Source: Vulcanimicrobiaceae bacterium
Lineage (GTDB): Bacteria > Verrucomicrobiota > Verrucomicrobiia > Limisphaerales > Palsa-1400
Direction of reading: 5' to 3'
Length of the DNA stretch: 64,000 nt
Assembly (NCBI GenBank): GCA_035511075.1
Contig: DATKFW010000005.1
Coordinates: 86,108 to 150,107 of the forward strand
This document shows, in pieces, positions 1-64,000 of the stretch (position 1 is the stretch's first letter; each line of letters opens with the position of its first letter). Both the position numbers and the translations under genes were made by a program. The notes under the pieces are model-generated. The model saw only the letters and a list, made by a program, of their open reading frames with translations. It was not told the DNA's origin and searched no databases.

Positions 1-273
1 CGGCTTTGGCCCCGCGACGCCTTGAATGTCCACGAAATCAGCGGTCCATGGCGCATCGACCCACGCGGCGTCGTCCGGCTTTCCGTCAACGACAATTGGC
101 GTGGCAATGTGGCGGCAGAGGTAACTTTGTGGAACGATAGGCTCCATTCTTTCCCGCCACTCATCGGATTTGGCGTCGTCGCATCGCCAAACGGCAGCCC
201 ACGTCAACGCCAAAATCAAAATGAAACCGCACCTCGTCTCACGGAAATGCGGAATGCTTCGTTGTCTTTTCAT
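1..273 (-). CDS. Partial CDS (N-terminal 91 codons; continues beyond window start): secreted protein with carbohydrate-binding family 9 (CBM9/DOMON-type)-like start
   Basis: Open-ended minus-strand frame absent from the ORF track. ATG at 273..271 gives MKRQRSIPHFRETRCGFILILALTWAAVW (signal-peptide-like), then YLCRHIATPIVVDGKPDDAAWVDAPWTADFVDIQG. There is no stop in 91 codons. The P-I-x-V-DG-K-x-DD-x-x-W...W...F pattern recalls CBM9-like domains (from memory). Confidence 0.5.
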   Translation of the reverse strand, partial: MKRQRSIPHFRETRCGFILILALTWAAVWRCDDAKSDEWRERMEPIVPQSYLCRHIATPIVVDGKPDDAAWVDAPWTADFVDIQGVAGPKP

Positions 274-469
274 GATGGCGTCGGATAAAATTCTCAACGT
301 CGCGTGCGCTGTTTGCCGACTCTGTAACAGCAATTCCGGGGCGCTTCAAGTGAGAAGCGATTAAGAATTTGGCCGGACAATGCGCGATAAAGGTTTGGAG
401 CAGAGGCTCCCTGAGCGCAATGCCCTTGCTAAGGCATTGACAATGTGGCAAAGTTAATGTCTACTATAT

Positions 470-486
470 ATTAGTAACATTAGTAA
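470..486 (+). repeat. Direct repeat ATTAGTAA x2 (9-bp register) immediately upstream of the cysI start, within an AT-rich island
   Basis: ATTAGTAAcATTAGTAA at 470-486. TTGACA lies at 437-442 and TATATA/TATATT at 465-472. The function (operator, promoter element or leader) is unknown. Confidence 0.4.
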
Positions 487-493
487 GTCACTT

Positions 494-2170
494 ATGATTG
501 CCCCGGAAACAGCTCCGAAGCCGACTCGCAACGAAGGTCTCAAGACCCGTGATCCGTTGCTCGTTGGCACGATCCGACAGACTTTGGACGACTCTGCCAA
601 AGACCGATTTTCGGAGGACGATTACGAGTTCCTGAAGTTTCACGGAATCTATCAACAGGACGACCGCGATAAGCGCAAAATAGCTAAACAGTATATATTC
701 ATGGTTCGTGGGCGGCTGCCGGGCGGTTCTCTCAATCCTGATGTTTACCTGGCATTTGATCGTCTGTGCCAGCAATTCGGCAATAACACGCTTCGGATCA
801 CGACCCGCCAGGGTTTTCAATTTCACGGCATCACCAAAGGCGGTCTTGGAGGGTTTATGAAGGGGCTCAATGAGGCGATGGCGACGACTCTTGCCGCGTG
901 CGGCGACGTTAATCGCAACGTCATGGCGGCTCCCACTCCGGCGGCCAGCCCGCTGGTGGATGAAATCCAGCACCATGCAAAGACCGTGTCCGACGCCCTC
1001 CTGCCCAGGACCCGCGCCTATCATCAAATCTGGGTCGAGGGCGTGGAATTGAAGTTGACCGCGCAAGACGAATCCTTTGTCGATCCGCTCTACGGCAAAT
1101 CGTATTTGCCGCGCAAGTTCAAGGTGGCGTTTGCGATTCCTCCCCTCAACGACATCGATGTTTTTACAAATGACTGCGGATTTGTCGCGATTATCGAAGA
1201 GGGCCGTCTGGCCGGTTACAATCTTCTGGCCGGCGGCGGCCTTGGCATGAGCCACGGAAACGCGCAGACGTATCCGCGGCTTGCCGATGTTATCGGTTTT
1301 GTCACGCCCGGCCAGGTCGTTGAGACGGCCAAGGGTGTGGTCACGATCCATCGCGACTTTGGCGATCGCACCAACCGTAAGCACGCCCGGCTCAAGTATG
1401 TGATCGAAGAGCGCGGTGTTCCATGGTTCCGCCAGGAATTGGAACGGCGCCTGGGCTTCGATCTGGCGCCGGCGCGCCCGTTTGAATTCACCATTCAGGG
1501 CGACCTCTATGGATGGCGCCAACAATTCGACGGCAATTATTTTCTCGGGCTTTTCGTGGAAAATGGCCGCATCAAGGACGCGGGCGATTACCGCCTCAAG
1601 ACTGGCCTGCGCAGCGTGGTGGAACGGTTTAAACCGGATTTGCGTCTAACGCCTTCGCAGAACATTTTGCTTGTCAACATCAAGGCGGAGGACCGGAACG
1701 GGATCACCGAGGTGCTGGCGGCGCACGGCGTGCCGGTGGAGGACCAGGGCACCGTCATTCGCCGGGCTTCCATCGCTTGTCCGGCGTTGCCGACGTGCGG
1801 GCTGGCGCTGGCAGAATCTGAACGGGTGATGCCGGATATCTTGACGCGCCTGGAGCAATTGCTTGCGGAAGTGGGTCTGGACGGCGAGGAGATCATCATT
1901 CGGATGACCGGCTGCCCCAACGGTTGCGCGCGTCCCTACACGGCGGAGCTGGCGCTGGTAGGCAAGGCACCCGGAAAATATCAACTTTACCTCGGCGGCA
2001 ACCAGTCCGGCACGCGACTAGGCGCCCTTTACAGGGAAAGCGTCAAGAATGAGGACTTGGTCAATGAATTGCGTCCGTTGTTCAGTCGGTTCGCGCGCGA
2101 ACGCATCGGCGCAGAGCGGTTCGGGGACTTTTCCCAGCGCGTCCTGTTGCCGGAAAAACTCGCGGTCTAA
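494..2170 (+). CDS. cysI: Sulfite reductase hemoprotein (siroheme/4Fe-4S; CysI / ferredoxin-type Sir)
   Basis: 558-aa ORF with nitrite/sulfite-reductase cluster motifs (CPALPTCGLA ... TGCPNGCARP) and length typical of CysI/Sir. Its stop overlaps the cysH start (TAATG at 2168-2172). No cysJ flavoprotein gene is in the window. Confidence 0.92.
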   Translation: MIAPETAPKPTRNEGLKTRDPLLVGTIRQTLDDSAKDRFSEDDYEFLKFHGIYQQDDRDKRKIAKQYIFMVRGRLPGGSLNPDVYLAFDRLCQQFGNNTLRITTRQGFQFHGITKGGLGGFMKGLNEAMATTLAACGDVNRNVMAAPTPAASPLVDEIQHHAKTVSDALLPRTRAYHQIWVEGVELKLTAQDESFVDPLYGKSYLPRKFKVAFAIPPLNDIDVFTNDCGFVAIIEEGRLAGYNLLAGGGLGMSHGNAQTYPRLADVIGFVTPGQVVETAKGVVTIHRDFGDRTNRKHARLKYVIEERGVPWFRQELERRLGFDLAPARPFEFTIQGDLYGWRQQFDGNYFLGLFVENGRIKDAGDYRLKTGLRSVVERFKPDLRLTPSQNILLVNIKAEDRNGITEVLAAHGVPVEDQGTVIRRASIACPALPTCGLALAESERVMPDILTRLEQLLAEVGLDGEEIIIRMTGCPNGCARPYTAELALVGKAPGKYQLYLGGNQSGTRLGALYRESVKNEDLVNELRPLFSRFARERIGAERFGDFSQRVLLPEKLAV

Positions 2171-2934
2171 TGCAAACGGCAATCCCAACACAGGAATCCG
2201 GCAAGCTGACGGCGCGCGACGTGGCGGCGCTGGAGGCGCAGTTTTCCAACATGGAAACCGAGGACATCCTGGGCTGGGCCTGGAACCGTTTTGGGGCGCG
2301 CGCGGCCATCGGCACGAGCTTCCAGGGGTCCGGCCTGGTCATGATGCACGTGGCCAAGGCGTCGGGCCTGGAATTTCCAGTATTTACACTTGACACCGGA
2401 TTGCTCTTTCCCGAAACATTGCAGTTGCACAAGCGGCTGGAGGATTTCTTCGGGTGGAAAATTGAATCCATTGTTCCCGATCTCACGGTGGAGCAGCAGG
2501 CCGGGGCGTACGGCCCGGAATTGTGGACGCGTGATCCGGATCTTTGCTGCACGATGCGCAAGGTGCTGCCCCTCCAATCCAAGCTGCAGGACTTGGATTG
2601 CTGGATCACGGGCTTGCGCCGGAGCCAATCGGAGGCCCGCGCGCGCATCGGCGTAATCGAGCTTTACGCGTTGAACGGCGCCAGCGGGCCTGACATTGTC
2701 AAATTGAATCCGATGGCAAATTGGTCGCGCGAGGAAATCTGGGAGTATATCCGGAAGCACAATATTCCCCACAGCCCGCTTTACGCCCAGGGCTACCGCT
2801 CCATCGGCTGCATGACCTGCACACGCAAGAGCGGCAATGAGGAAGGGGAACGGGCCGGGCGCTGGACGGGCTTTAAGAAGGTCGAATGCGGCATCCACAC
2901 ATTCATGTCGCGCAAGATCGATTTCGAGATTTGA
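2170..2934 (+). CDS. cysH: Adenylylsulfate (APS) reductase, thioredoxin-dependent, Fe-S type CysH
   Basis: 254 aa, PAPS-reductase fold. Carries the C-terminal catalytic motif VECGIH (ECG[LI]H). Also carries the cysteine pairs [12 protein letters not shown] and SIGCMTCT (CC...CxxC) that distinguish Fe-S APS reductases from PAPS reductases. Confidence 0.9.
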
Positions 2935-2950
2935 GCGACGACGGAAAACC

Positions 2951-4846
2951 ATGGATCACCCACATTCAAACGCACCCTCCGAACAGTTGAAAATTGTCAT
3001 TGTCGGCCACGTGGATCACGGCAAATCGACGCTGGTGGGCCGGCTCTTCCACGACACCGGCTCCCTGCCCGAGGGCAAACTGGAACAATTGCGCGCCGTG
3101 GCCGAGCGCCGGGGCGTCCCGTTTGAATGGGCAAACCTGATGGACGCCCTCCAGTCCGAGCGCGACCAGAACATCACCATCGACACCTCGCAAATCTGGT
3201 TTCAAACCAGGAAGCGGCAGTACGTTATTATTGACGCTCCGGGCCACAAGGAATTTCTCAAGAACATGATCACCGGCGCGGCCAATGCCGAGGCCGCCCT
3301 TCTGCTCATCGACGCCGGCGAGGGGGTCCAGGAACAATCCCGGCGCCACGGTTATTTGCTCTCCCTCCTGGGGATCCGCCAGATCGTTGTCCTTGTCAAT
3401 AAAATGGACCTGTGCGATTATTCGCGAGGGCGCTTCGATGAAATTGAAACCACCTTCCGCGCTTTTCTCACGTCCATCGGCGTTGAACCCAAATGTTTCA
3501 TCCCCATTGCCGCCCGCCACGGCGACAACATCGCCGCGCACGGCGACAAAATGCCCTGGTGGACCGGTCCGACGGTGCTGGACGCACTGGACCAGTTCGA
3601 ACCGGCGGCGCGCCCCGTGGGACAGCCGTTGCGGTTCCCGATCCAGGATGTTTACCGCTTTGACGAGCGCCGCATCCTGGCGGGGCGGGTCGAATCAGGT
3701 GCGCTGAACGTCGGGGACCGGCTGGTTTTTGTGCCCACCAACAAGATCAGCACTGTCAAGACGATCGAACGGTGGAGCGCGCCCGCGACGGATCGGGCCG
3801 AGGCGGGAGAATCGATCGGAATCACGCTCACGGAGCAGATTTTCGTCGCGCGCGGGGCCGTCGCCGCGCTGGAGACCGCGCCGCCATATGACTTGGCCCG
3901 GTTCAAAGCCCGGATTTTTTGGCTGGGCCGCGCCCCATTCATGCCGGGAAAAACTTACAAACTCAAACTGGCCACCCAGGAGGTCGAATGCCAGATTGAC
4001 TCCGTCCAGCGTGTCATCGACTCCTCAACGCTGGAGACCATTGCGCGGCCGGAAGGGTTTGTCGGCAGAAACGAAGTGGCGGAGCTGACGCTCCACGCCA
4101 AACGGCCGGTCGCCTTCGACATTCATTCGGATATCGTCGCCACGGGCCGCTTTGTTATAGTTGACGGGTTCGAGGTCTCGGGCGGCGGCATCGTCGCCGA
4201 GGACAACTACCCGCGCCGCACGCCCGACAGCCTTCATAAGAGTCATAATATTTACTGGAGCCAGGGCAAAGTCACCGGCGCCCAGCGCAGCTTGCGCAAC
4301 GGCCACGCCGGCTGTGTCGTCTGGCTGACGGGTTTGTCCGCTTCCGGCAAATCGACGATCGCCATCAACCTGGAGCGCGAACTTTTCAACCTGGGCCAGC
4401 ACGCCTACCTCCTGGATGGCGACAATATCCGGCATGGCCTCTGTTCGGACCTTGGTTTTTCGCCCCAGGACCGAAAGGAAAACATCCGGCGCGTCGGCGA
4501 GGCGGCGAAGCTTTTTGCCGATGCCGGAATCATCTGCATTACGGCGTTCATTTCGCCGTATCGATCGGACCGCGAACTGGTGCGGCAGTTGATGCCTTCG
4601 GGGCAATTCATCGAGGTTTATGTCAACGCGCCGCTGGAAGTCTGCGAAGCGCGCGACCCAAAAGGTCTGTACGCCAAGGCCCGCGCGCACCAGATCAAGG
4701 AATTCACCGGCATCTCCGCTCCTTACGAAACCCCGGAGCAACCGGAGATCGAATTGTGGACAGACCAATTGAGCGTCGACGAATCCGTTGCGCGCGTCGT
4801 TGAGTACCTCAACGTCCGCGACACCGACGCGGAGATTACCATTTAG
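2951..4846 (+). CDS. cysNC: Bifunctional sulfate adenylyltransferase subunit 1 (GTPase CysN) / APS kinase (CysC)
   Basis: Internal ATG at 2951 ([29 protein letters not shown]1 motif) was chosen over the 2837 ORF start, which overlaps cysH. The C-terminal ~200 aa has an APS-kinase P-loop ([11 protein letters not shown]). Total 631 aa, typical of CysNC fusions. Confidence 0.92.
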
Positions 4847-4951
4847 CGCCTGCTCGAGGTCCTGAACCACCGGCTCTCCTTTCATGACCGCCTTGCATCG
4901 GGGCGCGCGTTTCCACTTTTCCCTTCCTCGAGGCGAAGATTTCGGAGGCGG

Positions 4952-6427
4952 TTACAGCGTCTTCTTGAGCGCCTTGACTTTTTCGGCCTCGGGTTTGGTG
5001 GCGTAAAATTTGTCCAGCGGATAGCAGCCGCTGATCATTCCGTTTCGCGGGGCCGTCGTGCAATCGCTGAACGTGCGGCAGACGGATTTCGCGTTGAGGG
5101 CGCCTTTCTCCAAAGTGTCCGCCGGCAGCGTCGGATAACTTAGAATCATCCGGCCCAGGCCGATCATGTCAGCCCACCTCTGGCGCACGACGGCCTGCGC
5201 GACGGCGGGCAGGAATTCCTGCAGGTAGCTATACGCCGAACCTATAATGACCAGTCCCCGCGGAGCTTTCATCTTGACTTGACGCGTCGCGTCGATCTGC
5301 CGCGCCACCTCGATCAATGGATCGCGGGGGGGCTGGTAGCCGTCGGAGGGTGGATAGGCGGCGGGGCGCTGGACGTGGGGACAATAATAGGGCGAGCCAG
5401 CCGTGATATTGAGGATTTTGATTCCGAGCCGGGCGCAGAGTTGCGCGAATTGCTGGGTCTCGGCCAGGTCGTGCTCGAGCGGGTTTTGTTGATTGACGCC
5501 AAATCCGTAAGTATAAGGCACGGGGAAATCGTCGGGAATGCCGGGGCCAAGCTTGCCGGCTTCCGCGCGCGACGGGTCGGGTTTAAAAGGCACGGTGTCG
5601 AAGGCGCTCAAGCGGACGCCGATCTCGATCTTGTTGCCGCCGGCGCGGATTCCTTCGACAATCTCGCGCAGGATGCGCGTGCGGTTTTCAAACGGCCCGC
5701 CGAATTCCCCCGGCCGGGTGAAGGCGCCCAGGAAATCGTGGAGCAGATATCCATGGCAATGCTTGATGTCCACAAAATCGGCTCCGACATCCCACGCGAT
5801 TCTGGCCGCCTTGACGTAGTCGCCGATTAACCCGTGGATTTGCGCGTCTGTGAACACTTGCGCGTCGCCGGTAACCTGGAATTTTCTGTCAAGACTCGGA
5901 TGGCGCCAGGCCACGCGCGATTCGAGCCGTTTATCATTAGGCCGGCAAAAGCGCCCGGAGTGGGTCAATTGAAATCCGATGACCAGGTCATCAGCCGTTC
6001 CGTAGATTTGGCGGTGGGCCCCAAGCAGTGTATCCCGGAGTCTGGCCAAATCGGCTTTGTTCTCCTCCTGGATGATGAGTTGGTTGGGATTGGCCCGTCC
6101 GTCGGGGCGGACGGCCATCGCCTCGCCGCCGCAGATGAGTTTGGCGCCGCTCTGGCCGAAGCGCGTCCAGCGCCGCAACACTTCGTCAGTCAACCCGCCG
6201 GTGCGGGTGCCGTCCCAGCCTTCCATCGGTTGCACGGCGAAACGGTTGCCGATTTTCTTGCCGTTGATCGATACGCCTTCGACGGGGCTGCTGAGGGGAG
6301 AACCCGGGGCGGTTTGGATTTTATCATCGCAAGGCAGGTTCAGGCCGAGCGAAGCGGCGTATTTGCGAAAATTGTCGGGCGTCTTGAGCGTCGGCACCCG
6401 CACCCAGTCCACTTTTGATTGGGGCAT
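4952..6427 (-). CDS. NADH:flavin oxidoreductase, Old Yellow Enzyme family (2,4-dienoyl-CoA-reductase-like N-domain)
   Basis: 491 aa. Shows OYE hallmarks (GGEAMAV..., DFVDIKHCHGYLLHDFL, GRMILSYP). A Cys-containing C-terminal tail follows (CRTFSDCTTAPRNGMISGC). Confidence 0.82.
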   Translation of the reverse strand: MPQSKVDWVRVPTLKTPDNFRKYAASLGLNLPCDDKIQTAPGSPLSSPVEGVSINGKKIGNRFAVQPMEGWDGTRTGGLTDEVLRRWTRFGQSGAKLICGGEAMAVRPDGRANPNQLIIQEENKADLARLRDTLLGAHRQIYGTADDLVIGFQLTHSGRFCRPNDKRLESRVAWRHPSLDRKFQVTGDAQVFTDAQIHGLIGDYVKAARIAWDVGADFVDIKHCHGYLLHDFLGAFTRPGEFGGPFENRTRILREIVEGIRAGGNKIEIGVRLSAFDTVPFKPDPSRAEAGKLGPGIPDDFPVPYTYGFGVNQQNPLEHDLAETQQFAQLCARLGIKILNITAGSPYYCPHVQRPAAYPPSDGYQPPRDPLIEVARQIDATRQVKMKAPRGLVIIGSAYSYLQEFLPAVAQAVVRQRWADMIGLGRMILSYPTLPADTLEKGALNAKSVCRTFSDCTTAPRNGMISGCYPLDKFYATKPEAEKVKALKKTL

Positions 6428-6451
6428 AGCTTGTAAAGGATAGGATGCCTA

Positions 6452-7135
6452 TCAAACGCGGGCGAGTGGAAAACGGTGCTCGACGGTTCCTTCGCGCATA
6501 TACGGCTTGGTTTCGGTGGTCAGGAGAAGTTCGTCGATCAGGATTTCAACCGGTTGAGCCGTGCCGGCTGCTTCCTCAAAATCGGCGGCAAATCGCGCAA
6601 GGTCGGATGGCGCGGACTTAAAGCGCATGACGGTGCTGTGAACGATTGCCGGCACGTTCAAGCCGGCGCGAGTGAATTTCCCGTGCAACTCCTTGTCCGC
6701 TTCAAGCGCCGCCGTGACGTCGCGGCGAATGCGGGTGATTTCCCCCGTTGGATCGGATATCGGAAGAATGGCCGCCTTTGGCGTCAACACGGGCGCGCCG
6801 AGGAGCAGCGAAAAGGGCCGGCCCGCCAGCGCCGGGCGCAGGATTTCAATGGCGGACGGGAGGAGCAATTGCAATTGCGCCAGCCGGCTTGCGTCAGGCC
6901 GGCGATGCAGGCTGAAGTTGACGAAGGTGACGATGGTCACGTGCGTTTCCCAGTCTGGATAAACATAGACCGCCGGGTCCAGCGCTGCCAGGCGGCTGGC
7001 AATGGGCCGGTAGAATTGCGCCGCAATCTCCGGGAACGGATAGGCGCAGGCCAGATTGAACCCGAAGACGGGACAATCGGCGTCGGCGCGGAGAAATTCA
7101 TCGATGACGACGCCGTCTTGCAGGTTCTTCATCAT
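6452..7135 (-). CDS. 2H-phosphoesterase superfamily protein (LigT / 2'-5' RNA ligase-like), putative
   Basis: 227 aa with two H-x-T motifs in hydrophobic context about 100 residues apart (ETHVTIVTF and IVHSTVMRF). This is the defining pair of the 2H fold. No other recognisable domain. Confidence 0.55.
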   Translation of the reverse strand: MMKNLQDGVVIDEFLRADADCPVFGFNLACAYPFPEIAAQFYRPIASRLAALDPAVYVYPDWETHVTIVTFVNFSLHRRPDASRLAQLQLLLPSAIEILRPALAGRPFSLLLGAPVLTPKAAILPISDPTGEITRIRRDVTAALEADKELHGKFTRAGLNVPAIVHSTVMRFKSAPSDLARFAADFEEAAGTAQPVEILIDELLLTTETKPYMREGTVEHRFPLARV

Positions 7136-7359
7136 TAGGGCGCCCGAAGGGAAAATTCCGGCGCGTGAGTTCCTGGGGCCAGCCCTGTCAAATCAGGGCG
7201 GGGCGGAATCGCGGCAGAAATTCGCATGACGCCTTTTTAATCTTTAAAGCGCGCGGTTGAAACCTTAAATTGCATCCATGATTCCAGATGAATTCCAGAA
7301 CGTGACGGCTGCGGCGAAGGCCAATATCCCGAGTTCGTTCGTGTAAACCCGATACCAGC

Positions 7360-8490
7360 ATGTCCAAAAGCACTTGCGCCTCGTGCGGCCAGCACATCGA
7401 GTTCCCTGAAGAAATGGCGGGCAAGAAGGTGACATGCCCCAACTGCGGCGCCAAGACGCTGCTGGATTGGCCGGGCGCTGCCGCCATCCGTATCCCCAAA
7501 CAGAAAGACCCGGCGGAGCGCGAGCCGGGGACCTCGCCGGTCGGCGCCGTTGCCGGGCGGATTATCGGCAACATCGAAAAGGTGATCGTTGGCAAGCGCG
7601 CGGAAATTGAATTGACAGTGGTGGCGCTCCTGGCCGAGGGCCATGTCCTGCTGGAGGACGTTCCGGGCGTGGCAAAGACGATGCTGGCCCGCGCTCTGGC
7701 GCGGAGCCTTGGATGCGTTTTCAAACGGATTCAATGCACGCCCGATCTTCTTCCCAACGACATCACCGGAAGCTCCGTTTTCAATCCCAAGACGGCCGAT
7801 TTCGAGTTCCGGCCGGGGCCGGTTTTCGCGCAGGTTCTCCTGGCCGACGAGATCAATCGCGCCACGCCCCGCGCGCAATCGGCGCTGCTGGAAGCGATGG
7901 CGGAGAGGAAGGTGACCAGCGACGGAGTCAATTATGATTTGGCGCCGCCCTTTTTTTTGATCGCCACGCAGAACCCAATCGATCACGAGGGGACTTTCCC
8001 GCTGCCGGAGGCGCAATTGGACCGCTTCCTGGTGCGCCTGAATCTGGGTTACCCGGGCATGGAGGAGGAAATCTCGATGCTGCAACGCTTGCGCCTGCGC
8101 CATCCCATCGACGACCTTGAAGCCGTCGCCGGCGCCGATGACGTGCTCAACTGCCAGCTCGCCGTGCGAGCCGTCCATGCCGACGAAAAGGTGGGCCGAT
8201 ATGTCGTGCAGGTGATTCAGGCGACCCGCGAACATCCCGATCTTTCACTCGGCGGCAGTCCGCGCGCTTCCATGGCGTTGTTGCATTTCGCCCAGGCGTT
8301 CGCGGCGGTGCATGGCTTCGATTTCGTCATGCCGGATGATGTCAAACAAATAGCTCATCATATCCTGGGCCACCGGCTGATCGTGCGTCCGGAAAGCCGC
8401 CTGCGCAAGAAGACTGCGGCCGGGGCGCTGGAGGAGATATTGAACCAGGTGCCGGTCCCGCAAATGGCCGCTACGGCCTTTGCGCGATGA
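7360..8490 (+). CDS. MoxR-family AAA+ ATPase with N-terminal CxxC...CxxC zinc-ribbon extension
   Basis: 376 aa. The core has Walker A (LEDVPGVAKT), Walker B (LLADEINRA) and FLIATQNPIDHEGTFPLPEAQLDRF, as in MoxR. About 60 extra N-terminal residues contain CASCGQHIEFPEEMAGKKVTCPNCG. Confidence 0.9.
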   Translation: MSKSTCASCGQHIEFPEEMAGKKVTCPNCGAKTLLDWPGAAAIRIPKQKDPAEREPGTSPVGAVAGRIIGNIEKVIVGKRAEIELTVVALLAEGHVLLEDVPGVAKTMLARALARSLGCVFKRIQCTPDLLPNDITGSSVFNPKTADFEFRPGPVFAQVLLADEINRATPRAQSALLEAMAERKVTSDGVNYDLAPPFFLIATQNPIDHEGTFPLPEAQLDRFLVRLNLGYPGMEEEISMLQRLRLRHPIDDLEAVAGADDVLNCQLAVRAVHADEKVGRYVVQVIQATREHPDLSLGGSPRASMALLHFAQAFAAVHGFDFVMPDDVKQIAHHILGHRLIVRPESRLRKKTAAGALEEILNQVPVPQMAATAFAR

Positions 8491-9812
8491 GATGGATTCT
8501 CGGCACGATCGCGCTGCTGGCGCTTGGTTTGGCGCTCCGGCTTAATCTGCTCATTTACGCGATGTACGTGCTTTTGGGCGTCCTGGCGCTGACCCGGTTT
8601 TTCACGCGGGCATGGGTCAACGCCATCGACGCGCGGCGGTTCGGCGGCGATGACGTTTTTGAAATCGGCGCGGAGGTGGACGTCAAAGTGGCTGTTCAAG
8701 ACACCGGCGCGTTATCCGTGCCGTGGCTGCTGCTTGAAGACGCCCTCTCGCGGGAAGCGCTGACGCAGACGCCGCCGCGCATCAAAGCCCAGGGCGGACG
8801 GCTCGTGTTGACGCGGCTGCTTCCCGGGCACACGCACGTGCTGGCTTACAAATTGCAATTCCTCATGCGGGGATACTATCAAATCGGACCACTGCTGGCG
8901 GAGACGGGCGACGTGTTTGGTCTGCACCGCCGTTTCCGGGTGATCACTGAACCCAACTTCGCGCTGGTGTTGCCCAAGGTGCTTCCGCTGCAAGGCTACA
9001 ATCTCAGCTCGCGCCGTCCAATTGGGGAAATCCGCCTCGCCCACCGGCTTTTCGAGGACCCGACGCGCATCGCCGGCGTGCGACCTTATCAGCACGGCGA
9101 TCCGCTCAACCGGATTCATTGGCGGGCCAGCGCGCGGACGGGGCAGTGGCAAAGCCGGCAATGCGAAAGCTCGTGCGTGGCCGGGGCCACGTTTCTACTT
9201 GACTTCCATGCGCGCAGTTTTTCCGGCCCAACTGCCACCGCGTCGGCCGAGCTGGCCATCGTCACCGTCGCCTCCCTGGCCAACGCGGTCTATCTCATGG
9301 GCCAGCAAATGGGTTTTATCAGCAACGGGCGGGACGCGGCGGACCGGATTCGCGAGGAGGGCTGGCGCGCCGAATTTCTGACGCGCAAAGACGCGATCCG
9401 CCGCGCCGGAAACCCAAAGGAAAACACGCGGCTTGTCCCGGTAATTATCAAACCGGCCAGGGGCGAAGACCAGTTCAACGCGATTCTCACCACGATGGCG
9501 CGCCTGGAACACACCGACGGCCTGGACCTGGCCGCCGCGGCGCGCGATGCGGCGGCCCGTATTTCTCGCGACACGACCGTTGTGGCAGTTTTGGGATCGG
9601 TGACGCTTGATATTGCGGCGGCGCTCGGAGACATTGCGCGGCGCGGTTTGCCGGTGACGGCGATTGTGGTATCGCTGAATATGGACGCGGTGCCGGATTG
9701 GGCCAAGCCGCCCGAGTGGGCGGAGATGCTGCTGGCGCAGGGGATCGATTTTCGGGTGGTCAACAGTGAGGAGTCGATCAGCAACCTGTGCGCCGAGGCG
9801 ATCGTCCGATGA
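8487..9812 (+). CDS. DUF58-domain protein (vWA-like partner of MoxR), membrane-anchored
   Basis: 441 aa. ATGA start/stop overlap with moxR. Has an N-terminal TM pair and the DUF58-type core VRPYQHGDPLNRIHWRASARTG. Confidence 0.85.
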   Translation: MRWILGTIALLALGLALRLNLLIYAMYVLLGVLALTRFFTRAWVNAIDARRFGGDDVFEIGAEVDVKVAVQDTGALSVPWLLLEDALSREALTQTPPRIKAQGGRLVLTRLLPGHTHVLAYKLQFLMRGYYQIGPLLAETGDVFGLHRRFRVITEPNFALVLPKVLPLQGYNLSSRRPIGEIRLAHRLFEDPTRIAGVRPYQHGDPLNRIHWRASARTGQWQSRQCESSCVAGATFLLDFHARSFSGPTATASAELAIVTVASLANAVYLMGQQMGFISNGRDAADRIREEGWRAEFLTRKDAIRRAGNPKENTRLVPVIIKPARGEDQFNAILTTMARLEHTDGLDLAAAARDAAARISRDTTVVAVLGSVTLDIAAALGDIARRGLPVTAIVVSLNMDAVPDWAKPPEWAEMLLAQGIDFRVVNSEESISNLCAEAIVR

Positions 9813-9813
9813 T

Positions 9814-11337
9814 ATGACATCGCGAAAACCGCAAAAAACCGTGGCCGACTACATGGTCGTGGCGCTGAGTCCGGCGCTGATCATGGCGCTGGTGGGGAGC
9901 ATTTGTTTTTTTCTTATCGAGGTGTTTTATCAAGGCCCAATGGGCGGGAGTGCGCGGTGGGTGATGTTCTGGTTTGTGGCCGCGATAGTCCTGGTGGCGC
10001 GCATCGCGATTGAAAAATCCTCCGAATACGCGGGTGTTTACGGACTGGCGCTTGCTGCGGCGGTGTGGATCTACCTGGTCCGAACTTCGCCGTCCTATCT
10101 GTTGAGCATGCTGTTGCTGGGGATCGTCTGGTTTTGCGCTCACAAATTGGTCTGGGATTGCACGCTGATCGACGATGACCAGGATTCTTCCGGGCAGGGA
10201 TTGCTGCAAAAACCGGGGCAGGAGCCTAAAACGGATTCGCCGGCCAAAACGAAACCGAAACGTTCGGCATCCGGTTCGCCGGGACGATGGGTGGTCTATT
10301 TTTCGCTGGCGGCGTTGCCGCTTTTTGGGATTGGACAGGTTTTGCTGCCCGCCAGCGCGGCTGGTTCGCACCGGCTAGGCCTGGCGTTTCTGGTCGTTTA
10401 CATGGCGTCCGCGCTCGGATTGCTCGTCACGACAAGTTTTCTCGGGCTGCGCCGCTATTTGCGACAGCGTTACCTGCAAATGCCGGCATCGATTGCCTTT
10501 GCGTGGGTCAAATTCGGCGGCGGTATCGCCGTGCTCATCGTCATTGGCGCGTTGTTCGTTCCACGGCCGGGAGCCAACGCCTTCTGGAGCGCGTTTCGGC
10601 GTCAAGCGGACTACCGGTTGCGGCAAGCCAGCCAGTATGCCGCCGGCCGCAATCCCCACGGCGAAGGCGAGGGGCGGACCGGAAACGAAACGGGCGCCAC
10701 AAAAAATAAGGAGCAAGCCGATGCTGATTCCGGTCCGCGGGAAAAATCCGCCTCCGGAACGCCCCAACCCGGTCAAGGCCCCGCCGTTCCAAAACCGAGT
10801 CCTGTTCCGGCGGACTCGGTCGGGCGCGTTTATAGGCTGCTGCGGATGGCGTTGCTGGCCGGCGCGGCAATCATTGCGTGTTGGTGGCTGGCGCGGTGTC
10901 GCCATTTGTTGTTGGAAATGCTTAGTTCTTGCGTTGCAGCGATCCGGGTTTTTTTCCGCCAGCTTCTCGACCTGATTCCGGCCCGCAAACCTTCCCGGCC
11001 GTCAATCGCGGATGCTCCCCGGCGGCCGGCGCGTCCGCTGGCCGATTTCAAGAACCCGTTTTTCACAGACAAAGCGCGCGCCCGTCCGCCGGCGGAGATT
11101 ATACTTTACACTTATGACGCCCTTCAGGCCTGGACGCACGAGCAGGGAATGGAGCCGCGCCCGGAACAAACGCCGCGGGAGTTTTGCGAGCGGGCAGGTG
11201 AACGATTGCCGGAATTGATGTCGCCATTGCGCCACCTGTCTTTTTTGTACGCGCACGCCGCGTACGGCGAACATCTGCCGGCGGAGTGCAATCTTGAGCC
11301 GCTGAAGGAAATCTGGCGCCGCCTGACCTTGAGTTGA
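9814..11337 (+). CDS. Polytopic membrane protein with C-terminal DUF4129-like domain
   Basis: ATG at 9814, 1 nt after the DUF58 stop; the ORF-track start at 9766 overlaps DUF58. Several TM helices are followed by a Pro/Gly/charged linker. The C-terminus (EQTPREFCERAGERLPELMSPLRHLSFLYAHAAYGEH) has the pattern seen in DUF4129 proteins of MoxR operons (from memory). Confidence 0.62.
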   Translation: MTSRKPQKTVADYMVVALSPALIMALVGSICFFLIEVFYQGPMGGSARWVMFWFVAAIVLVARIAIEKSSEYAGVYGLALAAAVWIYLVRTSPSYLLSMLLLGIVWFCAHKLVWDCTLIDDDQDSSGQGLLQKPGQEPKTDSPAKTKPKRSASGSPGRWVVYFSLAALPLFGIGQVLLPASAAGSHRLGLAFLVVYMASALGLLVTTSFLGLRRYLRQRYLQMPASIAFAWVKFGGGIAVLIVIGALFVPRPGANAFWSAFRRQADYRLRQASQYAAGRNPHGEGEGRTGNETGATKNKEQADADSGPREKSASGTPQPGQGPAVPKPSPVPADSVGRVYRLLRMALLAGAAIIACWWLARCRHLLLEMLSSCVAAIRVFFRQLLDLIPARKPSRPSIADAPRRPARPLADFKNPFFTDKARARPPAEIILYTYDALQAWTHEQGMEPRPEQTPREFCERAGERLPELMSPLRHLSFLYAHAAYGEHLPAECNLEPLKEIWRRLTLS

Positions 11338-11407
11338 GAGCGCCAATTGAGAGGGCAGGGATCGGGATTAAGGTTCAACGTTGGGCCGGCATCGTTGTCC
11401 AAGATGA

Positions 11408-12190
11408 ATGAGAGTCAGGTTTGGCAATATCACACGGCGGCGGTTCTTGCTTTTGGCCGCGCTGGCTGCGCCCGCGGTCGTTTGCGCCGACGCAAAATGG
11501 ATCGAGCCGCACTGGGTCAAGCTGCGGTCCATCAAGCTGGGCCAGGACACGCCAACGCATCGGATCGTCCAGATTTCCGATATCCATCATAAAGGAGACA
11601 GGCCTTATCTGGAATCGGTCGTGCGAAAAGTCAACGCGCTCTCGCCCGACGCGGTTTGCTTTACCGGGGACCTGATCGAACACAAGGAATTCGTGCCCGA
11701 GGCGCTCGAAATTCTTGAGGCGATCAAATCACCGGTCTACGGCGTACCGGGCAACCACGACTATTGGTGCCGGCCGGTTTTTGGCGATTATAGAAAATCC
11801 TTCGCGCGCACAGGCGGAGCCTGGTTGATGGACTCGCAAGTGTTGACCGGGGATGGGAAGATTCAAATCAGCGGCGCAACTTGTTTGCGCGGCTCGCCTG
11901 TCTCGCTGGTTCCGAGGGCGGGCGTGAAGAACATCCTACTCTTGCATTATCCCCTGCTGGCGGAACGCGTCAAACAAGAGTTCGATCTGATGCTGGCGGG
12001 GCATTCGCACGGCGGCCAGGTGCGAATTCCATTTTACGGGGCATTGATCGTTCCGTTTTGGGTGGGCCGTTACCAAATCGGGATGTTTCAACTTCCGGCG
12101 GGGCCGCTGTATGTCAATCCCGGCATTGGCTGGTTATGCACACCCATTCGTTTCAATTGCAGGCCGGAGATTACCGTGTTTGAGATATAA
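11408..12190 (+). CDS. Metallophosphoesterase (calcineurin-like, YaeI-type) with twin-arginine signal
   Basis: 260 aa. Tat-like N-terminus (ITRRRFLLLAALAAPAVVCADA). Metallophosphatase motifs are present: SDIHH, GDLIEH, GNHDYW, AGHSHGGQ. Confidence 0.85.
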   Translation: MRVRFGNITRRRFLLLAALAAPAVVCADAKWIEPHWVKLRSIKLGQDTPTHRIVQISDIHHKGDRPYLESVVRKVNALSPDAVCFTGDLIEHKEFVPEALEILEAIKSPVYGVPGNHDYWCRPVFGDYRKSFARTGGAWLMDSQVLTGDGKIQISGATCLRGSPVSLVPRAGVKNILLLHYPLLAERVKQEFDLMLAGHSHGGQVRIPFYGALIVPFWVGRYQIGMFQLPAGPLYVNPGIGWLCTPIRFNCRPEITVFEI

Positions 12191-12328
12191 GATGGCCGGA
12201 TGAAACGTAGACAAGAGAACTCATCATGAACCGCCAAGACCTGCCTGCCCTGGGCCGCTGACCAATCCCAAAAACTGCCTTGCTTTTGTGCCGGGAACGG
12301 ATAGCAATGACCCGGAGACCAAGCCAAT

Positions 12329-13330
12329 ATGAATACCGAAGAGCAAATTGACTCGTTCCGCCGGACCTACGAATCTTTGCGCGCGGAAATCGCAAAGGTG
12401 ATCGTCGGCCACCGCGAGATTGTCGAGGGCACTTTGACCGCCATTTTCGGTGGCGGCCATGTTCTGTTGGAGGGCGTGCCGGGACTGGGAAAGACGCTCT
12501 TGGTGCGCACGTTGAGCGAAGTCCTCGACATGAGCTTTAATCGCATCCAATTCACGCCCGATCTCATGCCGGCGGACATTCTGGGCACCAACATCGTCAT
12601 GGAAATTGCCGGTGGTCGGCGCGAATTTCAATTTCAACGCGGCCCGATTTTCGCGCACCTCGTACTTGCCGACGAAATCAATCGGGCGACGCCAAAAACG
12701 CAGTCCGCCATGCTCGAGGCGATGCAGGAAAAGTCCGTCACCGCCGGAGGCGAAATCCGCAAACTGGCCGAGCCGTTTTTCGTGCTGGCCACGCAGAATC
12801 CGATCGACCAGGAAGGGACCTATCCTCTGCCGGAGGCGCAATTGGACCGGTTTTTCTTTAAACTGGTGGTGGGTTACCCGACCGGCGCGGAATTGAACGA
12901 AGTATTGACGCGCACGACCGAGGGCTGCCGGCCGGAACTGGCCCGGGTGGTGGCCAAGGAGCAAATCGTCGAATTGCAAAAACTGGTGCGCCAGGTGCCG
13001 GTGGCCTCGCACGTCAAGGATTATGCGGTGCGGCTGGTCCTGGCAACGCATCCGAAATCGGAAACGGCCGCGCCGATTGCCAACCAATACCTGCGCTTTG
13101 GCAGCAGTCCGCGCGGAGGCCAGACGCTTTTGTTGGGGGCCAAAGTCCGCGCGCTGGCCCGCGGACGCTTTAACGTGAGTTTTGAGGACATTCAGGCCGT
13201 CGCCGCGGCGACTCTGCGCCATCGGCTCATTTTGAATTTCGAGGCGGAAGCGGAGGGGATCACCACCGACCAGATCATCTCGCAAATTCTTAAGGACGTG
13301 CCGAAGGACGCCGCCGCCGTCGAGGCGTAA
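12329..13330 (+). CDS. MoxR-family AAA+ ATPase (second copy, canonical length)
   Basis: 333 aa. Motifs: LEGVPGLGKT, LLADEINRATPKTQSAMLEAM, FVLATQNPIDQEGTYPLPEAQLDRF. Confidence 0.92.
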   Translation: MNTEEQIDSFRRTYESLRAEIAKVIVGHREIVEGTLTAIFGGGHVLLEGVPGLGKTLLVRTLSEVLDMSFNRIQFTPDLMPADILGTNIVMEIAGGRREFQFQRGPIFAHLVLADEINRATPKTQSAMLEAMQEKSVTAGGEIRKLAEPFFVLATQNPIDQEGTYPLPEAQLDRFFFKLVVGYPTGAELNEVLTRTTEGCRPELARVVAKEQIVELQKLVRQVPVASHVKDYAVRLVLATHPKSETAAPIANQYLRFGSSPRGGQTLLLGAKVRALARGRFNVSFEDIQAVAAATLRHRLILNFEAEAEGITTDQIISQILKDVPKDAAAVEA

Positions 13331-13340
13331 CCCACGCACC

Positions 13341-14267
13341 ATGGCGCTGCTGACTCCTGAACTTCTGCGACGGCTGGAACAATTCCAACTGCTGGCCGTG
13401 CGCCGCTCCAAGAGTTCGGCCAAGGGCGAGCGGCGCAGCAAGGCGCGCGGCCAATCGGTCGAATTCGCCGATTTTCGCAATTATGTTCCCGGAGACGATT
13501 TTCGTTATCTGGACTGGAACCTGTACGGCCGCCTGGACAAATTGTTTCTCAAACTCTATGAGGAGGAACGCGAACTGCCGGTGCGCGTCTTTCTGGATGC
13601 CAGCGAATCGATGACGTTTGGGACGCCGCCGAAATTCGACTTCGCGCGGCAGATCGCGGCGGCAGCGGGCTATGTGGCCTTGTGCGGGTTTGATCGCGTC
13701 ACCGTCCACATTTTTCCGGAATTGAATCCGGGGATCGAAGGAGTGGACCCGGCGGTTTTGAGCGCGGAATTGGCGGCGCGCGGCGGATTGCGCGCGGTGC
13801 GGGGTCGCAAATCATCGATTCCATTTTTCCAAAATCTTTCGCAATTGAAGGCGCGGGGAGCGGGGGACTTGAACGAGGGACTGCGCCGGGGGGCGCTGGC
13901 CTCGCGGCAAACCGGCGTGGCCCTGGTACTGAGCGATTTCTTGGACCCGGCCGGATACGAGACCGGATTGAACGCGCTGGTGGGCCGGGGTTTTCAAGTC
14001 AATGTGGTTCAAATCCTGGCGCCGGAAGAGTTGAATCCGCCGAGTTATGGTGACCTGCGGCTGGTGGACTCGGAAACCGGCGGTTTGCAGGAGGTGACTT
14101 TTGGCAAGTATCGCCTCAAGGCGTACCAACAAACCGTGCAAAATTTTTGCCAGCGGTTGCGCGAGTACTGCCTGGGCCGTGGAATGAGTTTCTTCAGCGT
14201 CAGTTCCGACACGTCGCTCGAACAATTGTTGCTCAAACAGCTCCGTCAGGCCGAAGTGTGGGGTTAA
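13341..14267 (+). CDS. DUF58-domain protein (second copy, soluble type)
   Basis: 308 aa. Motif FADFRNYVPGDDFRYLDWNLYGRLDKLFLKLYEEE followed by a vWA-like DASESM. Lies 10 nt downstream of the second moxR. Confidence 0.85.
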   Translation: MALLTPELLRRLEQFQLLAVRRSKSSAKGERRSKARGQSVEFADFRNYVPGDDFRYLDWNLYGRLDKLFLKLYEEERELPVRVFLDASESMTFGTPPKFDFARQIAAAAGYVALCGFDRVTVHIFPELNPGIEGVDPAVLSAELAARGGLRAVRGRKSSIPFFQNLSQLKARGAGDLNEGLRRGALASRQTGVALVLSDFLDPAGYETGLNALVGRGFQVNVVQILAPEELNPPSYGDLRLVDSETGGLQEVTFGKYRLKAYQQTVQNFCQRLREYCLGRGMSFFSVSSDTSLEQLLLKQLRQAEVWG

Positions 14268-14319
14268 TATTGGGAAAGGCGGATAGCTGAGGGCTAAAGT
14301 CTGAAACACGGAGCGTATT

Positions 14320-17300
14320 TTAATGGAAATCATGCGAAGCGGCGGCGGCCAGGTTGTTCCGCGCCATGGCGGCGATGCGGCAGGCTTTGATGACGATGAC
14401 GTTGTCGGTGTTTTGCACGGGGCCTTCGATTTCCAAAAACGGTTCCTGCGTGATGACAAGCCGCAGTTCCTCGAAAAGTTTGGGCGTGACGATGGCGTTG
14501 CTCACGCCCGTTTCATCTTCCAGGCTGATGAACACAAAACCTTTGGCCGTGCCGGGGCGCTGGCGGCAAATGACGTTGCCGGCAATCCGCACGATCTGTC
14601 CGTGCCGCGCCTTGGGAAGATCGCCCGCGGTCCAGACGCCGGGCAATTGCGCGCGCGCCAATGCCATCGGATGCGGGCCGGTGGTTAAATGCATTCCCCG
14701 GTAATCCGCCCTGAGCCGTTCCATCGAATCCATCGCGGCCAGCGGGGATGTTTCCGGGGCCGGTTGCGAGCGGCGTGCGGCCCAGGCAAACAAATCGTCG
14801 TCAAGGCTGTCTTTCTCCACCTGCCAGAGGGCGTCGCGGCGATGGCGGGCCAGGCAATTCAACGCGCCAATGTCCGCCAGCGCGCGCAATTCGGTTTTGT
14901 TGAGGCCGCAACGCCATTTGAAATCCTCCATCGACGCAAATGGAACGCGTTGCCGTTGGTCCAACATTTGCCGCGCGTGCTCGTGGTGAAGTCCTTGCAC
15001 GACGCACAGGCCAAGCCGGATGGCGTTATCCGGTTCGATGACGCACGTGAGATCGGAGCGGGCCGCGCAGACGGGGCGAATTTTGACGCCGTGCCGTTTG
15101 GCGTCCCTGACAAGGGTGGCGGAGGAATAGAAGCCCATCGGCTGGTTGTTGAGCAAGGACGCATAAAACTCCGGCGCGCGGTGCGTCTTGAGCCACGCGC
15201 TGCCGTAGGCCAGGATCGCGAAGCTGATCGCGTGGGACTCGGGAAATCCATAAAGGGCGAAGGAGGAGACGAATTGCAGGATTTTTTCAATGATATCGGG
15301 AGCAATGCCCTTTGCCGTCATGTTGGCGCGCATTTTGGCGGCCACCTTTTGCATCCGCTCGCCGGAACGGTAGGAACTGACGGCGCGGCGCAATTCCTCA
15401 GCTTCGCTGCCGGAAAAATCGGCCATGACCATGGCGATTTGCAAAAGTTGTTCCTGGAAAAGAGGCACGCCGAGTGTGCGTTCGAGCACGGGACGCAGCC
15501 GTTCGTCATAATAAATAACAACCTCCCGCCCGGCGCGGCGCGCCAGATAGGGATGAACCATGTCGCCCTGGATCGGTCCGGGGCGGATGATCGCCACTTC
15601 GACCACGACGTCATAAAAGCATTTCGGTTTGAGGCGGGGCAAGGTGGCCATTTGCGCGCGGCTTTCGATTTGGAACACGCCAATGGTGTCGGCCTCGCAC
15701 ATCATTTTGAAGGTGGCGGGGTCGTCGTTGGGAATTTTTGCCAGGTCAACCGGATGGCCGCGCCGAGCGGTCAGTTCGATGGCGTCCTGCAGGACGGACA
15801 TCATCCCCAGGCCGAGCAAATCGACTTTGATGATGCCCAGGTCTTCGCAATCGTCCTTGTCCCATTGCGCCACGACGCGCCCCGGCATCGACGCGTTTTC
15901 GAGGGGGACAATGGAATCCAATTGGCCCTGGCAAATAATCATCCCGCCGGAATGCTGGCCGAGATGGCGCGGCAGCGAATAAATCTGCCCGTAGAGCGAC
16001 GCGAAGGCTGCGGCGCGCGGGTGTTCACCCGGCAGTCCCGCCTGCGCCATTTGCGCCCCTAATTCCAGCGTGTGCGGAAAATCGCCGTGGGCGAAAAGAT
16101 TGGAAAAGCGATCCAGCAGGTCAGCCGAGAAATTGAGCGCTTTGCCGATTTCGCGCGCGGCGCTGCGTCCGCGATAGGTGATGACATTGGCGGTCATGGC
16201 GGCGCCGTGTTTGCCGTAGCGGCGATAGACTTCCTGGATGACGCGTTCGCGGCGGTCGCCGCTGGGCAGGTCAATATCGATGTCCGGCCAGCCTTTGCGG
16301 CCTTCGCTCAAAAAACGCTCGAAGAGCGTGTGATATTTGAGCGGGTCCACCGCGGTGATGCCGAGGCAGAAACAGACGGTGCTGTTGGCGGCGCTGCCGC
16401 GCCCCTGCGCCATGATGTTGTTTTGGCCGCAGAATCCGACCAGGTCGGCAACAATTAAAAAATACCCCGCGAAACCGAGTTTTTCGATCAAGCCCAGTTC
16501 ACTCTCGATTTGACCGGCGACTTTGACGGGGATGGCGCCGTCGTAACGCCGCCGCGCCCCGGCCAGGGTTTGCAGGCGGAGCAGACCGTCCATTGTTTCC
16601 CCGGCCGCAACCGGGAAACGCGGAAATTGGTAGCCCAGATCGGACAGGTTGAAACGAAGGCGGTCCGCCAGGGCGACGGTGTTGCGGAGGGCTTGTGGCA
16701 AATCATGGAACAACGCCGCCATGTCCGTCGGCCGTTTCAAAAAGCGCTCGCCATTGGGCGCAAGCAGCCGTCCGGCGGCGTCCAAATGCGTGTGATGACG
16801 GATGCAGGTCAAAACGTCCAGCGCGCCCCGTCCGGCGGCTCGCGCGTGGAGGACGCCATTGCAGGCGAGCAAGGGGAGGGAGAATTGCCTGGCAAGCTGG
16901 ACAATGCCGGCATTGATGCGTTCCTCCCCGCGCAGATAGTGGCGCTGGATTTCCACGAACAGGTGGTCGCGCCCGAAAATTCGCAGAAGTTGTTCAATGC
17001 ATTGGGCCGGTTTTTGCGCGCCGCCAATGTTCGCGCGTTCCGCCCGGATGGCGCGGATCAACGGGCCTTCCTCGTCGCCCGTCAGCGCGACCAGGCCCCC
17101 GGCGAATTCCGGCCATTGGCTCCACGCCACTTTGCTTTGCCCCTTGGGGGCGCGGAGATGGGCGCGGGTCAGCAGGCGGCAGAGGTTCTGGTAACCGGCG
17201 CGGTTTTCCACCAGCACCGGTACCACCGCGCCGTCCTCCATCGTGACTTCCGCGCCGATGATCGGGCGGATGCCGTTTTCCCTGGCCGCGTTGAAAAAGC

Positions 17301-17448
17301 GCGGGGCGCCATAGACCCCATCGCGGTCGCAGAGGGCCATGGCCTCCATGCCCAGGCCCGCGGCGGTCGCCGCCATCTCCTCGGGCGAGGAGGCCCCGCG
17401 GAGAAAACTAAAGGCGCTGCGCGCGTGGAGTTCAATATACATTGTCAA
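14320..17448 (-). CDS. dnaE2: Error-prone DNA polymerase III alpha homolog DnaE2 (ImuC)
   Basis: 1042 aa. PHP-domain start YIELHARSAFSFLRGASSPEEM, DnaE core, and no long C-terminal tail. Sits directly downstream of imuB with a 4-nt overlap. Confidence 0.93.
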   Translation of the reverse strand: MTMYIELHARSAFSFLRGASSPEEMAATAAGLGMEAMALCDRDGVYGAPRFFNAARENGIRPIIGAEVTMEDGAVVPVLVENRAGYQNLCRLLTRAHLRAPKGQSKVAWSQWPEFAGGLVALTGDEEGPLIRAIRAERANIGGAQKPAQCIEQLLRIFGRDHLFVEIQRHYLRGEERINAGIVQLARQFSLPLLACNGVLHARAAGRGALDVLTCIRHHTHLDAAGRLLAPNGERFLKRPTDMAALFHDLPQALRNTVALADRLRFNLSDLGYQFPRFPVAAGETMDGLLRLQTLAGARRRYDGAIPVKVAGQIESELGLIEKLGFAGYFLIVADLVGFCGQNNIMAQGRGSAANSTVCFCLGITAVDPLKYHTLFERFLSEGRKGWPDIDIDLPSGDRRERVIQEVYRRYGKHGAAMTANVITYRGRSAAREIGKALNFSADLLDRFSNLFAHGDFPHTLELGAQMAQAGLPGEHPRAAAFASLYGQIYSLPRHLGQHSGGMIICQGQLDSIVPLENASMPGRVVAQWDKDDCEDLGIIKVDLLGLGMMSVLQDAIELTARRGHPVDLAKIPNDDPATFKMMCEADTIGVFQIESRAQMATLPRLKPKCFYDVVVEVAIIRPGPIQGDMVHPYLARRAGREVVIYYDERLRPVLERTLGVPLFQEQLLQIAMVMADFSGSEAEELRRAVSSYRSGERMQKVAAKMRANMTAKGIAPDIIEKILQFVSSFALYGFPESHAISFAILAYGSAWLKTHRAPEFYASLLNNQPMGFYSSATLVRDAKRHGVKIRPVCAARSDLTCVIEPDNAIRLGLCVVQGLHHEHARQMLDQRQRVPFASMEDFKWRCGLNKTELRALADIGALNCLARHRRDALWQVEKDSLDDDLFAWAARRSQPAPETSPLAAMDSMERLRADYRGMHLTTGPHPMALARAQLPGVWTAGDLPKARHGQIVRIAGNVICRQRPGTAKGFVFISLEDETGVSNAIVTPKLFEELRLVITQEPFLEIEGPVQNTDNVIVIKACRIAAMARNNLAAAASHDFH

Positions 17449-18914
17449 TCAAAAATACCATCGACGAACCATTCTTCCTCTTGGCGCGCCAGGCGAAGGA
17501 GTTCGCCGTGGTGGGTTTGGACGTCCCATTCATCACGCGTCCACGCTTCCCGGTCCCACCAATGGCCCGAAAGACGCCACGGGCCGCGGACGGCGGCGAT
17601 GGGTCCGGTGAAAGCCGGGCTGCGCAAAAGCGCCGGTTTCTCCGCCCGCATTTCCACGGTGGCCGGCAGGGGAGGACGGAAGCGGCGCAATGCCGGCCCA
17701 ATGGACGGCTCCTGGTTTTGCGCGGCGCAAGGCTCCTGGTCGCGCGGCGTGGTGATTCCCTCAAGGTCCATGCGAAAACTGTCCGGCCGGTGCGTCTCCA
17801 CCAGGCGCGGCGTGCCAACGCGATGGCTTCCCAGCAGCGCCGTCAGACGGGCCAGCGTCTGGTGGAATTGCGCCGGGTCGCGCAGTGCCGCGTTGAACAA
17901 GACGAATTGGTAATTTGCCGCCCGCCCCGGCCTGGCGCCAAGCCGCAACGAGCAAATCGGGGAATCGGTGCGGACATTCTCAAGATGCGTTTGCAATGCG
18001 CGGAAAAGTGTCTCCACGTCGCGCGTCGGGGCTGGAATGACGAACTGCCGCTCGTAGGCCTCGCCGGAGGCAAGGTCCAGGCGCAGTTGCAAGTCCGCCA
18101 CTACCAGATAAAGCAATTCCAGTCGGCGCGCCAATTGCTCGACAAACCGCCGCAGGACAAAGAGCAGCGGTTGAAGTGATTCCACCGGCGGTTCAAACTC
18201 CATCGCCTCTTCAAATATCTCAGCCGGAACGACCCGATTGAGCGGGCGAACACGGCGGCTGGAGGCCAGGTCGAACAAATCGACCGCCTCGGGGCCGAAA
18301 CGCTGGGCGATATTTTCCTTTCCCAGGGCCAGAAACGCGCCAACGGTCCGGATGCCCCACATTTCCAGGATTTCCAAAATGTCCGCGGCGGGTTCCAAAA
18401 ATTCCAGGGGCAGCGCCGCCACGAACGGCTCCGCGTCTTGCGCCAATAAAAATGGCCGGGCCTGTTTGGCCCCCAGCCAGGCCAGGTGCGGCGTTTCAGC
18501 GACGCCGATTTGCGCCTGCAACTGTAATTGTTCCAAAGCGTCAAGAATGTTTTTTGCCCAATTCTGCGGATCGAGCGCCGCCGGCAGGCCCATTAAATCC
18601 AGCGTGCAAACGCCTTGCGCGGTGGCTTCGATAGTGGGGGAAAAGCCGTAGGCGCATTGCAGGAGCATCGCGGTGACAGTCTCCTCCCGTGCGCGGGAGC
18701 GCGTTTTGAGGACAAGATCGCTGCAACGTGCCATGGCCTGGGTGGAGGTTTGCCCCCGGCAAACTCCCGCCTCGCGGGCCGGACCGGTCAATTGCAGGAC
18801 CGCCGCCTTGACCGGCGCGTCGTCGAGCAGCGCGACCGGGAGCGAATGCAATTCCGGCTCCAGCCGCAGCGCGGCTTGCAACTCAAAATCGGGAATATAA
18901 ATGACGGCAAACAT
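17445..18914 (-). CDS. imuB: ImuB, Y-family-polymerase-like mutasome subunit
   Basis: 489 aa. N-terminus MFAVIYIPDFELQAALR... resembles ImuB/DinP-like proteins. Position between imuA and dnaE2, with overlapping start/stop codons on both sides. Confidence 0.85.
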   Translation of the reverse strand: MFAVIYIPDFELQAALRLEPELHSLPVALLDDAPVKAAVLQLTGPAREAGVCRGQTSTQAMARCSDLVLKTRSRAREETVTAMLLQCAYGFSPTIEATAQGVCTLDLMGLPAALDPQNWAKNILDALEQLQLQAQIGVAETPHLAWLGAKQARPFLLAQDAEPFVAALPLEFLEPAADILEILEMWGIRTVGAFLALGKENIAQRFGPEAVDLFDLASSRRVRPLNRVVPAEIFEEAMEFEPPVESLQPLLFVLRRFVEQLARRLELLYLVVADLQLRLDLASGEAYERQFVIPAPTRDVETLFRALQTHLENVRTDSPICSLRLGARPGRAANYQFVLFNAALRDPAQFHQTLARLTALLGSHRVGTPRLVETHRPDSFRMDLEGITTPRDQEPCAAQNQEPSIGPALRRFRPPLPATVEMRAEKPALLRSPAFTGPIAAVRGPWRLSGHWWDREAWTRDEWDVQTHHGELLRLARQEEEWFVDGIFD

Positions 18915-19597
18915 CAGCCGGCGGCCTCCTGGGATTCCTCGCCCGCGACGGAGCGGGCCATCTCGAATTTCAATTCAGCCAGCAACTGGGTCTGGTCTTC
19001 CGTCAGCGCGTCCAGTGTGAACCGGCTTTCCAGAATGAGTCTGGTTTCGGCGCTGGCGATCATGGGCTGCGGCGTCAGCGCCACAAACGCCGTGGCGCTT
19101 TGCCGCGCGATGCGTTGCAATCGATACCAGGTTGCGCCGGAAATTTTTCCCAGTTGCGCCGCGGGATTCATTTTCAAGTCGAGCACGATCAGGGACAAAT
19201 TGCGATCGCGCAGAAGAATGTCGGCGGCTTTGAGCGCTTCCTCTGCGGTCTTGCAACGGACCCAAAACAGACGCGATAAAACTGAGTCTTCCAGCCCGCC
19301 GGGGTCGAAAGAATCACTGCCATCGATCAATCCCATCAACCGCCCCGTGTGGCCGCATTGCCGCAGCAATGCGCGCAAGAGGAGCGCGCCCCCCATTCCG
19401 GAGCCGGGGCTGGCGACCTCGGTAATGGCGCTTCGCCCCAAGCCGCCTTGCAGCAACGAATCCAGGCGCGGCAGTCCGGTGGGCCAAAATGAATGGGTTT
19501 TTGCCGGGGCGCTCCTTGACCATGTGCGGGCATGGGGAAAGCGCTCCGACAAAATCCGCCGCAACTCAATGATTCCACTGGCATCGTCCGAATTCAC
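18914..19597 (-). CDS. imuA: ImuA (RecA/SulA-fold translesion-synthesis accessory protein)
   Basis: 227 aa with GTG start. Motif GLPRLDSLLQGGLGRSAITEVASPGSGMGGALLL is typical of ImuA. It is the first gene of the imuA-imuB-dnaE2 cassette. Confidence 0.75.
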   Translation of the reverse strand: MNSDDASGIIELRRILSERFPHARTWSRSAPAKTHSFWPTGLPRLDSLLQGGLGRSAITEVASPGSGMGGALLLRALLRQCGHTGRLMGLIDGSDSFDPGGLEDSVLSRLFWVRCKTAEEALKAADILLRDRNLSLIVLDLKMNPAAQLGKISGATWYRLQRIARQSATAFVALTPQPMIASAETRLILESRFTLDALTEDQTQLLAELKFEMARSVAGEESQEAAG

Positions 19598-19781
19598 AAG
19601 ATTGTTCCCGCGTTAAAGTATAACTGTTTCCTTTGGCGGAGGAAAACGGATTATCAAATCGGCTCATTATGCAACAGCAGCATGGACAAATACTGTCCAA
19701 GGCAGCGGCATTTTGAAAAAATCGATCGACGCGAATTCGGCGAATTTTTGGCGCGCGGCGATGCCCGGCCTTCAGCCCTCC

Positions 19782-22649
19782 TTATTTTGCGGGCTGCTGG
19801 GGTTTGAGGAGAGCGGCGTGGTTCAGATCGAGTTTATCCACCGGAATCACTTCGGTGTTCGGGAACCGGTTTTTCAATTCCGGCAGGAATTGGCGGCCGT
19901 CGCCGACGATGACGATGCTGGCATCGCCCGCGGCGAGATTCTTGGCGGCGAAACTCTGAATCTCCTGGGCGGTGACCTCTTGAATCTGCGGGAGATAGTC
20001 GTTCAACTCGGAGAGCGGCAGATCGCACGAAGTCAGGGAGGCGACGGCGAAAACCAACCCGGCGCCGGTCTCCAATGCCCGGGCGTAATTGCCCGATAGC
20101 GCCGCCTTGCGCGGGACCAGTTCGGCAGCGGCGACCGGTTCCGTCGCCAGCAGGGTTAATCCAGCCCCCAGCAGTGTTGCCACCTCAGGCGCGGCGTCGT
20201 TGCGGGTCTGAGCGGACGCGGAGAAAAGCCCGCCGTCTTTGCGGGCGCCCAGGCTGCTGCGTGCGCCGTAGGACAAGCCGCGCTTGATACGGATTTCCCG
20301 ATTCAGCCGGGACGAAAATCCCTCGCCTAATATGCCATTGGCCACGCGTCCGATGGCGTAATCCTTGTCGGCGCGGCGAATGGCGGGGCGCACGACAAAC
20401 ACCGCCGCCTGGCCCGCATCGGGCTTGTCCACTACCACCACGCGACCGCCTTTTTGCGGTTCGGCTGGCGCCGGCGGGGGTGGAGCGCCAATATCCAGCG
20501 GTTTCCAGTCGCCGAAATACTGCGCGGCGAACTCGAAGGCGGCCTCCGGCGTGATATCTCCACCGAAGACCAGTGCCGTGTTCGGCGCCTGATAGCGGCT
20601 CTTGTAAAAGACGTTTATTTCCCCGGCGTCCAACGCTCTTATCGTTTCGGGTGTGCCGCCGGGCGAATGACCGTAGCCGCTGTCACCGAAGACGACGCGG
20701 GAGGCAGTTAAACCGGCCAGCGTTCCGGGCGAGCGCAGCGACATCGCCAGCCCGTCCAGATTTTCAGACCGCAGGCGTTCCACTTCCTCCGTCGCGAAGG
20801 CCGGCGAACGCAAGACTTCCGCAAATATTGGCAACGCATCGCCCAGACGCGACGAGAGCGACGACAAACTGACATTGGCGTCGTCCCAATCCGCCCCGGA
20901 AGAAAGGGAACCGCCGAGGGCCTCAACGATTTCGGCGATTTGGGGCGCGCTGTGCGTTTGGGTCCCGCGGGTCAGCAGCGACGCGGTAAAATCCGCCAGG
21001 CCCGCCGCGCCGTTCGGGTCCAACACGCTGCCCGCATTGACCACCGCCGAGACGCTTACCAGTCCCGTTCCGGGGCGCGGTATAACAACCACACGAATCC
21101 CGTTGGGCAATCTCTTTTCCCTCGGCGTCGGGAAGGTGACCGGGCGCGGATTGGCCGGCGCGGGCGGCGTTTCCTGCGGCATGAAGGCCTCGGGCGCCGT
21201 GCGCGGGGGCGCTTTCGCGGCTTTGCTCTGCCCGCCCTGTTCTTCTTTGCCATTCTCGTAGCAGATGACGACGCGGTTTTCCGCCGTGAAATATTTCTGC
21301 GCGACGCGCTGCACGTCGGCGGCGGTTACGGCTTGCAATCGGGCGATGTCGGTATTGACGCGTCCCGGGTCGCCAAAACTGACTGCCGCTTCGCCGAGGG
21401 CGAAGGCCTGGCCCTCGGCGGTCTCACGCTCTTTCAGCTCATCGAATAGCAGCAGGTTCCGGGCTTTATCCAATTCGGGTGCCGTTACGGGTTCGGTCGT
21501 GAGTTTGTCCAGCTCCGCCAGGGCCGCCTTTTCGGCGTCCGCCGCCGATTTTCCGCCCGCCGTGATGATAGTCAGATTGAACAATCCGGCGTCATCGCGC
21601 AAATCGGCCTCGGCCCTGGCGCTGGCCGCGACTTGCTGACGATAAACTAGCGACTGATTCAACCGTGACGATTTGCCCCGTCCCAGAATCACCTCCGCGA
21701 CCCGGAGAGCGTCCGCATCGTCGCTCTTGCGAGGCGGGGTGATGGCGGTGGCGGGCAGCGGCACATTGGGGCCGGTCGTGTTGAAGCGGGCCTCTTTTGT
21801 GCGGGCGGGCTCGGCCACCGTCACGCGAGGGACCTTCATCGCGGGCTTTGAGATGCGTCCAAAATACTTGTCCACCCAGGCGTCCAGTTGCGCCGGGTCG
21901 AAGTCGCCGGAGACGATTAGAGTTGCGTTATCCGGGCGGTAGTACGTTACGTGAAACTTTCGCACATCCGCTAGGGTCGCCGAATCCAGGTCAGAGATGG
22001 AACCGATGACGCCACGTTTGTAGGGATGCGTCGTAAACGAATCCTGATCGACGTATAGCCCCAGGCGGCCGTACGGCCTGGAAAGAACGCTCTGGCGGTA
22101 CTCCTCCTCGACGACCGCCCGTTCCGAGATAAAGTTCGCGTCGTTGACGCTCAGGTTCGCCATGCGGTCGGCCTCGGCCCACAGCAGCGTCTCCAAATAG
22201 TTGGACGGAACCGTCTCGTGATAGACCGTCGCATCCTCCTCCGTAAAGGCGTTGTTGGCTCCGCCCACGTCCTCCGTCAGCCGGTCGAAATTTTCGTTTC
22301 TTTGGTTCGTCGTGGATTTGAACATCATATGTTCAAAGAGGTGCGCGAACCCGGACCGGCCCGCGGGATCATCCTTGCCCCCAACGTGATACCATACCTG
22401 AATCGCCACTGTCGGACCTTGATGGTTCTCGATGGAAAGAACCGTCAACCCATTGGCCAGCGTACGCTCCCGGTATTTCAGCGGCGCGATTTCCAACGGC
22501 GACGACCCGGGCGCCGTTTGCGCTCGTGCCGAATGGAGGACGCCCAAAACCGCGCTGGTCAAAACCACGCGAATTAGCAAACGGGACAAAATTGTTTTTT
22601 TCACACGTTTCGGCGCTTCCCTCGCGTCGTCCTTTGCGGGACGGCGCAA
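19782..22649 (-). CDS. Secreted M16 (pitrilysin/insulinase) zinc peptidase, fused active + inactive halves
   Basis: 955 aa with a signal peptide. A single inverted zinc motif HxxEH (FAHLFEHMMF) lies in the first half. The second half is M16-like and lacks the motif. Confidence 0.9.
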   Translation of the reverse strand: MRRPAKDDAREAPKRVKKTILSRLLIRVVLTSAVLGVLHSARAQTAPGSSPLEIAPLKYRERTLANGLTVLSIENHQGPTVAIQVWYHVGGKDDPAGRSGFAHLFEHMMFKSTTNQRNENFDRLTEDVGGANNAFTEEDATVYHETVPSNYLETLLWAEADRMANLSVNDANFISERAVVEEEYRQSVLSRPYGRLGLYVDQDSFTTHPYKRGVIGSISDLDSATLADVRKFHVTYYRPDNATLIVSGDFDPAQLDAWVDKYFGRISKPAMKVPRVTVAEPARTKEARFNTTGPNVPLPATAITPPRKSDDADALRVAEVILGRGKSSRLNQSLVYRQQVAASARAEADLRDDAGLFNLTIITAGGKSAADAEKAALAELDKLTTEPVTAPELDKARNLLLFDELKERETAEGQAFALGEAAVSFGDPGRVNTDIARLQAVTAADVQRVAQKYFTAENRVVICYENGKEEQGGQSKAAKAPPRTAPEAFMPQETPPAPANPRPVTFPTPREKRLPNGIRVVVIPRPGTGLVSVSAVVNAGSVLDPNGAAGLADFTASLLTRGTQTHSAPQIAEIVEALGGSLSSGADWDDANVSLSSLSSRLGDALPIFAEVLRSPAFATEEVERLRSENLDGLAMSLRSPGTLAGLTASRVVFGDSGYGHSPGGTPETIRALDAGEINVFYKSRYQAPNTALVFGGDITPEAAFEFAAQYFGDWKPLDIGAPPPPAPAEPQKGGRVVVVDKPDAGQAAVFVVRPAIRRADKDYAIGRVANGILGEGFSSRLNREIRIKRGLSYGARSSLGARKDGGLFSASAQTRNDAAPEVATLLGAGLTLLATEPVAAAELVPRKAALSGNYARALETGAGLVFAVASLTSCDLPLSELNDYLPQIQEVTAQEIQSFAAKNLAAGDASIVIVGDGRQFLPELKNRFPNTEVIPVDKLDLNHAALLKPQQPAK

Positions 22650-22741
22650 TTCTTGCTCCGATCACCCCGGTTTGTCCAGTTCAATTCCGATGACCGGCAA
22701 TAAACGATCCGGCGGAGTCAACTTTAATGCCGGGAATAATT

Positions 22742-22756
22742 CCCGAATTCCGTCGG
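22742..22756. other. 15-nt perfect palindrome CGGGAAT-A-ATTCCCG in the 545-bp non-coding gap
   Basis: 7-bp arms around a single central A. A second overlapping inverted repeat is CCCGA(22753-57)/TCGGG(22764-68). The site lies ~95 nt upstream of the M16 peptidase ORF start on the opposite strand. Confidence 0.45.
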
Positions 22757-23194
22757 GACCCATCAGAACCGGGCGGCTGCTGATTCGGCGCCAAAATGGG
22801 TGACTCTTTGTCTCGTTGTGCCCAATAACGGGATCGACCCGATGCTCAATCGTGCCGAGCACCCTCGGTGTCGAGAACAATGATAGTGATGGCGTGGAAC
22901 TTGCTATTCTCACAAGCGTCACGTATGCCCAATACACCCTTATGCAACCGTGGGAGATGCAGAAAAGACGGATTTTTTCCAGGAGGCCTGGGTTTTGTGC
23001 CTGGCGATGCGAAAAAGTTCAGTTCGCAATCGCGTTCGCAACGTCTGTGCCAGAAGGTTGCGGCGGTTGTCCTTTCTGCCCTTAGGGGTTCTGGATTTTT
23101 TCGTTCCAAAACCGCCGGGAAAATCTTCCCGCCCGGGCTGGCGTTCGCTCCCCCCGGTTTATTTAAGCCAGGACCGCGCGGTTCACGCGCCGGA

Positions 23195-23704
23195 ATGCGA
23201 AATACAAGAGGAGTTGGCGGCTTCACACTCATCGAAGCGGTAATGTCCGTGGGGCTGCTGGGGATTTTCGTTGCTGCCAGCACGACGGCAATCGTGACTG
23301 ACCAGGTCTGCAGCAGAAAGGCAAAGGAACAGGCGATAGCAATGGATTTCCTGACGAAATACGTCGAGAATATCAAGGCGTTGCCTTTCACGTCAGTGGC
23401 CCCGGGATTGCCGATTAACTCCATTTATAATGGAACGGATGGCGCGATTTTGATAACGATTCCGACTAGTAATTCCTGGGTTTCCCTCAGCACGCCCAAC
23501 TTTCAAACCTTCTATCCAGATCTGCTCTGGCTCTCAAATCGCAATCCGGAGATGCAGGTGATCCTGACGCAAAACAGTGTTGCCGGGACGTTGCACGACA
23601 TAGAGCTCAACGTCAAAGTGGCTTGGAACGCTCCCCTGGCCAAAGGCGGCCAGCAGGAAGTTCAGGTTGATTTCTTGCGGACCGTAGATGTGCCGACCCT
23701 ATGA
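23195..23704 (+). CDS. Prepilin-type N-terminal cleavage/methylation protein (minor pilin / GspI- or PilV-like)
   Basis: Internal ATG at 23195 gives MRNTRGVGG|FTLIEAVMSVGLLGIFVAAS, i.e. a G(-1)-F1-...-E5 class III signal. 169 aa. The longer ORF-track start at 22868 adds a non-pilin-like leader. Confidence 0.8.
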   Translation: MRNTRGVGGFTLIEAVMSVGLLGIFVAASTTAIVTDQVCSRKAKEQAIAMDFLTKYVENIKALPFTSVAPGLPINSIYNGTDGAILITIPTSNSWVSLSTPNFQTFYPDLLWLSNRNPEMQVILTQNSVAGTLHDIELNVKVAWNAPLAKGGQQEVQVDFLRTVDVPTL

Positions 23705-24315
23705 AAATAGCATCCACCAATGTTGCCCCTAGGGTCTGCCGGCGAGCCTTCACCCTGGTGGAACTGCTGGTGGCCACTGCTGTGGGCTGTCTGCTGGCTG
23801 GAGCCGTGCTTTTCTTGCTGTGCCAAACTGCAACCGAGCAAGTGTATGGATTCTCGGACATGACGGTCGAAGAAAAGGCTTACATTTTGCAGGCCAACAT
23901 TACCACCTGCCTGCGCTGCATGAGTGCCACCCAGGGGATTACGCCCAACTATTCGACCGCCTTGTACGACACCAATGGAAATTTCTTGGGATACCAATCG
24001 ATCATCGTATTTTACCCCAGCAATGGCGTCTACATTGCCGGGAACATCAGTTATAATTCCTCTACCGGAGAAATGGTCTATACCACCAATATTTTGACTC
24101 CTTTGATACAGACGGTGTGGATGAGCAATAGCGCGAACGCGTCGTTGACCAAGTGTTGGTTCTCTCCTTCGTTCAACCTGGATGGCTCTCAGAATAATTC
24201 ACTTGTGAATGTGTGCTTGCAAATGGATGACAATGGCTATTCACAGCAGACCCCGAATAATAACCCGGCCAGCGTCTATCGCAATTTCTCGGTTCAGATG
24301 CGAAACGACAATTAA
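23701..24315 (+). CDS. Prepilin-type N-terminal methylation-motif protein (PilW/GspJ-like minor pilin)
   Basis: 204 aa. ATGA overlap with the previous gene. N-terminus ...RVCRRA|FTLVELLVATAVGCLLAGAV has F1 and E5 but Ala rather than Gly at -1. Confidence 0.78.
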   Translation: MKIASTNVAPRVCRRAFTLVELLVATAVGCLLAGAVLFLLCQTATEQVYGFSDMTVEEKAYILQANITTCLRCMSATQGITPNYSTALYDTNGNFLGYQSIIVFYPSNGVYIAGNISYNSSTGEMVYTTNILTPLIQTVWMSNSANASLTKCWFSPSFNLDGSQNNSLVNVCLQMDDNGYSQQTPNNNPASVYRNFSVQMRNDN

Positions 24316-24328
24316 ATTCTAACACACC

Positions 24329-26029
24329 ATGCGTATTCCATCCACAAACCGTCGGTCCGAGCAAGGCTCCACACTGCTTACCGTCGTTATTGTCGGTGCA
24401 ATCATGTGCGTTAGCGCCGGTTCGATGCTGGTGCTGAGTAGCAATTCCGTTAATAACGCTTACGGGCGCGTGGATTGGAACAAGGCATTCTTCATCTCTG
24501 AAAATGCCGCGGTCTGGGCCGCCCAATCGGCCTTCGATACAACGCCGGCCGCCGGTTCAAGCAACTATTACTCGACGGTTCGCGGAACCCTGCCGCTGGG
24601 CGAGCTTATTTCGCCCACCAATGGAGACCCCAGCTTCGTTGGCGCGACGGTGCAAGTTATCCAGCCGACCAATTTGCCGGCCAATGTCTTTATCATCACC
24701 TCCTCGGCCCAGGTCAATTCCAAAATTCGCACCATTCAGTCCGAGGTCACCCTCCGGCCCGTCAGCACAGTTTTCGACTACGAATACTTTCTGAACAACT
24801 GGGGCTGGTGGTGGGGTAATACGATCACGGGTGATGGCGCGCAACGCGCCAATTGGGATTTTGATTTCAGGGACGGCCCCACCGTTAATGGCTCCATTTA
24901 TGCCGCCGATCAAGTTGACGAAAATGAAGTGCCAGTCCAAAACTACGCGGTGGCGCCCTTTGGCGGCCTGGCCGGATCGGACCCCACCAATCTCGTTCAC
25001 CAGGGGACGCCACGAGTGACCATGCCGAACCTGCTGAATTTTAGCAACTACATCGCCACTGCTATGACCAATACAAGCGACAACGGCCTTTGGATTGGTA
25101 GCAATCAGCTTGTTGCTGGCGTGTTGACGAACATAAGCACTCCCAGTCCGGGTGGCAACGCCGGCAACATGACCCCCCAATCCGGGCTGTATGTAGTGGG
25201 CACTCCCGGCCAGCCGATTACGATCAAGGGCACCGTGGTAATACCAGGTGACCTTGTCATCCAGGGAACAGTCACGGGACAAGGCACCCTGTATGTGGGG
25301 GGGAACCTCTACATTGCCGGTAACATCACTTACGCCCATGGGCCAAACTTCAGCGAGCCGCCGGAAACCCAACCTCCTGCCGCCCGCGACGCATGGGTGG
25401 CAGCGAACATGACCAACGATTTGGTCGCTTATGCCGTCAGAGGCTCCATTTTAGCGGGCGACGTAACTGACCCCGATTGGATCAATTATTGTTTCGATTA
25501 TCCAGGCTCCGGGCTTCAATATGTGGGCGATGAATCGCATCTTGGCGCGGACGGCATTGCCAACACGCCGGACGACAACATCCCTTTCCTTCATGCCAAC
25601 GGCATGATGAGCACCTGGTACGATGCCGACGGAGATGGCATCATGGAGGGCAACTACAATTATAACACGGACATTAACATGACCAGCACACGGGCTTCAT
25701 ACATCAACGGCTATCCCACTGCCAATGGCAGTCCGGTTCCCTATAACCAGGTCGCCAGCGACAACATGGGCACGCTGCAGGGAATATTCTATACGGATCA
25801 CGCCGCTGCCATGCGGATGGACCAAAGCAGCGCCGTTTTCAACGGAGTCATTGTTTCCCGCAATGAACAGATCGTATTTCAGAACTATCTCACTTTGGTA
25901 TATGATTCCCGTGTCAATAGCCGCTATCACAACAATCCGAATGATTTCATCAACCTGGGCTTGCCTTGGGGCAAGCCGCTCCAGGTCAATACCTTTGCGG
26001 AATTGCCTCCAATTGGAACGGGCCTGTGA
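24329..26029 (+). CDS. Large PilX/GspK-like minor pilin (PilX_N-type N-terminus, beta-helix-like and DxDxDG-containing C-region)
   Basis: 566 aa. The N-terminus EQGSTLLTVVIVGAIMCVSAGSMLVLSSNS..AFFISENAAVWA matches the PilX N-terminal pattern and has no Glu5. Repetitive G-T-V/G-N-L strands occur (GTVVIPGDLVIQGTVTGQGTLYVGGNLYIAGNITY). A Ca-binding-like motif YDADGDGIMEG is present. Confidence 0.62.
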   Translation: MRIPSTNRRSEQGSTLLTVVIVGAIMCVSAGSMLVLSSNSVNNAYGRVDWNKAFFISENAAVWAAQSAFDTTPAAGSSNYYSTVRGTLPLGELISPTNGDPSFVGATVQVIQPTNLPANVFIITSSAQVNSKIRTIQSEVTLRPVSTVFDYEYFLNNWGWWWGNTITGDGAQRANWDFDFRDGPTVNGSIYAADQVDENEVPVQNYAVAPFGGLAGSDPTNLVHQGTPRVTMPNLLNFSNYIATAMTNTSDNGLWIGSNQLVAGVLTNISTPSPGGNAGNMTPQSGLYVVGTPGQPITIKGTVVIPGDLVIQGTVTGQGTLYVGGNLYIAGNITYAHGPNFSEPPETQPPAARDAWVAANMTNDLVAYAVRGSILAGDVTDPDWINYCFDYPGSGLQYVGDESHLGADGIANTPDDNIPFLHANGMMSTWYDADGDGIMEGNYNYNTDINMTSTRASYINGYPTANGSPVPYNQVASDNMGTLQGIFYTDHAAAMRMDQSSAVFNGVIVSRNEQIVFQNYLTLVYDSRVNSRYHNNPNDFINLGLPWGKPLQVNTFAELPPIGTGL

Positions 26030-26046
26030 CCCGCTCTTCCCCCGTC

Positions 26047-26484
26047 ATGTGCCATCGCTTTTTCCGACACAGCTTGATAGGGACTGCTGCCGTGCTCATT
26101 GCCGTGACCACGCCAATTTGCGCCAGCGCGGCAGTCTCGCAAGGGCCAGTCATCACCAATGCGGTTGCCGCGGAACTTCACCGCGATGCCCTGTTCTACG
26201 CGGCGGAACAGTCCTTTCAAGATAAATTGAGGGTCGGGCAAGAGCGATATAATCAGAAGCAAATTTACCGTGGCAAAGTCATCGCGGCCATGGCGGCGGA
26301 ACTTCAGGCCAGACAACTGACCGTCGCGATTCACCAGGAGGCGGATCCCGAAAACATTACAGACCAACCGATCTCCGATAATGGCCCGTGGCTGGTTTTA
26401 GGGGCGTTGACAGTTGGAATTCTCGGCTTTGCTGCTTACATGACCCGGCTCAAACCGACATTGCGCGTGCCACGCCCGCGGTGA
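26047..26484 (+). CDS. Hypothetical exported protein with C-terminal TM anchor and basic tail
   Basis: Internal ATG at 26047, 145 aa. Signal-like N-terminus (LIGTAAVLIAVTTPICASAAV). The C-terminus is GPWLVLGALTVGILGFAAYM followed by TRLKPTLRVPRPR. It is the last gene of the pilin cassette. Confidence 0.5.
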   Translation: MCHRFFRHSLIGTAAVLIAVTTPICASAAVSQGPVITNAVAAELHRDALFYAAEQSFQDKLRVGQERYNQKQIYRGKVIAAMAAELQARQLTVAIHQEADPENITDQPISDNGPWLVLGALTVGILGFAAYMTRLKPTLRVPRPR

Positions 26485-26646
26485 GTAATTTTCGGTGTCT
26501 CCCGTTTCCGTTGTTTTCGGATACCAAGGTTCCCTCGTGGCCAGGGCACGACACCCATGTTCAATCGGTTGCTCTGGGATGAGAAGGCGCCTTCGACCCG
26601 ACCGGGTAACATTGACAGGCGCGGCACTTTGCGGAAGGATGGGCTT

Positions 26647-27069
26647 ATGGCAGAAATTATTTACCCGCGAAGCCCCCGCGAAATGATGTCGGGCTGGGTC
26701 TATTTGCCCCGGCTCGTCGACAAAATCCGCCTCCACCTGGCGGGCAAATTGCACCCCGACTACCAGGAGAATTTCACCAAATGGTTTGACGGCGCGTGGC
26801 TCAAGGCGGCCGGCCTTTCGGCTGACGCGTTTATAGAGGTCGTCAAGAACTCAATCACCGATGGCCAGGTGGCGGATTGGGTGGCCAGGAATGTGAAGAA
26901 AACTGAAGCGGAAAAAGCCGCGTTTAACAGCTTCATCCTCAATCGCGGCCAGGATGACGATGCCATGAAAGCGCGGCTGAAGGCGCGCAAGGAAGCGGCC
27001 GGGCTGGCTGACCGCGATGACATTAAAACTTCCGTCGATTTCATCGACGCGGATGAGAAACGCATCTGA
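26647..27069 (+). CDS. Conserved hypothetical protein (DUF5069-like, from memory)
   Basis: ATG at 26647 is preceded by GGAAGGA. 140 aa: MAEIIYPRSPREMMSGWVYLPRLVDKIRLHLAGKL... No catalytic motif recognised. Confidence 0.5.
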   Translation: MAEIIYPRSPREMMSGWVYLPRLVDKIRLHLAGKLHPDYQENFTKWFDGAWLKAAGLSADAFIEVVKNSITDGQVADWVARNVKKTEAEKAAFNSFILNRGQDDDAMKARLKARKEAAGLADRDDIKTSVDFIDADEKRI

Positions 27070-27072
27070 TCC

Positions 27073-27945
27073 TTGGCTCTGAAAATCATCACCGACCCGC
27101 GTTGCACAGAGTATGCCGCGCCTGGGCATCCGGAAAGGCCGGAGCGCGTCAGCCGCACCGTGGAATTGCTGAAAACCCAGGACCGCATCGCGTTGTCGTG
27201 GAGTGGACCGGCGGAGGCGGGCGAGGCTTCCCTTCTGCGCGCCCATACCCGGGAGCATTTGGAACAACTACATTCGCCCGACGATTTTGACGCAGATACG
27301 CCGGCGCATACGGGGATTGCCGCTCACGCGCGGCGATCGGCCGGCGGCGCTTTGGCGGCTTTGGCGGCGGCGCGCGCAGGGGGGGCGGCATTGAGTCTTT
27401 TGCGGCCCCCAGGACATCACGCCACCAGGAACCGCGCAATGGGCTTTTGCTATCTCAATTCCGTAGCAATCGCGGCGCTGGAAGCGCAGGCGGCGGGATT
27501 CAAGCGCGTGGCGGTTTACGATTTCGACGTGCATCACGGCAACGGCACGGAAGATATTCTCGTGGATCGGGACGGGTTGGCGTTTATTTCAATCCATCAA
27601 TATCCCGCCTACCCCGGAACGGGCCGGCATGACAGGGGAGCCAATTGTTTCAATTTTCCCGTCGCTCCCGCAACGCCACGGAAGGAATACCGCGCCGTTT
27701 TGCATCGGGCGTTCGATGCGTTAAGGGACTTCCGGCCCGATGTGCTCGCGGTGTCGGCGGGCTTCGATGCTTACCGCGGCGATCCGCTGGCCCAGGAGAC
27801 CTTGGAGGCGGAAGACTACCAATGGCTGGGAGAGACGATACGGGGCTTGGGGATCCCGGCTTTCAGCGTTCTGGAAGGCGGCTACAGCGACCAATTGCCG
27901 GAGTTGATCCTGGCATACTTGACTGGCCTGGCCGGGGCGCATTGA
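27073..27945 (+). CDS. Histone deacetylase-family (AcuC/acetylpolyamine amidohydrolase-like) zinc hydrolase
   Basis: 290 aa with TTG start. Motifs: LRPPGHHA, VYDFDVHHGNGT, SAGFDAYRGDPL, EGGY. Confidence 0.87.
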   Translation: MALKIITDPRCTEYAAPGHPERPERVSRTVELLKTQDRIALSWSGPAEAGEASLLRAHTREHLEQLHSPDDFDADTPAHTGIAAHARRSAGGALAALAAARAGGAALSLLRPPGHHATRNRAMGFCYLNSVAIAALEAQAAGFKRVAVYDFDVHHGNGTEDILVDRDGLAFISIHQYPAYPGTGRHDRGANCFNFPVAPATPRKEYRAVLHRAFDALRDFRPDVLAVSAGFDAYRGDPLAQETLEAEDYQWLGETIRGLGIPAFSVLEGGYSDQLPELILAYLTGLAGAH

Positions 27946-27948
27946 AAT

Positions 27949-28506
27949 GTGAAAATTCTCGTTGCCATCACCGGCGCCAGCGGAGCGTTATACGCGCAAA
28001 GGCTTTTGGATAATCTTGATCCTCTGCGGCACGAGATTCACGTCGTCCTGAGCAGCTACGCCCAAGCGGTGCTGGGGCACGAGTTGCCGGAGGGGCTGCG
28101 CCTGCCGGACGGAGTTCGCACGTACAATCTCAAGAGCATGAACGCGCCTTTTGCCAGCGGCTCCAATCCTGTAGACGCAATGGTCGTCATTCCCTGCACG
28201 ATGGGGACGTTGGGGCGGATCGCGCATGGATTCAGCGAGGATGTGCTGTTGCGGGCCGCCGATGTCACATTGAAGGAAAAGAGGAAGTTGATCCTCGTGC
28301 CGCGGGAAACGCCGTTGAGCCTGGTGCATGTGCGGAACTTTGAATTGCTGCTGCTGGCCGGGGCCGTGATTCTACCGGCCAATCCCTCCTTCTATCATCG
28401 ACCGGCAACCATCGGGCAAGTCGTCGATACTGTGGTGGGGCGGGTGCTGGACCACTTGGAAATCCAACACGACCTTGCCCCGCGATGGGGCGCGGAGCCG
28501 GAGTAG
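27949..28506 (+). CDS. ubiX: Flavin prenyltransferase UbiX
   Basis: 185 aa with GTG start. MKILVAITGASGALYAQRLL ... VIPCTMGTLGRIAHG ... KLILVPRETPLS, typical of UbiX/Pad1. Confidence 0.9.
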   Translation: MKILVAITGASGALYAQRLLDNLDPLRHEIHVVLSSYAQAVLGHELPEGLRLPDGVRTYNLKSMNAPFASGSNPVDAMVVIPCTMGTLGRIAHGFSEDVLLRAADVTLKEKRKLILVPRETPLSLVHVRNFELLLLAGAVILPANPSFYHRPATIGQVVDTVVGRVLDHLEIQHDLAPRWGAEPE

Positions 28507-29130
28507 TTACGGAAAGAATACCCGCAGTTTTTCCAGCGCCCGGGCGCGGTGGCTTAACTGGTTCTTGACGTCTTCGCCCAATTCCGCAAATGAGCGCTCC
28601 TGCCCCTCCGGCACGAAGAGCGGGTCGTAGCCGAAGCCGCCCGAACCCGATGGAGCCAGGGCGATGCGGCCCTCGCACGCGCCTTCAAAGAAGACTGTTT
28701 GGCCGCCACCGGCCCTTGCCAGCGCCAGCACGCAGCGAAACCGGGCGGTCCGTTTCTCCGGCGCAATTCCATCGAGCAATCGGAGGAGTTTGGCGTTGTT
28801 GGCCGAGTCCGGTGAATTGCAGAAACCACCGGTCCCGAGGGCGGCAAAGCGGGCGGAGTGAACTCCAGGCGCCCCGCCAAGGGCATCGACCTCCAAGCCG
28901 GAATCGTCGGCTAGAAAGTAGAAATGAGCGCTGGCGGGATCGGCGGGGAACCAGCGGGCGAGCGATTCGGCTTTTTTCTTGGCGTTGCCTGCGAACGTGT
29001 CGGCGTCTTCCACGACGTGGGGCGCATCGGCAAAATCGTCCAGGGTGCGAATGCAAAAATTGCCGGGCAGGATCTGCCGGATTTCAGCGGTCTTATGGAC
29101 ATTGCGCGTGGCAATCAGAAGCGTTGTCAC
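28507..29130 (-). CDS. rdgB: Non-canonical purine NTP pyrophosphatase (RdgB/HAM1 family)
   Basis: 207 aa. Motifs: LLIATRNVHKTAEIRQIL, DDSGLEVDALGGAPGVHSAR, GSGGFGYDPLF, SHRARAL. Its GTG start overlaps the stop of the upstream gene (GTGA). Confidence 0.9.
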   Translation of the reverse strand: MTTLLIATRNVHKTAEIRQILPGNFCIRTLDDFADAPHVVEDADTFAGNAKKKAESLARWFPADPASAHFYFLADDSGLEVDALGGAPGVHSARFAALGTGGFCNSPDSANNAKLLRLLDGIAPEKRTARFRCVLALARAGGGQTVFFEGACEGRIALAPSGSGGFGYDPLFVPEGQERSFAELGEDVKNQLSHRARALEKLRVFFP

Positions 29131-32100
29131 GGAACTAAAGTGATTTGGAAGGGATCGGTCTGACCGTCGGGGTCAAGGATGAATCCCGACCCGCCCAGTG
29201 TCGGGCTGCTGAATGCCCCGTGGATCGTGAGTGTTTCGTTGTCGACCGGATTGTAAATGGTTCCCTTAATCACCCCGGCTGAGGAAAGGGTGATCTCCAG
29301 CTTGTCCGGCGCGTCGGGGGCGGGCACAAACTGTCCGGATTTGCTGACAGTGAGCGAATTGCTCAGGGTCGGGCTGACACTTCCGCCGCCAAAAACGACC
29401 TGATACACGGTGCCGGGGACGGGGGGAACGTAGTTGGTGCCGGTTGAGGCGGCCTCGATGTAGAATGCGTCGTTGAAATAGGTGTTCCGGGTCGGCGCCT
29501 TGACCCAATAAATCGCGCCTGTGGATCCCGAGGAGCCATCTGCCCCAATCACATTGGTCTCCCAACCGATGAGCATACCGTGCCCGTTATAAAGCGTCGC
29601 GTAAACGGGCCAAACACCGTCTTTGGACACGCCAACTCCTTCAGAGAATGTCTCGTTGTCCGCCAAGGTTCCACCCAGCGTCAAACCCCCCGTGTTGCCG
29701 ACCGAAAGCGTCGCGTAGCCGTCGTTGGTCGGGCCGAACGTGGCCTGGTTGGTGATCGTCGCCAAATTCAGCACATATTTGCCGGCCGCGGTGTTGGTGG
29801 GAAGTTGTGTCGCGGCGCGGTATCCGACCACGCTGGCATAAGTTCCGAGCGAATAAACATAGCCTCCTAGCGAATCGGAGCCGTGCGTCAAGTCGAACTC
29901 TATATCGAAATAAATCTCCGTTCCGTCAAATCCGCCGCCTCCCAGAAGCGCGATTCCGGATGGATTTACCTGGTAGAGCACCGTATATGTATAAATCGGA
30001 AACTGCAGCTTCCCGCTTATGACACCGGAGTCACTCAACGTCAATTTGAAGAATCCGGCGGTGTTGGTGGCGATGTTTGTGCCCATGAAAATGCCGTAGT
30101 ACGTCCCCGCGATGTTGGGAAAAAAGTTCAGCTTGAAGCTCTCCGAAATCAGCGTCTGCCTTCCCGCCGAGTCGGTGGCGATGGCCACCTCGGTGTAGGT
30201 CCCCTGCGGGAGATCGGACACGGGAACCGACCACGTCGTGCCGTTGACGGTGGCATATTGGGTGATGCCCACCGGAACGGTGTTCGAGAAAAGCTGGCAG
30301 ACGATTTGGGGATTGTCGACGGACGCGGAAACTTTTCCTGTCAAAATAAAACTGTTGGTCCGCACCTGCGAATTGGCGGCGGGGTAGGTGAACGAGATCG
30401 CTTTGGGCAGCCCGTTGGAAATGAATGTCGCCGTGAATGCCAGACCGCTAGACATGGGAAAAGAGAGCGCGGGGGAAATGGAGGTAAACGAGCCATCGGT
30501 CCAGTCGTAAAAAAACTCTCCCGGTTTGGGGGTCGCCCTGATGACGTACGTTGTGCCCGATTGCAGATAGGTACCGTTGGCAATCGAGGTTTTTCCCGGG
30601 CCGGTGATGGTCACGGTCAACGGGGTCAAGACCGTGAAGTCCTCCGAAATGACCGTGGTTTTACCGTCCACATTGCTGGCAAGGGCTTGAACGATATACG
30701 GTCCAGGCGCCAACTGGACGGCGGGAATCGACCATGTGCTGCTTCCGGTGGTTACCATCGGCCCGGTGACGGAATCGCCGGTGGTTTTGGAGAAAAACCG
30801 CGCCGTAATCGTGGTCAAGCCGGAGTTCTTCGCGACTTTTCCCGTCAAGACAACGCTGTTGGTGGCTACTTTCGCGTTTGCCGCCGGGTAAGTAAACGAG
30901 ATGCCCCCCGGCAGTGTGTTGGGGATGAAAGTGGCGGTCAGTTGCAAGCCGTTGGGCATGGTAAAGGACTCTGTGGGATCGACCGACACATTGGTGCCGG
31001 CGGTCCAATCGACAAACAGGGCGCCTCTTGCGGGGATTGCCTTGACGGTGTAACTGGAGCCGACCGTGGTATTCGACTCGGTCAAATTGGCGGAAAGCGT
31101 TCCGGGCCCGTTCGTATACACATTAAACGGGAATCGAGGCACCACGAACGTAGGCTGCGCCGCAATGGAAAGATTGCCTGCTCCATCTTGAGCGACAGCG
31201 TACACCGAGTACGTGTTGGGCGGCAAATTGCCGAAATTGAAGGACCAATTGGTGGCGCCGGTCGCGTCGCCGCCTTCCGGCGCACCGCCATTGAATCCCG
31301 GCGCTGAAACATAGCAAACAACGCGCGCCAGACCCACATTGTCGGTGGCTGTGCCGCTGACGATCACGTCGGCGTTGGTGGACGCCGCGCCATTGGCGGG
31401 ATTAACCACGGCGACTGTCGGTGGATTGGTGTCAAGAACAGGAGGCGTGAGAAAGGTGAAATCAACGTAAAAGAAATTGGAATCCCCCGGGGTGGTCAGC
31501 GCGAAATAATTGACCGGCAGGGAGTCAAACGGCGCTTCGCCGCTGTTGAAGAGGCCGTTGGTCGGGGCGCCGGGGGCGCCGCTGTGATCATAGATTGTCG
31601 GCGTGCTGAACGTGTTGAAATACTCCAGAATATTGGTGCCGGAAAGGATGCGCCCGAAAACAGTGAACCCGCCGTTTTGATTGTCCAGGTTTGTGGAATT
31701 GTCGGCCAAATTGAAAAAGAAGACGTTCACAGCCGAGTCGGGGTTGTCCGGGGATTTCGCCATCGCGATCGTTCCAAAGGTGTTGGGAATCAACGGGCCG
31801 ACATCATATTCGTTATCGATCTGGAACGGAAAAGGAGGAGAGTAGCCCGTGTCTGCGGTAAATGTTGAATTAATGTCGATCAGGTCCGGGGGCGGGCCGT
31901 TGGTGCGGTTATCGGTGGCATAATCGCCGCCTTGCAACACGAATCCGGGAACGCATCGCGTCCAGAACAGGTTGCTGTAGGCTCCCGTGACGATATAATG
32001 AAGGAAATTCTGCACCGTTGCCGGTTTATCATGATCGAAGAGCTGCAGGACCACGTTGCTGGTGCCGCCGGCGGCGTAGCCGGAAAAGGTCAATTGCACA

Positions 32101-32426
32101 ATTGTTCCGGGCACAAGGGTCAACTGCGCGGCCTGGCTGTTGGTGGAATCGCCTGTCGACGAAGTTACGACGACCGAATAAGCCCCGGCCTGGTTGCTGG
32201 CAACGTCATTCAAGGTCAACGTCGCGCTTGTCGCCCCGGCGATGGCACCGGTTCCGAACATCCACTGGTAAGTCGCGGCGTTCTCGGCAACCACGGTGAA
32301 ATTGGCCGTGGAAGCCGTGTTAATCGTGATGCTTTGGGGTTGGGAGCTAATGATCGGCGTTGTGGCGGTCGCATTGAGCGCAAAAGCCAAACAACCGATG
32401 AAAACCCCCTGTAAATTCATTTTCAT
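29127..32426 (-). CDS. Large secreted multidomain protein: Ig-like domain + cyclophilin-type peptidyl-prolyl isomerase + Ig-like/duplicated modules
   Basis: Start taken at MKMNLQGVFIGCLAFALNATA (signal peptide; ATG at 32426), giving 1100 aa. The ORF-track start at 32813 would overlap msrA. Cyclophilin motifs: VQNFLHYI..., FVLQGGD, GTIAMAKSPDNPDSAVNVFFFNLADN, GGFTVFGRILSG. Confidence 0.8.
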   Translation of the reverse strand: MKMNLQGVFIGCLAFALNATATTPIISSQPQSITINTASTANFTVVAENAATYQWMFGTGAIAGATSATLTLNDVASNQAGAYSVVVTSSTGDSTNSQAAQLTLVPGTIVQLTFSGYAAGGTSNVVLQLFDHDKPATVQNFLHYIVTGAYSNLFWTRCVPGFVLQGGDYATDNRTNGPPPDLIDINSTFTADTGYSPPFPFQIDNEYDVGPLIPNTFGTIAMAKSPDNPDSAVNVFFFNLADNSTNLDNQNGGFTVFGRILSGTNILEYFNTFSTPTIYDHSGAPGAPTNGLFNSGEAPFDSLPVNYFALTTPGDSNFFYVDFTFLTPPVLDTNPPTVAVVNPANGAASTNADVIVSGTATDNVGLARVVCYVSAPGFNGGAPEGGDATGATNWSFNFGNLPPNTYSVYAVAQDGAGNLSIAAQPTFVVPRFPFNVYTNGPGTLSANLTESNTTVGSSYTVKAIPARGALFVDWTAGTNVSVDPTESFTMPNGLQLTATFIPNTLPGGISFTYPAANAKVATNSVVLTGKVAKNSGLTTITARFFSKTTGDSVTGPMVTTGSSTWSIPAVQLAPGPYIVQALASNVDGKTTVISEDFTVLTPLTVTITGPGKTSIANGTYLQSGTTYVIRATPKPGEFFYDWTDGSFTSISPALSFPMSSGLAFTATFISNGLPKAISFTYPAANSQVRTNSFILTGKVSASVDNPQIVCQLFSNTVPVGITQYATVNGTTWSVPVSDLPQGTYTEVAIATDSAGRQTLISESFKLNFFPNIAGTYYGIFMGTNIATNTAGFFKLTLSDSGVISGKLQFPIYTYTVLYQVNPSGIALLGGGGFDGTEIYFDIEFDLTHGSDSLGGYVYSLGTYASVVGYRAATQLPTNTAAGKYVLNLATITNQATFGPTNDGYATLSVGNTGGLTLGGTLADNETFSEGVGVSKDGVWPVYATLYNGHGMLIGWETNVIGADGSSGSTGAIYWVKAPTRNTYFNDAFYIEAASTGTNYVPPVPGTVYQVVFGGGSVSPTLSNSLTVSKSGQFVPAPDAPDKLEITLSSAGVIKGTIYNPVDNETLTIHGAFSSPTLGGSGFILDPDGQTDPFQITLVP
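30129..31127 (-). repeat. Tandem duplication of a ~165-codon module inside the cyclophilin-domain gene
   Basis: The two units are ORF residues ~563-728 and ~731-895. They align by eye: GSSYTVKAIPARGALFVDWTAGT / GTTYVIRATPKPGEFFYDWTDGS; SFTMPNGLQLTATFIPNTLPGGISFTYPAANAKVATNSVVLTGKV / SFPMSSGLAFTATFISNGLPKAISFTYPAANSQVRTNSFILTGKV. Confidence 0.85.
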
Positions 32427-32595
32427 CGCGCCGAGTGTCTCGCAATGCCGCGCAAATTCAATGAAATAATCGCGCGCGATCGCCTTGGGATTTTGATTTG
32501 ACGGGCCACATGAGGAACACGCCCTCTTCCCGCCGCTCTTTTCTCGCCTGTTTCCTTGTTTTTTTGCGGCTCTGCCGCATAGTTTACTGGTTGGC

Positions 32596-33258
32596 ATGAA
32601 AAATCTCCGTTCGAAAAACGCGCCCCGCGGCCTCTTCCGGCCGTTCCTGTGGGCCGCCGCGATGGCCATGTGCTTGTCTTTTCCGACTGTTATGAATGCT
32701 GATCCTTCTTTGACCAATGCACCTGCAAAACTCCAATTGGCCACCTTTGGCGGCGGCTGTTTTTGGTGCGCTGAAGCCGTATTCCAACGCATTCCCGGCG
32801 TCAAATCGGTCACTTCCGGCTTCGCAGGGGGCGCGACTGCGAATCCGACCTACGAAGAGGTCTGCACAGGGCAAACCGGCCACGCGGAGGTCATCCAGAT
32901 TCAATTCGATCCTTCCGTCATTTCCTATGAGAAGCTTCTGGAAATCTTTTGGGAAGCGCACGATCCGACCACGCTAAACCGCCAGGGTGAGGACGCGGGC
33001 ACTCAATACCGGTCCATCATCCTCTACAGCGATGAGGCGCAAAAGATCGCCGCGGAAAAATCGAAATCCGAAGCCGCCCACCATTTCTCCTCGCCTATCG
33101 TGACGCAAATCGTGCCGCTGACAAAATTTTATTCCGCGGAGGGATATCATCAGGACTATTACAACCAGCATTCGCACCAGCCCTATTGCCAATTCGTCAT
33201 CCGCCCGAAGTTGCAGAAGCTAATCAGCGAAGGGGTCATTCCGACCGGTCAAAAATAG
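32596..33258 (+). CDS. msrA: Peptide-methionine (S)-S-oxide reductase MsrA with N-terminal export signal
   Basis: 220 aa. Catalytic motif [12 protein letters not shown]. It is preceded by ~45 residues with a hydrophobic signal-like segment ([23 protein letters not shown]). Confidence 0.92.
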
Positions 33259-33329
33259 CGGAAGGACCCAATCTCCTTGCCCTGCGGGGGCGCTTTCCGC
33301 AATATCCAGCGCTCTGGCACTGTACTCGT

Positions 33330-36035
33330 ATGCGGCGACAATACCCTTTTGATCTGATCGAAGCCAAATGGCGGCGTTTCTGGCAGGAGCAGGAGACTTT
33401 TCGCGCCTGGAACCCGGGCGAGATCATTCCGGGCGATCATCCATTTGCCAGACGGCACGGCCTGGCCGGCGAAGCGTCGGCGGACCGGCTTCCCCGGAAA
33501 TTCTATATCCTTGACATGTTTCCCTATCCTTCGGGCGCGGGTTTGCACGTGGGGCATCCGGAGGGTTACACCGCCACCGACATCCTGGCCCGTTACCGCC
33601 GCGCGTGCGGTTGCAACGTGCTCCATCCCATGGGCTGGGACGCCTTCGGTCTCCCCGCCGAACAGTACGCCATCCGCACCGGCCAGCATCCTGGCAGGAC
33701 GACGGAGGCAAATATCAGCGTCTTCAAACGCCAAATCCAATCCCTTGGCTTTAGTTACGATTGGTCGCGGGAAATCGATACGACCGACGCCCATTATTTC
33801 AAATGGACGCAGTGGATTTTTCTCCAGCTTTACAACTCATGGTTCAATCCGGCGACGGGCAAGGCCGAGCCAATCGACTCGCTTCCAACCCCCGGCGAAG
33901 GCGCTGTTGCTCCAGAAGCGTTGCGCCAATACCGCGATAGCCGCCGCCTGGCTTACGTGAGCGATGCACCCGTCTGGTGGTGCGAGGAATTGGGCACCGT
34001 CCTGGCCAACGAGGAGGTGATCGACGGCCGGAGCGATGTCGGCGGGTTTCCGGTCGTGCGCCGTCCGATGCGTCAGTGGATGCTTCGAATCACGGCCTAC
34101 GCTGAGCGGTTGCTGAAGGGATTGGAGAAAATCGATTGGAGCGAGTCGCTCAAGGAAATGCAGCGCAATTGGATCGGGCGCAGCGAAGGTGCGGAAGTCG
34201 TTTTTCCGCTGGCTGAGAGCAAAGAAGCGATCATGGTTTTCACGACCCGGCCGGACACCCTCTTTGGCGCCACTTATATGGTCCTCTCGCCGGAGCACAA
34301 GCTTGTCGATTCGATCACGACCGATGGCCAGCGCGCGGCCGTGTGCGCCTACAAAACCGAAGTGGCCAGGAAGAGCGATTTGGAGCGCACGGAACTGGCA
34401 CGCGAAAAGACCGGCGTCTTCACCGGCGCTTACGCCGTCAATCCTGTCAATGCCGAGAAAATTCCGGTCTGGATCGCCGACTACGTCCTGGCCAGTTACG
34501 GCACCGGCGCAATCATGGCCGTGCCCGCGCACGACTCGCGCGACCTGGAATTCGCCCGCAAATTTGCCCTTCCAGTGCGGCTCGTTGTCCAGGCGCCGGA
34601 CGGCCGCGAATCGACGGGATTTCTGGGCGACGGCGTCAGCGTCAATTCCGGATTTCTTTCCGGGCTGCCGACGCCGGAGGCCAAGGAGAGAATCACGGGG
34701 TGGCTGGAACGGATGGGCGCCGGACGCAGGACGGTCAACTACAAATTGCGCGATTGGCTTTTCAGCCGGCAACGCTATTGGGGCGAGCCCTTCCCGATTC
34801 TCTGGAAACGCGACCCCGATGGAAATCTGTACCACGAGGCGTTACCGGAAAGCGCGTTGCCTGTGCTGCCCCCGGCGCTCGAAGACTACAAACCCACGCG
34901 CGACGGCCAGCCGCCCCTGGCGCGCGCCACCGATTGGGTGAATCTGCCCGATGGCTCGACGCGCGAGACCAACACGATGCCGCAATGGGCCGGCAGTTGC
35001 TGGTATTATCTGCGTTTTACAGGCCGCAGGGATGACTCCCGTTTCTGCCGCGCCGACGCCGAAGGTTACTGGATGGGAAGCAGTCCCGGTGGTGCAGGCG
35101 TGCGACCGGGAGTTGATTTGTACGTCGGGGGCATCGAGCACGCTGTGTTGCACCTGCTTTACTCGCGTTTTTGGCATAACGTCCTCTTCGACCTGGGATA
35201 CGTTTCCACGCCCGAACCTTTCTTCAAACTGGTCAACCAGGGATTGATCCTCGGCGAGGATGGGCAGAAAATGTCCAAGTCGCGCGGCAACGTTGTCAAT
35301 CCAGACGAGATTTTGCGCGAATACGGCGCTGACGCCTTCCGACTTTACGAAATGTTCATGGGGCCGCTGGAAATGGTCAAACCCTGGAACACCAAGGGGG
35401 TCGAAGGGGTGTATCGCTTTCTGGGCAGGGTCTGGCGGCTCTTCGTTGACGAACAGAGCGAAACGGACTTCGAGCAGGCCCAAACCGCGTCCGGCCAGGA
35501 CAATCCCGAGGCGTTGGGGCGTATCAAATTGAGCGCATCCATCCGCGACACGCCCGCCACGCCCGCTCAGCTTAAAACGCTCCACGCGTGCATCAAGAAG
35601 GTTACCGAGGACCTGGAGGCATTGCGCTTCAACACCGCCATTTCCGCGCTGATGATATTTATCAACGAGGCGATTGCCTGGGACGACAAACCGGCGGCCG
35701 TCCTGCGCGATTTCCTCCTTTTGCTGCAACCTCTTGCCCCGCACCTGGCTGAGGAGCTTTACGCCAAACTCCGCGGGCCGGACGCCACGGACGGGACAAT
35801 GGCCTACGAACCGTGGCCGAAATACGACCCCGCGCTGCTTGTCGAGAAAACCATCGAAATGCCAGTGCAGGTCAATGGCAAATTGCGCGACAAAATAGTG
35901 GTGGCGGCGGGAGCGTCGGCGAAGGCAATTGAAGCGGCCGCGCTGGGTGCGGAAAAAATCCCCCCATTGCTGGAGGGCAAAACCGTGAAGAAAGTGATTG
36001 TCGTGCCGGGCCGGCTTGTCAATATTGTGGTTTGA
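33330..36035 (+). CDS. leuS: Leucine--tRNA ligase
   Basis: Start at ATG 33330 ([20 protein letters not shown]). HIGH-type motif ([10 protein letters not shown]), KMSKS (QKMSKSRGN), 901 aa. Confidence 0.97.
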
Positions 36036-36201
36036 TTTCACCTTCGGAGTCGGGAAAGCTGTTGAATCGTGAAATATCTGACGAAACAGGAACAGATTGT
36101 GCTTTGTCTCATTCTTGCGTTAGTGTTGATGGGCTGGGCCGTCAAATGTTACCGAACGACCCGCCTGCCGGCGCCGGCGATAAATCGGCAAAATTCCTGA
36201 T

Positions 36202-36639
36202 ATGCAACCAATCAGTTTCGAAGAAGCGGTGAAGAAAATTGCGGACGCCGACCCCCGTTATCCGGCGGAGGCATACTTCTTTGTGCAGGAAGCCCTGCAG
36301 CATACGCAGCGCGCCTTGGGGCGGCACAAAACCCAGGACAAACACGTTGGCGGGAGGGAATTGCTGGTCGGCATCCGCGACTACGCCCTGAAGTGCTTCG
36401 GCCCAATGGTTCCCACGGTGCTTGCGGAATGGGGCATTCATAATTGCGAGGATTTTGGCGAAATTGTGTTCAACATGATTGAACACCACCTTGCCACCAA
36501 GAAACCCACCGACAGCCGCGAAGACTTCAAAGACGGCTACGATTTTGACGAAGCCTTCTGCAAACCGTTTCGTCCCTCCAAACCCGCTCCGCCGACACCC
36601 AAACCGGACGAAGCGGAAGCAGGCCTGAAGGCCGACTGA
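36202..36639 (+). CDS. Conserved hypothetical protein (resembles the Planctomycete/Verrucomicrobia-restricted Minf_1886/TIGR04138-type family; from memory, unverified)
   Basis: 145 aa with clean coding appearance: ...YPAEAYFFVQEALQHTQ...HVGGRELLVGIRDYALKCFGPMVPTVLAEWGIHNCEDFGEIVFNMIEH... A Pro-rich tail follows. Confidence 0.6.
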   Translation: MQPISFEEAVKKIADADPRYPAEAYFFVQEALQHTQRALGRHKTQDKHVGGRELLVGIRDYALKCFGPMVPTVLAEWGIHNCEDFGEIVFNMIEHHLATKKPTDSREDFKDGYDFDEAFCKPFRPSKPAPPTPKPDEAEAGLKAD

Positions 36640-36787
36640 CGAAACACAGCAATTGATTCGATCCCCCGCAAGTTTCCATGGACAGGCCCCGAGGGTGCCA
36701 CCGCTGCTTTAACGTCCCGGCTCGTTGTCAGTTTTGACAGGCACTTTCGCTTCAGGACTCGTCCCCATCTGCCGATACGACGATGGC

Positions 36788-38422
36788 ATGGAAACGATTC
36801 TCCTTATCGACGACGAACCGTCGTTTCGACGGTTGCTGCGCTGTGCTTTGCAGACGAAGGGGTTCATCGTGCTTGAAGCCGAGAATTGCCATGATTCCAT
36901 CCTTAAAGCGATAGCGCAAGTTCCGGATTTGATTGTGTGTGACGTTGAGATGCCCGACGGAACCGGCCACGACGTTTTCGAGGCGCTGAAGGAGAATCCG
37001 ACCACGTCCACCATCCCGTTCATCTTTATGACGGGGAAGAACGACCCGACCGAGTTGCGACGCAGCATGGAGCAAGGGGCTGACGATTTCCTATTGAAAC
37101 CGTTTCCCATGGAAACCCTGCTGTCGGCGGTCGAAGCGCGGCTGCGCCGGGGAGCGATGCTGCGGTCCCAGGCCGAACAGACCGAAAAGCGTCTGCAAGC
37201 CATCGTGGAGGCCAACCCCGACCTGGTGGCGTTGGCGGACATCAACACGCGGCAAATCCTTTATCTCAATTCGGCCGGCCGGGAGTTACTCCAGCTTGGC
37301 GCCAAGGAGGATGTCTCGGTCCTGGGCCTGGGTGACATCCATCCTGCCGCCTCCGGGGAGCGCGTTTCAGGGGATATCATTCCAATGGCGATTCAGAAAG
37401 GAGCGTGGTCCGGGGAAACGGAGTTGCTTACGCGCACCAAGGTCGAGGTTCCAGTGTTTCAAGTGATGGTGGCCCACAAATCGAGGGACGGCGTGGTCGA
37501 ATTCCTGTCAATCATCGCCCACGATTTGACTTCGCGCAAACGGGTCGAACGGGAGCGGCATCAAATGGAGATTCAATTGCGGCACGCGCAGAAACTGGAG
37601 TCCATCGGCCAATTGGCGGCCGGCATTGCGCACGAGATCAACACACCCACGCAGTTTATCGGGGACAACCTGCGCTTCCTTCAGGATGTGTTCACTGACC
37701 TTCTTGGCTTGTTGGGTCAATACAACCTGCTGCTGGAGGCCGCGCGCGGCCAGGCCTTCGCCAACGGCATCGTGGAGGAAATTGAGAAGTCCGTCCAAAC
37801 CATCAATCTGGCTGAGCTGGAAAAGGAAATTCCGCAGTCCATCGGGCAGGCGCTGTCTGGGATTCAGCGCGTGGCCAAGATCGTGCAGGCGATGAAAGAC
37901 TTTTCGCACCCGGGCACGGATTCAAAAATTCCTGTTGATATCAATCGGGCCATCGAGAGCACCCTGACAGTGTGCCGGAATGAGTGGAAATACGTCGCTG
38001 ACTTGGAGACGGATTTTGATCCCTCCCTCCCGCTGGTTTCCTGCCTCCCCGGGGAGATTGGCCAGGTCATCCTCAACGTCGTGGTCAATGCCGCTCATGC
38101 CATCGGGGACAAGGTGGCGGGCAAGGGCAAAGGAATCATCGGCGTCCGCACGCGCCGCCACGGGGACGGCGTGGAAATCCGCATCAGCGACACGGGCGCG
38201 GGCATTCCCGAAGCTGTGCGGGGGCGGATTTTTGAGCCATTTTTCACCACCAAGGAAGTGGGCAAAGGCACCGGACAGGGTTTGGCCATAGCCCGTTCGG
38301 TCGTGGTGGACAAACATCTGGGCGAGATATTCTTTGAAACGGAGATGAACCGAGGCACAACCTTTGTCATCCGCCTGCCTCAAAACGAAAATAAAACAGG
38401 GCACACCGCCCCGAAGAAATGA
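36788..38422 (+). CDS. Hybrid signalling protein: N-terminal receiver (REC) + PAS + histidine kinase (HisKA/HATPase_c)
   Basis: Start at METILLIDDEPSF (ATG 36788). REC has the phospho-Asp context LIVCDVEMPDGTG and LLKPF. H-box AAGIAHEINTPTQF. N/G boxes NVVVNAAHA, DTGAGIP, GKGTGQGL. Confidence 0.88.
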   Translation: METILLIDDEPSFRRLLRCALQTKGFIVLEAENCHDSILKAIAQVPDLIVCDVEMPDGTGHDVFEALKENPTTSTIPFIFMTGKNDPTELRRSMEQGADDFLLKPFPMETLLSAVEARLRRGAMLRSQAEQTEKRLQAIVEANPDLVALADINTRQILYLNSAGRELLQLGAKEDVSVLGLGDIHPAASGERVSGDIIPMAIQKGAWSGETELLTRTKVEVPVFQVMVAHKSRDGVVEFLSIIAHDLTSRKRVERERHQMEIQLRHAQKLESIGQLAAGIAHEINTPTQFIGDNLRFLQDVFTDLLGLLGQYNLLLEAARGQAFANGIVEEIEKSVQTINLAELEKEIPQSIGQALSGIQRVAKIVQAMKDFSHPGTDSKIPVDINRAIESTLTVCRNEWKYVADLETDFDPSLPLVSCLPGEIGQVILNVVVNAAHAIGDKVAGKGKGIIGVRTRRHGDGVEIRISDTGAGIPEAVRGRIFEPFFTTKEVGKGTGQGLAIARSVVVDKHLGEIFFETEMNRGTTFVIRLPQNENKTGHTAPKK

Positions 38423-39645
38423 AAAAGCGCGTCCTGTTTGTCGATGATGAGCCCATGATTCTGGAAGGCCTCAAACGGATGCTCCGTTCCATGCGCGCGG
38501 AATGGGAGATGGAGTTCGTCGAAAGCGGCGAGTCGGCCCTTTGCTTGCTGGGCCAAAAACCCTTCGATGTCATCGTTTCGGACATGCGCATGCCGCGCAT
38601 GAATGGGGCGGAGCTTCTGGCCGAGGTCATGAAGCGGCACCCCAACATGGTGCGCTTGATCCTCTCCGGCTACGCGGACAAGGACCTTATTCTCAAGTGT
38701 GTTGGCTCGACCCATCAATACCTCGCCAAGCCGTGCGATGCGGAGACTCTCAAAGCCACGATTTCACGGGCCTCAAACCTGGAGGATTCCGTTAACAGCC
38801 AGCGCCTCAAGACATTGGTCTGCAAGATGGATCATCTGCCCAGCATTCCCACCCTTTACGTGCAGGTGGTCGAGAAAGCCAGCCGGGCCGACGTCTCGAT
38901 TGAAGAAATAGGCGACATCATCGGCCGGGACATTGGGATGACGGCCCAAGTGCTCAAGCTGGCCAATTCTGCCTTTTTCGGCTTGCCCCGGCATCTGGCA
39001 AGTGCGGAGGAGGCTGTCGCCTATCTTGGTTTGGACACGATCAAGTCTTTGGTGTTGTCCATTCATGCCTTCTCCCAGTTTGAAAAAGCCGAAACCGGCA
39101 CCCTTAAGATGGAGACGTTGTGGAGCCACAGCTTGCAAGTCGCCAGCCTGGCCAAACGCATCTCCAACCTTGAAGTCCATGACGCCAAGTCCGCCGAAGA
39201 GGCTTTCACTGCCGGGATGCTTCACGACATTGGAAAACTTGTCCTGGCTGTCAATTTGCCAAATGAGTACACGGAGGCGATACGCCTGGCGCAATCAGGG
39301 ATGGCCCCTCCTCTTGCCGAACACGAGGTCTTCGGCACCAATCATGCCGATGTCGGCGGGTATTTGATTGGTCTATGGGGGCTGCCGGTGCCCGTCGTCG
39401 AAGCCGTGGCTCTCCATCACTTCCCTTCCCGCGCACCTCAACCCTCTTTCAGCCCGCTGACCAGCGTTTACGCGGCCAATGTCCTGGAACACGAACGATC
39501 CAATTCGTCTCAACCCACACCGGCTCCGCAATGGGATGCCGACTACCTGAGCCTGGTCGGCGTTTGGTCGCATTTGGACGACTGGCGCCATTTGCAGGCG
39601 GAAAACGAAACCTCTTATGAGCACAGAAATTCTATTTGTCGATGA
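38419..39645 (+). CDS. Response regulator REC + HDOD domain
   Basis: 408 aa. ATGA overlap with the kinase gene. REC motifs: VLFVDDEP...VIVSDMRMPRMNG. HDOD motifs: LPSIPTLYVQVVEK...IIGRDIGMTAQVLKLANSAFFG ... AGMLHDIGKLVL. Confidence 0.85.
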   Translation: MKKRVLFVDDEPMILEGLKRMLRSMRAEWEMEFVESGESALCLLGQKPFDVIVSDMRMPRMNGAELLAEVMKRHPNMVRLILSGYADKDLILKCVGSTHQYLAKPCDAETLKATISRASNLEDSVNSQRLKTLVCKMDHLPSIPTLYVQVVEKASRADVSIEEIGDIIGRDIGMTAQVLKLANSAFFGLPRHLASAEEAVAYLGLDTIKSLVLSIHAFSQFEKAETGTLKMETLWSHSLQVASLAKRISNLEVHDAKSAEEAFTAGMLHDIGKLVLAVNLPNEYTEAIRLAQSGMAPPLAEHEVFGTNHADVGGYLIGLWGLPVPVVEAVALHHFPSRAPQPSFSPLTSVYAANVLEHERSNSSQPTPAPQWDADYLSLVGVWSHLDDWRHLQAENETSYEHRNSICR

Positions 39646-40768
39646 TGACCCGGACATCCTGGCCGGATTTCAACGCAGCCTGAGGAAGGAGCTTAAGATT
39701 GACACGGCCGTCGGCGGCGCGGCCGCGCTGGCCATGATGCGCGGCCGGGAGCCCTATTCGGTCGTCGTGGCGGACATGCAAATGCCGGGCATGAACGGCG
39801 TCGAGTTCCTCAAGGAGTTGGAGAGGACGACGCCGGACACCGTTAGAATCATGCTGACAGGTAACGCCGACCAGAAAACGGCGCGCGACGCCGTCAACCA
39901 CGGCCACATTTTCCGCTTTCTGACCAAACCCTGTCCGCAGGAGGACCTGGTTCCCGCTCTTCGGGCCGGACTCAAGCATTACCAATTGGTGACAGCGGAA
40001 CGGGACGTCCTGGAGAAGACGTTGAACGGCAGCGCCCGCATGTTGAGCGATATTCTGGCCATGCACGACTCCCATTCTTTCGGCAAGTCCCAGCGCCTGC
40101 GTGATTACATGAGGGTCTTTGCAGATTATTTGAAATTGAAGCAAACGTGGGACTTGGAATTGGCCGCCACGCTCTCGCAAATCGGCTGCGTGACCATCCC
40201 GCAGGCGGTGCTGGAAAAATGCCGCGCCGGACGGCCCCTGGCCGGAGCGGAGGCCGACGTTGTGAGGCGAGTCCCTCAGATTGGCTACAACCTCCTGTCC
40301 CACATTCCGCGCCTGGAATCCGTCGCCGCAGTGGTGCTCTACCAAAACAAGAACTTCGACGGTACTGGCTTTCCTTTCGACAAAGTCGCCGGCGAGGACA
40401 TCCCGATCGGCGCGCGCATTTTGCGGGTCCTGCAGGACTTGCTGGAGCATGAATTGGCAAAGACTCCCAAGGACAAAGCGTTGGACAGCATGACTCGCTT
40501 CCCGGGCCGCTACGATCCCCGGGTGATGGAAGCCGTCGCGGCGCTGTTTGACGTTTGTCTGGCGCGCACCAGTCCGGGTGAAGCGCAGAGCCGTCCGGCC
40601 GGTATAAAGAACTTGCGGATCGGCTGGATCCTGGCCGCCGAAGCGCGCACACGGGGCGGCGTGCGGATCGTCCCGGCGGGCACGCAAATTTCGCCGATGT
40701 TGATGGAAAAACTGCGAAACTTTGCCGAACTGGGCGAACTGGAAGAGCCAATGCTGGTGACAGGTTAA
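39617..40768 (+). CDS. Response regulator REC + degenerate HD-GYP-like domain
   Basis: 383 aa; overlaps the previous gene by 29 nt. REC motifs: ILFVDDDP...VVVADMQMPGMNG. The C-domain is colinear with HD-GYP, but signature positions read LSQIGC (for HDxGK), YQN (for HHE) and DGTGFP (for DGxGYP). Confidence 0.72.
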   Translation: MSTEILFVDDDPDILAGFQRSLRKELKIDTAVGGAAALAMMRGREPYSVVVADMQMPGMNGVEFLKELERTTPDTVRIMLTGNADQKTARDAVNHGHIFRFLTKPCPQEDLVPALRAGLKHYQLVTAERDVLEKTLNGSARMLSDILAMHDSHSFGKSQRLRDYMRVFADYLKLKQTWDLELAATLSQIGCVTIPQAVLEKCRAGRPLAGAEADVVRRVPQIGYNLLSHIPRLESVAAVVLYQNKNFDGTGFPFDKVAGEDIPIGARILRVLQDLLEHELAKTPKDKALDSMTRFPGRYDPRVMEAVAALFDVCLARTSPGEAQSRPAGIKNLRIGWILAAEARTRGGVRIVPAGTQISPMLMEKLRNFAELGELEEPMLVTG

Positions 40769-40857
40769 ATAATCAGCATTCCGCCCAAACTTCTGCTCTC
40801 GTGGGCTTGCCTTTTACTTTGGCGCGGCTCAAATTTTTGGCGAGACACCGTGAATTC

Positions 40858-43515
40858 ATGAAATATACGTTCCTTTGCATCGCACAAGTCATCGTTCTGG
40901 CCGTGGCTTGTTTTGCCGAACCAGCGCCAAACCCAATGCCTATTGATTCCGGCTGGCATTTACAGTTCGCATCGCAGGTTTCACGCCCTCCGAGTGATAT
41001 CTCCTGGACTGGGCTTTACCCGGAAGATTGGCACGCGGCGACGGTGCCGGGCACCGTGTTGACGAGTTTGGTTAATGACGGGATTTATCCCGAACCTCTC
41101 TACGGAGAAAACAATCGGCCTGATAAAATCTCCGAAGGTCTCTCTCGACAATCTTACTGGTATCGGACGATATTCAGGACGCCGAAAGCTTATGCAGGCC
41201 GGAAAGTCTGGCTCCACTTTGATGGGATAAACTATTCAGCCGAAATCTGGGTCAATGGAAGCAAGGTGGGCACGATGGTCGGGGCGTTCGCGCGCGGCCT
41301 GTTTGACATCACCGCGAGTGTCCGGCCCGGGAAAAAGGCCGCGTTGGCCGTGCTTATCACGCCGCAGCCGCATCCGGGCTGGCCGCACGAACACACGTTG
41401 TTTGACGGCATGGGTTTGAATGGGGGCATCACCGCAGTTGATGGACCGACTTTTCTCTGCACCCTGGGCTGGGACTGGATACCAGCCATTCGCGATCGCG
41501 ACTGCGGCATCTGGCAAAAGGTATATTTGTCCGCGACGGGTCCGGTTGTCGTCAAAAACCCTCTGGTGATCAGCGATCTGCCATTGCCGGATTTGGAAAC
41601 GGCGGACGTGACCATTCAGACCACCCTTGAAAATGTCACTGACCAACCGCAGGAGGGCGTGTTGAAGGCGAATTTTGGCGACGTGACTCTTTCGACGCCC
41701 GTTAAGCTGGCCGCGCGCAGTTCGCAGATTGTGTCGCTCGATCCGAAGGCATTTCCGGAATTGCACGTGCATCATCCCAAGTTATGGTGGCCCAACGGCT
41801 ACGGCCCGCAGAATCTCTACAAGCTTCAACTGGATTTTGACATTGGGGGAACAGCCTCCGATCACCAGGACGTGAGCTTCGGCGTTCGAAAAATCACCTA
41901 CTCGGTCTCCGATTCGCAAAACCTTACGATTTCGGTCAATGGCGTCCGCATTTTTTGCAAGGGCGGCAACTGGGGCTTGGACGAGGCGATGAAACGCAAT
42001 CCGCGCGAGCGCCTGGAGGCGCAAATCCGCCTGCACCAATTGGCCAATTACACCATCATCCGCAACTGGGTCGGCCAAAGCACCAGCGAGGACTTTTACG
42101 AGTTGTGCGACCAATACGGGCTGCTTCTCTGGGACGAGTTTTTTCAGCCCAATCCAAGCGACGGTCCCGATCCGACGGACTTGGACACCTACGTGGCAAA
42201 TGTCCGCGACAAAATACTGAGGTTTCGCAACCATCCTTCCATCGCGGTCTGGTGCGCGCGCAACGAGGGCTATCCGCCCAGGCAGATTGATGACGCGCTG
42301 CGGAAATTGATGGCGGAACTGGAGCCGACACGGCTTTATCAGGCCAGTTCCACCGCCGGCCACGGAGTCTATTCGCACGGTCCGTACTGTTGGCGTCCGC
42401 CGCGCGAATTTTACAGTTTCGAATCCAACGATATTTTTAAGACCGAGATCGGAAGCGTTTCCATTCCGACTTTGGAATCCATTCACGGCATGATGCCCGA
42501 GAAGGATTGGGAAGCCATCGATGACGACTGGGCGGAACACGACTTTGCCAAGGGCGCGCAACGCGGCGACAAGTATCCCCAAATCATCAACGAGCGTTAC
42601 GGCAAGGTCGCGAATCTGGCGGACTTTGCGCGCAAAGGCCAGATGGCAAATTACGAGGCGTACCGCGCGATGTATGAAGGCCGTAACGCCAAACTGTTCA
42701 AGCCATGCACAGGTGTCATCACCTGGATGAGCAATCCCGCACAGCCCAGTTTTGTCTGGCAGATTTATCACCATGACCTCGAACCAAACTCGTCGTTGTT
42801 CGCCGCGAAAAAGGCGTGTGAGCCGGTGCATATTCAATTGAATGAAAAAACATGGGACGTGGAAGTCATAAACAATCTGCCCGCGCCGTTGACACAATCG
42901 CAGGCCAGCCTGACCATTTACAATCTTGACGGGTCAAACGTTTATCAGCGCCAGTTTGAGGTCCAGGCTCCGCCCAGCTCGGAATCCAGCCTCGGGCAAG
43001 TGGATTGGCCCACGAATCTTTCCGCTGTCCATTTCATCAAACTGGCGTTGCATGATTCCGCCGGCAAGCTGCTGTCCGATAATTTTTATTGGCGCGCGCT
43101 GCCGGAGCAGCCGGACAATTTGCAGGCCTTGGAAAAACTGCCGACGGTGACGCTTGCGGCGGACGTGGCGCGCCATGACGCCGGCGGAAAATGTCTGCTG
43201 GAGGTCAAATTGCACAACGCCAGTGCGCACATCGCGCTAATGACGCATTTGCAATTGCGCCGCCAGGAATCGCGCGAGCGCGTGTTGCCGGTTTATTATT
43301 CGGACAATTATGTTTCTCTGGCGCCGGGGGAATCCAGGACGATTTCCATTGAAGCGGCAGAATCCGGGTTGAACGGCCAGACGCCCCTGATACTAGTGGA
43401 CGGCTGGAATATTGCGGTCAAACCCTTTACCTCCGCCGATGCGGCGGTGGCTTTGAATGAAGAGGCCCAGGTAAGCCATTGGCCGGTGACGGGTTTGCCC
43501 GTCCGCATCCAGTAG
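40858..43515 (+). CDS. Glycoside hydrolase family 2 (beta-mannosidase / exo-beta-D-glucosaminidase-like), secreted
   Basis: Start at MKYTFLCIAQVIVLAVACFA (signal; ATG 40858), 885 aa. GH2 layout with a sugar-binding N-domain (WLHFDGINYSAEIWVNG). Acid/base region WCARNEG and nucleophile region FKTEIGS. Confidence 0.83.
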   Translation: MKYTFLCIAQVIVLAVACFAEPAPNPMPIDSGWHLQFASQVSRPPSDISWTGLYPEDWHAATVPGTVLTSLVNDGIYPEPLYGENNRPDKISEGLSRQSYWYRTIFRTPKAYAGRKVWLHFDGINYSAEIWVNGSKVGTMVGAFARGLFDITASVRPGKKAALAVLITPQPHPGWPHEHTLFDGMGLNGGITAVDGPTFLCTLGWDWIPAIRDRDCGIWQKVYLSATGPVVVKNPLVISDLPLPDLETADVTIQTTLENVTDQPQEGVLKANFGDVTLSTPVKLAARSSQIVSLDPKAFPELHVHHPKLWWPNGYGPQNLYKLQLDFDIGGTASDHQDVSFGVRKITYSVSDSQNLTISVNGVRIFCKGGNWGLDEAMKRNPRERLEAQIRLHQLANYTIIRNWVGQSTSEDFYELCDQYGLLLWDEFFQPNPSDGPDPTDLDTYVANVRDKILRFRNHPSIAVWCARNEGYPPRQIDDALRKLMAELEPTRLYQASSTAGHGVYSHGPYCWRPPREFYSFESNDIFKTEIGSVSIPTLESIHGMMPEKDWEAIDDDWAEHDFAKGAQRGDKYPQIINERYGKVANLADFARKGQMANYEAYRAMYEGRNAKLFKPCTGVITWMSNPAQPSFVWQIYHHDLEPNSSLFAAKKACEPVHIQLNEKTWDVEVINNLPAPLTQSQASLTIYNLDGSNVYQRQFEVQAPPSSESSLGQVDWPTNLSAVHFIKLALHDSAGKLLSDNFYWRALPEQPDNLQALEKLPTVTLAADVARHDAGGKCLLEVKLHNASAHIALMTHLQLRRQESRERVLPVYYSDNYVSLAPGESRTISIEAAESGLNGQTPLILVDGWNIAVKPFTSADAAVALNEEAQVSHWPVTGLPVRIQ

Positions 43516-43524
43516 TTTTCCGAA

Positions 43525-44541
43525 TCACGGTTTGGTTGCAAGCACCAACGGCGAAACCGCCGGGACCTTGAGCAGGCGCGGGTTGGTAAAACCGGCCTCG
43601 CGCAACCAGCCGCTGATTTCTACAAAACTGAAAGTGTCGCCCTTCTCAGTGTTGACCAGCATGTTGACGGCGAACAGGAGTCCGACGACCGGTTCGGTGC
43701 GGTCATGGTTCACCAGGAATTCCATGATGGCTATCGTGCCGCCCGGCGCCAGCGCATGGAACGTCTTTTTTATCAGCTTGCGGCTCCGGGCACGGCCTTC
43801 GCTGTGCAAAATGTGGCCAAGCGTCGCCACCTGATGATTTTTTCCCAATCGCACCTTCAATATATCACCGGGTATGACGGTCAACCGGTTGCCGACCCCG
43901 TGCCGGCGCGCAATTCTTTGGGTAACGGCGAGAACCGGCGGCCAATCCACTGCGGTGACGTGGACCCGCGGCGATTGTTCCGCCAGCGCGATGCCCCAGA
44001 CGCCGGAGCCGGCTGCAAGATCGAGCACCTTGACGGGCGTTTTTGCCTTGGAAATTCCAAGATGTTTCCCCAGGGCTTTGGCCGCGGCGTAACTCAGCGG
44101 GAAAATGGATTCGACAAACTCCGCAAAAAACGACGCCCCAGACTCTTCGGAATTAACCGTGGCGGCAGACCTGCCAGTGCGGACGGTTTTTTCCAGCGCG
44201 AGCCACTTTGGAATAAGCTGCGTGGAAATGTGGTGGAAAAACGCGCCATGATAGGCGGGCTTGTGCGAAACCAGAAATGTGGCGCTTTCCGGCGTCAGTG
44301 TGTAGCGGCCGCCGTCGCGGGCCAGCAATTTCAGCCCAACCAGCGCGTTGCAGATTGCAGTGACGCCCCGGACCGACACACCGGCCTGCCGGGCGAGCTG
44401 CTGCGCGTTGAGCGGAGCGGCGTCGAGCAAATCGAACAAGTGATGTTTCACCGCGGCTTCGACGATCAGCGGTGGCGCATAGCCCCAGCTCAATTGCATG
44501 ATACGTTCTGGCGTAATTTTGGAATGCGTGACAGTTTTCAT
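43525..44541 (-). CDS. SAM-dependent O-methyltransferase (family 2, with N-terminal dimerisation/winged-helix domain)
   Basis: Start at MKTVTHSKITPERIMQL (ATG 44541), 339 aa; the longer ORF-track start would overlap the upstream gene. SAM motif I VLDLAAGSGVWGIALAE. Acidic loop VTAVDWP. Confidence 0.8.
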   Translation of the reverse strand: MKTVTHSKITPERIMQLSWGYAPPLIVEAAVKHHLFDLLDAAPLNAQQLARQAGVSVRGVTAICNALVGLKLLARDGGRYTLTPESATFLVSHKPAYHGAFFHHISTQLIPKWLALEKTVRTGRSAATVNSEESGASFFAEFVESIFPLSYAAAKALGKHLGISKAKTPVKVLDLAAGSGVWGIALAEQSPRVHVTAVDWPPVLAVTQRIARRHGVGNRLTVIPGDILKVRLGKNHQVATLGHILHSEGRARSRKLIKKTFHALAPGGTIAIMEFLVNHDRTEPVVGLLFAVNMLVNTEKGDTFSFVEISGWLREAGFTNPRLLKVPAVSPLVLATKP

Positions 44542-44569
44542 AAGTAGATTTTTGAAACAATGCTGAATT

Positions 44570-45829
44570 CTAATTCGGTTTTCCGTTGGCCGCTTCATTT
44601 CCAGCGAAATGGAATCGGATGACTGTATAATCCCGGGTTTCGTGCAAACGGAAACCGAACTCTTGAATTTCTTTTGCGATCCCCGGCATATGGAGCGCTC
44701 CCCACGGCACGATGATGTTCTCCGATTGCGGAAGCCGCGCGCGGATTTCTCCCAATAGGTGCTCATTGCGCTTCCGGACGAGATCGTCAAAGAGTTGTTC
44801 CTGGAAATTGGGAGGTTGCGGATACTGAATCAACGCCAGCACAGTCTCGGCGTTGACACCCTTTGTATGGACGAGCATCGCCAGGTTGAGCAGACCGATC
44901 GTGTTGGTCGCGAACTGATCCACATCCACGTCAGCCCGGACCATTTCGCCGCGGGCTGGCGCAAATTGTTCATGCTGCTCTGCCAAACCCAGGGAGGTGG
45001 CCATTCGTTTGTAACTGATTTTGTTGGTAAGCATACGTTTGTTGTCAGTCACCCCTTCCATGAGAATGATCGAGTTGCTCGGAAACGATTCCGAAACTTT
45101 CTGATAAAAGTCCGAGTCGGCAATGTGCGACATCGGATACAACTCGATTGTCTTGCCGTCGTCGCGACCGTATTTTCTCACCTGAACCGTCAAGCCGCGC
45201 GGTCGAAGCGCCATGAAGCCGTCGCTGAAGTGATCCACCGCCAGCGCGGCGCAAACGGCAAGATAAACACATACGGCCGGCAGCAGCACGAAAACGTTCA
45301 CTCCAAGAAACAAGCACAGATTGCGCCAGCTAAAGCCCCGGGGTTCGAGCCGGTCTTCTGACACTAGCGCCCATCGGGACTCCGAGCCGGTGTGGAGGCG
45401 GGAGAGAATGGTCAGGGCGAGGATGATTTGACATATCGAGATGCCCAACAAAGCCTCCTGAACCCCCTTGTAATAATAAATTGAAATCGGAACCAAAACC
45501 AGCGCGGCAACTGGAGTGAAGAGCGTGAGCGGAAGAAACCAGCGTTTTGGGATCATCGGCGTCAGTGCCATCAGGCCGTAAACGATAATTGCCACGAGCA
45601 TGGCAAAACAGAACACGACCCCGCGGACCACCGAAAGGACGGTCGAACCGAAAAAGAGAATCAATGAATCATCGGCGACCGAAACGACTGCATCGGCGAC
45701 AAACAGCGCCAGACACACGCTCAACAGGAGGGCGAGCGGCTTTCGCACCGGCACGGACTGGTCTGTTTGCACAAGAGTTCTCCTCTTTTCACCGGTCATT
45801 TCAAGACCGGTCAGCCGGGGTTGAATCAA
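44570..45829 (-). CDS. Polytopic membrane protein with C-terminal TraB/GumN-like domain, putative
   Basis: 419 aa. About 6 N-terminal TM helices. The C-domain contains ELYPMSHIADSDFY...IILMEGV and IVPWGALHMPGIAKEIQEFGF, reminiscent of the GumN/TraB family (H...E ... GaxH..G). Start codon uncertain (M1 or M11). Confidence 0.5.
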   Translation of the reverse strand: MIQPRLTGLEMTGEKRRTLVQTDQSVPVRKPLALLLSVCLALFVADAVVSVADDSLILFFGSTVLSVVRGVVFCFAMLVAIIVYGLMALTPMIPKRWFLPLTLFTPVAALVLVPISIYYYKGVQEALLGISICQIILALTILSRLHTGSESRWALVSEDRLEPRGFSWRNLCLFLGVNVFVLLPAVCVYLAVCAALAVDHFSDGFMALRPRGLTVQVRKYGRDDGKTIELYPMSHIADSDFYQKVSESFPSNSIILMEGVTDNKRMLTNKISYKRMATSLGLAEQHEQFAPARGEMVRADVDVDQFATNTIGLLNLAMLVHTKGVNAETVLALIQYPQPPNFQEQLFDDLVRKRNEHLLGEIRARLPQSENIIVPWGALHMPGIAKEIQEFGFRLHETRDYTVIRFHFAGNEAANGKPN

Positions 45830-45877
45830 AACCGCGCACCTTGAGGTGGGTTGTTCATATCACGTCCGATTTTCAAA

Positions 45878-47749
45878 TCAAGGGTTTTCGGCGGCCGCGC
45901 ACTCGATCGCTGTGGCCGAAAGCGGCGGCAGCCGCACCCCGCCTTCGCTCGCAGGCAAACTGACAATCGTGACCCGTTCAGGCTGCTGCCAATGGTTTTC
46001 CACGTCGGGCTGTCGAAGGTTCAAAACGTCGCACACGCTTTCGGCGCTGACGACGCGGGGGGCTGGGTCGAACCCGCCGAAGCCCGGAACGAACTGCACC
46101 GAGTCGCGGGTTGGATTGACGGCGAAAACGACGACGGATTTCCTGTCATCCGAGGCGCAGGCAAAGAGGTCCAGCCGGTTATCATACCGCAGCACCACCA
46201 GCGGAACCGGTTTGGCGTGGAGGGAATAGAGTTTCATGACGTAGTGGCTGGGCTGGCGAAGGACGCCTGTGCCCGAGGCGGCGGTCAGAATGGTGGCGCC
46301 GCAGTAACTGTTGGCCAGATTGGACCGGTTGGCAATCTTGACCTTGTCCGAATGCCGCATCATGAGGTTGAGATAGCGCGCGTTTTCCAGGCCCGCCAGG
46401 AGGGTGGATTGGCGGGCGCGGCCCAGACCCCACGCTCCGCCGTCAATGTTCCATTCTGTCACACCTATCTTGATGTGGGAACAGCCGGGTGTCCGGTCGA
46501 TCATTTCACCAATCCGGTCGAAGTCCGACTGGCACTCATTGAGATCGGTCGTGTAATGGTGCGGGCAGACGAAATCAACCTCCCGACCCACGCGGTCCAG
46601 CAACTCTTGCGAGGGATAGGAAGTCAGGATTTGCGCCGCGGGGTCCACGGAGCGGATTGCCTGGATGAACGCCGGGAATTGATCGAGATAGGCGGCATCG
46701 CTGCCGCTGATCTCGTTGCCGATCTCCCAATACTTGACATGATACGGCTCGGGATGGCCGTTGGCCGCACGTTTTGCGCCCCAGGCGGTCCCGGGGCCTC
46801 CGTCGCAATATTCCGCCAGGTCGTGCGCGCTTTGGGCGCCATCGGCAAAGCTGACGCAGATCAGCGGTTGGGCGGCGACCAGTTCGCAGAATTGGCAAAA
46901 CTCATCGATCCCGACGTCATCAGAGTCCAGCCGGCCCCAATTTTCATTGGGCCACGGAGTGCGCCGGTCGCGGTCGCCGATGCCATTTTTCCAACGGTAG
47001 TGGCCCGGGTCCACGGCGGAGCCGCCCCAGCGAAGGATGCCGGGACGGATTTCCTTGATCGCCTCGACCACGTCGGCCCGCCAGCCGTTCTGGTTGTCGC
47101 CCGGCATGAGTGAGAGTTTATTCACCCAAAGGCGGCCCTGGCCTTCGGCGCGAAGCTCAAAGACCGCGCGGTCAGTCTGGCCCCTGGAGACCATTTTGAC
47201 AGAGTACTTTTGCCACTCTGGCGAAGGCGCGGGAAGCTCGGCGCCCGCCAGAGTGAACCATTCACCGGTCGGCAGCAGGGCCTTGAGCAGCACGGAAACT
47301 TTGATCCCGTTATCCCCGCGCATATAGGTCGAAAAACGGTACTCGAGGTCTTTTCGCGCCGAGAGGCCCGATTGGGTGAGGCTGGCCGGGCCGGGGCCGG
47401 CCGTGAGTTTGGCGCAACGTTTCCCATTGAACGGATTGTCCGTGTCGTAGTTCCAAGTGGAGTTGGTGTCCCACTGACGGTCGCAAATATCCAGGGAGCC
47501 GTCGTAGTACACCCAATCGGCGGTCGGGAGGACTCCGGCGAAAGACCGGTCGTTCAACAACTCGGCCCACGATCCGGGCACAACGTCATCGAGCAATTCC
47601 ATAAAGTTGCCGAACAATGTGGGTTCAATGCGTCCGCCCGTAATCGCTTCGGCCCGGATGACGGCGTTGGTAACGCTGTTTTGGGCAGCCAGAGGAATGG
47701 CGGCAGCCACAAGAGCCGTTGCGAAAAAGCCGGTCATGGAACGATTCAC
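45878..47749 (-). CDS. Glycoside hydrolase family 51-like alpha-L-arabinofuranosidase, secreted
   Basis: 623 aa. Signal peptide MNRSMTGFFATALVAAAIPLAAQ. Motifs: LRWGGSAVDPGHYRWKNGIGDRDRR, IDEFCQFCE. Catalytic-acid context YWEIGNE. Confidence 0.78.
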   Translation of the reverse strand: MNRSMTGFFATALVAAAIPLAAQNSVTNAVIRAEAITGGRIEPTLFGNFMELLDDVVPGSWAELLNDRSFAGVLPTADWVYYDGSLDICDRQWDTNSTWNYDTDNPFNGKRCAKLTAGPGPASLTQSGLSARKDLEYRFSTYMRGDNGIKVSVLLKALLPTGEWFTLAGAELPAPSPEWQKYSVKMVSRGQTDRAVFELRAEGQGRLWVNKLSLMPGDNQNGWRADVVEAIKEIRPGILRWGGSAVDPGHYRWKNGIGDRDRRTPWPNENWGRLDSDDVGIDEFCQFCELVAAQPLICVSFADGAQSAHDLAEYCDGGPGTAWGAKRAANGHPEPYHVKYWEIGNEISGSDAAYLDQFPAFIQAIRSVDPAAQILTSYPSQELLDRVGREVDFVCPHHYTTDLNECQSDFDRIGEMIDRTPGCSHIKIGVTEWNIDGGAWGLGRARQSTLLAGLENARYLNLMMRHSDKVKIANRSNLANSYCGATILTAASGTGVLRQPSHYVMKLYSLHAKPVPLVVLRYDNRLDLFACASDDRKSVVVFAVNPTRDSVQFVPGFGGFDPAPRVVSAESVCDVLNLRQPDVENHWQQPERVTIVSLPASEGGVRLPPLSATAIECAAAENP

Positions 47750-47772
47750 AGTGCGACTTTAGTAGTTCTGTC

Positions 47773-47931
47773 GCGGAAGCCAAGTTCTTCGCAGCCAACC
47801 CGTTCGATTATTTGAAGGATTTGTTCACCCGCTTGCCCGCGGCCAAAATCACCCAGATCGGGGAGTTCACCCCCGCGGCATGGGCCAACCGAAACAACAA
47901 TTCTACCCGCCTCGGATTCATGGCTGCTTGA
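47773..47931 (+). pseudogene. Remnant of the C-terminus of an IS66-family transposase
   Basis: The frame reads AEAKFFAANPFDYLKDLFTRLPAAKITQIGEFTPAAWA... This matches the conserved IS66 TnpC tail pattern (K..G.NP..YL.D.L.RLP....I.EL.P..W). No upstream transposase body exists because the GH51 start codon lies at 47749. The 3' end overlaps the kinase stop. Confidence 0.7.
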
Positions 47932-50900
47932 TCTCCTCTTTCCCCTGCCTGTCGTAGCTTGGCGAAGGCGAGTCCTTCACCTCCGTCGCCGTGATTTGCT
48001 CCCACGACGGCGCGCGCCAGAGTTGCACGACGCCTCTACCATCCATGGTGCCGACAATGTTGCCGTCTGGAGAGAACGCGGCGAACGTGGGAAATTTGTT
48101 CGGCTGCCCCTCTAGCGTGATCACTTGTTGCCAGCTTTGCGTGTCCCATAGACGCAGAACCTGGTTGCCGTTTCCAAGGACTGCAAGCCTCTTGCCATCC
48201 GGCGAGAATGCCACGGAATCCCCCGGCCCAGCGGTAATGCCGTCCGAATTCGGCTCCAAATGCCAAGTGGCGGTGTCCCACACTTGACTGGAACCCTCGT
48301 AGCGGGCGAGGGCGAAGAGCTTTCCATCTGGCGAAAAAGCAGCGCCGCAAGCCCAGAGAGCATTTAAATCCAATTGGCGCTCGGTTTGGTCCGCCAGCTT
48401 TCGTAGCACGAGATCTCCGTGGTAGCCGACAATCGCGCACAGTTGATTGTTTGGCGAAAAGGCCCACGCGTTGAGAATTTGAGGCGCTCGCCAGGACTGC
48501 TTTTCCAAATCTGTCGCGAAGTCCCACTCATGCAGCATATTGCCCCGCGCAGACCAGGTGACGACACCATTTCCCTTGGGGAGAAATCCCACTACAATCA
48601 TACCATCCTGCGTGTCGATAACATCGCTCGTGGTGTTGGTCCACTGACGCCACAGCAAACGACGCGCAACGTCCCAGACCTGGATCAATCCATTGGTGGA
48701 GTATTCGCAGAGGAATCGCCCGTCATCGGAGAACTTATGGAGCAAGGAATAACGGATCAAGTTGGTGTCGGTTTCGAAGATGGGCTCGCTCTGCCGGAAA
48801 TCAGGGCCGATCCAGCGCACTACTGTCCCTCGCTGGTCGAGGGTAAGTATCGATTGACTGTCGGGTGCGAAACACCAGGCTAGGGCATTGGCCGAAATAG
48901 CGATGCCAGGACTCCGCGGATGGTTGACGGAGGTATCCCAAAAGCAAACCCCGCCAACGCCGTCACCGGTGACAAGCGTTCGATTATCCGGCATAAGCGT
49001 CAAACGCCGCACGTCATGACCATGGCCCCGCAGTGTGTCAAGGCAGGTTCGGCTGGCAACATCCCAGATGCGAACCGTCTCATCGGCGCTGCTGGAAGCG
49101 AGCTTTTTACCGTCCGGCCAAAACATAAGTGAAGTCACCATGTCATTGTGGCCCTTAAGCCGACCGATTTCTTTGCCGCTGGCAACGTCCCAAAGCGCGA
49201 TGTCCGGGTCGGGCAAGCCAGTGCCCGACGCCACCGTTTTTCCGTCGGGCGAAAACGCCACCGCAATCACATCGGACGGCACACTCCAGAGATCCTTGCC
49301 ATTACGCAGATCAACTAGACGAAGTTGCGGCGTTTCCGACAGATAGGCGTAGGCAGCCAGACGCAGATCCCCCGTTGCGGCAAAAGGGGTGCCGAAATCG
49401 GGACTGAACTGTCCCGATGGATAACTGACCACGTTGGCCGCTTGGGGTATCCGCCATAGCGCAATCCGCCCGGTGCTGCCAAAGGTTAGGGAAGTGACCA
49501 GCGTCTGGCCATCTGTGGAGAAAGTTAACCCTTCGCAAGGGGCCAATTCTTCCATCGGCACTTCGGCCAGCATAGTCCGCGTCACCGCATTCCATAAATG
49601 GAGAGTGGCGTGCATCACTCCAGAAGAGGAGGGCGCGAGACCGACGAACGCCAAAAGCGGTTCCTTCGGAGAGAAGGCCGCGCGGATCCATCGTTCGTTC
49701 GTGGCCAGGCGATCTACTTCCTTGTGCGTTCGTAAATCCCATACGGATAAGCCATCGTGCTGGACAGTGCCAATGGCCAGCCACGTTCCGTCCGCAGATA
49801 CTGTCAACGAATGAATATCGTTGGATTTCTGGCAAAGCGTCAACAGGGCATCGCTGCGGGATTGCCCCCACAAGTAGCGCCATTCCCAGCCGCGCAAATC
49901 CTTTTGCCCCGGCGCCGGCTTCTGGCGATTGAGCACTTCAAGGGCGCGGCCAAGGTTGTTTTGGTCCAGGGCTTGCATCGCCGAAATCATATCCAAGGCG
50001 TAGGCGCGCCGGCGGGCGGCCAACTCTTGGGCTTGGGCCTGCGCACGCAGTTGCGCTTCGTTTGCCTCGGCCTGCTGCGCCTGGCGGCGTTGGGCTTCCT
50101 CGTTCGCGCGGGCCGCTTGGGCGCTGTTGCGTTGTTTTATCGCTTGTTGCAGACCAATCGCCGCCAAACTCAAACCACCGGCCAACGCGATGACTACCGC
50201 CGTTCCGGCGGCGAATACAAGTTTGTTGCGACGAAACGCCTTTTGAAACCTGTAAGCCGCACTCGGCGGGCGGGCCAAGACCGGCTCGTTGTCCAGGTGC
50301 CGTTTGAGATCGAAGGCCAACCCATTGGCAGTGTCATACCGGCGCGTGCGATCCTTTTCCAGGCACTTCATCACGATCCAATCCAGATCACCTCGGAGTT
50401 GATGCAGCAGCTTCGACTTGTCGACTGAACGGCGTTTGGCCGTCGTCGTCAACTCCTCTCCACCAAGCGTAGCCAAGCGCGTGCTCGGGCGGACCGGTTC
50501 CTTCTCGCGAATGGTCTTGCGCATCGCGTCCATGCCGGAGGCGATCAGTTCCTGCGCGTCAAACGGCGTGCTGCCAGTAAGCAACTCGTAAAGCAAGACG
50601 CCCAGACTGTAAGTATCACTGCGCGTGTCAATGTCCAGGCCACTCATTTCCGCCTGCTCGGGACTCATGTAGGCTGGCGTGCCGATGAACTGGTGCAACT
50701 GCGTATAAACCGTCGCGTCGGTAAGTCGGCCTTCCGTCGCCTTGGCGATGCCGAAGTCAATCACCTTGGGCACGGGCACCCCATCGTGCAGCGTCACGAG
50801 GATGTTCGACGGCTTGATGTCCCGGTGAATGATCCCCTTTTGGTGCGCGTGTTGGATGGCCTGGCAGACCTTCATGAACAGATCCAGCCGCTCCTTGGTG

Positions 50901-51637
50901 GTGAGGGTCGCCTGGTCGCAATAGTCCGTGATTTTTATGCCGCGTACGAGTTCCATCACGAAGTAAGGGCGGCCCGTTTCCGTGGCGCCGGCATCGAGCA
51001 CCTTGGCGATGTTGGGATGATCCATCATCGCCAACGCCTGCCGCTCGGCTTCAAATCTGGCGACGACCTGCTTGGTGTCCATGCCCAGCTTGATGACCTT
51101 CAGGGCGACGCGACGGCGCACCGGCTCGGTTTGCTCGGCAACATAAACCACGCCGCAACCGCCTTCGCCCACTTTCTCCAGCACCTTGTAGCGGCCGATA
51201 GTCTTGCCGACGGCTTCATCCTCGATTTCAGCCAGATCGAGCTTGATGGTTGCTTTTACGGCGGGCGCAGCCGAGGGCGGCAATTGATCGGGCTTGTCGT
51301 GCGCGGCCAGCAGGACTTCCAGGCGCTGGCGCAGGGCGGGGTCGCCGTAGCAGGCACCGTCAAGGAAACTGGCACGCTCGGCAGGAAGTTTGCCGAGCGC
51401 GGCAGCCAGCAACACTTCTTCCCGATTTTGAGGCGATGGCACGTCTGTTTGAGATTTGCTCTGCAAGCCTATGCGCGCATCCGACGGACTGAAAGCACGA
51501 ATAATCTTTCCCAGTCGCCCAAAACCAGACGTGGCCGCTCCGACGAATACCTTGTGTCGCCACGTATAGAAGGACTGGCAGACAATGAGTGACGTGGGGA
51601 AAATAGCGTATATAGCCATCGGATTCAATTCCTCCAT
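47918..51637 (-). CDS. Ser/Thr protein kinase - TM - coiled coil - WD40 beta-propeller protein
   Basis: Hanks kinase motifs: GEGGCGVVYVA, VALKVIK, HRDIKPSNILV, DFGIAK, GTPAYMSPEQ. One TM helix (LVFAAGTAVVIALAGGLSLAAIGL) and a Q/A/R-rich coiled coil follow. About 650 aa of WD40-type repeats come next (...SPDGK..AS...D.T.R.WD...). Start uncertain: the 51637 ATG overlaps the divergent kinase gene, and alternative starts are TTG 51466 and GTG 51442. Confidence 0.88.
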   Translation of the reverse strand: MEELNPMAIYAIFPTSLIVCQSFYTWRHKVFVGAATSGFGRLGKIIRAFSPSDARIGLQSKSQTDVPSPQNREEVLLAAALGKLPAERASFLDGACYGDPALRQRLEVLLAAHDKPDQLPPSAAPAVKATIKLDLAEIEDEAVGKTIGRYKVLEKVGEGGCGVVYVAEQTEPVRRRVALKVIKLGMDTKQVVARFEAERQALAMMDHPNIAKVLDAGATETGRPYFVMELVRGIKITDYCDQATLTTKERLDLFMKVCQAIQHAHQKGIIHRDIKPSNILVTLHDGVPVPKVIDFGIAKATEGRLTDATVYTQLHQFIGTPAYMSPEQAEMSGLDIDTRSDTYSLGVLLYELLTGSTPFDAQELIASGMDAMRKTIREKEPVRPSTRLATLGGEELTTTAKRRSVDKSKLLHQLRGDLDWIVMKCLEKDRTRRYDTANGLAFDLKRHLDNEPVLARPPSAAYRFQKAFRRNKLVFAAGTAVVIALAGGLSLAAIGLQQAIKQRNSAQAARANEEAQRRQAQQAEANEAQLRAQAQAQELAARRRAYALDMISAMQALDQNNLGRALEVLNRQKPAPGQKDLRGWEWRYLWGQSRSDALLTLCQKSNDIHSLTVSADGTWLAIGTVQHDGLSVWDLRTHKEVDRLATNERWIRAAFSPKEPLLAFVGLAPSSSGVMHATLHLWNAVTRTMLAEVPMEELAPCEGLTFSTDGQTLVTSLTFGSTGRIALWRIPQAANVVSYPSGQFSPDFGTPFAATGDLRLAAYAYLSETPQLRLVDLRNGKDLWSVPSDVIAVAFSPDGKTVASGTGLPDPDIALWDVASGKEIGRLKGHNDMVTSLMFWPDGKKLASSSADETVRIWDVASRTCLDTLRGHGHDVRRLTLMPDNRTLVTGDGVGGVCFWDTSVNHPRSPGIAISANALAWCFAPDSQSILTLDQRGTVVRWIGPDFRQSEPIFETDTNLIRYSLLHKFSDDGRFLCEYSTNGLIQVWDVARRLLWRQWTNTTSDVIDTQDGMIVVGFLPKGNGVVTWSARGNMLHEWDFATDLEKQSWRAPQILNAWAFSPNNQLCAIVGYHGDLVLRKLADQTERQLDLNALWACGAAFSPDGKLFALARYEGSSQVWDTATWHLEPNSDGITAGPGDSVAFSPDGKRLAVLGNGNQVLRLWDTQSWQQVITLEGQPNKFPTFAAFSPDGNIVGTMDGRGVVQLWRAPSWEQITATEVKDSPSPSYDRQGKEEIKQP

Positions 51638-52568
51638 ACTAGCGGGTGTGAACCGTAAAAGCTCTAAAGGCTCTTATAAGAATGGCTTGGTGAAGCATCG
51701 GTCACTGCGACGCGAGGCTTCGGACCGGTGCGTCCAGGGCGACGAACTTCAACTGCAGACCACGCATGGTCGTAAAATTTCAGTAGAGTTTATCGCCAAC
51801 GTGTATCAATCCGGAGACCGCGAAGTGATCGAATGCAATCTCCGCGACATCTTAGAGCGCAAGCGGACTGAGGAGGAATTGCATGCCTCGCGTGAACAGC
51901 TTCGCGCCCTGGCCGCCCGCATCCAGACGGCGCGTGAAGAAGAGCGCACGCATGCCGCGAGGGAAATCCATGACGTGCTGGCCCAGGAGTTGACAGGACT
52001 CAAAATTGACGCCGCATGGCTGAGTCGCATGTTGGCCGGCCCCGTCTATAGCTGGAACCAAACACTCCTTCTGGAGAAAATCGCGGCAATCATGGATTTG
52101 ACGGATAAAGCCAGCAAGTCCGTCGAAAGAATTGCCTCGGAACTGCGCCCCGTCATACTGGACAGCCTCGGACTGTGCGCCGCCACCGAATGGGTCGCCT
52201 CCGATTTCCAAAGGCGCACGGAGGTCAACTGCGAGGCGAACGTGCCGGCGCGGAGTGTGGCGATCGACAGGGACAGCTCCACGGCGTTGTTTCGCATCTT
52301 GCAGGAGAGCTTAACGAACATAGCCCGGCACGCCCGCGCCACGAAGGTAAACATCCATTTGCGAGTGGAGGCTGGCGAGGTAATTTTGACCATCGACGAC
52401 GACGGCCGCGGCATTCGACCCAACGAACTGACAAACGGCCGTTCGATGGGACTTCTAGGGATGCGCGAAAGGGCATCGCTGCTGAACGGAAAATGTGCGA
52501 TCACGGCTCGCGCGGGCGGTGGGACCGCGGTGGAAGTGAGACTCCCGGCAGGCGGGGTCGTTGAATAG
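51585..52568 (+). CDS. HisKA_3-type (NarX/LiaS-class) sensor histidine kinase with only a vestigial PAS fragment
   Basis: 327 aa. ATG 51585 has AAGGA 10 nt upstream, and an in-frame TAG lies 18 nt upstream. H-box ERTHAAREIHDVLAQELTGL. HATPase motifs: NIARHARAT, DDGRGI, GLLGMRERA. Only the last ~35 residues of a PAS fold are present (...KISVEFIANVYQSGDREVIECNLRDILERKRTEEEL). Confidence 0.83.
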   Translation: MSDVGKIAYIAIGFNSSILAGVNRKSSKGSYKNGLVKHRSLRREASDRCVQGDELQLQTTHGRKISVEFIANVYQSGDREVIECNLRDILERKRTEEELHASREQLRALAARIQTAREEERTHAAREIHDVLAQELTGLKIDAAWLSRMLAGPVYSWNQTLLLEKIAAIMDLTDKASKSVERIASELRPVILDSLGLCAATEWVASDFQRRTEVNCEANVPARSVAIDRDSSTALFRILQESLTNIARHARATKVNIHLRVEAGEVILTIDDDGRGIRPNELTNGRSMGLLGMRERASLLNGKCAITARAGGGTAVEVRLPAGGVVE

Positions 52569-52579
52569 GACAATGACGA

Positions 52580-53233
52580 GTGACCAGAATTTTGATCGCC
52601 GACGACCACGCGGTCGTGCGCGAGGGATTGAAACAACTCCTGGCTGAGGACTTCCCTCACGCGGAGTTTTGCGGCTCAACCACGATCGCCGGGACTCTGG
52701 CAGCGATTCAGAAAGGGCCCTGGGATTTATTGGTGCTTGACCTCTTTATGCCGGACGGCAATGGCTTCGGTATCTTGCAGGAGGTCCGCGATAATTATCC
52801 GAGACTACCGGTCCTGGTCCTCAGCAGCGCCTCGGAAGAGCAACTTGGGTTACGTGTCCTTCGGGCCGGCGCCAGCGGCTATGTTAGCAAGCAGACAGCG
52901 CCGGAGCGTCTCGTGCAAGCGGTGCGCAAAGCCCTCGGGGGCGGCAAATATGTGAGCGGCGCCCTGGCGGAACAACTAGCCGCGAAAGCCTGCCGCGGCG
53001 ACCAGCCGCTATACGAAACTCTATCGGATCGAGAATTCCAGATACTTCACCTGGTCGTCGAGGGTCGAGCACTTAAAGAAATCGCCGCCGTCTTATCGTT
53101 GAGCGTAAAGACTGTCCGCACCTTTCACACGCGCGTCCTGGGAAAGCTTCATCTTCGAAGTGACGTGGACTTGGTTCACTACGCTTTGGACCATGGTCTG
53201 GTCGAAAAGCGCGTCTCCCCTAGATCACACTAA
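52580..53233 (+). CDS. NarL/FixJ-family response regulator (REC + LuxR-type HTH)
   Basis: 217 aa with GTG start. REC motifs: ILIADDHAVVREGL ... LLVLDLFMPDGNG. HTH: LSDREFQILHLVVEGRALKEIAAVLSLSVKTVRTFHTRVLGKL. Confidence 0.92.
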   Translation: MTRILIADDHAVVREGLKQLLAEDFPHAEFCGSTTIAGTLAAIQKGPWDLLVLDLFMPDGNGFGILQEVRDNYPRLPVLVLSSASEEQLGLRVLRAGASGYVSKQTAPERLVQAVRKALGGGKYVSGALAEQLAAKACRGDQPLYETLSDREFQILHLVVEGRALKEIAAVLSLSVKTVRTFHTRVLGKLHLRSDVDLVHYALDHGLVEKRVSPRSH

Positions 53234-53244
53234 GCTTGACACTC

Positions 53245-53271
53245 GTAGTCTGCGTATTAAGCCACAGACTA
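53245..53271 (+). other. Hairpin (8-bp perfect stem GTAGTCTG/CAGACTAC, 11-nt loop) 12 nt after the NarL-type regulator stop
   Basis: Seen directly in the sequence. It is not followed by a T-tract, so it is not a canonical intrinsic terminator. The palindrome CTTATAAG lies at 53299-53306 and GCAGGC-N5-GCCTGC at 53340-53356 in the same AT-rich spacer. Confidence 0.4.
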
Positions 53272-53385
53272 CATAGGATGACGCCTTATTCCCATTTTCT
53301 TATAAGGGAAGTGTGTCTATACTTAAAGCATTAGAGTTAGCAGGCATGGCGCCTGCGGGGAATCGCGCTAATAGAAAGACTTCCT

Positions 53386-55344
53386 ATGAAACAGCAAATT
53401 AACGGTTGTGCAAGCCTCCGCACCGCGGAAGCTTTGCGGAACAGTGAAGCGCGCCATCGCTCGCTTACCAAGAGCACTTCGGAAGGGCTTGAGCACCGCC
53501 GGGGGCTGCTTGAGGAGGCCGTCCCCAAACCTTTTGTCTGCCTTGATGTCAACCGCGTTTTGGAAAAGCTGACGCCCGTAAGGAACATCGCGGGCAATTG
53601 CCTCGCCGAAGTCGCCCCGGTCCTAAGAGAGTCCGACGCGGAGTTGGTCCGGGCGGCTGCAACCGGGCAGTCGGCGAGATTTGAAGACTATTCGGATGCG
53701 TTCAGGGAGGGGTTCTTGGTTTCCGTACAGAGCAGGGCGCCGGGAAGTTTCATTCCCGAGTTGAAAAATAGTATGGACCGCAAGCATGAGATGGAGGGCA
53801 TTGGCACATCCGAGGAAAAGTTCACGAGCATCTTCGAGAACGCGCCCGTCGGAATTTTTCGGGCCGCGGCCAATTTATTGGTTGCTGCGAATCCCGCCAT
53901 GGCCAGGATGTTTGGCTACGGAAGCCCGGCGGAAATGATAACCAGCAGACGGTCCATAGAATCGTACTTTGTTCATCCTGAGCAGCGGAATAGCATTGTC
54001 AGCGAGGCGATGAAGACCGGCGCATACGTGCAGCACAAGGTCGACTATCGCCGCCAGGACGGTTCAACCTTCATGGGCAATCTGCGAGTGCGGGTCTATT
54101 GCCGGGCAGCAGATGAAGTCAGGATATCGGAGGGCTTCATCGAAGATGTTAACGAGCGTGAACAGACCGAGGCTGAACTGCATCAAGTGGAAGAACAATT
54201 GCGCCAGTCTCAAAAAATGGGGGCGATCGGACAATTGGCAGGAGGCATTGCGCACGATTTCAACAACACCCTGTTGATGATTCTCATGCGGCTGGGAAAG
54301 TTGCGTGAAATGCCGCTCCTGAGCCTGGACACGATGGAATCTCTCAAAGAGATCGAAAGGACGACCGCGCGCGCGACCAACCTGACTCGGCAGCTCTTGT
54401 CATTCAGCCGCAAACTATCGGCCAGGATCGAGCGATTGGACATAAACTCGCTGATAAGTGAGCTGCTTGTCATGTTGCGTCCGCTCTTGGGTGACCGCAT
54501 CGAAATTGCGTTCCAATGCCCGGCGGATCACGTTTGGGTGAATGCCGACGCCGGAATGATGGAGCAGGTGGTGATGAATCTATGCATCAATGCCCGTGAT
54601 GCGATGCCCAAGGGCGGGCGGTTGACGCTTGCCGCCGCGAGGGTTGAGGTACATTCCGCTGCCCGGGCGGGCTGCTTTGTTTGCCTGTCGGTTAGCGATA
54701 CGGGGTGCGGCATGGATGAGACCGTGTTGGCGCGTGTTTTCGAGCCGTTTTTTACCACAAAAGAGGTGGGCAAAGGGACCGGGTTGGGGATGGCCACAGT
54801 TTGCAGGATCGTCAAGGAGCATCAGGGCTGGGTCAATGTAGAAAGTGCCGTGGGGCGGGGCAGTTCGTTCCGGGTTTATCTTCCGTCGGCAATGCCGATG
54901 GGACAGTCGGCGATTTCCAACCTGGACGAGGTCATTCGGGGCGGTTCAGAGGGGATTTTGCTGGTGGAGGATGACCTATATGTCCGCAGATTGGTGGCCA
55001 CGCAACTTCGCGAGCTGGGTTACGCGGTCCTGGAGGCCGGCAACGGATTGGAAGCGCTGCATAGATGGGAAGAGCACCAGCAAGACATCGAATTATTGTT
55101 TACCGACATGACGATGCCGGGAAACATGAGCGGGTTGGACTTGGCGTTGCGCCTCAAGAAAGAACAACCTTCATTGAGAGTAATCAGTTCCAGCGGTTCC
55201 GGCGCGAACCTGTCGCAAAACCCTCTGACGGCTGGGCAGGAGTTTTTCTATTTGCCCAAACCGTATGAACCAGCCGCCTTGGCATTGACTGTGCGCCGTT
55301 GCTTGGACAAGCCCATGGCTAGCGCCGCGCAAACGCGCCCTTAG
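53386..55344 (+). CDS. Hybrid sensor histidine kinase (PAS x2 + HisKA + HATPase_c + C-terminal REC)
   Basis: 652 aa. PAS region: EEKFTSIFENAPVGIF... H-box GQLAGGIAHDFNNTL. HATPase motifs: NLCINARDAMP, DTGCGMD, GKGTGLGMA. REC motifs: ILLVEDDLYVR...LLFTDMTMPGNMSG...LPKPY. Confidence 0.9.
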   Translation: MKQQINGCASLRTAEALRNSEARHRSLTKSTSEGLEHRRGLLEEAVPKPFVCLDVNRVLEKLTPVRNIAGNCLAEVAPVLRESDAELVRAAATGQSARFEDYSDAFREGFLVSVQSRAPGSFIPELKNSMDRKHEMEGIGTSEEKFTSIFENAPVGIFRAAANLLVAANPAMARMFGYGSPAEMITSRRSIESYFVHPEQRNSIVSEAMKTGAYVQHKVDYRRQDGSTFMGNLRVRVYCRAADEVRISEGFIEDVNEREQTEAELHQVEEQLRQSQKMGAIGQLAGGIAHDFNNTLLMILMRLGKLREMPLLSLDTMESLKEIERTTARATNLTRQLLSFSRKLSARIERLDINSLISELLVMLRPLLGDRIEIAFQCPADHVWVNADAGMMEQVVMNLCINARDAMPKGGRLTLAAARVEVHSAARAGCFVCLSVSDTGCGMDETVLARVFEPFFTTKEVGKGTGLGMATVCRIVKEHQGWVNVESAVGRGSSFRVYLPSAMPMGQSAISNLDEVIRGGSEGILLVEDDLYVRRLVATQLRELGYAVLEAGNGLEALHRWEEHQQDIELLFTDMTMPGNMSGLDLALRLKKEQPSLRVISSSGSGANLSQNPLTAGQEFFYLPKPYEPAALALTVRRCLDKPMASAAQTRP

Positions 55345-56105
55345 CGATAGCCGCCGGAAGCAAGGAAGGTTTCCCCCGTGATCCAGCCTGAATCCCCCGA
55401 AGCGAGGAACGTCGCGATCGTGGCGATGTCCTCCGGTTGGCCGATCCGTCCCAACGGGGTTTGGGCCTCCGCTTGTTTCTGGAAGTCACCCCCGATGAAG
55501 CCGGCAGTGTGGACGCCTTCCGTTTCGATCATGCCGGGATTGATGGCGTTGACGCGAATCTTGCGAGGCCCCAGTTCCTTGGCCAGCGATTTCGTCACGG
55601 TATCCACCGCTCCTTTGGTGGCGCTGTAAACCGAGCCGCCCGGAGGCGCCGACGTGCTGGCAACCGAACTGATATTGATAATGCTGCCGCCGGCGGCGTC
55701 AAACTGCTTGACCGCTTCTTGAGTCGCGAGAATCAAGCCGAGAACATTCACATTGAAATGCTTGTGAAAATGTTCCTCGGTGATCTGTTCGAGCGGAAGG
55801 AATTCATAGACGCCCGCGTTGTTCACGAGCACGTCGAGCCGGCCAAAGGCCTTCTTGGTTTCGGCAAACATGCGTTCGATGTCTGCTTTCTTTGCGACGT
55901 CCCCTTGCACGGCAATAGCCTTGCCGCCTTGCGCGGTGATTTCGCTCACGACCTTGGCTGCGCCGGCTTTTCCGGAAGAGTAGTTGACGGCAACCGATGC
56001 GCCGTCCGCGGCGAGTTGCCGGGCGATAGCGGCGCCGATGCCCTTGGATGCACCGGTGACAAGGGCGACTTTGCCCGCCAGTTTATTGGATGTGTTATTG
56101 CTCAT
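55341..56105 (-). CDS. Short-chain dehydrogenase/reductase (FabG-like SDR)
   Basis: 254 aa. Motifs: VALVTGASKGIGAAIA (TGxxxGIG), NNAG, catalytic YSATKGA. GGAAGGAA lies 8 nt upstream of the ATG. The gene starts 23 nt downstream of the RND-OMF stop on the same strand. Confidence 0.9.
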   Translation of the reverse strand: MSNNTSNKLAGKVALVTGASKGIGAAIARQLAADGASVAVNYSSGKAGAAKVVSEITAQGGKAIAVQGDVAKKADIERMFAETKKAFGRLDVLVNNAGVYEFLPLEQITEEHFHKHFNVNVLGLILATQEAVKQFDAAGGSIINISSVASTSAPPGGSVYSATKGAVDTVTKSLAKELGPRKIRVNAINPGMIETEGVHTAGFIGGDFQKQAEAQTPLGRIGQPEDIATIATFLASGDSGWITGETFLASGGYR

Positions 56106-56128
56106 ATATTTGTTCCTTCCATTTGTGT

Positions 56129-59100
56129 TTAGCGTTTGACTGATGCGATGACAAGATTTCCCGCCTCTGAATTGTTCCAGCCGCCGCCCAGGGCCTTGAT
56201 GAGTTGAACATCGGCGATGAGGCGCTGGCCGGAAAGCCGGGCATTGCCGCGCTCGGATTGGAGCGCGTCCCGGCTGGCGTCCACGACCTCGATATAGCTG
56301 ACAATGCCGGACCGATAACGATCAGTCGCCAGATCAACGGCGCGCCGCGAGTGCGTCACCGCGCGCTGCTGGGCGGCCGACTGATCCGCCAGATGACGAA
56401 TGGCGCTGAGGCTGTCTTCCACCTCGCCAAATGCCACGAGAACCTGCTGGCGGTAATCCGCCACCGATTCCTCGAAGACGGCCTTGGAACGCCGGTAATT
56501 TGCCCGGTTGCGGCCTCCGGTAAAGATCGGCAGCGAAAGACTTGGACCGATGGACCAGGTCCGGCTGTTCCAGTTAAATAACGTATCAACATCCGCGCTC
56601 AGGTAGCCGCCCGAACCGGTCAGCGTGAGCACGGGGAAAAACGCGGCCTTCGCAACGCCGATGCGCGCATTGGCCGAGGCAAGCTGACGTTCCGCCTGGG
56701 CGACATCCGGCCGGCGTTCCAGCAAATCGGACGGCATCCCTGCCGGGATTTCGGGCGTGGGCGGGTTCCAATTTGCCGCCCCTGCGGCGGCCACATGAAA
56801 TGAGGTCGGATCGCTCCCGGCCAGGATGGCAATGGCGTTCTCCAGTTCCTCGCGTTGTTGCGCCAGCGACGCCGCTTCGGCCTCGGTGGTGGCAAGTTCA
56901 GTTTCAGCGCGGGCGATGTCAAGGTCGTTGCCGATGCCGCCGTTGAAGCGGCTGCGGACAAGGCGCACCTGTTCCTTGCGCAACTCAACCGTGCCGGTCA
57001 CAGTCGCGATTTCGGCGTCAAGCGCCCGCAGCCTGAAATAATTTTGGGCGACGTCGGCCTGGAGAGTCAGCAGGACGTTGCCGAACGCCGCAAGGGAGCC
57101 CTGGGCGTCGGCCCGCGCGCTTTCAAATCCGCGGCGGACACGGCCCCACAAGTCAACCTCGTAACTGAGGTCCAGCGGCGTCTGCCAGGTGTTGGCCGTC
57201 AATGGGCCGTATGAGGGCGATTCGTTCGGCGAATAGCGCTGGCGGTTGCAGCTTGGGTCCAGGCTCAAGCTCGGCAGTAGATCGCTGCGCGCCACGCGCG
57301 CGGTCGCGCGGGCCTGGTCAACCCGCGCGACCGCGGCCTTGAGGTTTTGGTTGGCGGCCAACGCCTGCAATTCCAAATCGTTTAAATTCGTGTCGCCGAA
57401 GACCTCCCACCATCGGCCCTTGGGCACAGTGTCCAGCGGGCGGCCTTCCTTCCAATGTCCCAGTTCCATCGCCTTGTAATTGAGGGGAAACGAGTTTGTC
57501 GGCGGCCTATAGTCCGGCCCGATGGTCAGCATCCCCGCTCGGGCGGAAAAGGGCGAAAGCAACGACGCCACCAGGAGAATTGCCGCCGCCGCCCCTGCGG
57601 CGCCGAGGGCCGGGCGACTGGGTTCATGCGTGGAAATGGCGGAGGGCTTTTTGGAAACTCGCCTCATCAAGGTAAGATAAAAGACCGGCGTCAGGAACAG
57701 GCCGAACAGCGTTACGCCGATCATCCCGGCAAAGACGGCGATGCCCATCGCCTGCCGCATCTCCGAACCGGCGCCGTGCGCCACAACAAGCGGGAAAACC
57801 CCCGCGATGAAAGCAATGGAGGTCATCAGGATCGGGCGGAGACGAAGGCGGCTGGCTTCAACGGCAGCCTGGAAAGCCGGAAGACCTTCCTCGTCCCGTT
57901 TGTGCCGGGCAAATTCGACAATGAGAATGGCGTTCTTGCACGCCAGACCGACGAGCACGATCAGCCCGATTTGCGTGAAAATATTATTGTCACCCCCCTT
58001 GAGCCAGACGCCGCTGATGGCGAAGAGCAGGCACATCGGCACAATCAGAATGATCGCCAGCGGCAAACGCAGGCTCTCGTATTGCGCGGCCAGCACGAGG
58101 AACACGAGCAGGATGCAAAGCGGGTAAACGTAAATGGCCGAGTCCCCCGCAAGAATGCGCTGGTAGGTCAAGTCGGTCCATTCATACGTCATCCCCTTGG
58201 GCAGCCCCTCTGTGGCGAGCCGCTCGATCAACGCCTCGGCCTGGCCGGAACTGAAACCGGCGGCGGGCCCGCCGTTGATTTCGGCGGCGGGATAGCCGTT
58301 GTAACGCAGGGCGCGGTTGGGGCCGTGCGTTTCCGTCACTCTAACCAAAGCGCCCAGCGGCACCATCTCGCCCCTGTCATTGCGCGTCTTGAGCCGCGTG
58401 ATGTCTTCGGGTCGGTCGCGAAACTGGGCGTCCGCCTGGGCAACGACCTCATAAGTGCGGCCAAAGCGATTGAAATCATTGACATAAAGCGACCCAAGAT
58501 AAATCTGCATTGTCTCGAACAGATTTTGCAGCGGCACGCCTTCTTGCTTGGCTTTGATGCGGTCGATGTCCGCGTCCAGTTGGGGCACGTTGACTGTGAA
58601 AGTGGAAAACACGCTGTCCAGCCCGGGGGTCTGATAACTTTTGCCAATGATTCCCTGGAGATTTTGGTAAAGAGCGTCGTAGCCAAGATCGGCGCGGTCT
58701 TCCACATAGAGCTTGAAGCCGCCGATGGTGCCCAGGCCGTTGACCGGCGGCGGCGGCACCGCGAGGATGAAGGCGTCCTGAATTCCCGCAAACTGCTGAT
58801 TCAAGGCGCTGGCGATGGCCGGCCCGCTGAGTTGGGACGACTTGCGCTCCTCGAACGGCTTGAGTGTAAAGAATACGATTCCTTCGTTGGGCGACACGCT
58901 GAATCCGCTGATGCTCAATCCAGGGAAGGCAACCGCGCTTTCCACTCCAGGTTGTTTGAGGCCGATGTCCGACATGCGGCGGATGACCGCTTCGGTGCGG
59001 TCGAGCGATGCGGCGTCGGGCAATTGGGCGAAGGCGACCAGGTATTGTTTGTCCTGCGTCGGCACAAAGCCGGTGGGAACTTTGTTGAAGCTCCAGGCGG

Positions 59101-60778
59101 TCAGGGCCACAAGGCCGCCGTAAACCACCAGCGCCACGGTGCTCTTCCGCAACACCCTGGCCACGCCGCCGGAGTATTTGTTTCCGGCCCACGCGAAAAT
59201 CCGGTTGAACGGGCCGAAGAACCAGCCGAGCGATTTTTCCATGAACCGGGCGAACGCATCTTTGGGCGCATTGTGGTCCTTGAGCAACACGGCGCAGAGG
59301 GCCGGGGAAAGCGTCAGTGAACTGAACGCGGAAATCACCGTCGAAATGGCAATCGTGATGGCGAATTGCTTGTAGAATTGCCCTGTCAGGCCGCTGATGA
59401 ACGCCGTCGGCACGAATACGGCGCATAGCACAAGCGCAGTGGCAATGATCGGGCTGGTCACTTCGCTCATCGCCCGTTTGGCGGCGTCCACCGGCGCCAG
59501 CCCCAGCGCGATGTTGCGCTCGACGTTCTCGACGACAACGATGGCGTCGTCCACCACGATGCCAATGGCCAGCACCAGGCCGAACAGGGACAGATTATTG
59601 ATGGAAAAGCCCAGCGCCAGCATCACGGCAAAAGTGCCGATCAGCGAGACGGGCACCGCGACAAGCGGGATGATCGACGCGCGCCATGTTTGCAGGAAAA
59701 CAATGACCACAATGACAACCAGCAGAATCGCCTCCAGCAACGTGTGAACCACTGCCTCGATGGAGTGCCGCACGAAGATCGTCGGATCATAAACGACCGA
59801 ATAATCCACGCCGTCGGGAAAATTCTTCTTGAGCTGCTCCATGGTGCGCCGCACGTCGGACGAGAGCTGCAGCGCGTTTGCGCCCGGAGTTTGAAAGATG
59901 GGCAGGGCGACGGCAGTCTTGTTGTTCAAGAGCGAACGCAGCGCGTAACTGTCCGCGCTCAGTTCGACCCGGGCGATGTCCTTGAGCAGGGTCTTCTCGC
60001 CGTTGGGGCCGGTCTTGACGATGATGTTCCCAAATTCCTCCGGGGAAAGCAGCCGGCCCTTCGCGTTGATCTGCAACTCAAAATCCACGGGCTGCGAAAC
60101 CGGTTGCTGGCCGATCGCGCCGGCGGCGATCTGCACATTTTGTTCGCGAATGGCGCTGACCACGTCGCTGGCGGTAAGATTTCGCGCGGCGACCTTGTCC
60201 GGGTTGAGCCAGATTCGCATCGCATAATCGCCGGAGCCGAAAACCTGCACGTCACCCGCGCCCGGGATGCGCGCCAGCACATCCTTTACCTGGAGGGTGG
60301 CGTAATTGCGCAGGTAAACCGCGTCGTACCGCCCCGATGGCGAGAAGAGATGCACGACCATGGTCAGGTCGGGCGATTGCTTGGTCGTCGTCACCCCCAA
60401 TTGGCGAACTTCGTCTGGCAGCTTGGACAGCACCTGCGAGACGCGGTTTTGCACCTGGACCTGGGCTTTGTCCACGTCCGTGCCAAGCCTGAACGTCACC
60501 GTCAGCGTCATGACCCCGTCGGGCGTCGCCTGCGAGAACATGTAAAGCGAATTCTCCACGCCGTTGATGGACTGCTCCAGCGGCGAGGCGACCGTTTCGG
60601 CGATGGTCTTGGGATTGGCGCCGGGATAAACCGCTCGGACCACGACCGTCGGCGGGACCACCTCCGGATATTCGCTGATCGGCAGGCGGAACATGGAGAT
60701 CAGCCCCACAAGGAAAATCACCGCCGACAGCACGCCCGCAAAAATCGGGCGGCGGATGAAGAAGTGCGAGAAGTTCAT
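56129..60778 (-). CDS. In-frame fusion: RND (HAE1, AcrB/MexB-like) inner-membrane permease + NodT/OprM-type outer-membrane factor
   Basis: Single 1549-codon ORF. Residues 1 to ~1045 are RND (MNFSHFFIRRPIFAGVLSAVIFL...TPVFYLTLMRRVSKK). Residues 1083-1549 are OMF (MLTIGPDYRPP...RWWEVFGDTNLNDLELQALAANQNLKAAVARVDQARA...LIKALGGGWN). The linker A1057-L1074 is hydrophobic and is followed by A-R-A-G; it contains no Cys. Confidence 0.9.
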   Translation of the reverse strand: MNFSHFFIRRPIFAGVLSAVIFLVGLISMFRLPISEYPEVVPPTVVVRAVYPGANPKTIAETVASPLEQSINGVENSLYMFSQATPDGVMTLTVTFRLGTDVDKAQVQVQNRVSQVLSKLPDEVRQLGVTTTKQSPDLTMVVHLFSPSGRYDAVYLRNYATLQVKDVLARIPGAGDVQVFGSGDYAMRIWLNPDKVAARNLTASDVVSAIREQNVQIAAGAIGQQPVSQPVDFELQINAKGRLLSPEEFGNIIVKTGPNGEKTLLKDIARVELSADSYALRSLLNNKTAVALPIFQTPGANALQLSSDVRRTMEQLKKNFPDGVDYSVVYDPTIFVRHSIEAVVHTLLEAILLVVIVVIVFLQTWRASIIPLVAVPVSLIGTFAVMLALGFSINNLSLFGLVLAIGIVVDDAIVVVENVERNIALGLAPVDAAKRAMSEVTSPIIATALVLCAVFVPTAFISGLTGQFYKQFAITIAISTVISAFSSLTLSPALCAVLLKDHNAPKDAFARFMEKSLGWFFGPFNRIFAWAGNKYSGGVARVLRKSTVALVVYGGLVALTAWSFNKVPTGFVPTQDKQYLVAFAQLPDAASLDRTEAVIRRMSDIGLKQPGVESAVAFPGLSISGFSVSPNEGIVFFTLKPFEERKSSQLSGPAIASALNQQFAGIQDAFILAVPPPPVNGLGTIGGFKLYVEDRADLGYDALYQNLQGIIGKSYQTPGLDSVFSTFTVNVPQLDADIDRIKAKQEGVPLQNLFETMQIYLGSLYVNDFNRFGRTYEVVAQADAQFRDRPEDITRLKTRNDRGEMVPLGALVRVTETHGPNRALRYNGYPAAEINGGPAAGFSSGQAEALIERLATEGLPKGMTYEWTDLTYQRILAGDSAIYVYPLCILLVFLVLAAQYESLRLPLAIILIVPMCLLFAISGVWLKGGDNNIFTQIGLIVLVGLACKNAILIVEFARHKRDEEGLPAFQAAVEASRLRLRPILMTSIAFIAGVFPLVVAHGAGSEMRQAMGIAVFAGMIGVTLFGLFLTPVFYLTLMRRVSKKPSAISTHEPSRPALGAAGAAAAILLVASLLSPFSARAGMLTIGPDYRPPTNSFPLNYKAMELGHWKEGRPLDTVPKGRWWEVFGDTNLNDLELQALAANQNLKAAVARVDQARATARVARSDLLPSLSLDPSCNRQRYSPNESPSYGPLTANTWQTPLDLSYEVDLWGRVRRGFESARADAQGSLAAFGNVLLTLQADVAQNYFRLRALDAEIATVTGTVELRKEQVRLVRSRFNGGIGNDLDIARAETELATTEAEAASLAQQREELENAIAILAGSDPTSFHVAAAGAANWNPPTPEIPAGMPSDLLERRPDVAQAERQLASANARIGVAKAAFFPVLTLTGSGGYLSADVDTLFNWNSRTWSIGPSLSLPIFTGGRNRANYRRSKAVFEESVADYRQQVLVAFGEVEDSLSAIRHLADQSAAQQRAVTHSRRAVDLATDRYRSGIVSYIEVVDASRDALQSERGNARLSGQRLIADVQLIKALGGGWNNSEAGNLVIASVKR

Positions 60779-60821
60779 GAGTTTAAGCGTGTGGGTTGGT
60801 CTGGCGTTTCCTGCGCGCGGA

Positions 60822-62033
60822 TCACCGTTTGGCGATCTTCACGCTCCCGCTGTCGGCCACTTCTTCCTCCGGCGTCACCGGCATCCCGGGCCGGATGCGT
60901 TCCATTCCGTTGACGACGATCTTTTCGCCCGCCAGCAGGCCCGATCGGACAATGCGCTTGCCATCAACCTCCGGACCGAGCTTGACCTCGGTGTAGGCAA
61001 CGGTGTTTGTGGCCGTGAGGGTCAATACATATTTCTGCGCCTGATCGGTCCCGATGGCCCGATCGGAAACCAGCAACGCCGCATGCCGTTCGCTCAACGG
61101 AACCCGGATGCGCGCAAACAATCCCGGCACAATCCGTCCGTCGTCGTTTGAAAACACGGCGCGCAACAGGATGCTGCCGGTGCCGGATTCCACGTGATTG
61201 TCGAACGACTCGATATATCCGTGATGGGGAAAGCCCGTTTCATCGGCAAGCTCCAGGTCGACGGGCGTCGAGCCGGCGCCGTTGGTCTCAATTTTTTTTG
61301 CAAGCGCGAGGGCGTTGAATTTCAAGAGCGAATCCTCGTCAACGTCCGCATAGACATAAACCGGATTGACTGAAACCAGCGTCGTCAATAAAGACGCCGC
61401 GCCTGCACCGCCGTTGACGAAATTGCCTTCGGTCAGGAAGGCCCGGCTGACGCGGCCGTCGATCGGCGCGCGCACCTGCGTGTACTCCAGGTCGAGCTTC
61501 GCCGAATCGCGCGCGGCTTGCGCGGCGAGCAACGCCGCTTTGGCCTCCTGAAATCGGGCCACGCGCGCGTCGGATTCCTCCGTCGAGATGGCCTTGTTGG
61601 CCAGCAGGGCGGCGGCGCGGTTGGCTTCGCGCCCGGCGTTTTCCAATTGCACACTGGCGCGTTCGGCCTCCGCCTCGAGATTATTGAAGGCCGCCTGGTG
61701 CCAGCGCGGGTCAATGACAAAGAGAACATCGCCCTTCTTGACCAGTTGGCCCGATTGAAACCGCACTTCCTGGATGTAACCGGAGACTCGCGGCCGAACC
61801 TCGACAGATTCCACCGCCTCGGTCCGACCGGTGAATTCTTCCCATTCAACCAATTCCTTCTGTTCGACAGGCGCCACCGTCACAGTGGGCGGTGGGGGCG
61901 GCGCCGGGGCGGCGTTGCCGCTGCAGCCAGCCAGAAGGATGGCCACGATTGCAATTACCATGGCGATCAAGGTGGATCGCAAAACTTTCAACGTTGTCAT
62001 AAAATATTCCGGTTTAAAATTAAGGTTGTCCAT
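60822..62033 (-). CDS. RND efflux periplasmic adaptor (membrane fusion protein, AcrA/MexA-like lipoprotein)
   Basis: 403 aa. Lipobox ILLAGCSG. Motifs: barrel-sandwich/hairpin (VEVRPRVSGYI, coiled AQAARDSAKLDLEYTQVRAPIDGRV) and a C-terminal VVNGMERIRPGMPV. An alternative start is ATG 62000. Confidence 0.9.
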   Translation of the reverse strand: MDNLNFKPEYFMTTLKVLRSTLIAMVIAIVAILLAGCSGNAAPAPPPPPTVTVAPVEQKELVEWEEFTGRTEAVESVEVRPRVSGYIQEVRFQSGQLVKKGDVLFVIDPRWHQAAFNNLEAEAERASVQLENAGREANRAAALLANKAISTEESDARVARFQEAKAALLAAQAARDSAKLDLEYTQVRAPIDGRVSRAFLTEGNFVNGGAGAASLLTTLVSVNPVYVYADVDEDSLLKFNALALAKKIETNGAGSTPVDLELADETGFPHHGYIESFDNHVESGTGSILLRAVFSNDDGRIVPGLFARIRVPLSERHAALLVSDRAIGTDQAQKYVLTLTATNTVAYTEVKLGPEVDGKRIVRSGLLAGEKIVVNGMERIRPGMPVTPEEEVADSGSVKIAKR

Positions 62034-62048
62034 AGGCTGTGGCGCCCT

Positions 62049-62384
62049 TCAGGCGGCGTGTGCAAGAAATTCGCCGCGACGCACGGAACGCTGATGATTG
62101 GACCACGCGGCGACTTGTTGGACCTTCTCCTCCGCGAGGTCGGGCAGCACGAGGAGCGGCGCAAAGGTTGTCGCGGCCAAGGCGTGCGCCTCGTTCACCG
62201 CTTGCCGGACAAGGCGGGATTCCACGTCCGCGTATTCGGCGCTCAAACGCTGGGCCAGGGCCGACTTGAGATGCTCTGCCTTGGCTGCGAGAGAAATGGG
62301 GGCGTATTTCTTCGAGCCTTTCGCAGGCGATTTCTCCGTTGTGAATTTAACTGACTGGTCAATTCTATTTTGGATGGTATTCAT
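62049..62384 (-). CDS. Hypothetical 111-aa soluble protein between tetR and the efflux genes
   Basis: It fills the gap between the tetR stop (62417) and the MFP start (62033) on the same strand. No TM segment and no recognisable motif. Coding status is inferred from position and ORF length only. Confidence 0.42.
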   Translation of the reverse strand: MNTIQNRIDQSVKFTTEKSPAKGSKKYAPISLAAKAEHLKSALAQRLSAEYADVESRLVRQAVNEAHALAATTFAPLLVLPDLAEEKVQQVAAWSNHQRSVRRGEFLAHAA

Positions 62385-62416
62385 GCGTGTTCTTATGTTT
62401 TATTAGTTCAATACTG

Positions 62417-63028
62417 TCAGACTGCTACCGTCTTTGCCCCGATGAAATTCATTACTGTGGATTCCATGCCTTCCAGGACTTTCAGGTCGTTTTGCACCCT
62501 GGCTTCCAGCATCATTCCCATCAGCAGCGATTGCACAGTGTAAGACGCGGCCACAGGATCCTTCACGGTGACGGAGCCTTCCCGGATGGCGTCAGCAATC
62601 GCGCTTTCAATATATTTCCTCTTGGAACTCATTAATTCCTCGCTCTTGGAGCGGATTTTCTCGTCAAACGTGGCCACTTCGCTTCCCACGCTGGCATAGG
62701 GACAACCGCACACATGCCCGTATTTTTCGGCCTTTTGCTGCTGGTCCGCGTAAATGATCCGGCACAAATTCTGAATTCGTTCCAAAGGCGGAACCTGCGG
62801 GGAAAACATGCGGTCCATCTCCGGGCGATGCTCCCTCCAGTATTCCTCGCACGCCTCCACAACCAAATCCGCCTTGGACCGAAAGAAGTGATAAAAACTG
62901 CCTTTGTTGATTCCGGCGCGCTTGCAAATATCGTCCACGCTTACGGATCCGTAGCTGCTGTCCCAAATGAGATCGAATCCCACTTGCAGCAACTTTTCTT
63001 TAGTTTCACACGTCTTCTTCATATTCAA
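62417..63028 (-). CDS. TetR/AcrR-family transcriptional regulator
   Basis: 203 aa. N-terminal HTH: KEKLLQVGFDLIWDSSYGSVSVDDICKRAGINKGSFYHFFRSKADL. Confidence 0.9.
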   Translation of the reverse strand: MNMKKTCETKEKLLQVGFDLIWDSSYGSVSVDDICKRAGINKGSFYHFFRSKADLVVEACEEYWREHRPEMDRMFSPQVPPLERIQNLCRIIYADQQQKAEKYGHVCGCPYASVGSEVATFDEKIRSKSEELMSSKRKYIESAIADAIREGSVTVKDPVAASYTVQSLLMGMMLEARVQNDLKVLEGMESTVMNFIGAKTVAV

Positions 63029-63396
63029 TCCCGATTCTCAAATTCTCCCAACGCCACCACTCTCGCATGACTATACTGACCAGTCAACTTTTATTTGCAA
63101 AAATATTAATTTTTTTTGCTCGATGCGGATTCTACCCATAAGCAATTGTTTGATAACCACTTAACCTACAATGACACTGTGAACGAAATCGAAAAGGGTC
63201 ACAAAAAACCACGTCAAAGCCCAAAGAGTGGACCCTTTCCCCCAAAATCTGTCCCGAATGGCCATTACACTGTACAAAAACGGGGCCAATTTGAAGTTAG
63301 CATGTGTTATTAATGCCTGGAGCGAGCGTAAGCCACACTTCTTTAAGGCACTTACACCCCGGGACGTGTCAACATTACGGCAAAGATTGAGGCTCC

Positions 63397-63458
63397 CCGC
63401 ACAGGTCGCGTTTTCTCCGCAAAAACACCAGCACGTCTGACCGGCGACCCTTGTGCGG
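63397..63458. other. 62-nt imperfect long-stem inverted repeat in the AT-rich tetR-upstream intergenic region
   Basis: CCGCACAGGTCGC (63397-63409) pairs with GCGACCCTTGTGCGG (63444-63458). This gives 13 bp with two single-nt bulges and encloses a 34-nt loop. It lies ~80 nt upstream of ATG 63540. Confidence 0.5.
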
Positions 63459-63539
63459 CAAGCTTTGCCTAGTAAAGCGCTGGCACGCAAGCTGCTCGCT
63501 GGTCTGGCGCGTGATCAATAGACACTTCAAGTCGACATA

Positions 63540-64000
63540 TGAATAATTCCAACTCAACGAACTCACACGGTTCTCCCGGTTCCGGAGCTCCGCAGGATCT
63601 GGGCTTTTCCCCGTGGCAGCGGTTGAAAAGTAAACGCATTTCTTACTTAACGCTGCCGTTGCTCGTCATGGCGACGGTGACGGAATTCGTGATTTTGGCC
63701 ACCGGTTGGAAATATCAGCAGGTGGTCTGCCTGCCCAGAGGCATGGGGGTCACCTTTTTTGGCATTGGCCCAATCGGCGCGACCATCCTGGCGGTCGAGT
63801 TGCTCAAGCTGCCGCTGGCTATTTGGACCGCGTCGCGTCACGGCTTTCAAAAGGGCATCATGCTGGTTATCGGCTTGCCTTTGATTTGCCTGCTGACGTT
63901 CCAATTGGTCAAGGACATGGCGGTTTACGAGATGGGCGTCGCCATGGCGCCGGCAAGCCAGATGCTCAAGGAAGCGACTACAGAGGAAGTCAAAATTTCC
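63540..64000 (+). CDS. Partial CDS (5' part; runs off window end): hypothetical polytopic membrane protein
   Basis: Open-ended frame absent from the ORF track. ATG 63540 gives MNNSNSTNSHGSPGSGAPQDLGFSPWQRLKSKRISYLTLPLLVMATVTEFVILA...FFGIGPIGATILAVELLKLPLAIW...IMLVIGLPLICLLTF... At least 3 hydrophobic helices and no stop through position 64000. Confidence 0.45.

Follow-up and report, generated by a model that had tools for sequence, protein, structure and literature searches.

A single gene in the 64,000-nucleotide stretch of DNA analysed here (the window) encodes an RND permease followed by an outer-membrane factor (OMF), and probably specifies a polyprotein precursor of two MexEF-OprN/OqxAB-type pump components, from which signal peptidase I (SPase I) would release a non-lipidated OMF. 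Diderm bacteria owe their intrinsic multidrug resistance mainly to tripartite RND pumps, which to our knowledge have always been described as three separate gene products. Full-text literature searches and reviews did not turn up any account of an RND-OMF fusion occurring in nature, which agrees with the preliminary description of this locus, where no characterised tripartite pump with fused inner- and outer-membrane components was known. A precursor that joins motor and duct poses a biogenesis problem: a 50-kDa outer-membrane protein has to be exported from, and released at, the C-terminus of a protein with 12 transmembrane (TM) helices. We know of very few bacterial examples of export via an internal signal or lipobox after a polytopic protein.

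The reading frame (56129..60778, minus strand) runs uninterrupted from ATG to stop over 1549 codons plus the stop codon, and the ORF listing, the translation and the DNA itself show neither a stop nor a change of frame at the junction. It comprises a complete MexF/OqxB-type RND permease (residues 1-1047) and a complete NodT/OprM-type OMF (about residues 1086-1535), so that translation and profile matches confirm the earlier claim of one 1549-codon frame holding two complete proteins. In Pfam and NCBIfam profile searches, ACR_tran covers residues 3-1036 (E=0), RND_permease_1 (NF000282) matches residues 4-1038 at 1460.6 bits (cutoff 1250), TIGR00915 reaches 1178 bits on the RND part (cutoff 940), and OqxB is the best specific model for this part (1433 bits). 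The solved RND permeases 7cz9 and 8zxs align end to end (query 1-1044 to chain 1-1041). The permease core, delimited by RND_permease_1, structure alignment, motifs and omega (residues 1-1037; 57668..60778, minus strand), reaches to the end of TM12 (...TPVFYLTL, ending at residue 1037). It contains the motifs VVDDAIVVVENVER (408-421), ACKNAILIVEFA (946-957) and RLRLRPILMTS (977-987), which are nearly invariant among 46 homologues and include what we take to be the AcrB proton-relay residues, namely the Asp pair of TM4, the Lys of TM10 and the Arg/Thr of TM11. Hydropathy scanning places the TM clusters of the RND part at 12-30, 343-499 and 880-1029 (the threshold of 1.6 missed TM7, at about 546-564) and detects one more hydrophobic segment after TM12, at 1057-1075, giving the precursor a putative 13 in all.

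The second moiety, the predicted mature non-lipidated OMF (G1082-R1549; 56132..57535, minus strand), was delimited by TIGR01845, the OprM match and omega. The NodT OMF model TIGR01845 matches residues 1086-1533 at 434.7 bits (cutoff 210), spanning profile positions 12-460 of 460, Pfam recognises OEP in two repeats, and OprM aligns over its mature residues 5 to 453 (E=1.5e-63). By these matches the moiety is a homologue of the NodT-family OMF lipoproteins; lacking the lipobox Cys, as described below, it is not itself a lipoprotein. GPDY occupies residues 1087-1090 and ALGGGWN residues 1529-1535, with the ORF extending 14 residues further; the limits first given, residues 1083-1549 from GPDY to ALGGGWN, are to be corrected accordingly, as is the length of the junction peptide, which counts 38 residues rather than 37.

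The linker between the two moieties has the three regions of a signal peptide: the basic residues RRVSKK, the hydrophobic segment 1057-1075 and A1079-R-A1081. It differs from an ordinary signal in its position, as it begins at residue 1038, behind 12 TM helices, and not at the N-terminus, unless Met1038 serves as a translation start as well. The basic tail MRRVSKK (residues 1038-1044; 57647..57667, minus strand) is the usual cytoplasmic C-terminal tail of RND permeases and at the same time provides the internal signal with its positively charged n-region. Its Met1038, a candidate internal start placed earlier at 57667, is indeed encoded at 57665-57667. A polar, Pro-rich spacer follows, PSAISTHEPSRP (residues 1045-1056; 57611..57646, minus strand), which evolves fast: its omega is 0.2-1.0, it shares 22-68% amino acid identity with relatives that are 85-94% identical in the RND part, and its sequence varies among 120 homologues. 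The h-region and putative 13th TM helix, ALGAAGAAAAILLVASLLSPF (residues 1057-1077; 57548..57610, minus strand), was assigned by hydropathy, with a Kyte-Doolittle 19-residue mean of 2.09, equal to that of genuine TM helices. Motif conservation marks S-A-R-A as the c-region (residues 1078-1081; 57536..57547, minus strand), with a predicted SPase I cut after A1081 and G1082 directly behind it. Residues 1038-1090 contain no Cys, so that the linker is, as first described, cysteine-free and Sec-signal-like with an A-R-A site.

Comparison of 157 unique junctions indicates that the signal-peptide anatomy of the linker is conserved in its properties rather than in its sequence. Ahead of the hydrophobic stretch the median net charge is +4, and the uncharged run has a median of 25 residues. 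Counted back from GPDY, Ala stands at -8 (position -3 of the predicted cut) in 130/157 junctions and at -6 (position -1) in 148/157, and Gly at -5 in 131/157, with -7 variable; Pro or Ser is frequent at -4 to -6 of the cut. Apart from this nearly invariant A-x-A↓G (the arrow marks the predicted cut), the homologue comparison revealed no further conserved motif in the linker. P1088 aligns with P5 of OprM, so that the lipidated Cys1 of OprM corresponds to L1084, and the predicted cut thus precedes the equivalent of mature Cys1 by two residues. This equivalent position is Leu in 122/157 junctions of the clade, and the window's OMF moiety has no acylatable Cys at mature +1. An AlphaFold2 model of residues 1030-1549, built with 46 homologues, was poor (mean pLDDT 63, pTM 0.48, linker below 50); it shows a low-confidence helix at 1062-1073 and is uninformative on the packing of a 13th helix.

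The architecture is not unique to the source genome, as it is kept across many species. At least 120 protein clusters (80-100% identity), drawn from independent JGI, ENA, NCBI and Logan assemblies, contain full-length fused homologues of 1534-1562 aa. A 99.9%-identical copy (P0001) lies on another contig. The fused junction is carried by 49 of 80 related loci taken from genomes that represent their species, nearly all of the 49 from Verrucomicrobiia or Pedosphaera, so that the earlier reading of a true gene fusion is strongly supported. Purifying selection acts strongly on both halves: at dS 0.6-1.5, omega is 0.05-0.09 in the RND part and 0.09-0.16 in the OMF part. In a quick neighbour-joining tree of 845 concatenated residues, which carries no support values, secondary fissions are nested within the fused clade (L047/L054, L048/L053 and L051/L052), which shows that the OMF functions as a secreted protein in its own right. 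In the close relatives L047 and L054 the separate OMF gene encodes a genuine N-terminal signal ending in A-S-G↓G or A-F-A↓G, with the cut at the same distance from GPDY as in the fusion.

Other fusions carry a lipobox at this place. Six fused relatives (L038, L039, L040, L043, L045 and L046) have L/F-T/S-G-C at the position of the cut site, the canonical lipobox Cys of the basal relatives standing where the window has A-x-A↓G. The Cys is likewise found at the same place in independent fusions from Acidobacteriota, Kiritimatiellota and other lineages, in a Planctomycetota MAG with a canonical lipobox, and in 76/76 unique junctions from Bacteroidota; processing of these Cys-bearing fusions would go via Lgt and Lsp. 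A processing site, lipobox Cys or A-x-A↓G, is thus always retained. Of the two traits singled out in the preliminary description, the fusion is widely conserved; the place of the Cys is mostly taken by Leu in the clade, and the lipobox is kept in basal and distant fusions. Like the window's protein, the fusions of Muribaculaceae/Bacteroides, Acidobacteriota, Kiritimatiellota (B12222, WFB35000.1), the Planctomycetota MAG and basal Verrucomicrobia consist of an RND permease, a K/R tail, a hydrophobic stretch, a processing site and an OMF; unlike it, they keep the lipobox Cys. In the RND part they share just 32-52% identity with the window's protein, whereas unfused proteobacterial MexF-type permeases reach 65%, and the lipobox-bearing fusions therefore most likely arose independently. 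The RND-OMF architecture is typical of a large Verrucomicrobiia clade and also arose in other phyla, usually with a lipobox.

The fused gene, from a soil Verrucomicrobium, lies in a tripartite RND locus, in which adaptor, RND and OMF functions adjoin on the same strand. At its head stands a TetR-family regulator (62417..63028, minus strand; Pfam TetR_N and TetR_C_13); where the flanks of a fused locus reach far enough, a homologue of this regulator nearly always precedes the adaptor gene. The adaptor gene itself (MFP; 60822..62033, minus strand) precedes the fused gene in related loci as well, and encodes a MexE/OqxA-type periplasmic lipoprotein (TIGR01730, 270 bits; MexE is the best model) with the canonical lipobox ...AIVAILLAGC↓SGN. 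The genome therefore does make lipoproteins, and the missing Cys is specific to the OMF rather than a sign that the lipoprotein pathway was lost. The window contains no second efflux system; the large ORFs at 14320-18914 are DnaE2 and ImuB.

In the proposed route, the RND permease would insert into the inner membrane by its 12 TM helices, leaving the basic C-terminal tail in the cytoplasm. The stretch 1057-1077 would then insert N-in/C-out as a 13th TM helix and act as an internal Sec signal that exports the 468-residue OMF moiety into the periplasm. SPase I would cut after A-R-A1081 and release a non-lipidated, TolC-like OMF beginning at G1082, to be assembled into the outer membrane, and the RND permease would retain the extra helix. 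With both moieties in one chain, RND and OMF protomers would necessarily be made 1:1, in keeping with the 3:3 stoichiometry of the pump. That the stretch inserts into the membrane, that the OMF is exported and cut off, and that TM13 stays with the permease is inferred from the linker and its homologues. Among the options raised at the outset was an export signal inside the chain, or a 13th TM helix, with cleavage, and this is the mechanism best supported by the A-x-A↓G motif, the offset from the OprM Cys, the signals of the stand-alone OMFs and the lipoboxes, the cleavage step itself being a prediction. With five residues from the hydrophobic helix to GPDY, the connection would be too short to span the periplasm, so that the moieties presumably must separate. 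Three features count against this mechanism. Cleavage by SPase I at internal sites after 12 TM helices is uncommon in bacteria. The uncharged stretch, of about 25 residues, exceeds the 10-15 residues typical of a cleaved h-region and could be a signal anchor, although its first third is Ala/Gly-rich and weakly hydrophobic, which speaks against an anchor. In addition, the conservation of Met1038 makes a separately initiated OMF conceivable.

The last point leads to the alternative that fares best, though we consider it unlikely: an internal start at Met1038 (57667) would yield a separate pre-OMF, MRRVSKK...SARA↓G, the full-length fusion being a minor or non-productive species. Met is present at position 1038 in 153/157 unique junctions, and the sequence from there on has all three signal-peptide regions. 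However, the same Met is kept in L047, L048, L053 and L054, whose OMF has its own gene and start, which marks it as a residue of the TM12 end rather than a fusion-specific start signal. In addition, four fused junctions have no Met at all ahead of the hydrophobic stretch, and the independent fusions P0123, P0132, P0141 and P0177 have none between the end of TM12 and that stretch. A scan of 55900-63300 for promoters and terminators returned sites at chance level and none near the junction, and internal initiation leaves the loss of the stop codon unexplained. The Met1038 ATG has no Shine-Dalgarno-like motif ahead of it (ttttatcttaccttgATG), but as the RND start codon has none either, little can be made of this. 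The open frame as such was dropped as an argument against internal initiation, since a start at Met1038 shares the RND frame and needs the same opening. Internal initiation, raised at the outset, thus survives as the weaker reading. A hidden stop/start overlap was also considered: ATGA in gcATGAacc at the junction holds an ATG and a TGA in the two other frames, and the alternative-frame peptide (MNPVARPSAPQGRRRQ...) is not signal-like, so that the overlap was judged coincidental.

That the precursor is cleaved by another protease or at another site, for example by an intramembrane protease within the hydrophobic stretch, appears improbable. Internal signals can be poor substrates of SPase I, which would leave room for another enzyme, but the small residues at -3 and -1 are present and conserved, -2 is variable and Pro/Ser occurs at -4 to -6, together an SPase I signature, and the linker offers no other conserved motif. 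It is more improbable still that the polypeptide stays intact, with the OMF covalently anchored to the permease through a 13th TM helix that is never removed. The uncharged stretch, with its median of 25 residues, is long enough for a TM anchor; however, just 5 residues lead from the c-region to GPDY, a motif that in OprM follows the lipidated Cys embedded in the outer membrane. Even with the N-terminal arm of about 45 residues undocked, known pump architecture suggests that about 150 A and the adaptor sheath would have to be crossed. A conserved A-x-A↓G or lipobox would be purposeless in an uncleaved protein, and the relatives whose gene has split again function with OMFs that are free. A sequencing or assembly error that removed a stop or shifted the frame between two ordinary neighbouring genes, for which one might cite the separate RND and OMF genes that are the norm in Proteobacteria (L055-L080) and the long-read MAGs of the clade frameshifted elsewhere in the gene (L044, L049, L057 and L060), is for practical purposes refuted by the same open frame in the clusters and loci counted above, which come from unrelated projects and sequencing technologies, by the near-identical copy on another contig, and by selection on both flanks and on the signal motif.

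Among known systems, the locus most resembles MexEF-OprN of Pseudomonas aeruginosa and the OqxAB-type HAE1 pumps, with the same families in the order regulator, adaptor, RND and OMF. Over 1037 residues, its RND part shares 65% identity with unfused proteobacterial homologues, and its OMF part aligns over its full length to OprN and OprM. It differs in that RND and OMF are separate genes in those systems, the OMF bearing an L-x-G-C lipobox (L055-L080), whereas the window has one ORF and A-x-A↓G in place of the lipobox. A parallel to the proposed processing is FbcH, the cytochrome b-c1 polyprotein of Bradyrhizobium japonicum, reportedly one ORF for a polytopic inner-membrane protein, an internal signal and a periplasmic partner, cleaved at the signal. 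As in the window, a polytopic inner-membrane protein and an internal signal are thus said to precede a partner of the same complex; in the respiratory bc1 complex, however, the partner is said to stay at the inner membrane, whereas the window's OMF must reach the outer membrane. TolC of Escherichia coli has an SPase I-type signal and no N-terminal acylation, as predicted for the window's OMF, its absent lipidation having been discussed (PMC13082787). It is distant from the window's OMF (E about 3e-6, vs 1e-63 for OprM), and its gene, with an ordinary N-terminal signal, lies away from its pumps and is shared by several transporters. Natural fusions are also known in tripartite machinery, as in the tandem adaptor DSY0927 (PMC4446572), and in RND machinery, as in the single-chain SecDF of Thermus (PMC8277102). 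They resemble the present case in that machine components do fuse, reflecting a fixed stoichiometry, but they join parts of the same compartment and need neither an internal export signal nor cleavage.

The fusion provides a genetic handle on pump stoichiometry and assembly order, and leads one to expect RND permeases that possess a 13th helix. That it exists in a lipobox and an AxA version bears on the question of why most OMFs are lipidated and TolC is not (PMC13082787). We suggest tentatively, as a possibility and not as our expectation, that RND-OMF polyproteins may constitute a widespread, overlooked route of pump biogenesis, in which an internal signal, of lipoprotein type in most lineages and of SPase I type in this Verrucomicrobiia clade, would be read by Sec after a 12-TM protein, export the OMF and stay behind as a functional 13th helix, possibly at an AcrZ-like site. 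If so, 1:1 stoichiometry would be hard-wired and the assembly of the inner- and outer-membrane halves spatially coupled, and the switch from lipobox to AxA, with the rest of the fusion left as it was, would amount to a natural experiment on why OMFs are lipidated. All database entries of the lipobox-bearing fusions are labelled plainly as 'RND permease'; the fused form is common in gut Bacteroidales under this same simple label, so that OMFs are under-counted in resistome and genome annotation.

A single ATG-to-stop frame of 1549 codons (56129..60778, minus strand) encodes two complete proteins, an RND permease and an outer-membrane factor (OMF), and the ORF listing, its translation and the junction DNA reveal no stop codon or frame change between them. 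The frame and both moieties had been recognized in a preliminary description of the locus, with trivially different offsets, and profiles and alignments bear them out. Pfam and NCBIfam searches identify the first moiety as an HAE1 RND permease (ACR_tran, residues 3-1036), whose score (1460.6 bits against NCBIfam RND_permease_1, cutoff 1250), end-to-end alignment with solved RND pumps and proton-relay motifs all place it in this family, with OqxB as the best specific NCBIfam model. The second is a NodT-type OMF (residues 1086-1533; TIGR01845, two OEP repeats), scoring 434.7 bits against TIGR01845 (cutoff 210) over profile positions 12-460 of 460 and aligning with residues 5 to 453 of mature OprM (E=1.5e-63). 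Although a clear NodT-family homologue, it lacks the lipoprotein character of that family and in this respect resembles TolC. Upstream on the same strand lie genes for a MexE/OqxA-type periplasmic adaptor (MFP; 60822-62033) and a TetR regulator (62417-63028), a TetR-adaptor-fusion order that is kept in related loci, and by function the pump is of the MexEF-OprN/OqxAB type. The adaptor bears a canonical lipobox (LLAGC|S), indicating that the organism makes lipoproteins and that the absence of cysteine is specific to the OMF. No second efflux system was found within the window.

Between the two moieties, TM12 ends at residue 1037 and is followed by a basic tail (MRRVSKK, 1038-1044), a polar spacer (1045-1056), the hydrophobic stretch ALGAAGAAAAILLVASLLSPF (1057-1077), whose Kyte-Doolittle mean of 2.09 is the same as that of genuine TM helices, S-A-R-A (1078-1081) with G1082 behind it, and the GPDY motif (1087-1090). 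As first noted from the sequence, the junction is cysteine-free: no Cys occurs across residues 1038-1090. In the alignment with mature OprM, L1084 stands opposite the acylated Cys1, and the predicted cut, A1081|G1082, falls two residues upstream of this leucine. In composition the linker qualifies as a signal-peptidase-I signal; in position it does not, as it is not N-terminal. Across 157 unique junctions, TM12 is succeeded by a segment of net positive charge (median +4) and then by a stretch of uncharged residues (median length 25). Counted back from GPDY, Ala occupies -8 in 130/157 and -6 in 148/157, and Gly occupies -5 in 131/157, whereas -7 is variable (K/R/Q/H/N) and Ser or Pro is common at -9 to -11. 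This pattern matches the -3/-1 rule for signal peptidase I, preceded by a helix breaker, and the conserved A-x-A|G agrees with the earlier proposal of a Sec-like signal with an A-R-A site. The linker evolves fast (omega 0.2-1.0 in the spacer, 0.06-0.63 in the hydrophobic stretch and c-region), yet its form is fixed. The spacer also contains an ATGA tetranucleotide, the classic stop/start overlap (57626-57629, minus strand), with ATG and TGA in the two frames unused by the ORF; this is probably coincidental.

The best-supported reading is that the fusion is a polyprotein precursor. The RND would insert with its 12 TM helices, the basic tail would remain cytoplasmic, and the hydrophobic stretch would be inserted as TM13, where Sec-dependent export of the OMF moiety would begin. 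Signal peptidase I would then cut after A1081, with Lgt and Lsp acting at the lipobox instead in Cys-containing variants, so that the OMF would be set free to reach the outer membrane while the extra helix stayed on the RND. The observed anatomy and its conservation support the internal export signal, 13th TM helix and possible cleavage envisaged in the preliminary description, and from them we infer insertion, export, cleavage and TM13 retention. Separation of the two moieties would be needed for geometric reasons, because only five residues lie between the c-region and GPDY, which follows the acylated-Cys position in the OprM alignment. Since tripartite pumps have a 3:6:3 stoichiometry, a plausible advantage is that RND and OMF protomers would necessarily be made in equal numbers. 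The nearest known precedent for this logic is FbcH, the cytochrome b-c1 precursor of Bradyrhizobium. Internal initiation at Met1038 could coexist with cleavage but is rather unlikely as the main route: the position is Met in 153/157 junctions and a complete signal peptide lies downstream, but this Met is equally conserved in separate-gene relatives and missing from four fused members and several independent fusions, and nothing start-like precedes it. It is improbable that a different enzyme cleaves the precursor or that the cut lies elsewhere, as the linker holds no other conserved motif. Still less probable is a permanently tethered protein, which is at odds with the geometry and would leave the conserved processing motifs without explanation.

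An assembly artefact is barely conceivable and is excluded for practical purposes. The full-length protein retrieved at least 120 clusters at 80-100% identity from JGI, ENA, NCBI and Logan assemblies, all of 1534-1562 aa with ACR_tran plus OEP; the named ones are Verrucomicrobia or Pedosphaera. Among 80 related loci from a species-representative genome collection, 47 have RND and OMF in a single unbroken frame, and two loci from long-read MAGs (L044 and L049), with an intact junction and frameshifts further downstream, raise the fused junction to 49/80. At species level, the closest genomes come from uncultured Verrucomicrobiia of soil and peat (L050, L018). At dS 0.6-1.5, Nei-Gojobori comparisons with eight relatives gave omega of 0.05-0.09 (RND part) and 0.09-0.16 (OMF part), indicating that both halves are functional, and the open junction has outlasted near-saturating synonymous divergence. 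A Verrucomicrobiia-type fused locus (60-70% identity) also occurs on contigs L014, L015, L016, L025, L027, L035, L036 and L042, from MAGs labelled Bifidobacteriaceae, Haliangiales, Pseudomonadales, Sulfopaludibacter, Sulfotelmatobacter or Acidiferrales; mis-binning or mislabelling seems more likely than real horizontal transfer.

In two close relatives (L047, L054), RND and OMF are separate genes. There the OMF starts at a Met of its own, with a genuine N-terminal signal that ends in A-S-G|G or A-F-A|G, keeps the GPDY spacing of the fusion and contains no Cys, indicating that the fusion motif equals a real signal-peptidase site. Six fused loci (L038, L039, L040, L043, L045 and L046, the last labelled Planctomycetota) carry a canonical lipobox at the corresponding place (e.g., VVLTGC|KVGPDY, LLFSGC|RSLGPEY). 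In a quick neighbour-joining tree, fused-plus-Cys forms branch below a large fused A-x-A clade, and split forms (L047/L054, L048/L053, L051/L052) are nested within fused ones. As the tree has no support values, it suggests only tentatively an order of fusion with lipobox, lipobox-to-AxA switch and occasional secondary fission. Homologues in Pseudomonas, Bordetella and Herbaspirillum are ordinary two-gene pairs, with a recognizable lipobox in most of those inspected. In two MAGs labelled Akkermansia sp. (L051, 2204-3029; L052, 5170-6013), some 830 nt lie between separate RND and OMF genes; past its tail, the RND frame reads on through linker-like sequence (GPASGPTGAVVGTVAVLILGC...) and then a long extension that is not homologous, and the OMF has a fresh N-terminal lipoprotein signal, which looks like a former fusion broken by insertion. 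Separate OMF genes without the lipobox Cys (e.g., ...AIAALPGVGPDY) also occur in more distant Verrucomicrobiota (Opitutaceae and Nibricoccus MAGs; L064, L066, L076), so loss of OMF lipidation may extend in this phylum beyond the fused clade.

When residues 851-1549 were compared, without a profile, against 1.84 billion representative proteins, at least eight further full-length fusions (1484-1541 aa) emerged, only 31-41% identical over the matched stretches. The junction of each comprises a K/R tail, then a hydrophobic stretch, then a lipobox with Cys (L/x-x-G/S-C). The named ones belong to Acidobacteriota/Bryobacteraceae, Kiritimatiellota bacterium B12222 (4.43-Mb contig) and Muribaculaceae. 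The Muribaculaceae protein retrieved at least 120 more clusters (60-100% identity, all 1481-1531 aa), some of which comprise over 100 sequences and as many as 72 contigs, and the junction Cys is present in 76/76 unique sequences of this set. By eye, many listed junctions of the Bacteroidota fused family (P0296-P0414, residues ~1045-1070) have a second Cys seven residues past the lipobox Cys (e.g., SC-SGVKN-C, SC-SPAKH-C). Because the RND part in the window is 65% identical to unfused proteobacterial RNDs and only 32-52% to the other fused RNDs, the fusion most likely arose several times. Such recurrence is easy to understand: once the stop codon between adjacent RND and OMF genes is lost in frame, the signal peptide of the OMF would automatically become a 13th TM segment that follows the cytoplasmic tail of the RND and is correctly oriented (N-in/C-out).

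The preliminary description was aware of no characterized pump of this kind, and our literature search likewise found no description of an RND-OMF fusion; tripartite-pump reviews (PMC4446572, which also treats pump stoichiometry, and PMC8277102) name adaptor and SecDF fusions but none between RND and OMF. In annotation pipelines the fused proteins appear as plain 'RND permease' or under a double name. The fusion is widespread but apparently undescribed. A further feature, seen in the clade of the window, is that a signal of the signal-peptidase-I type takes the place of the internal lipoprotein signal. The fusion would surprise a specialist in efflux or envelope biogenesis, and it opens questions of OMF lipidation, of how internal signals are processed and of pump stoichiometry to direct testing.

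Elsewhere in the window, three co-directional ORFs (14320-19597, minus strand), which resemble an imuA-imuB-dnaE2 mutagenesis cassette, encode a DnaE-type polymerase (1042 aa; PHP, Pol3 alpha, finger and HHH domains), a Y-family ImuB-like protein (489 aa; IMS domains) and, in the ImuA position, a 227-aa protein with no Pfam match. A 1239-aa protein (47918-51637, minus strand) joins a Ser/Thr protein kinase domain (residues 150-436) to C-terminal WD40 and PD40 beta-propellers, and a 1228-aa protein (29127-32813, minus strand) carries a cyclophilin-type peptidyl-prolyl isomerase domain amid Ig-like and InlB-B-repeat domains, an unusual combination.
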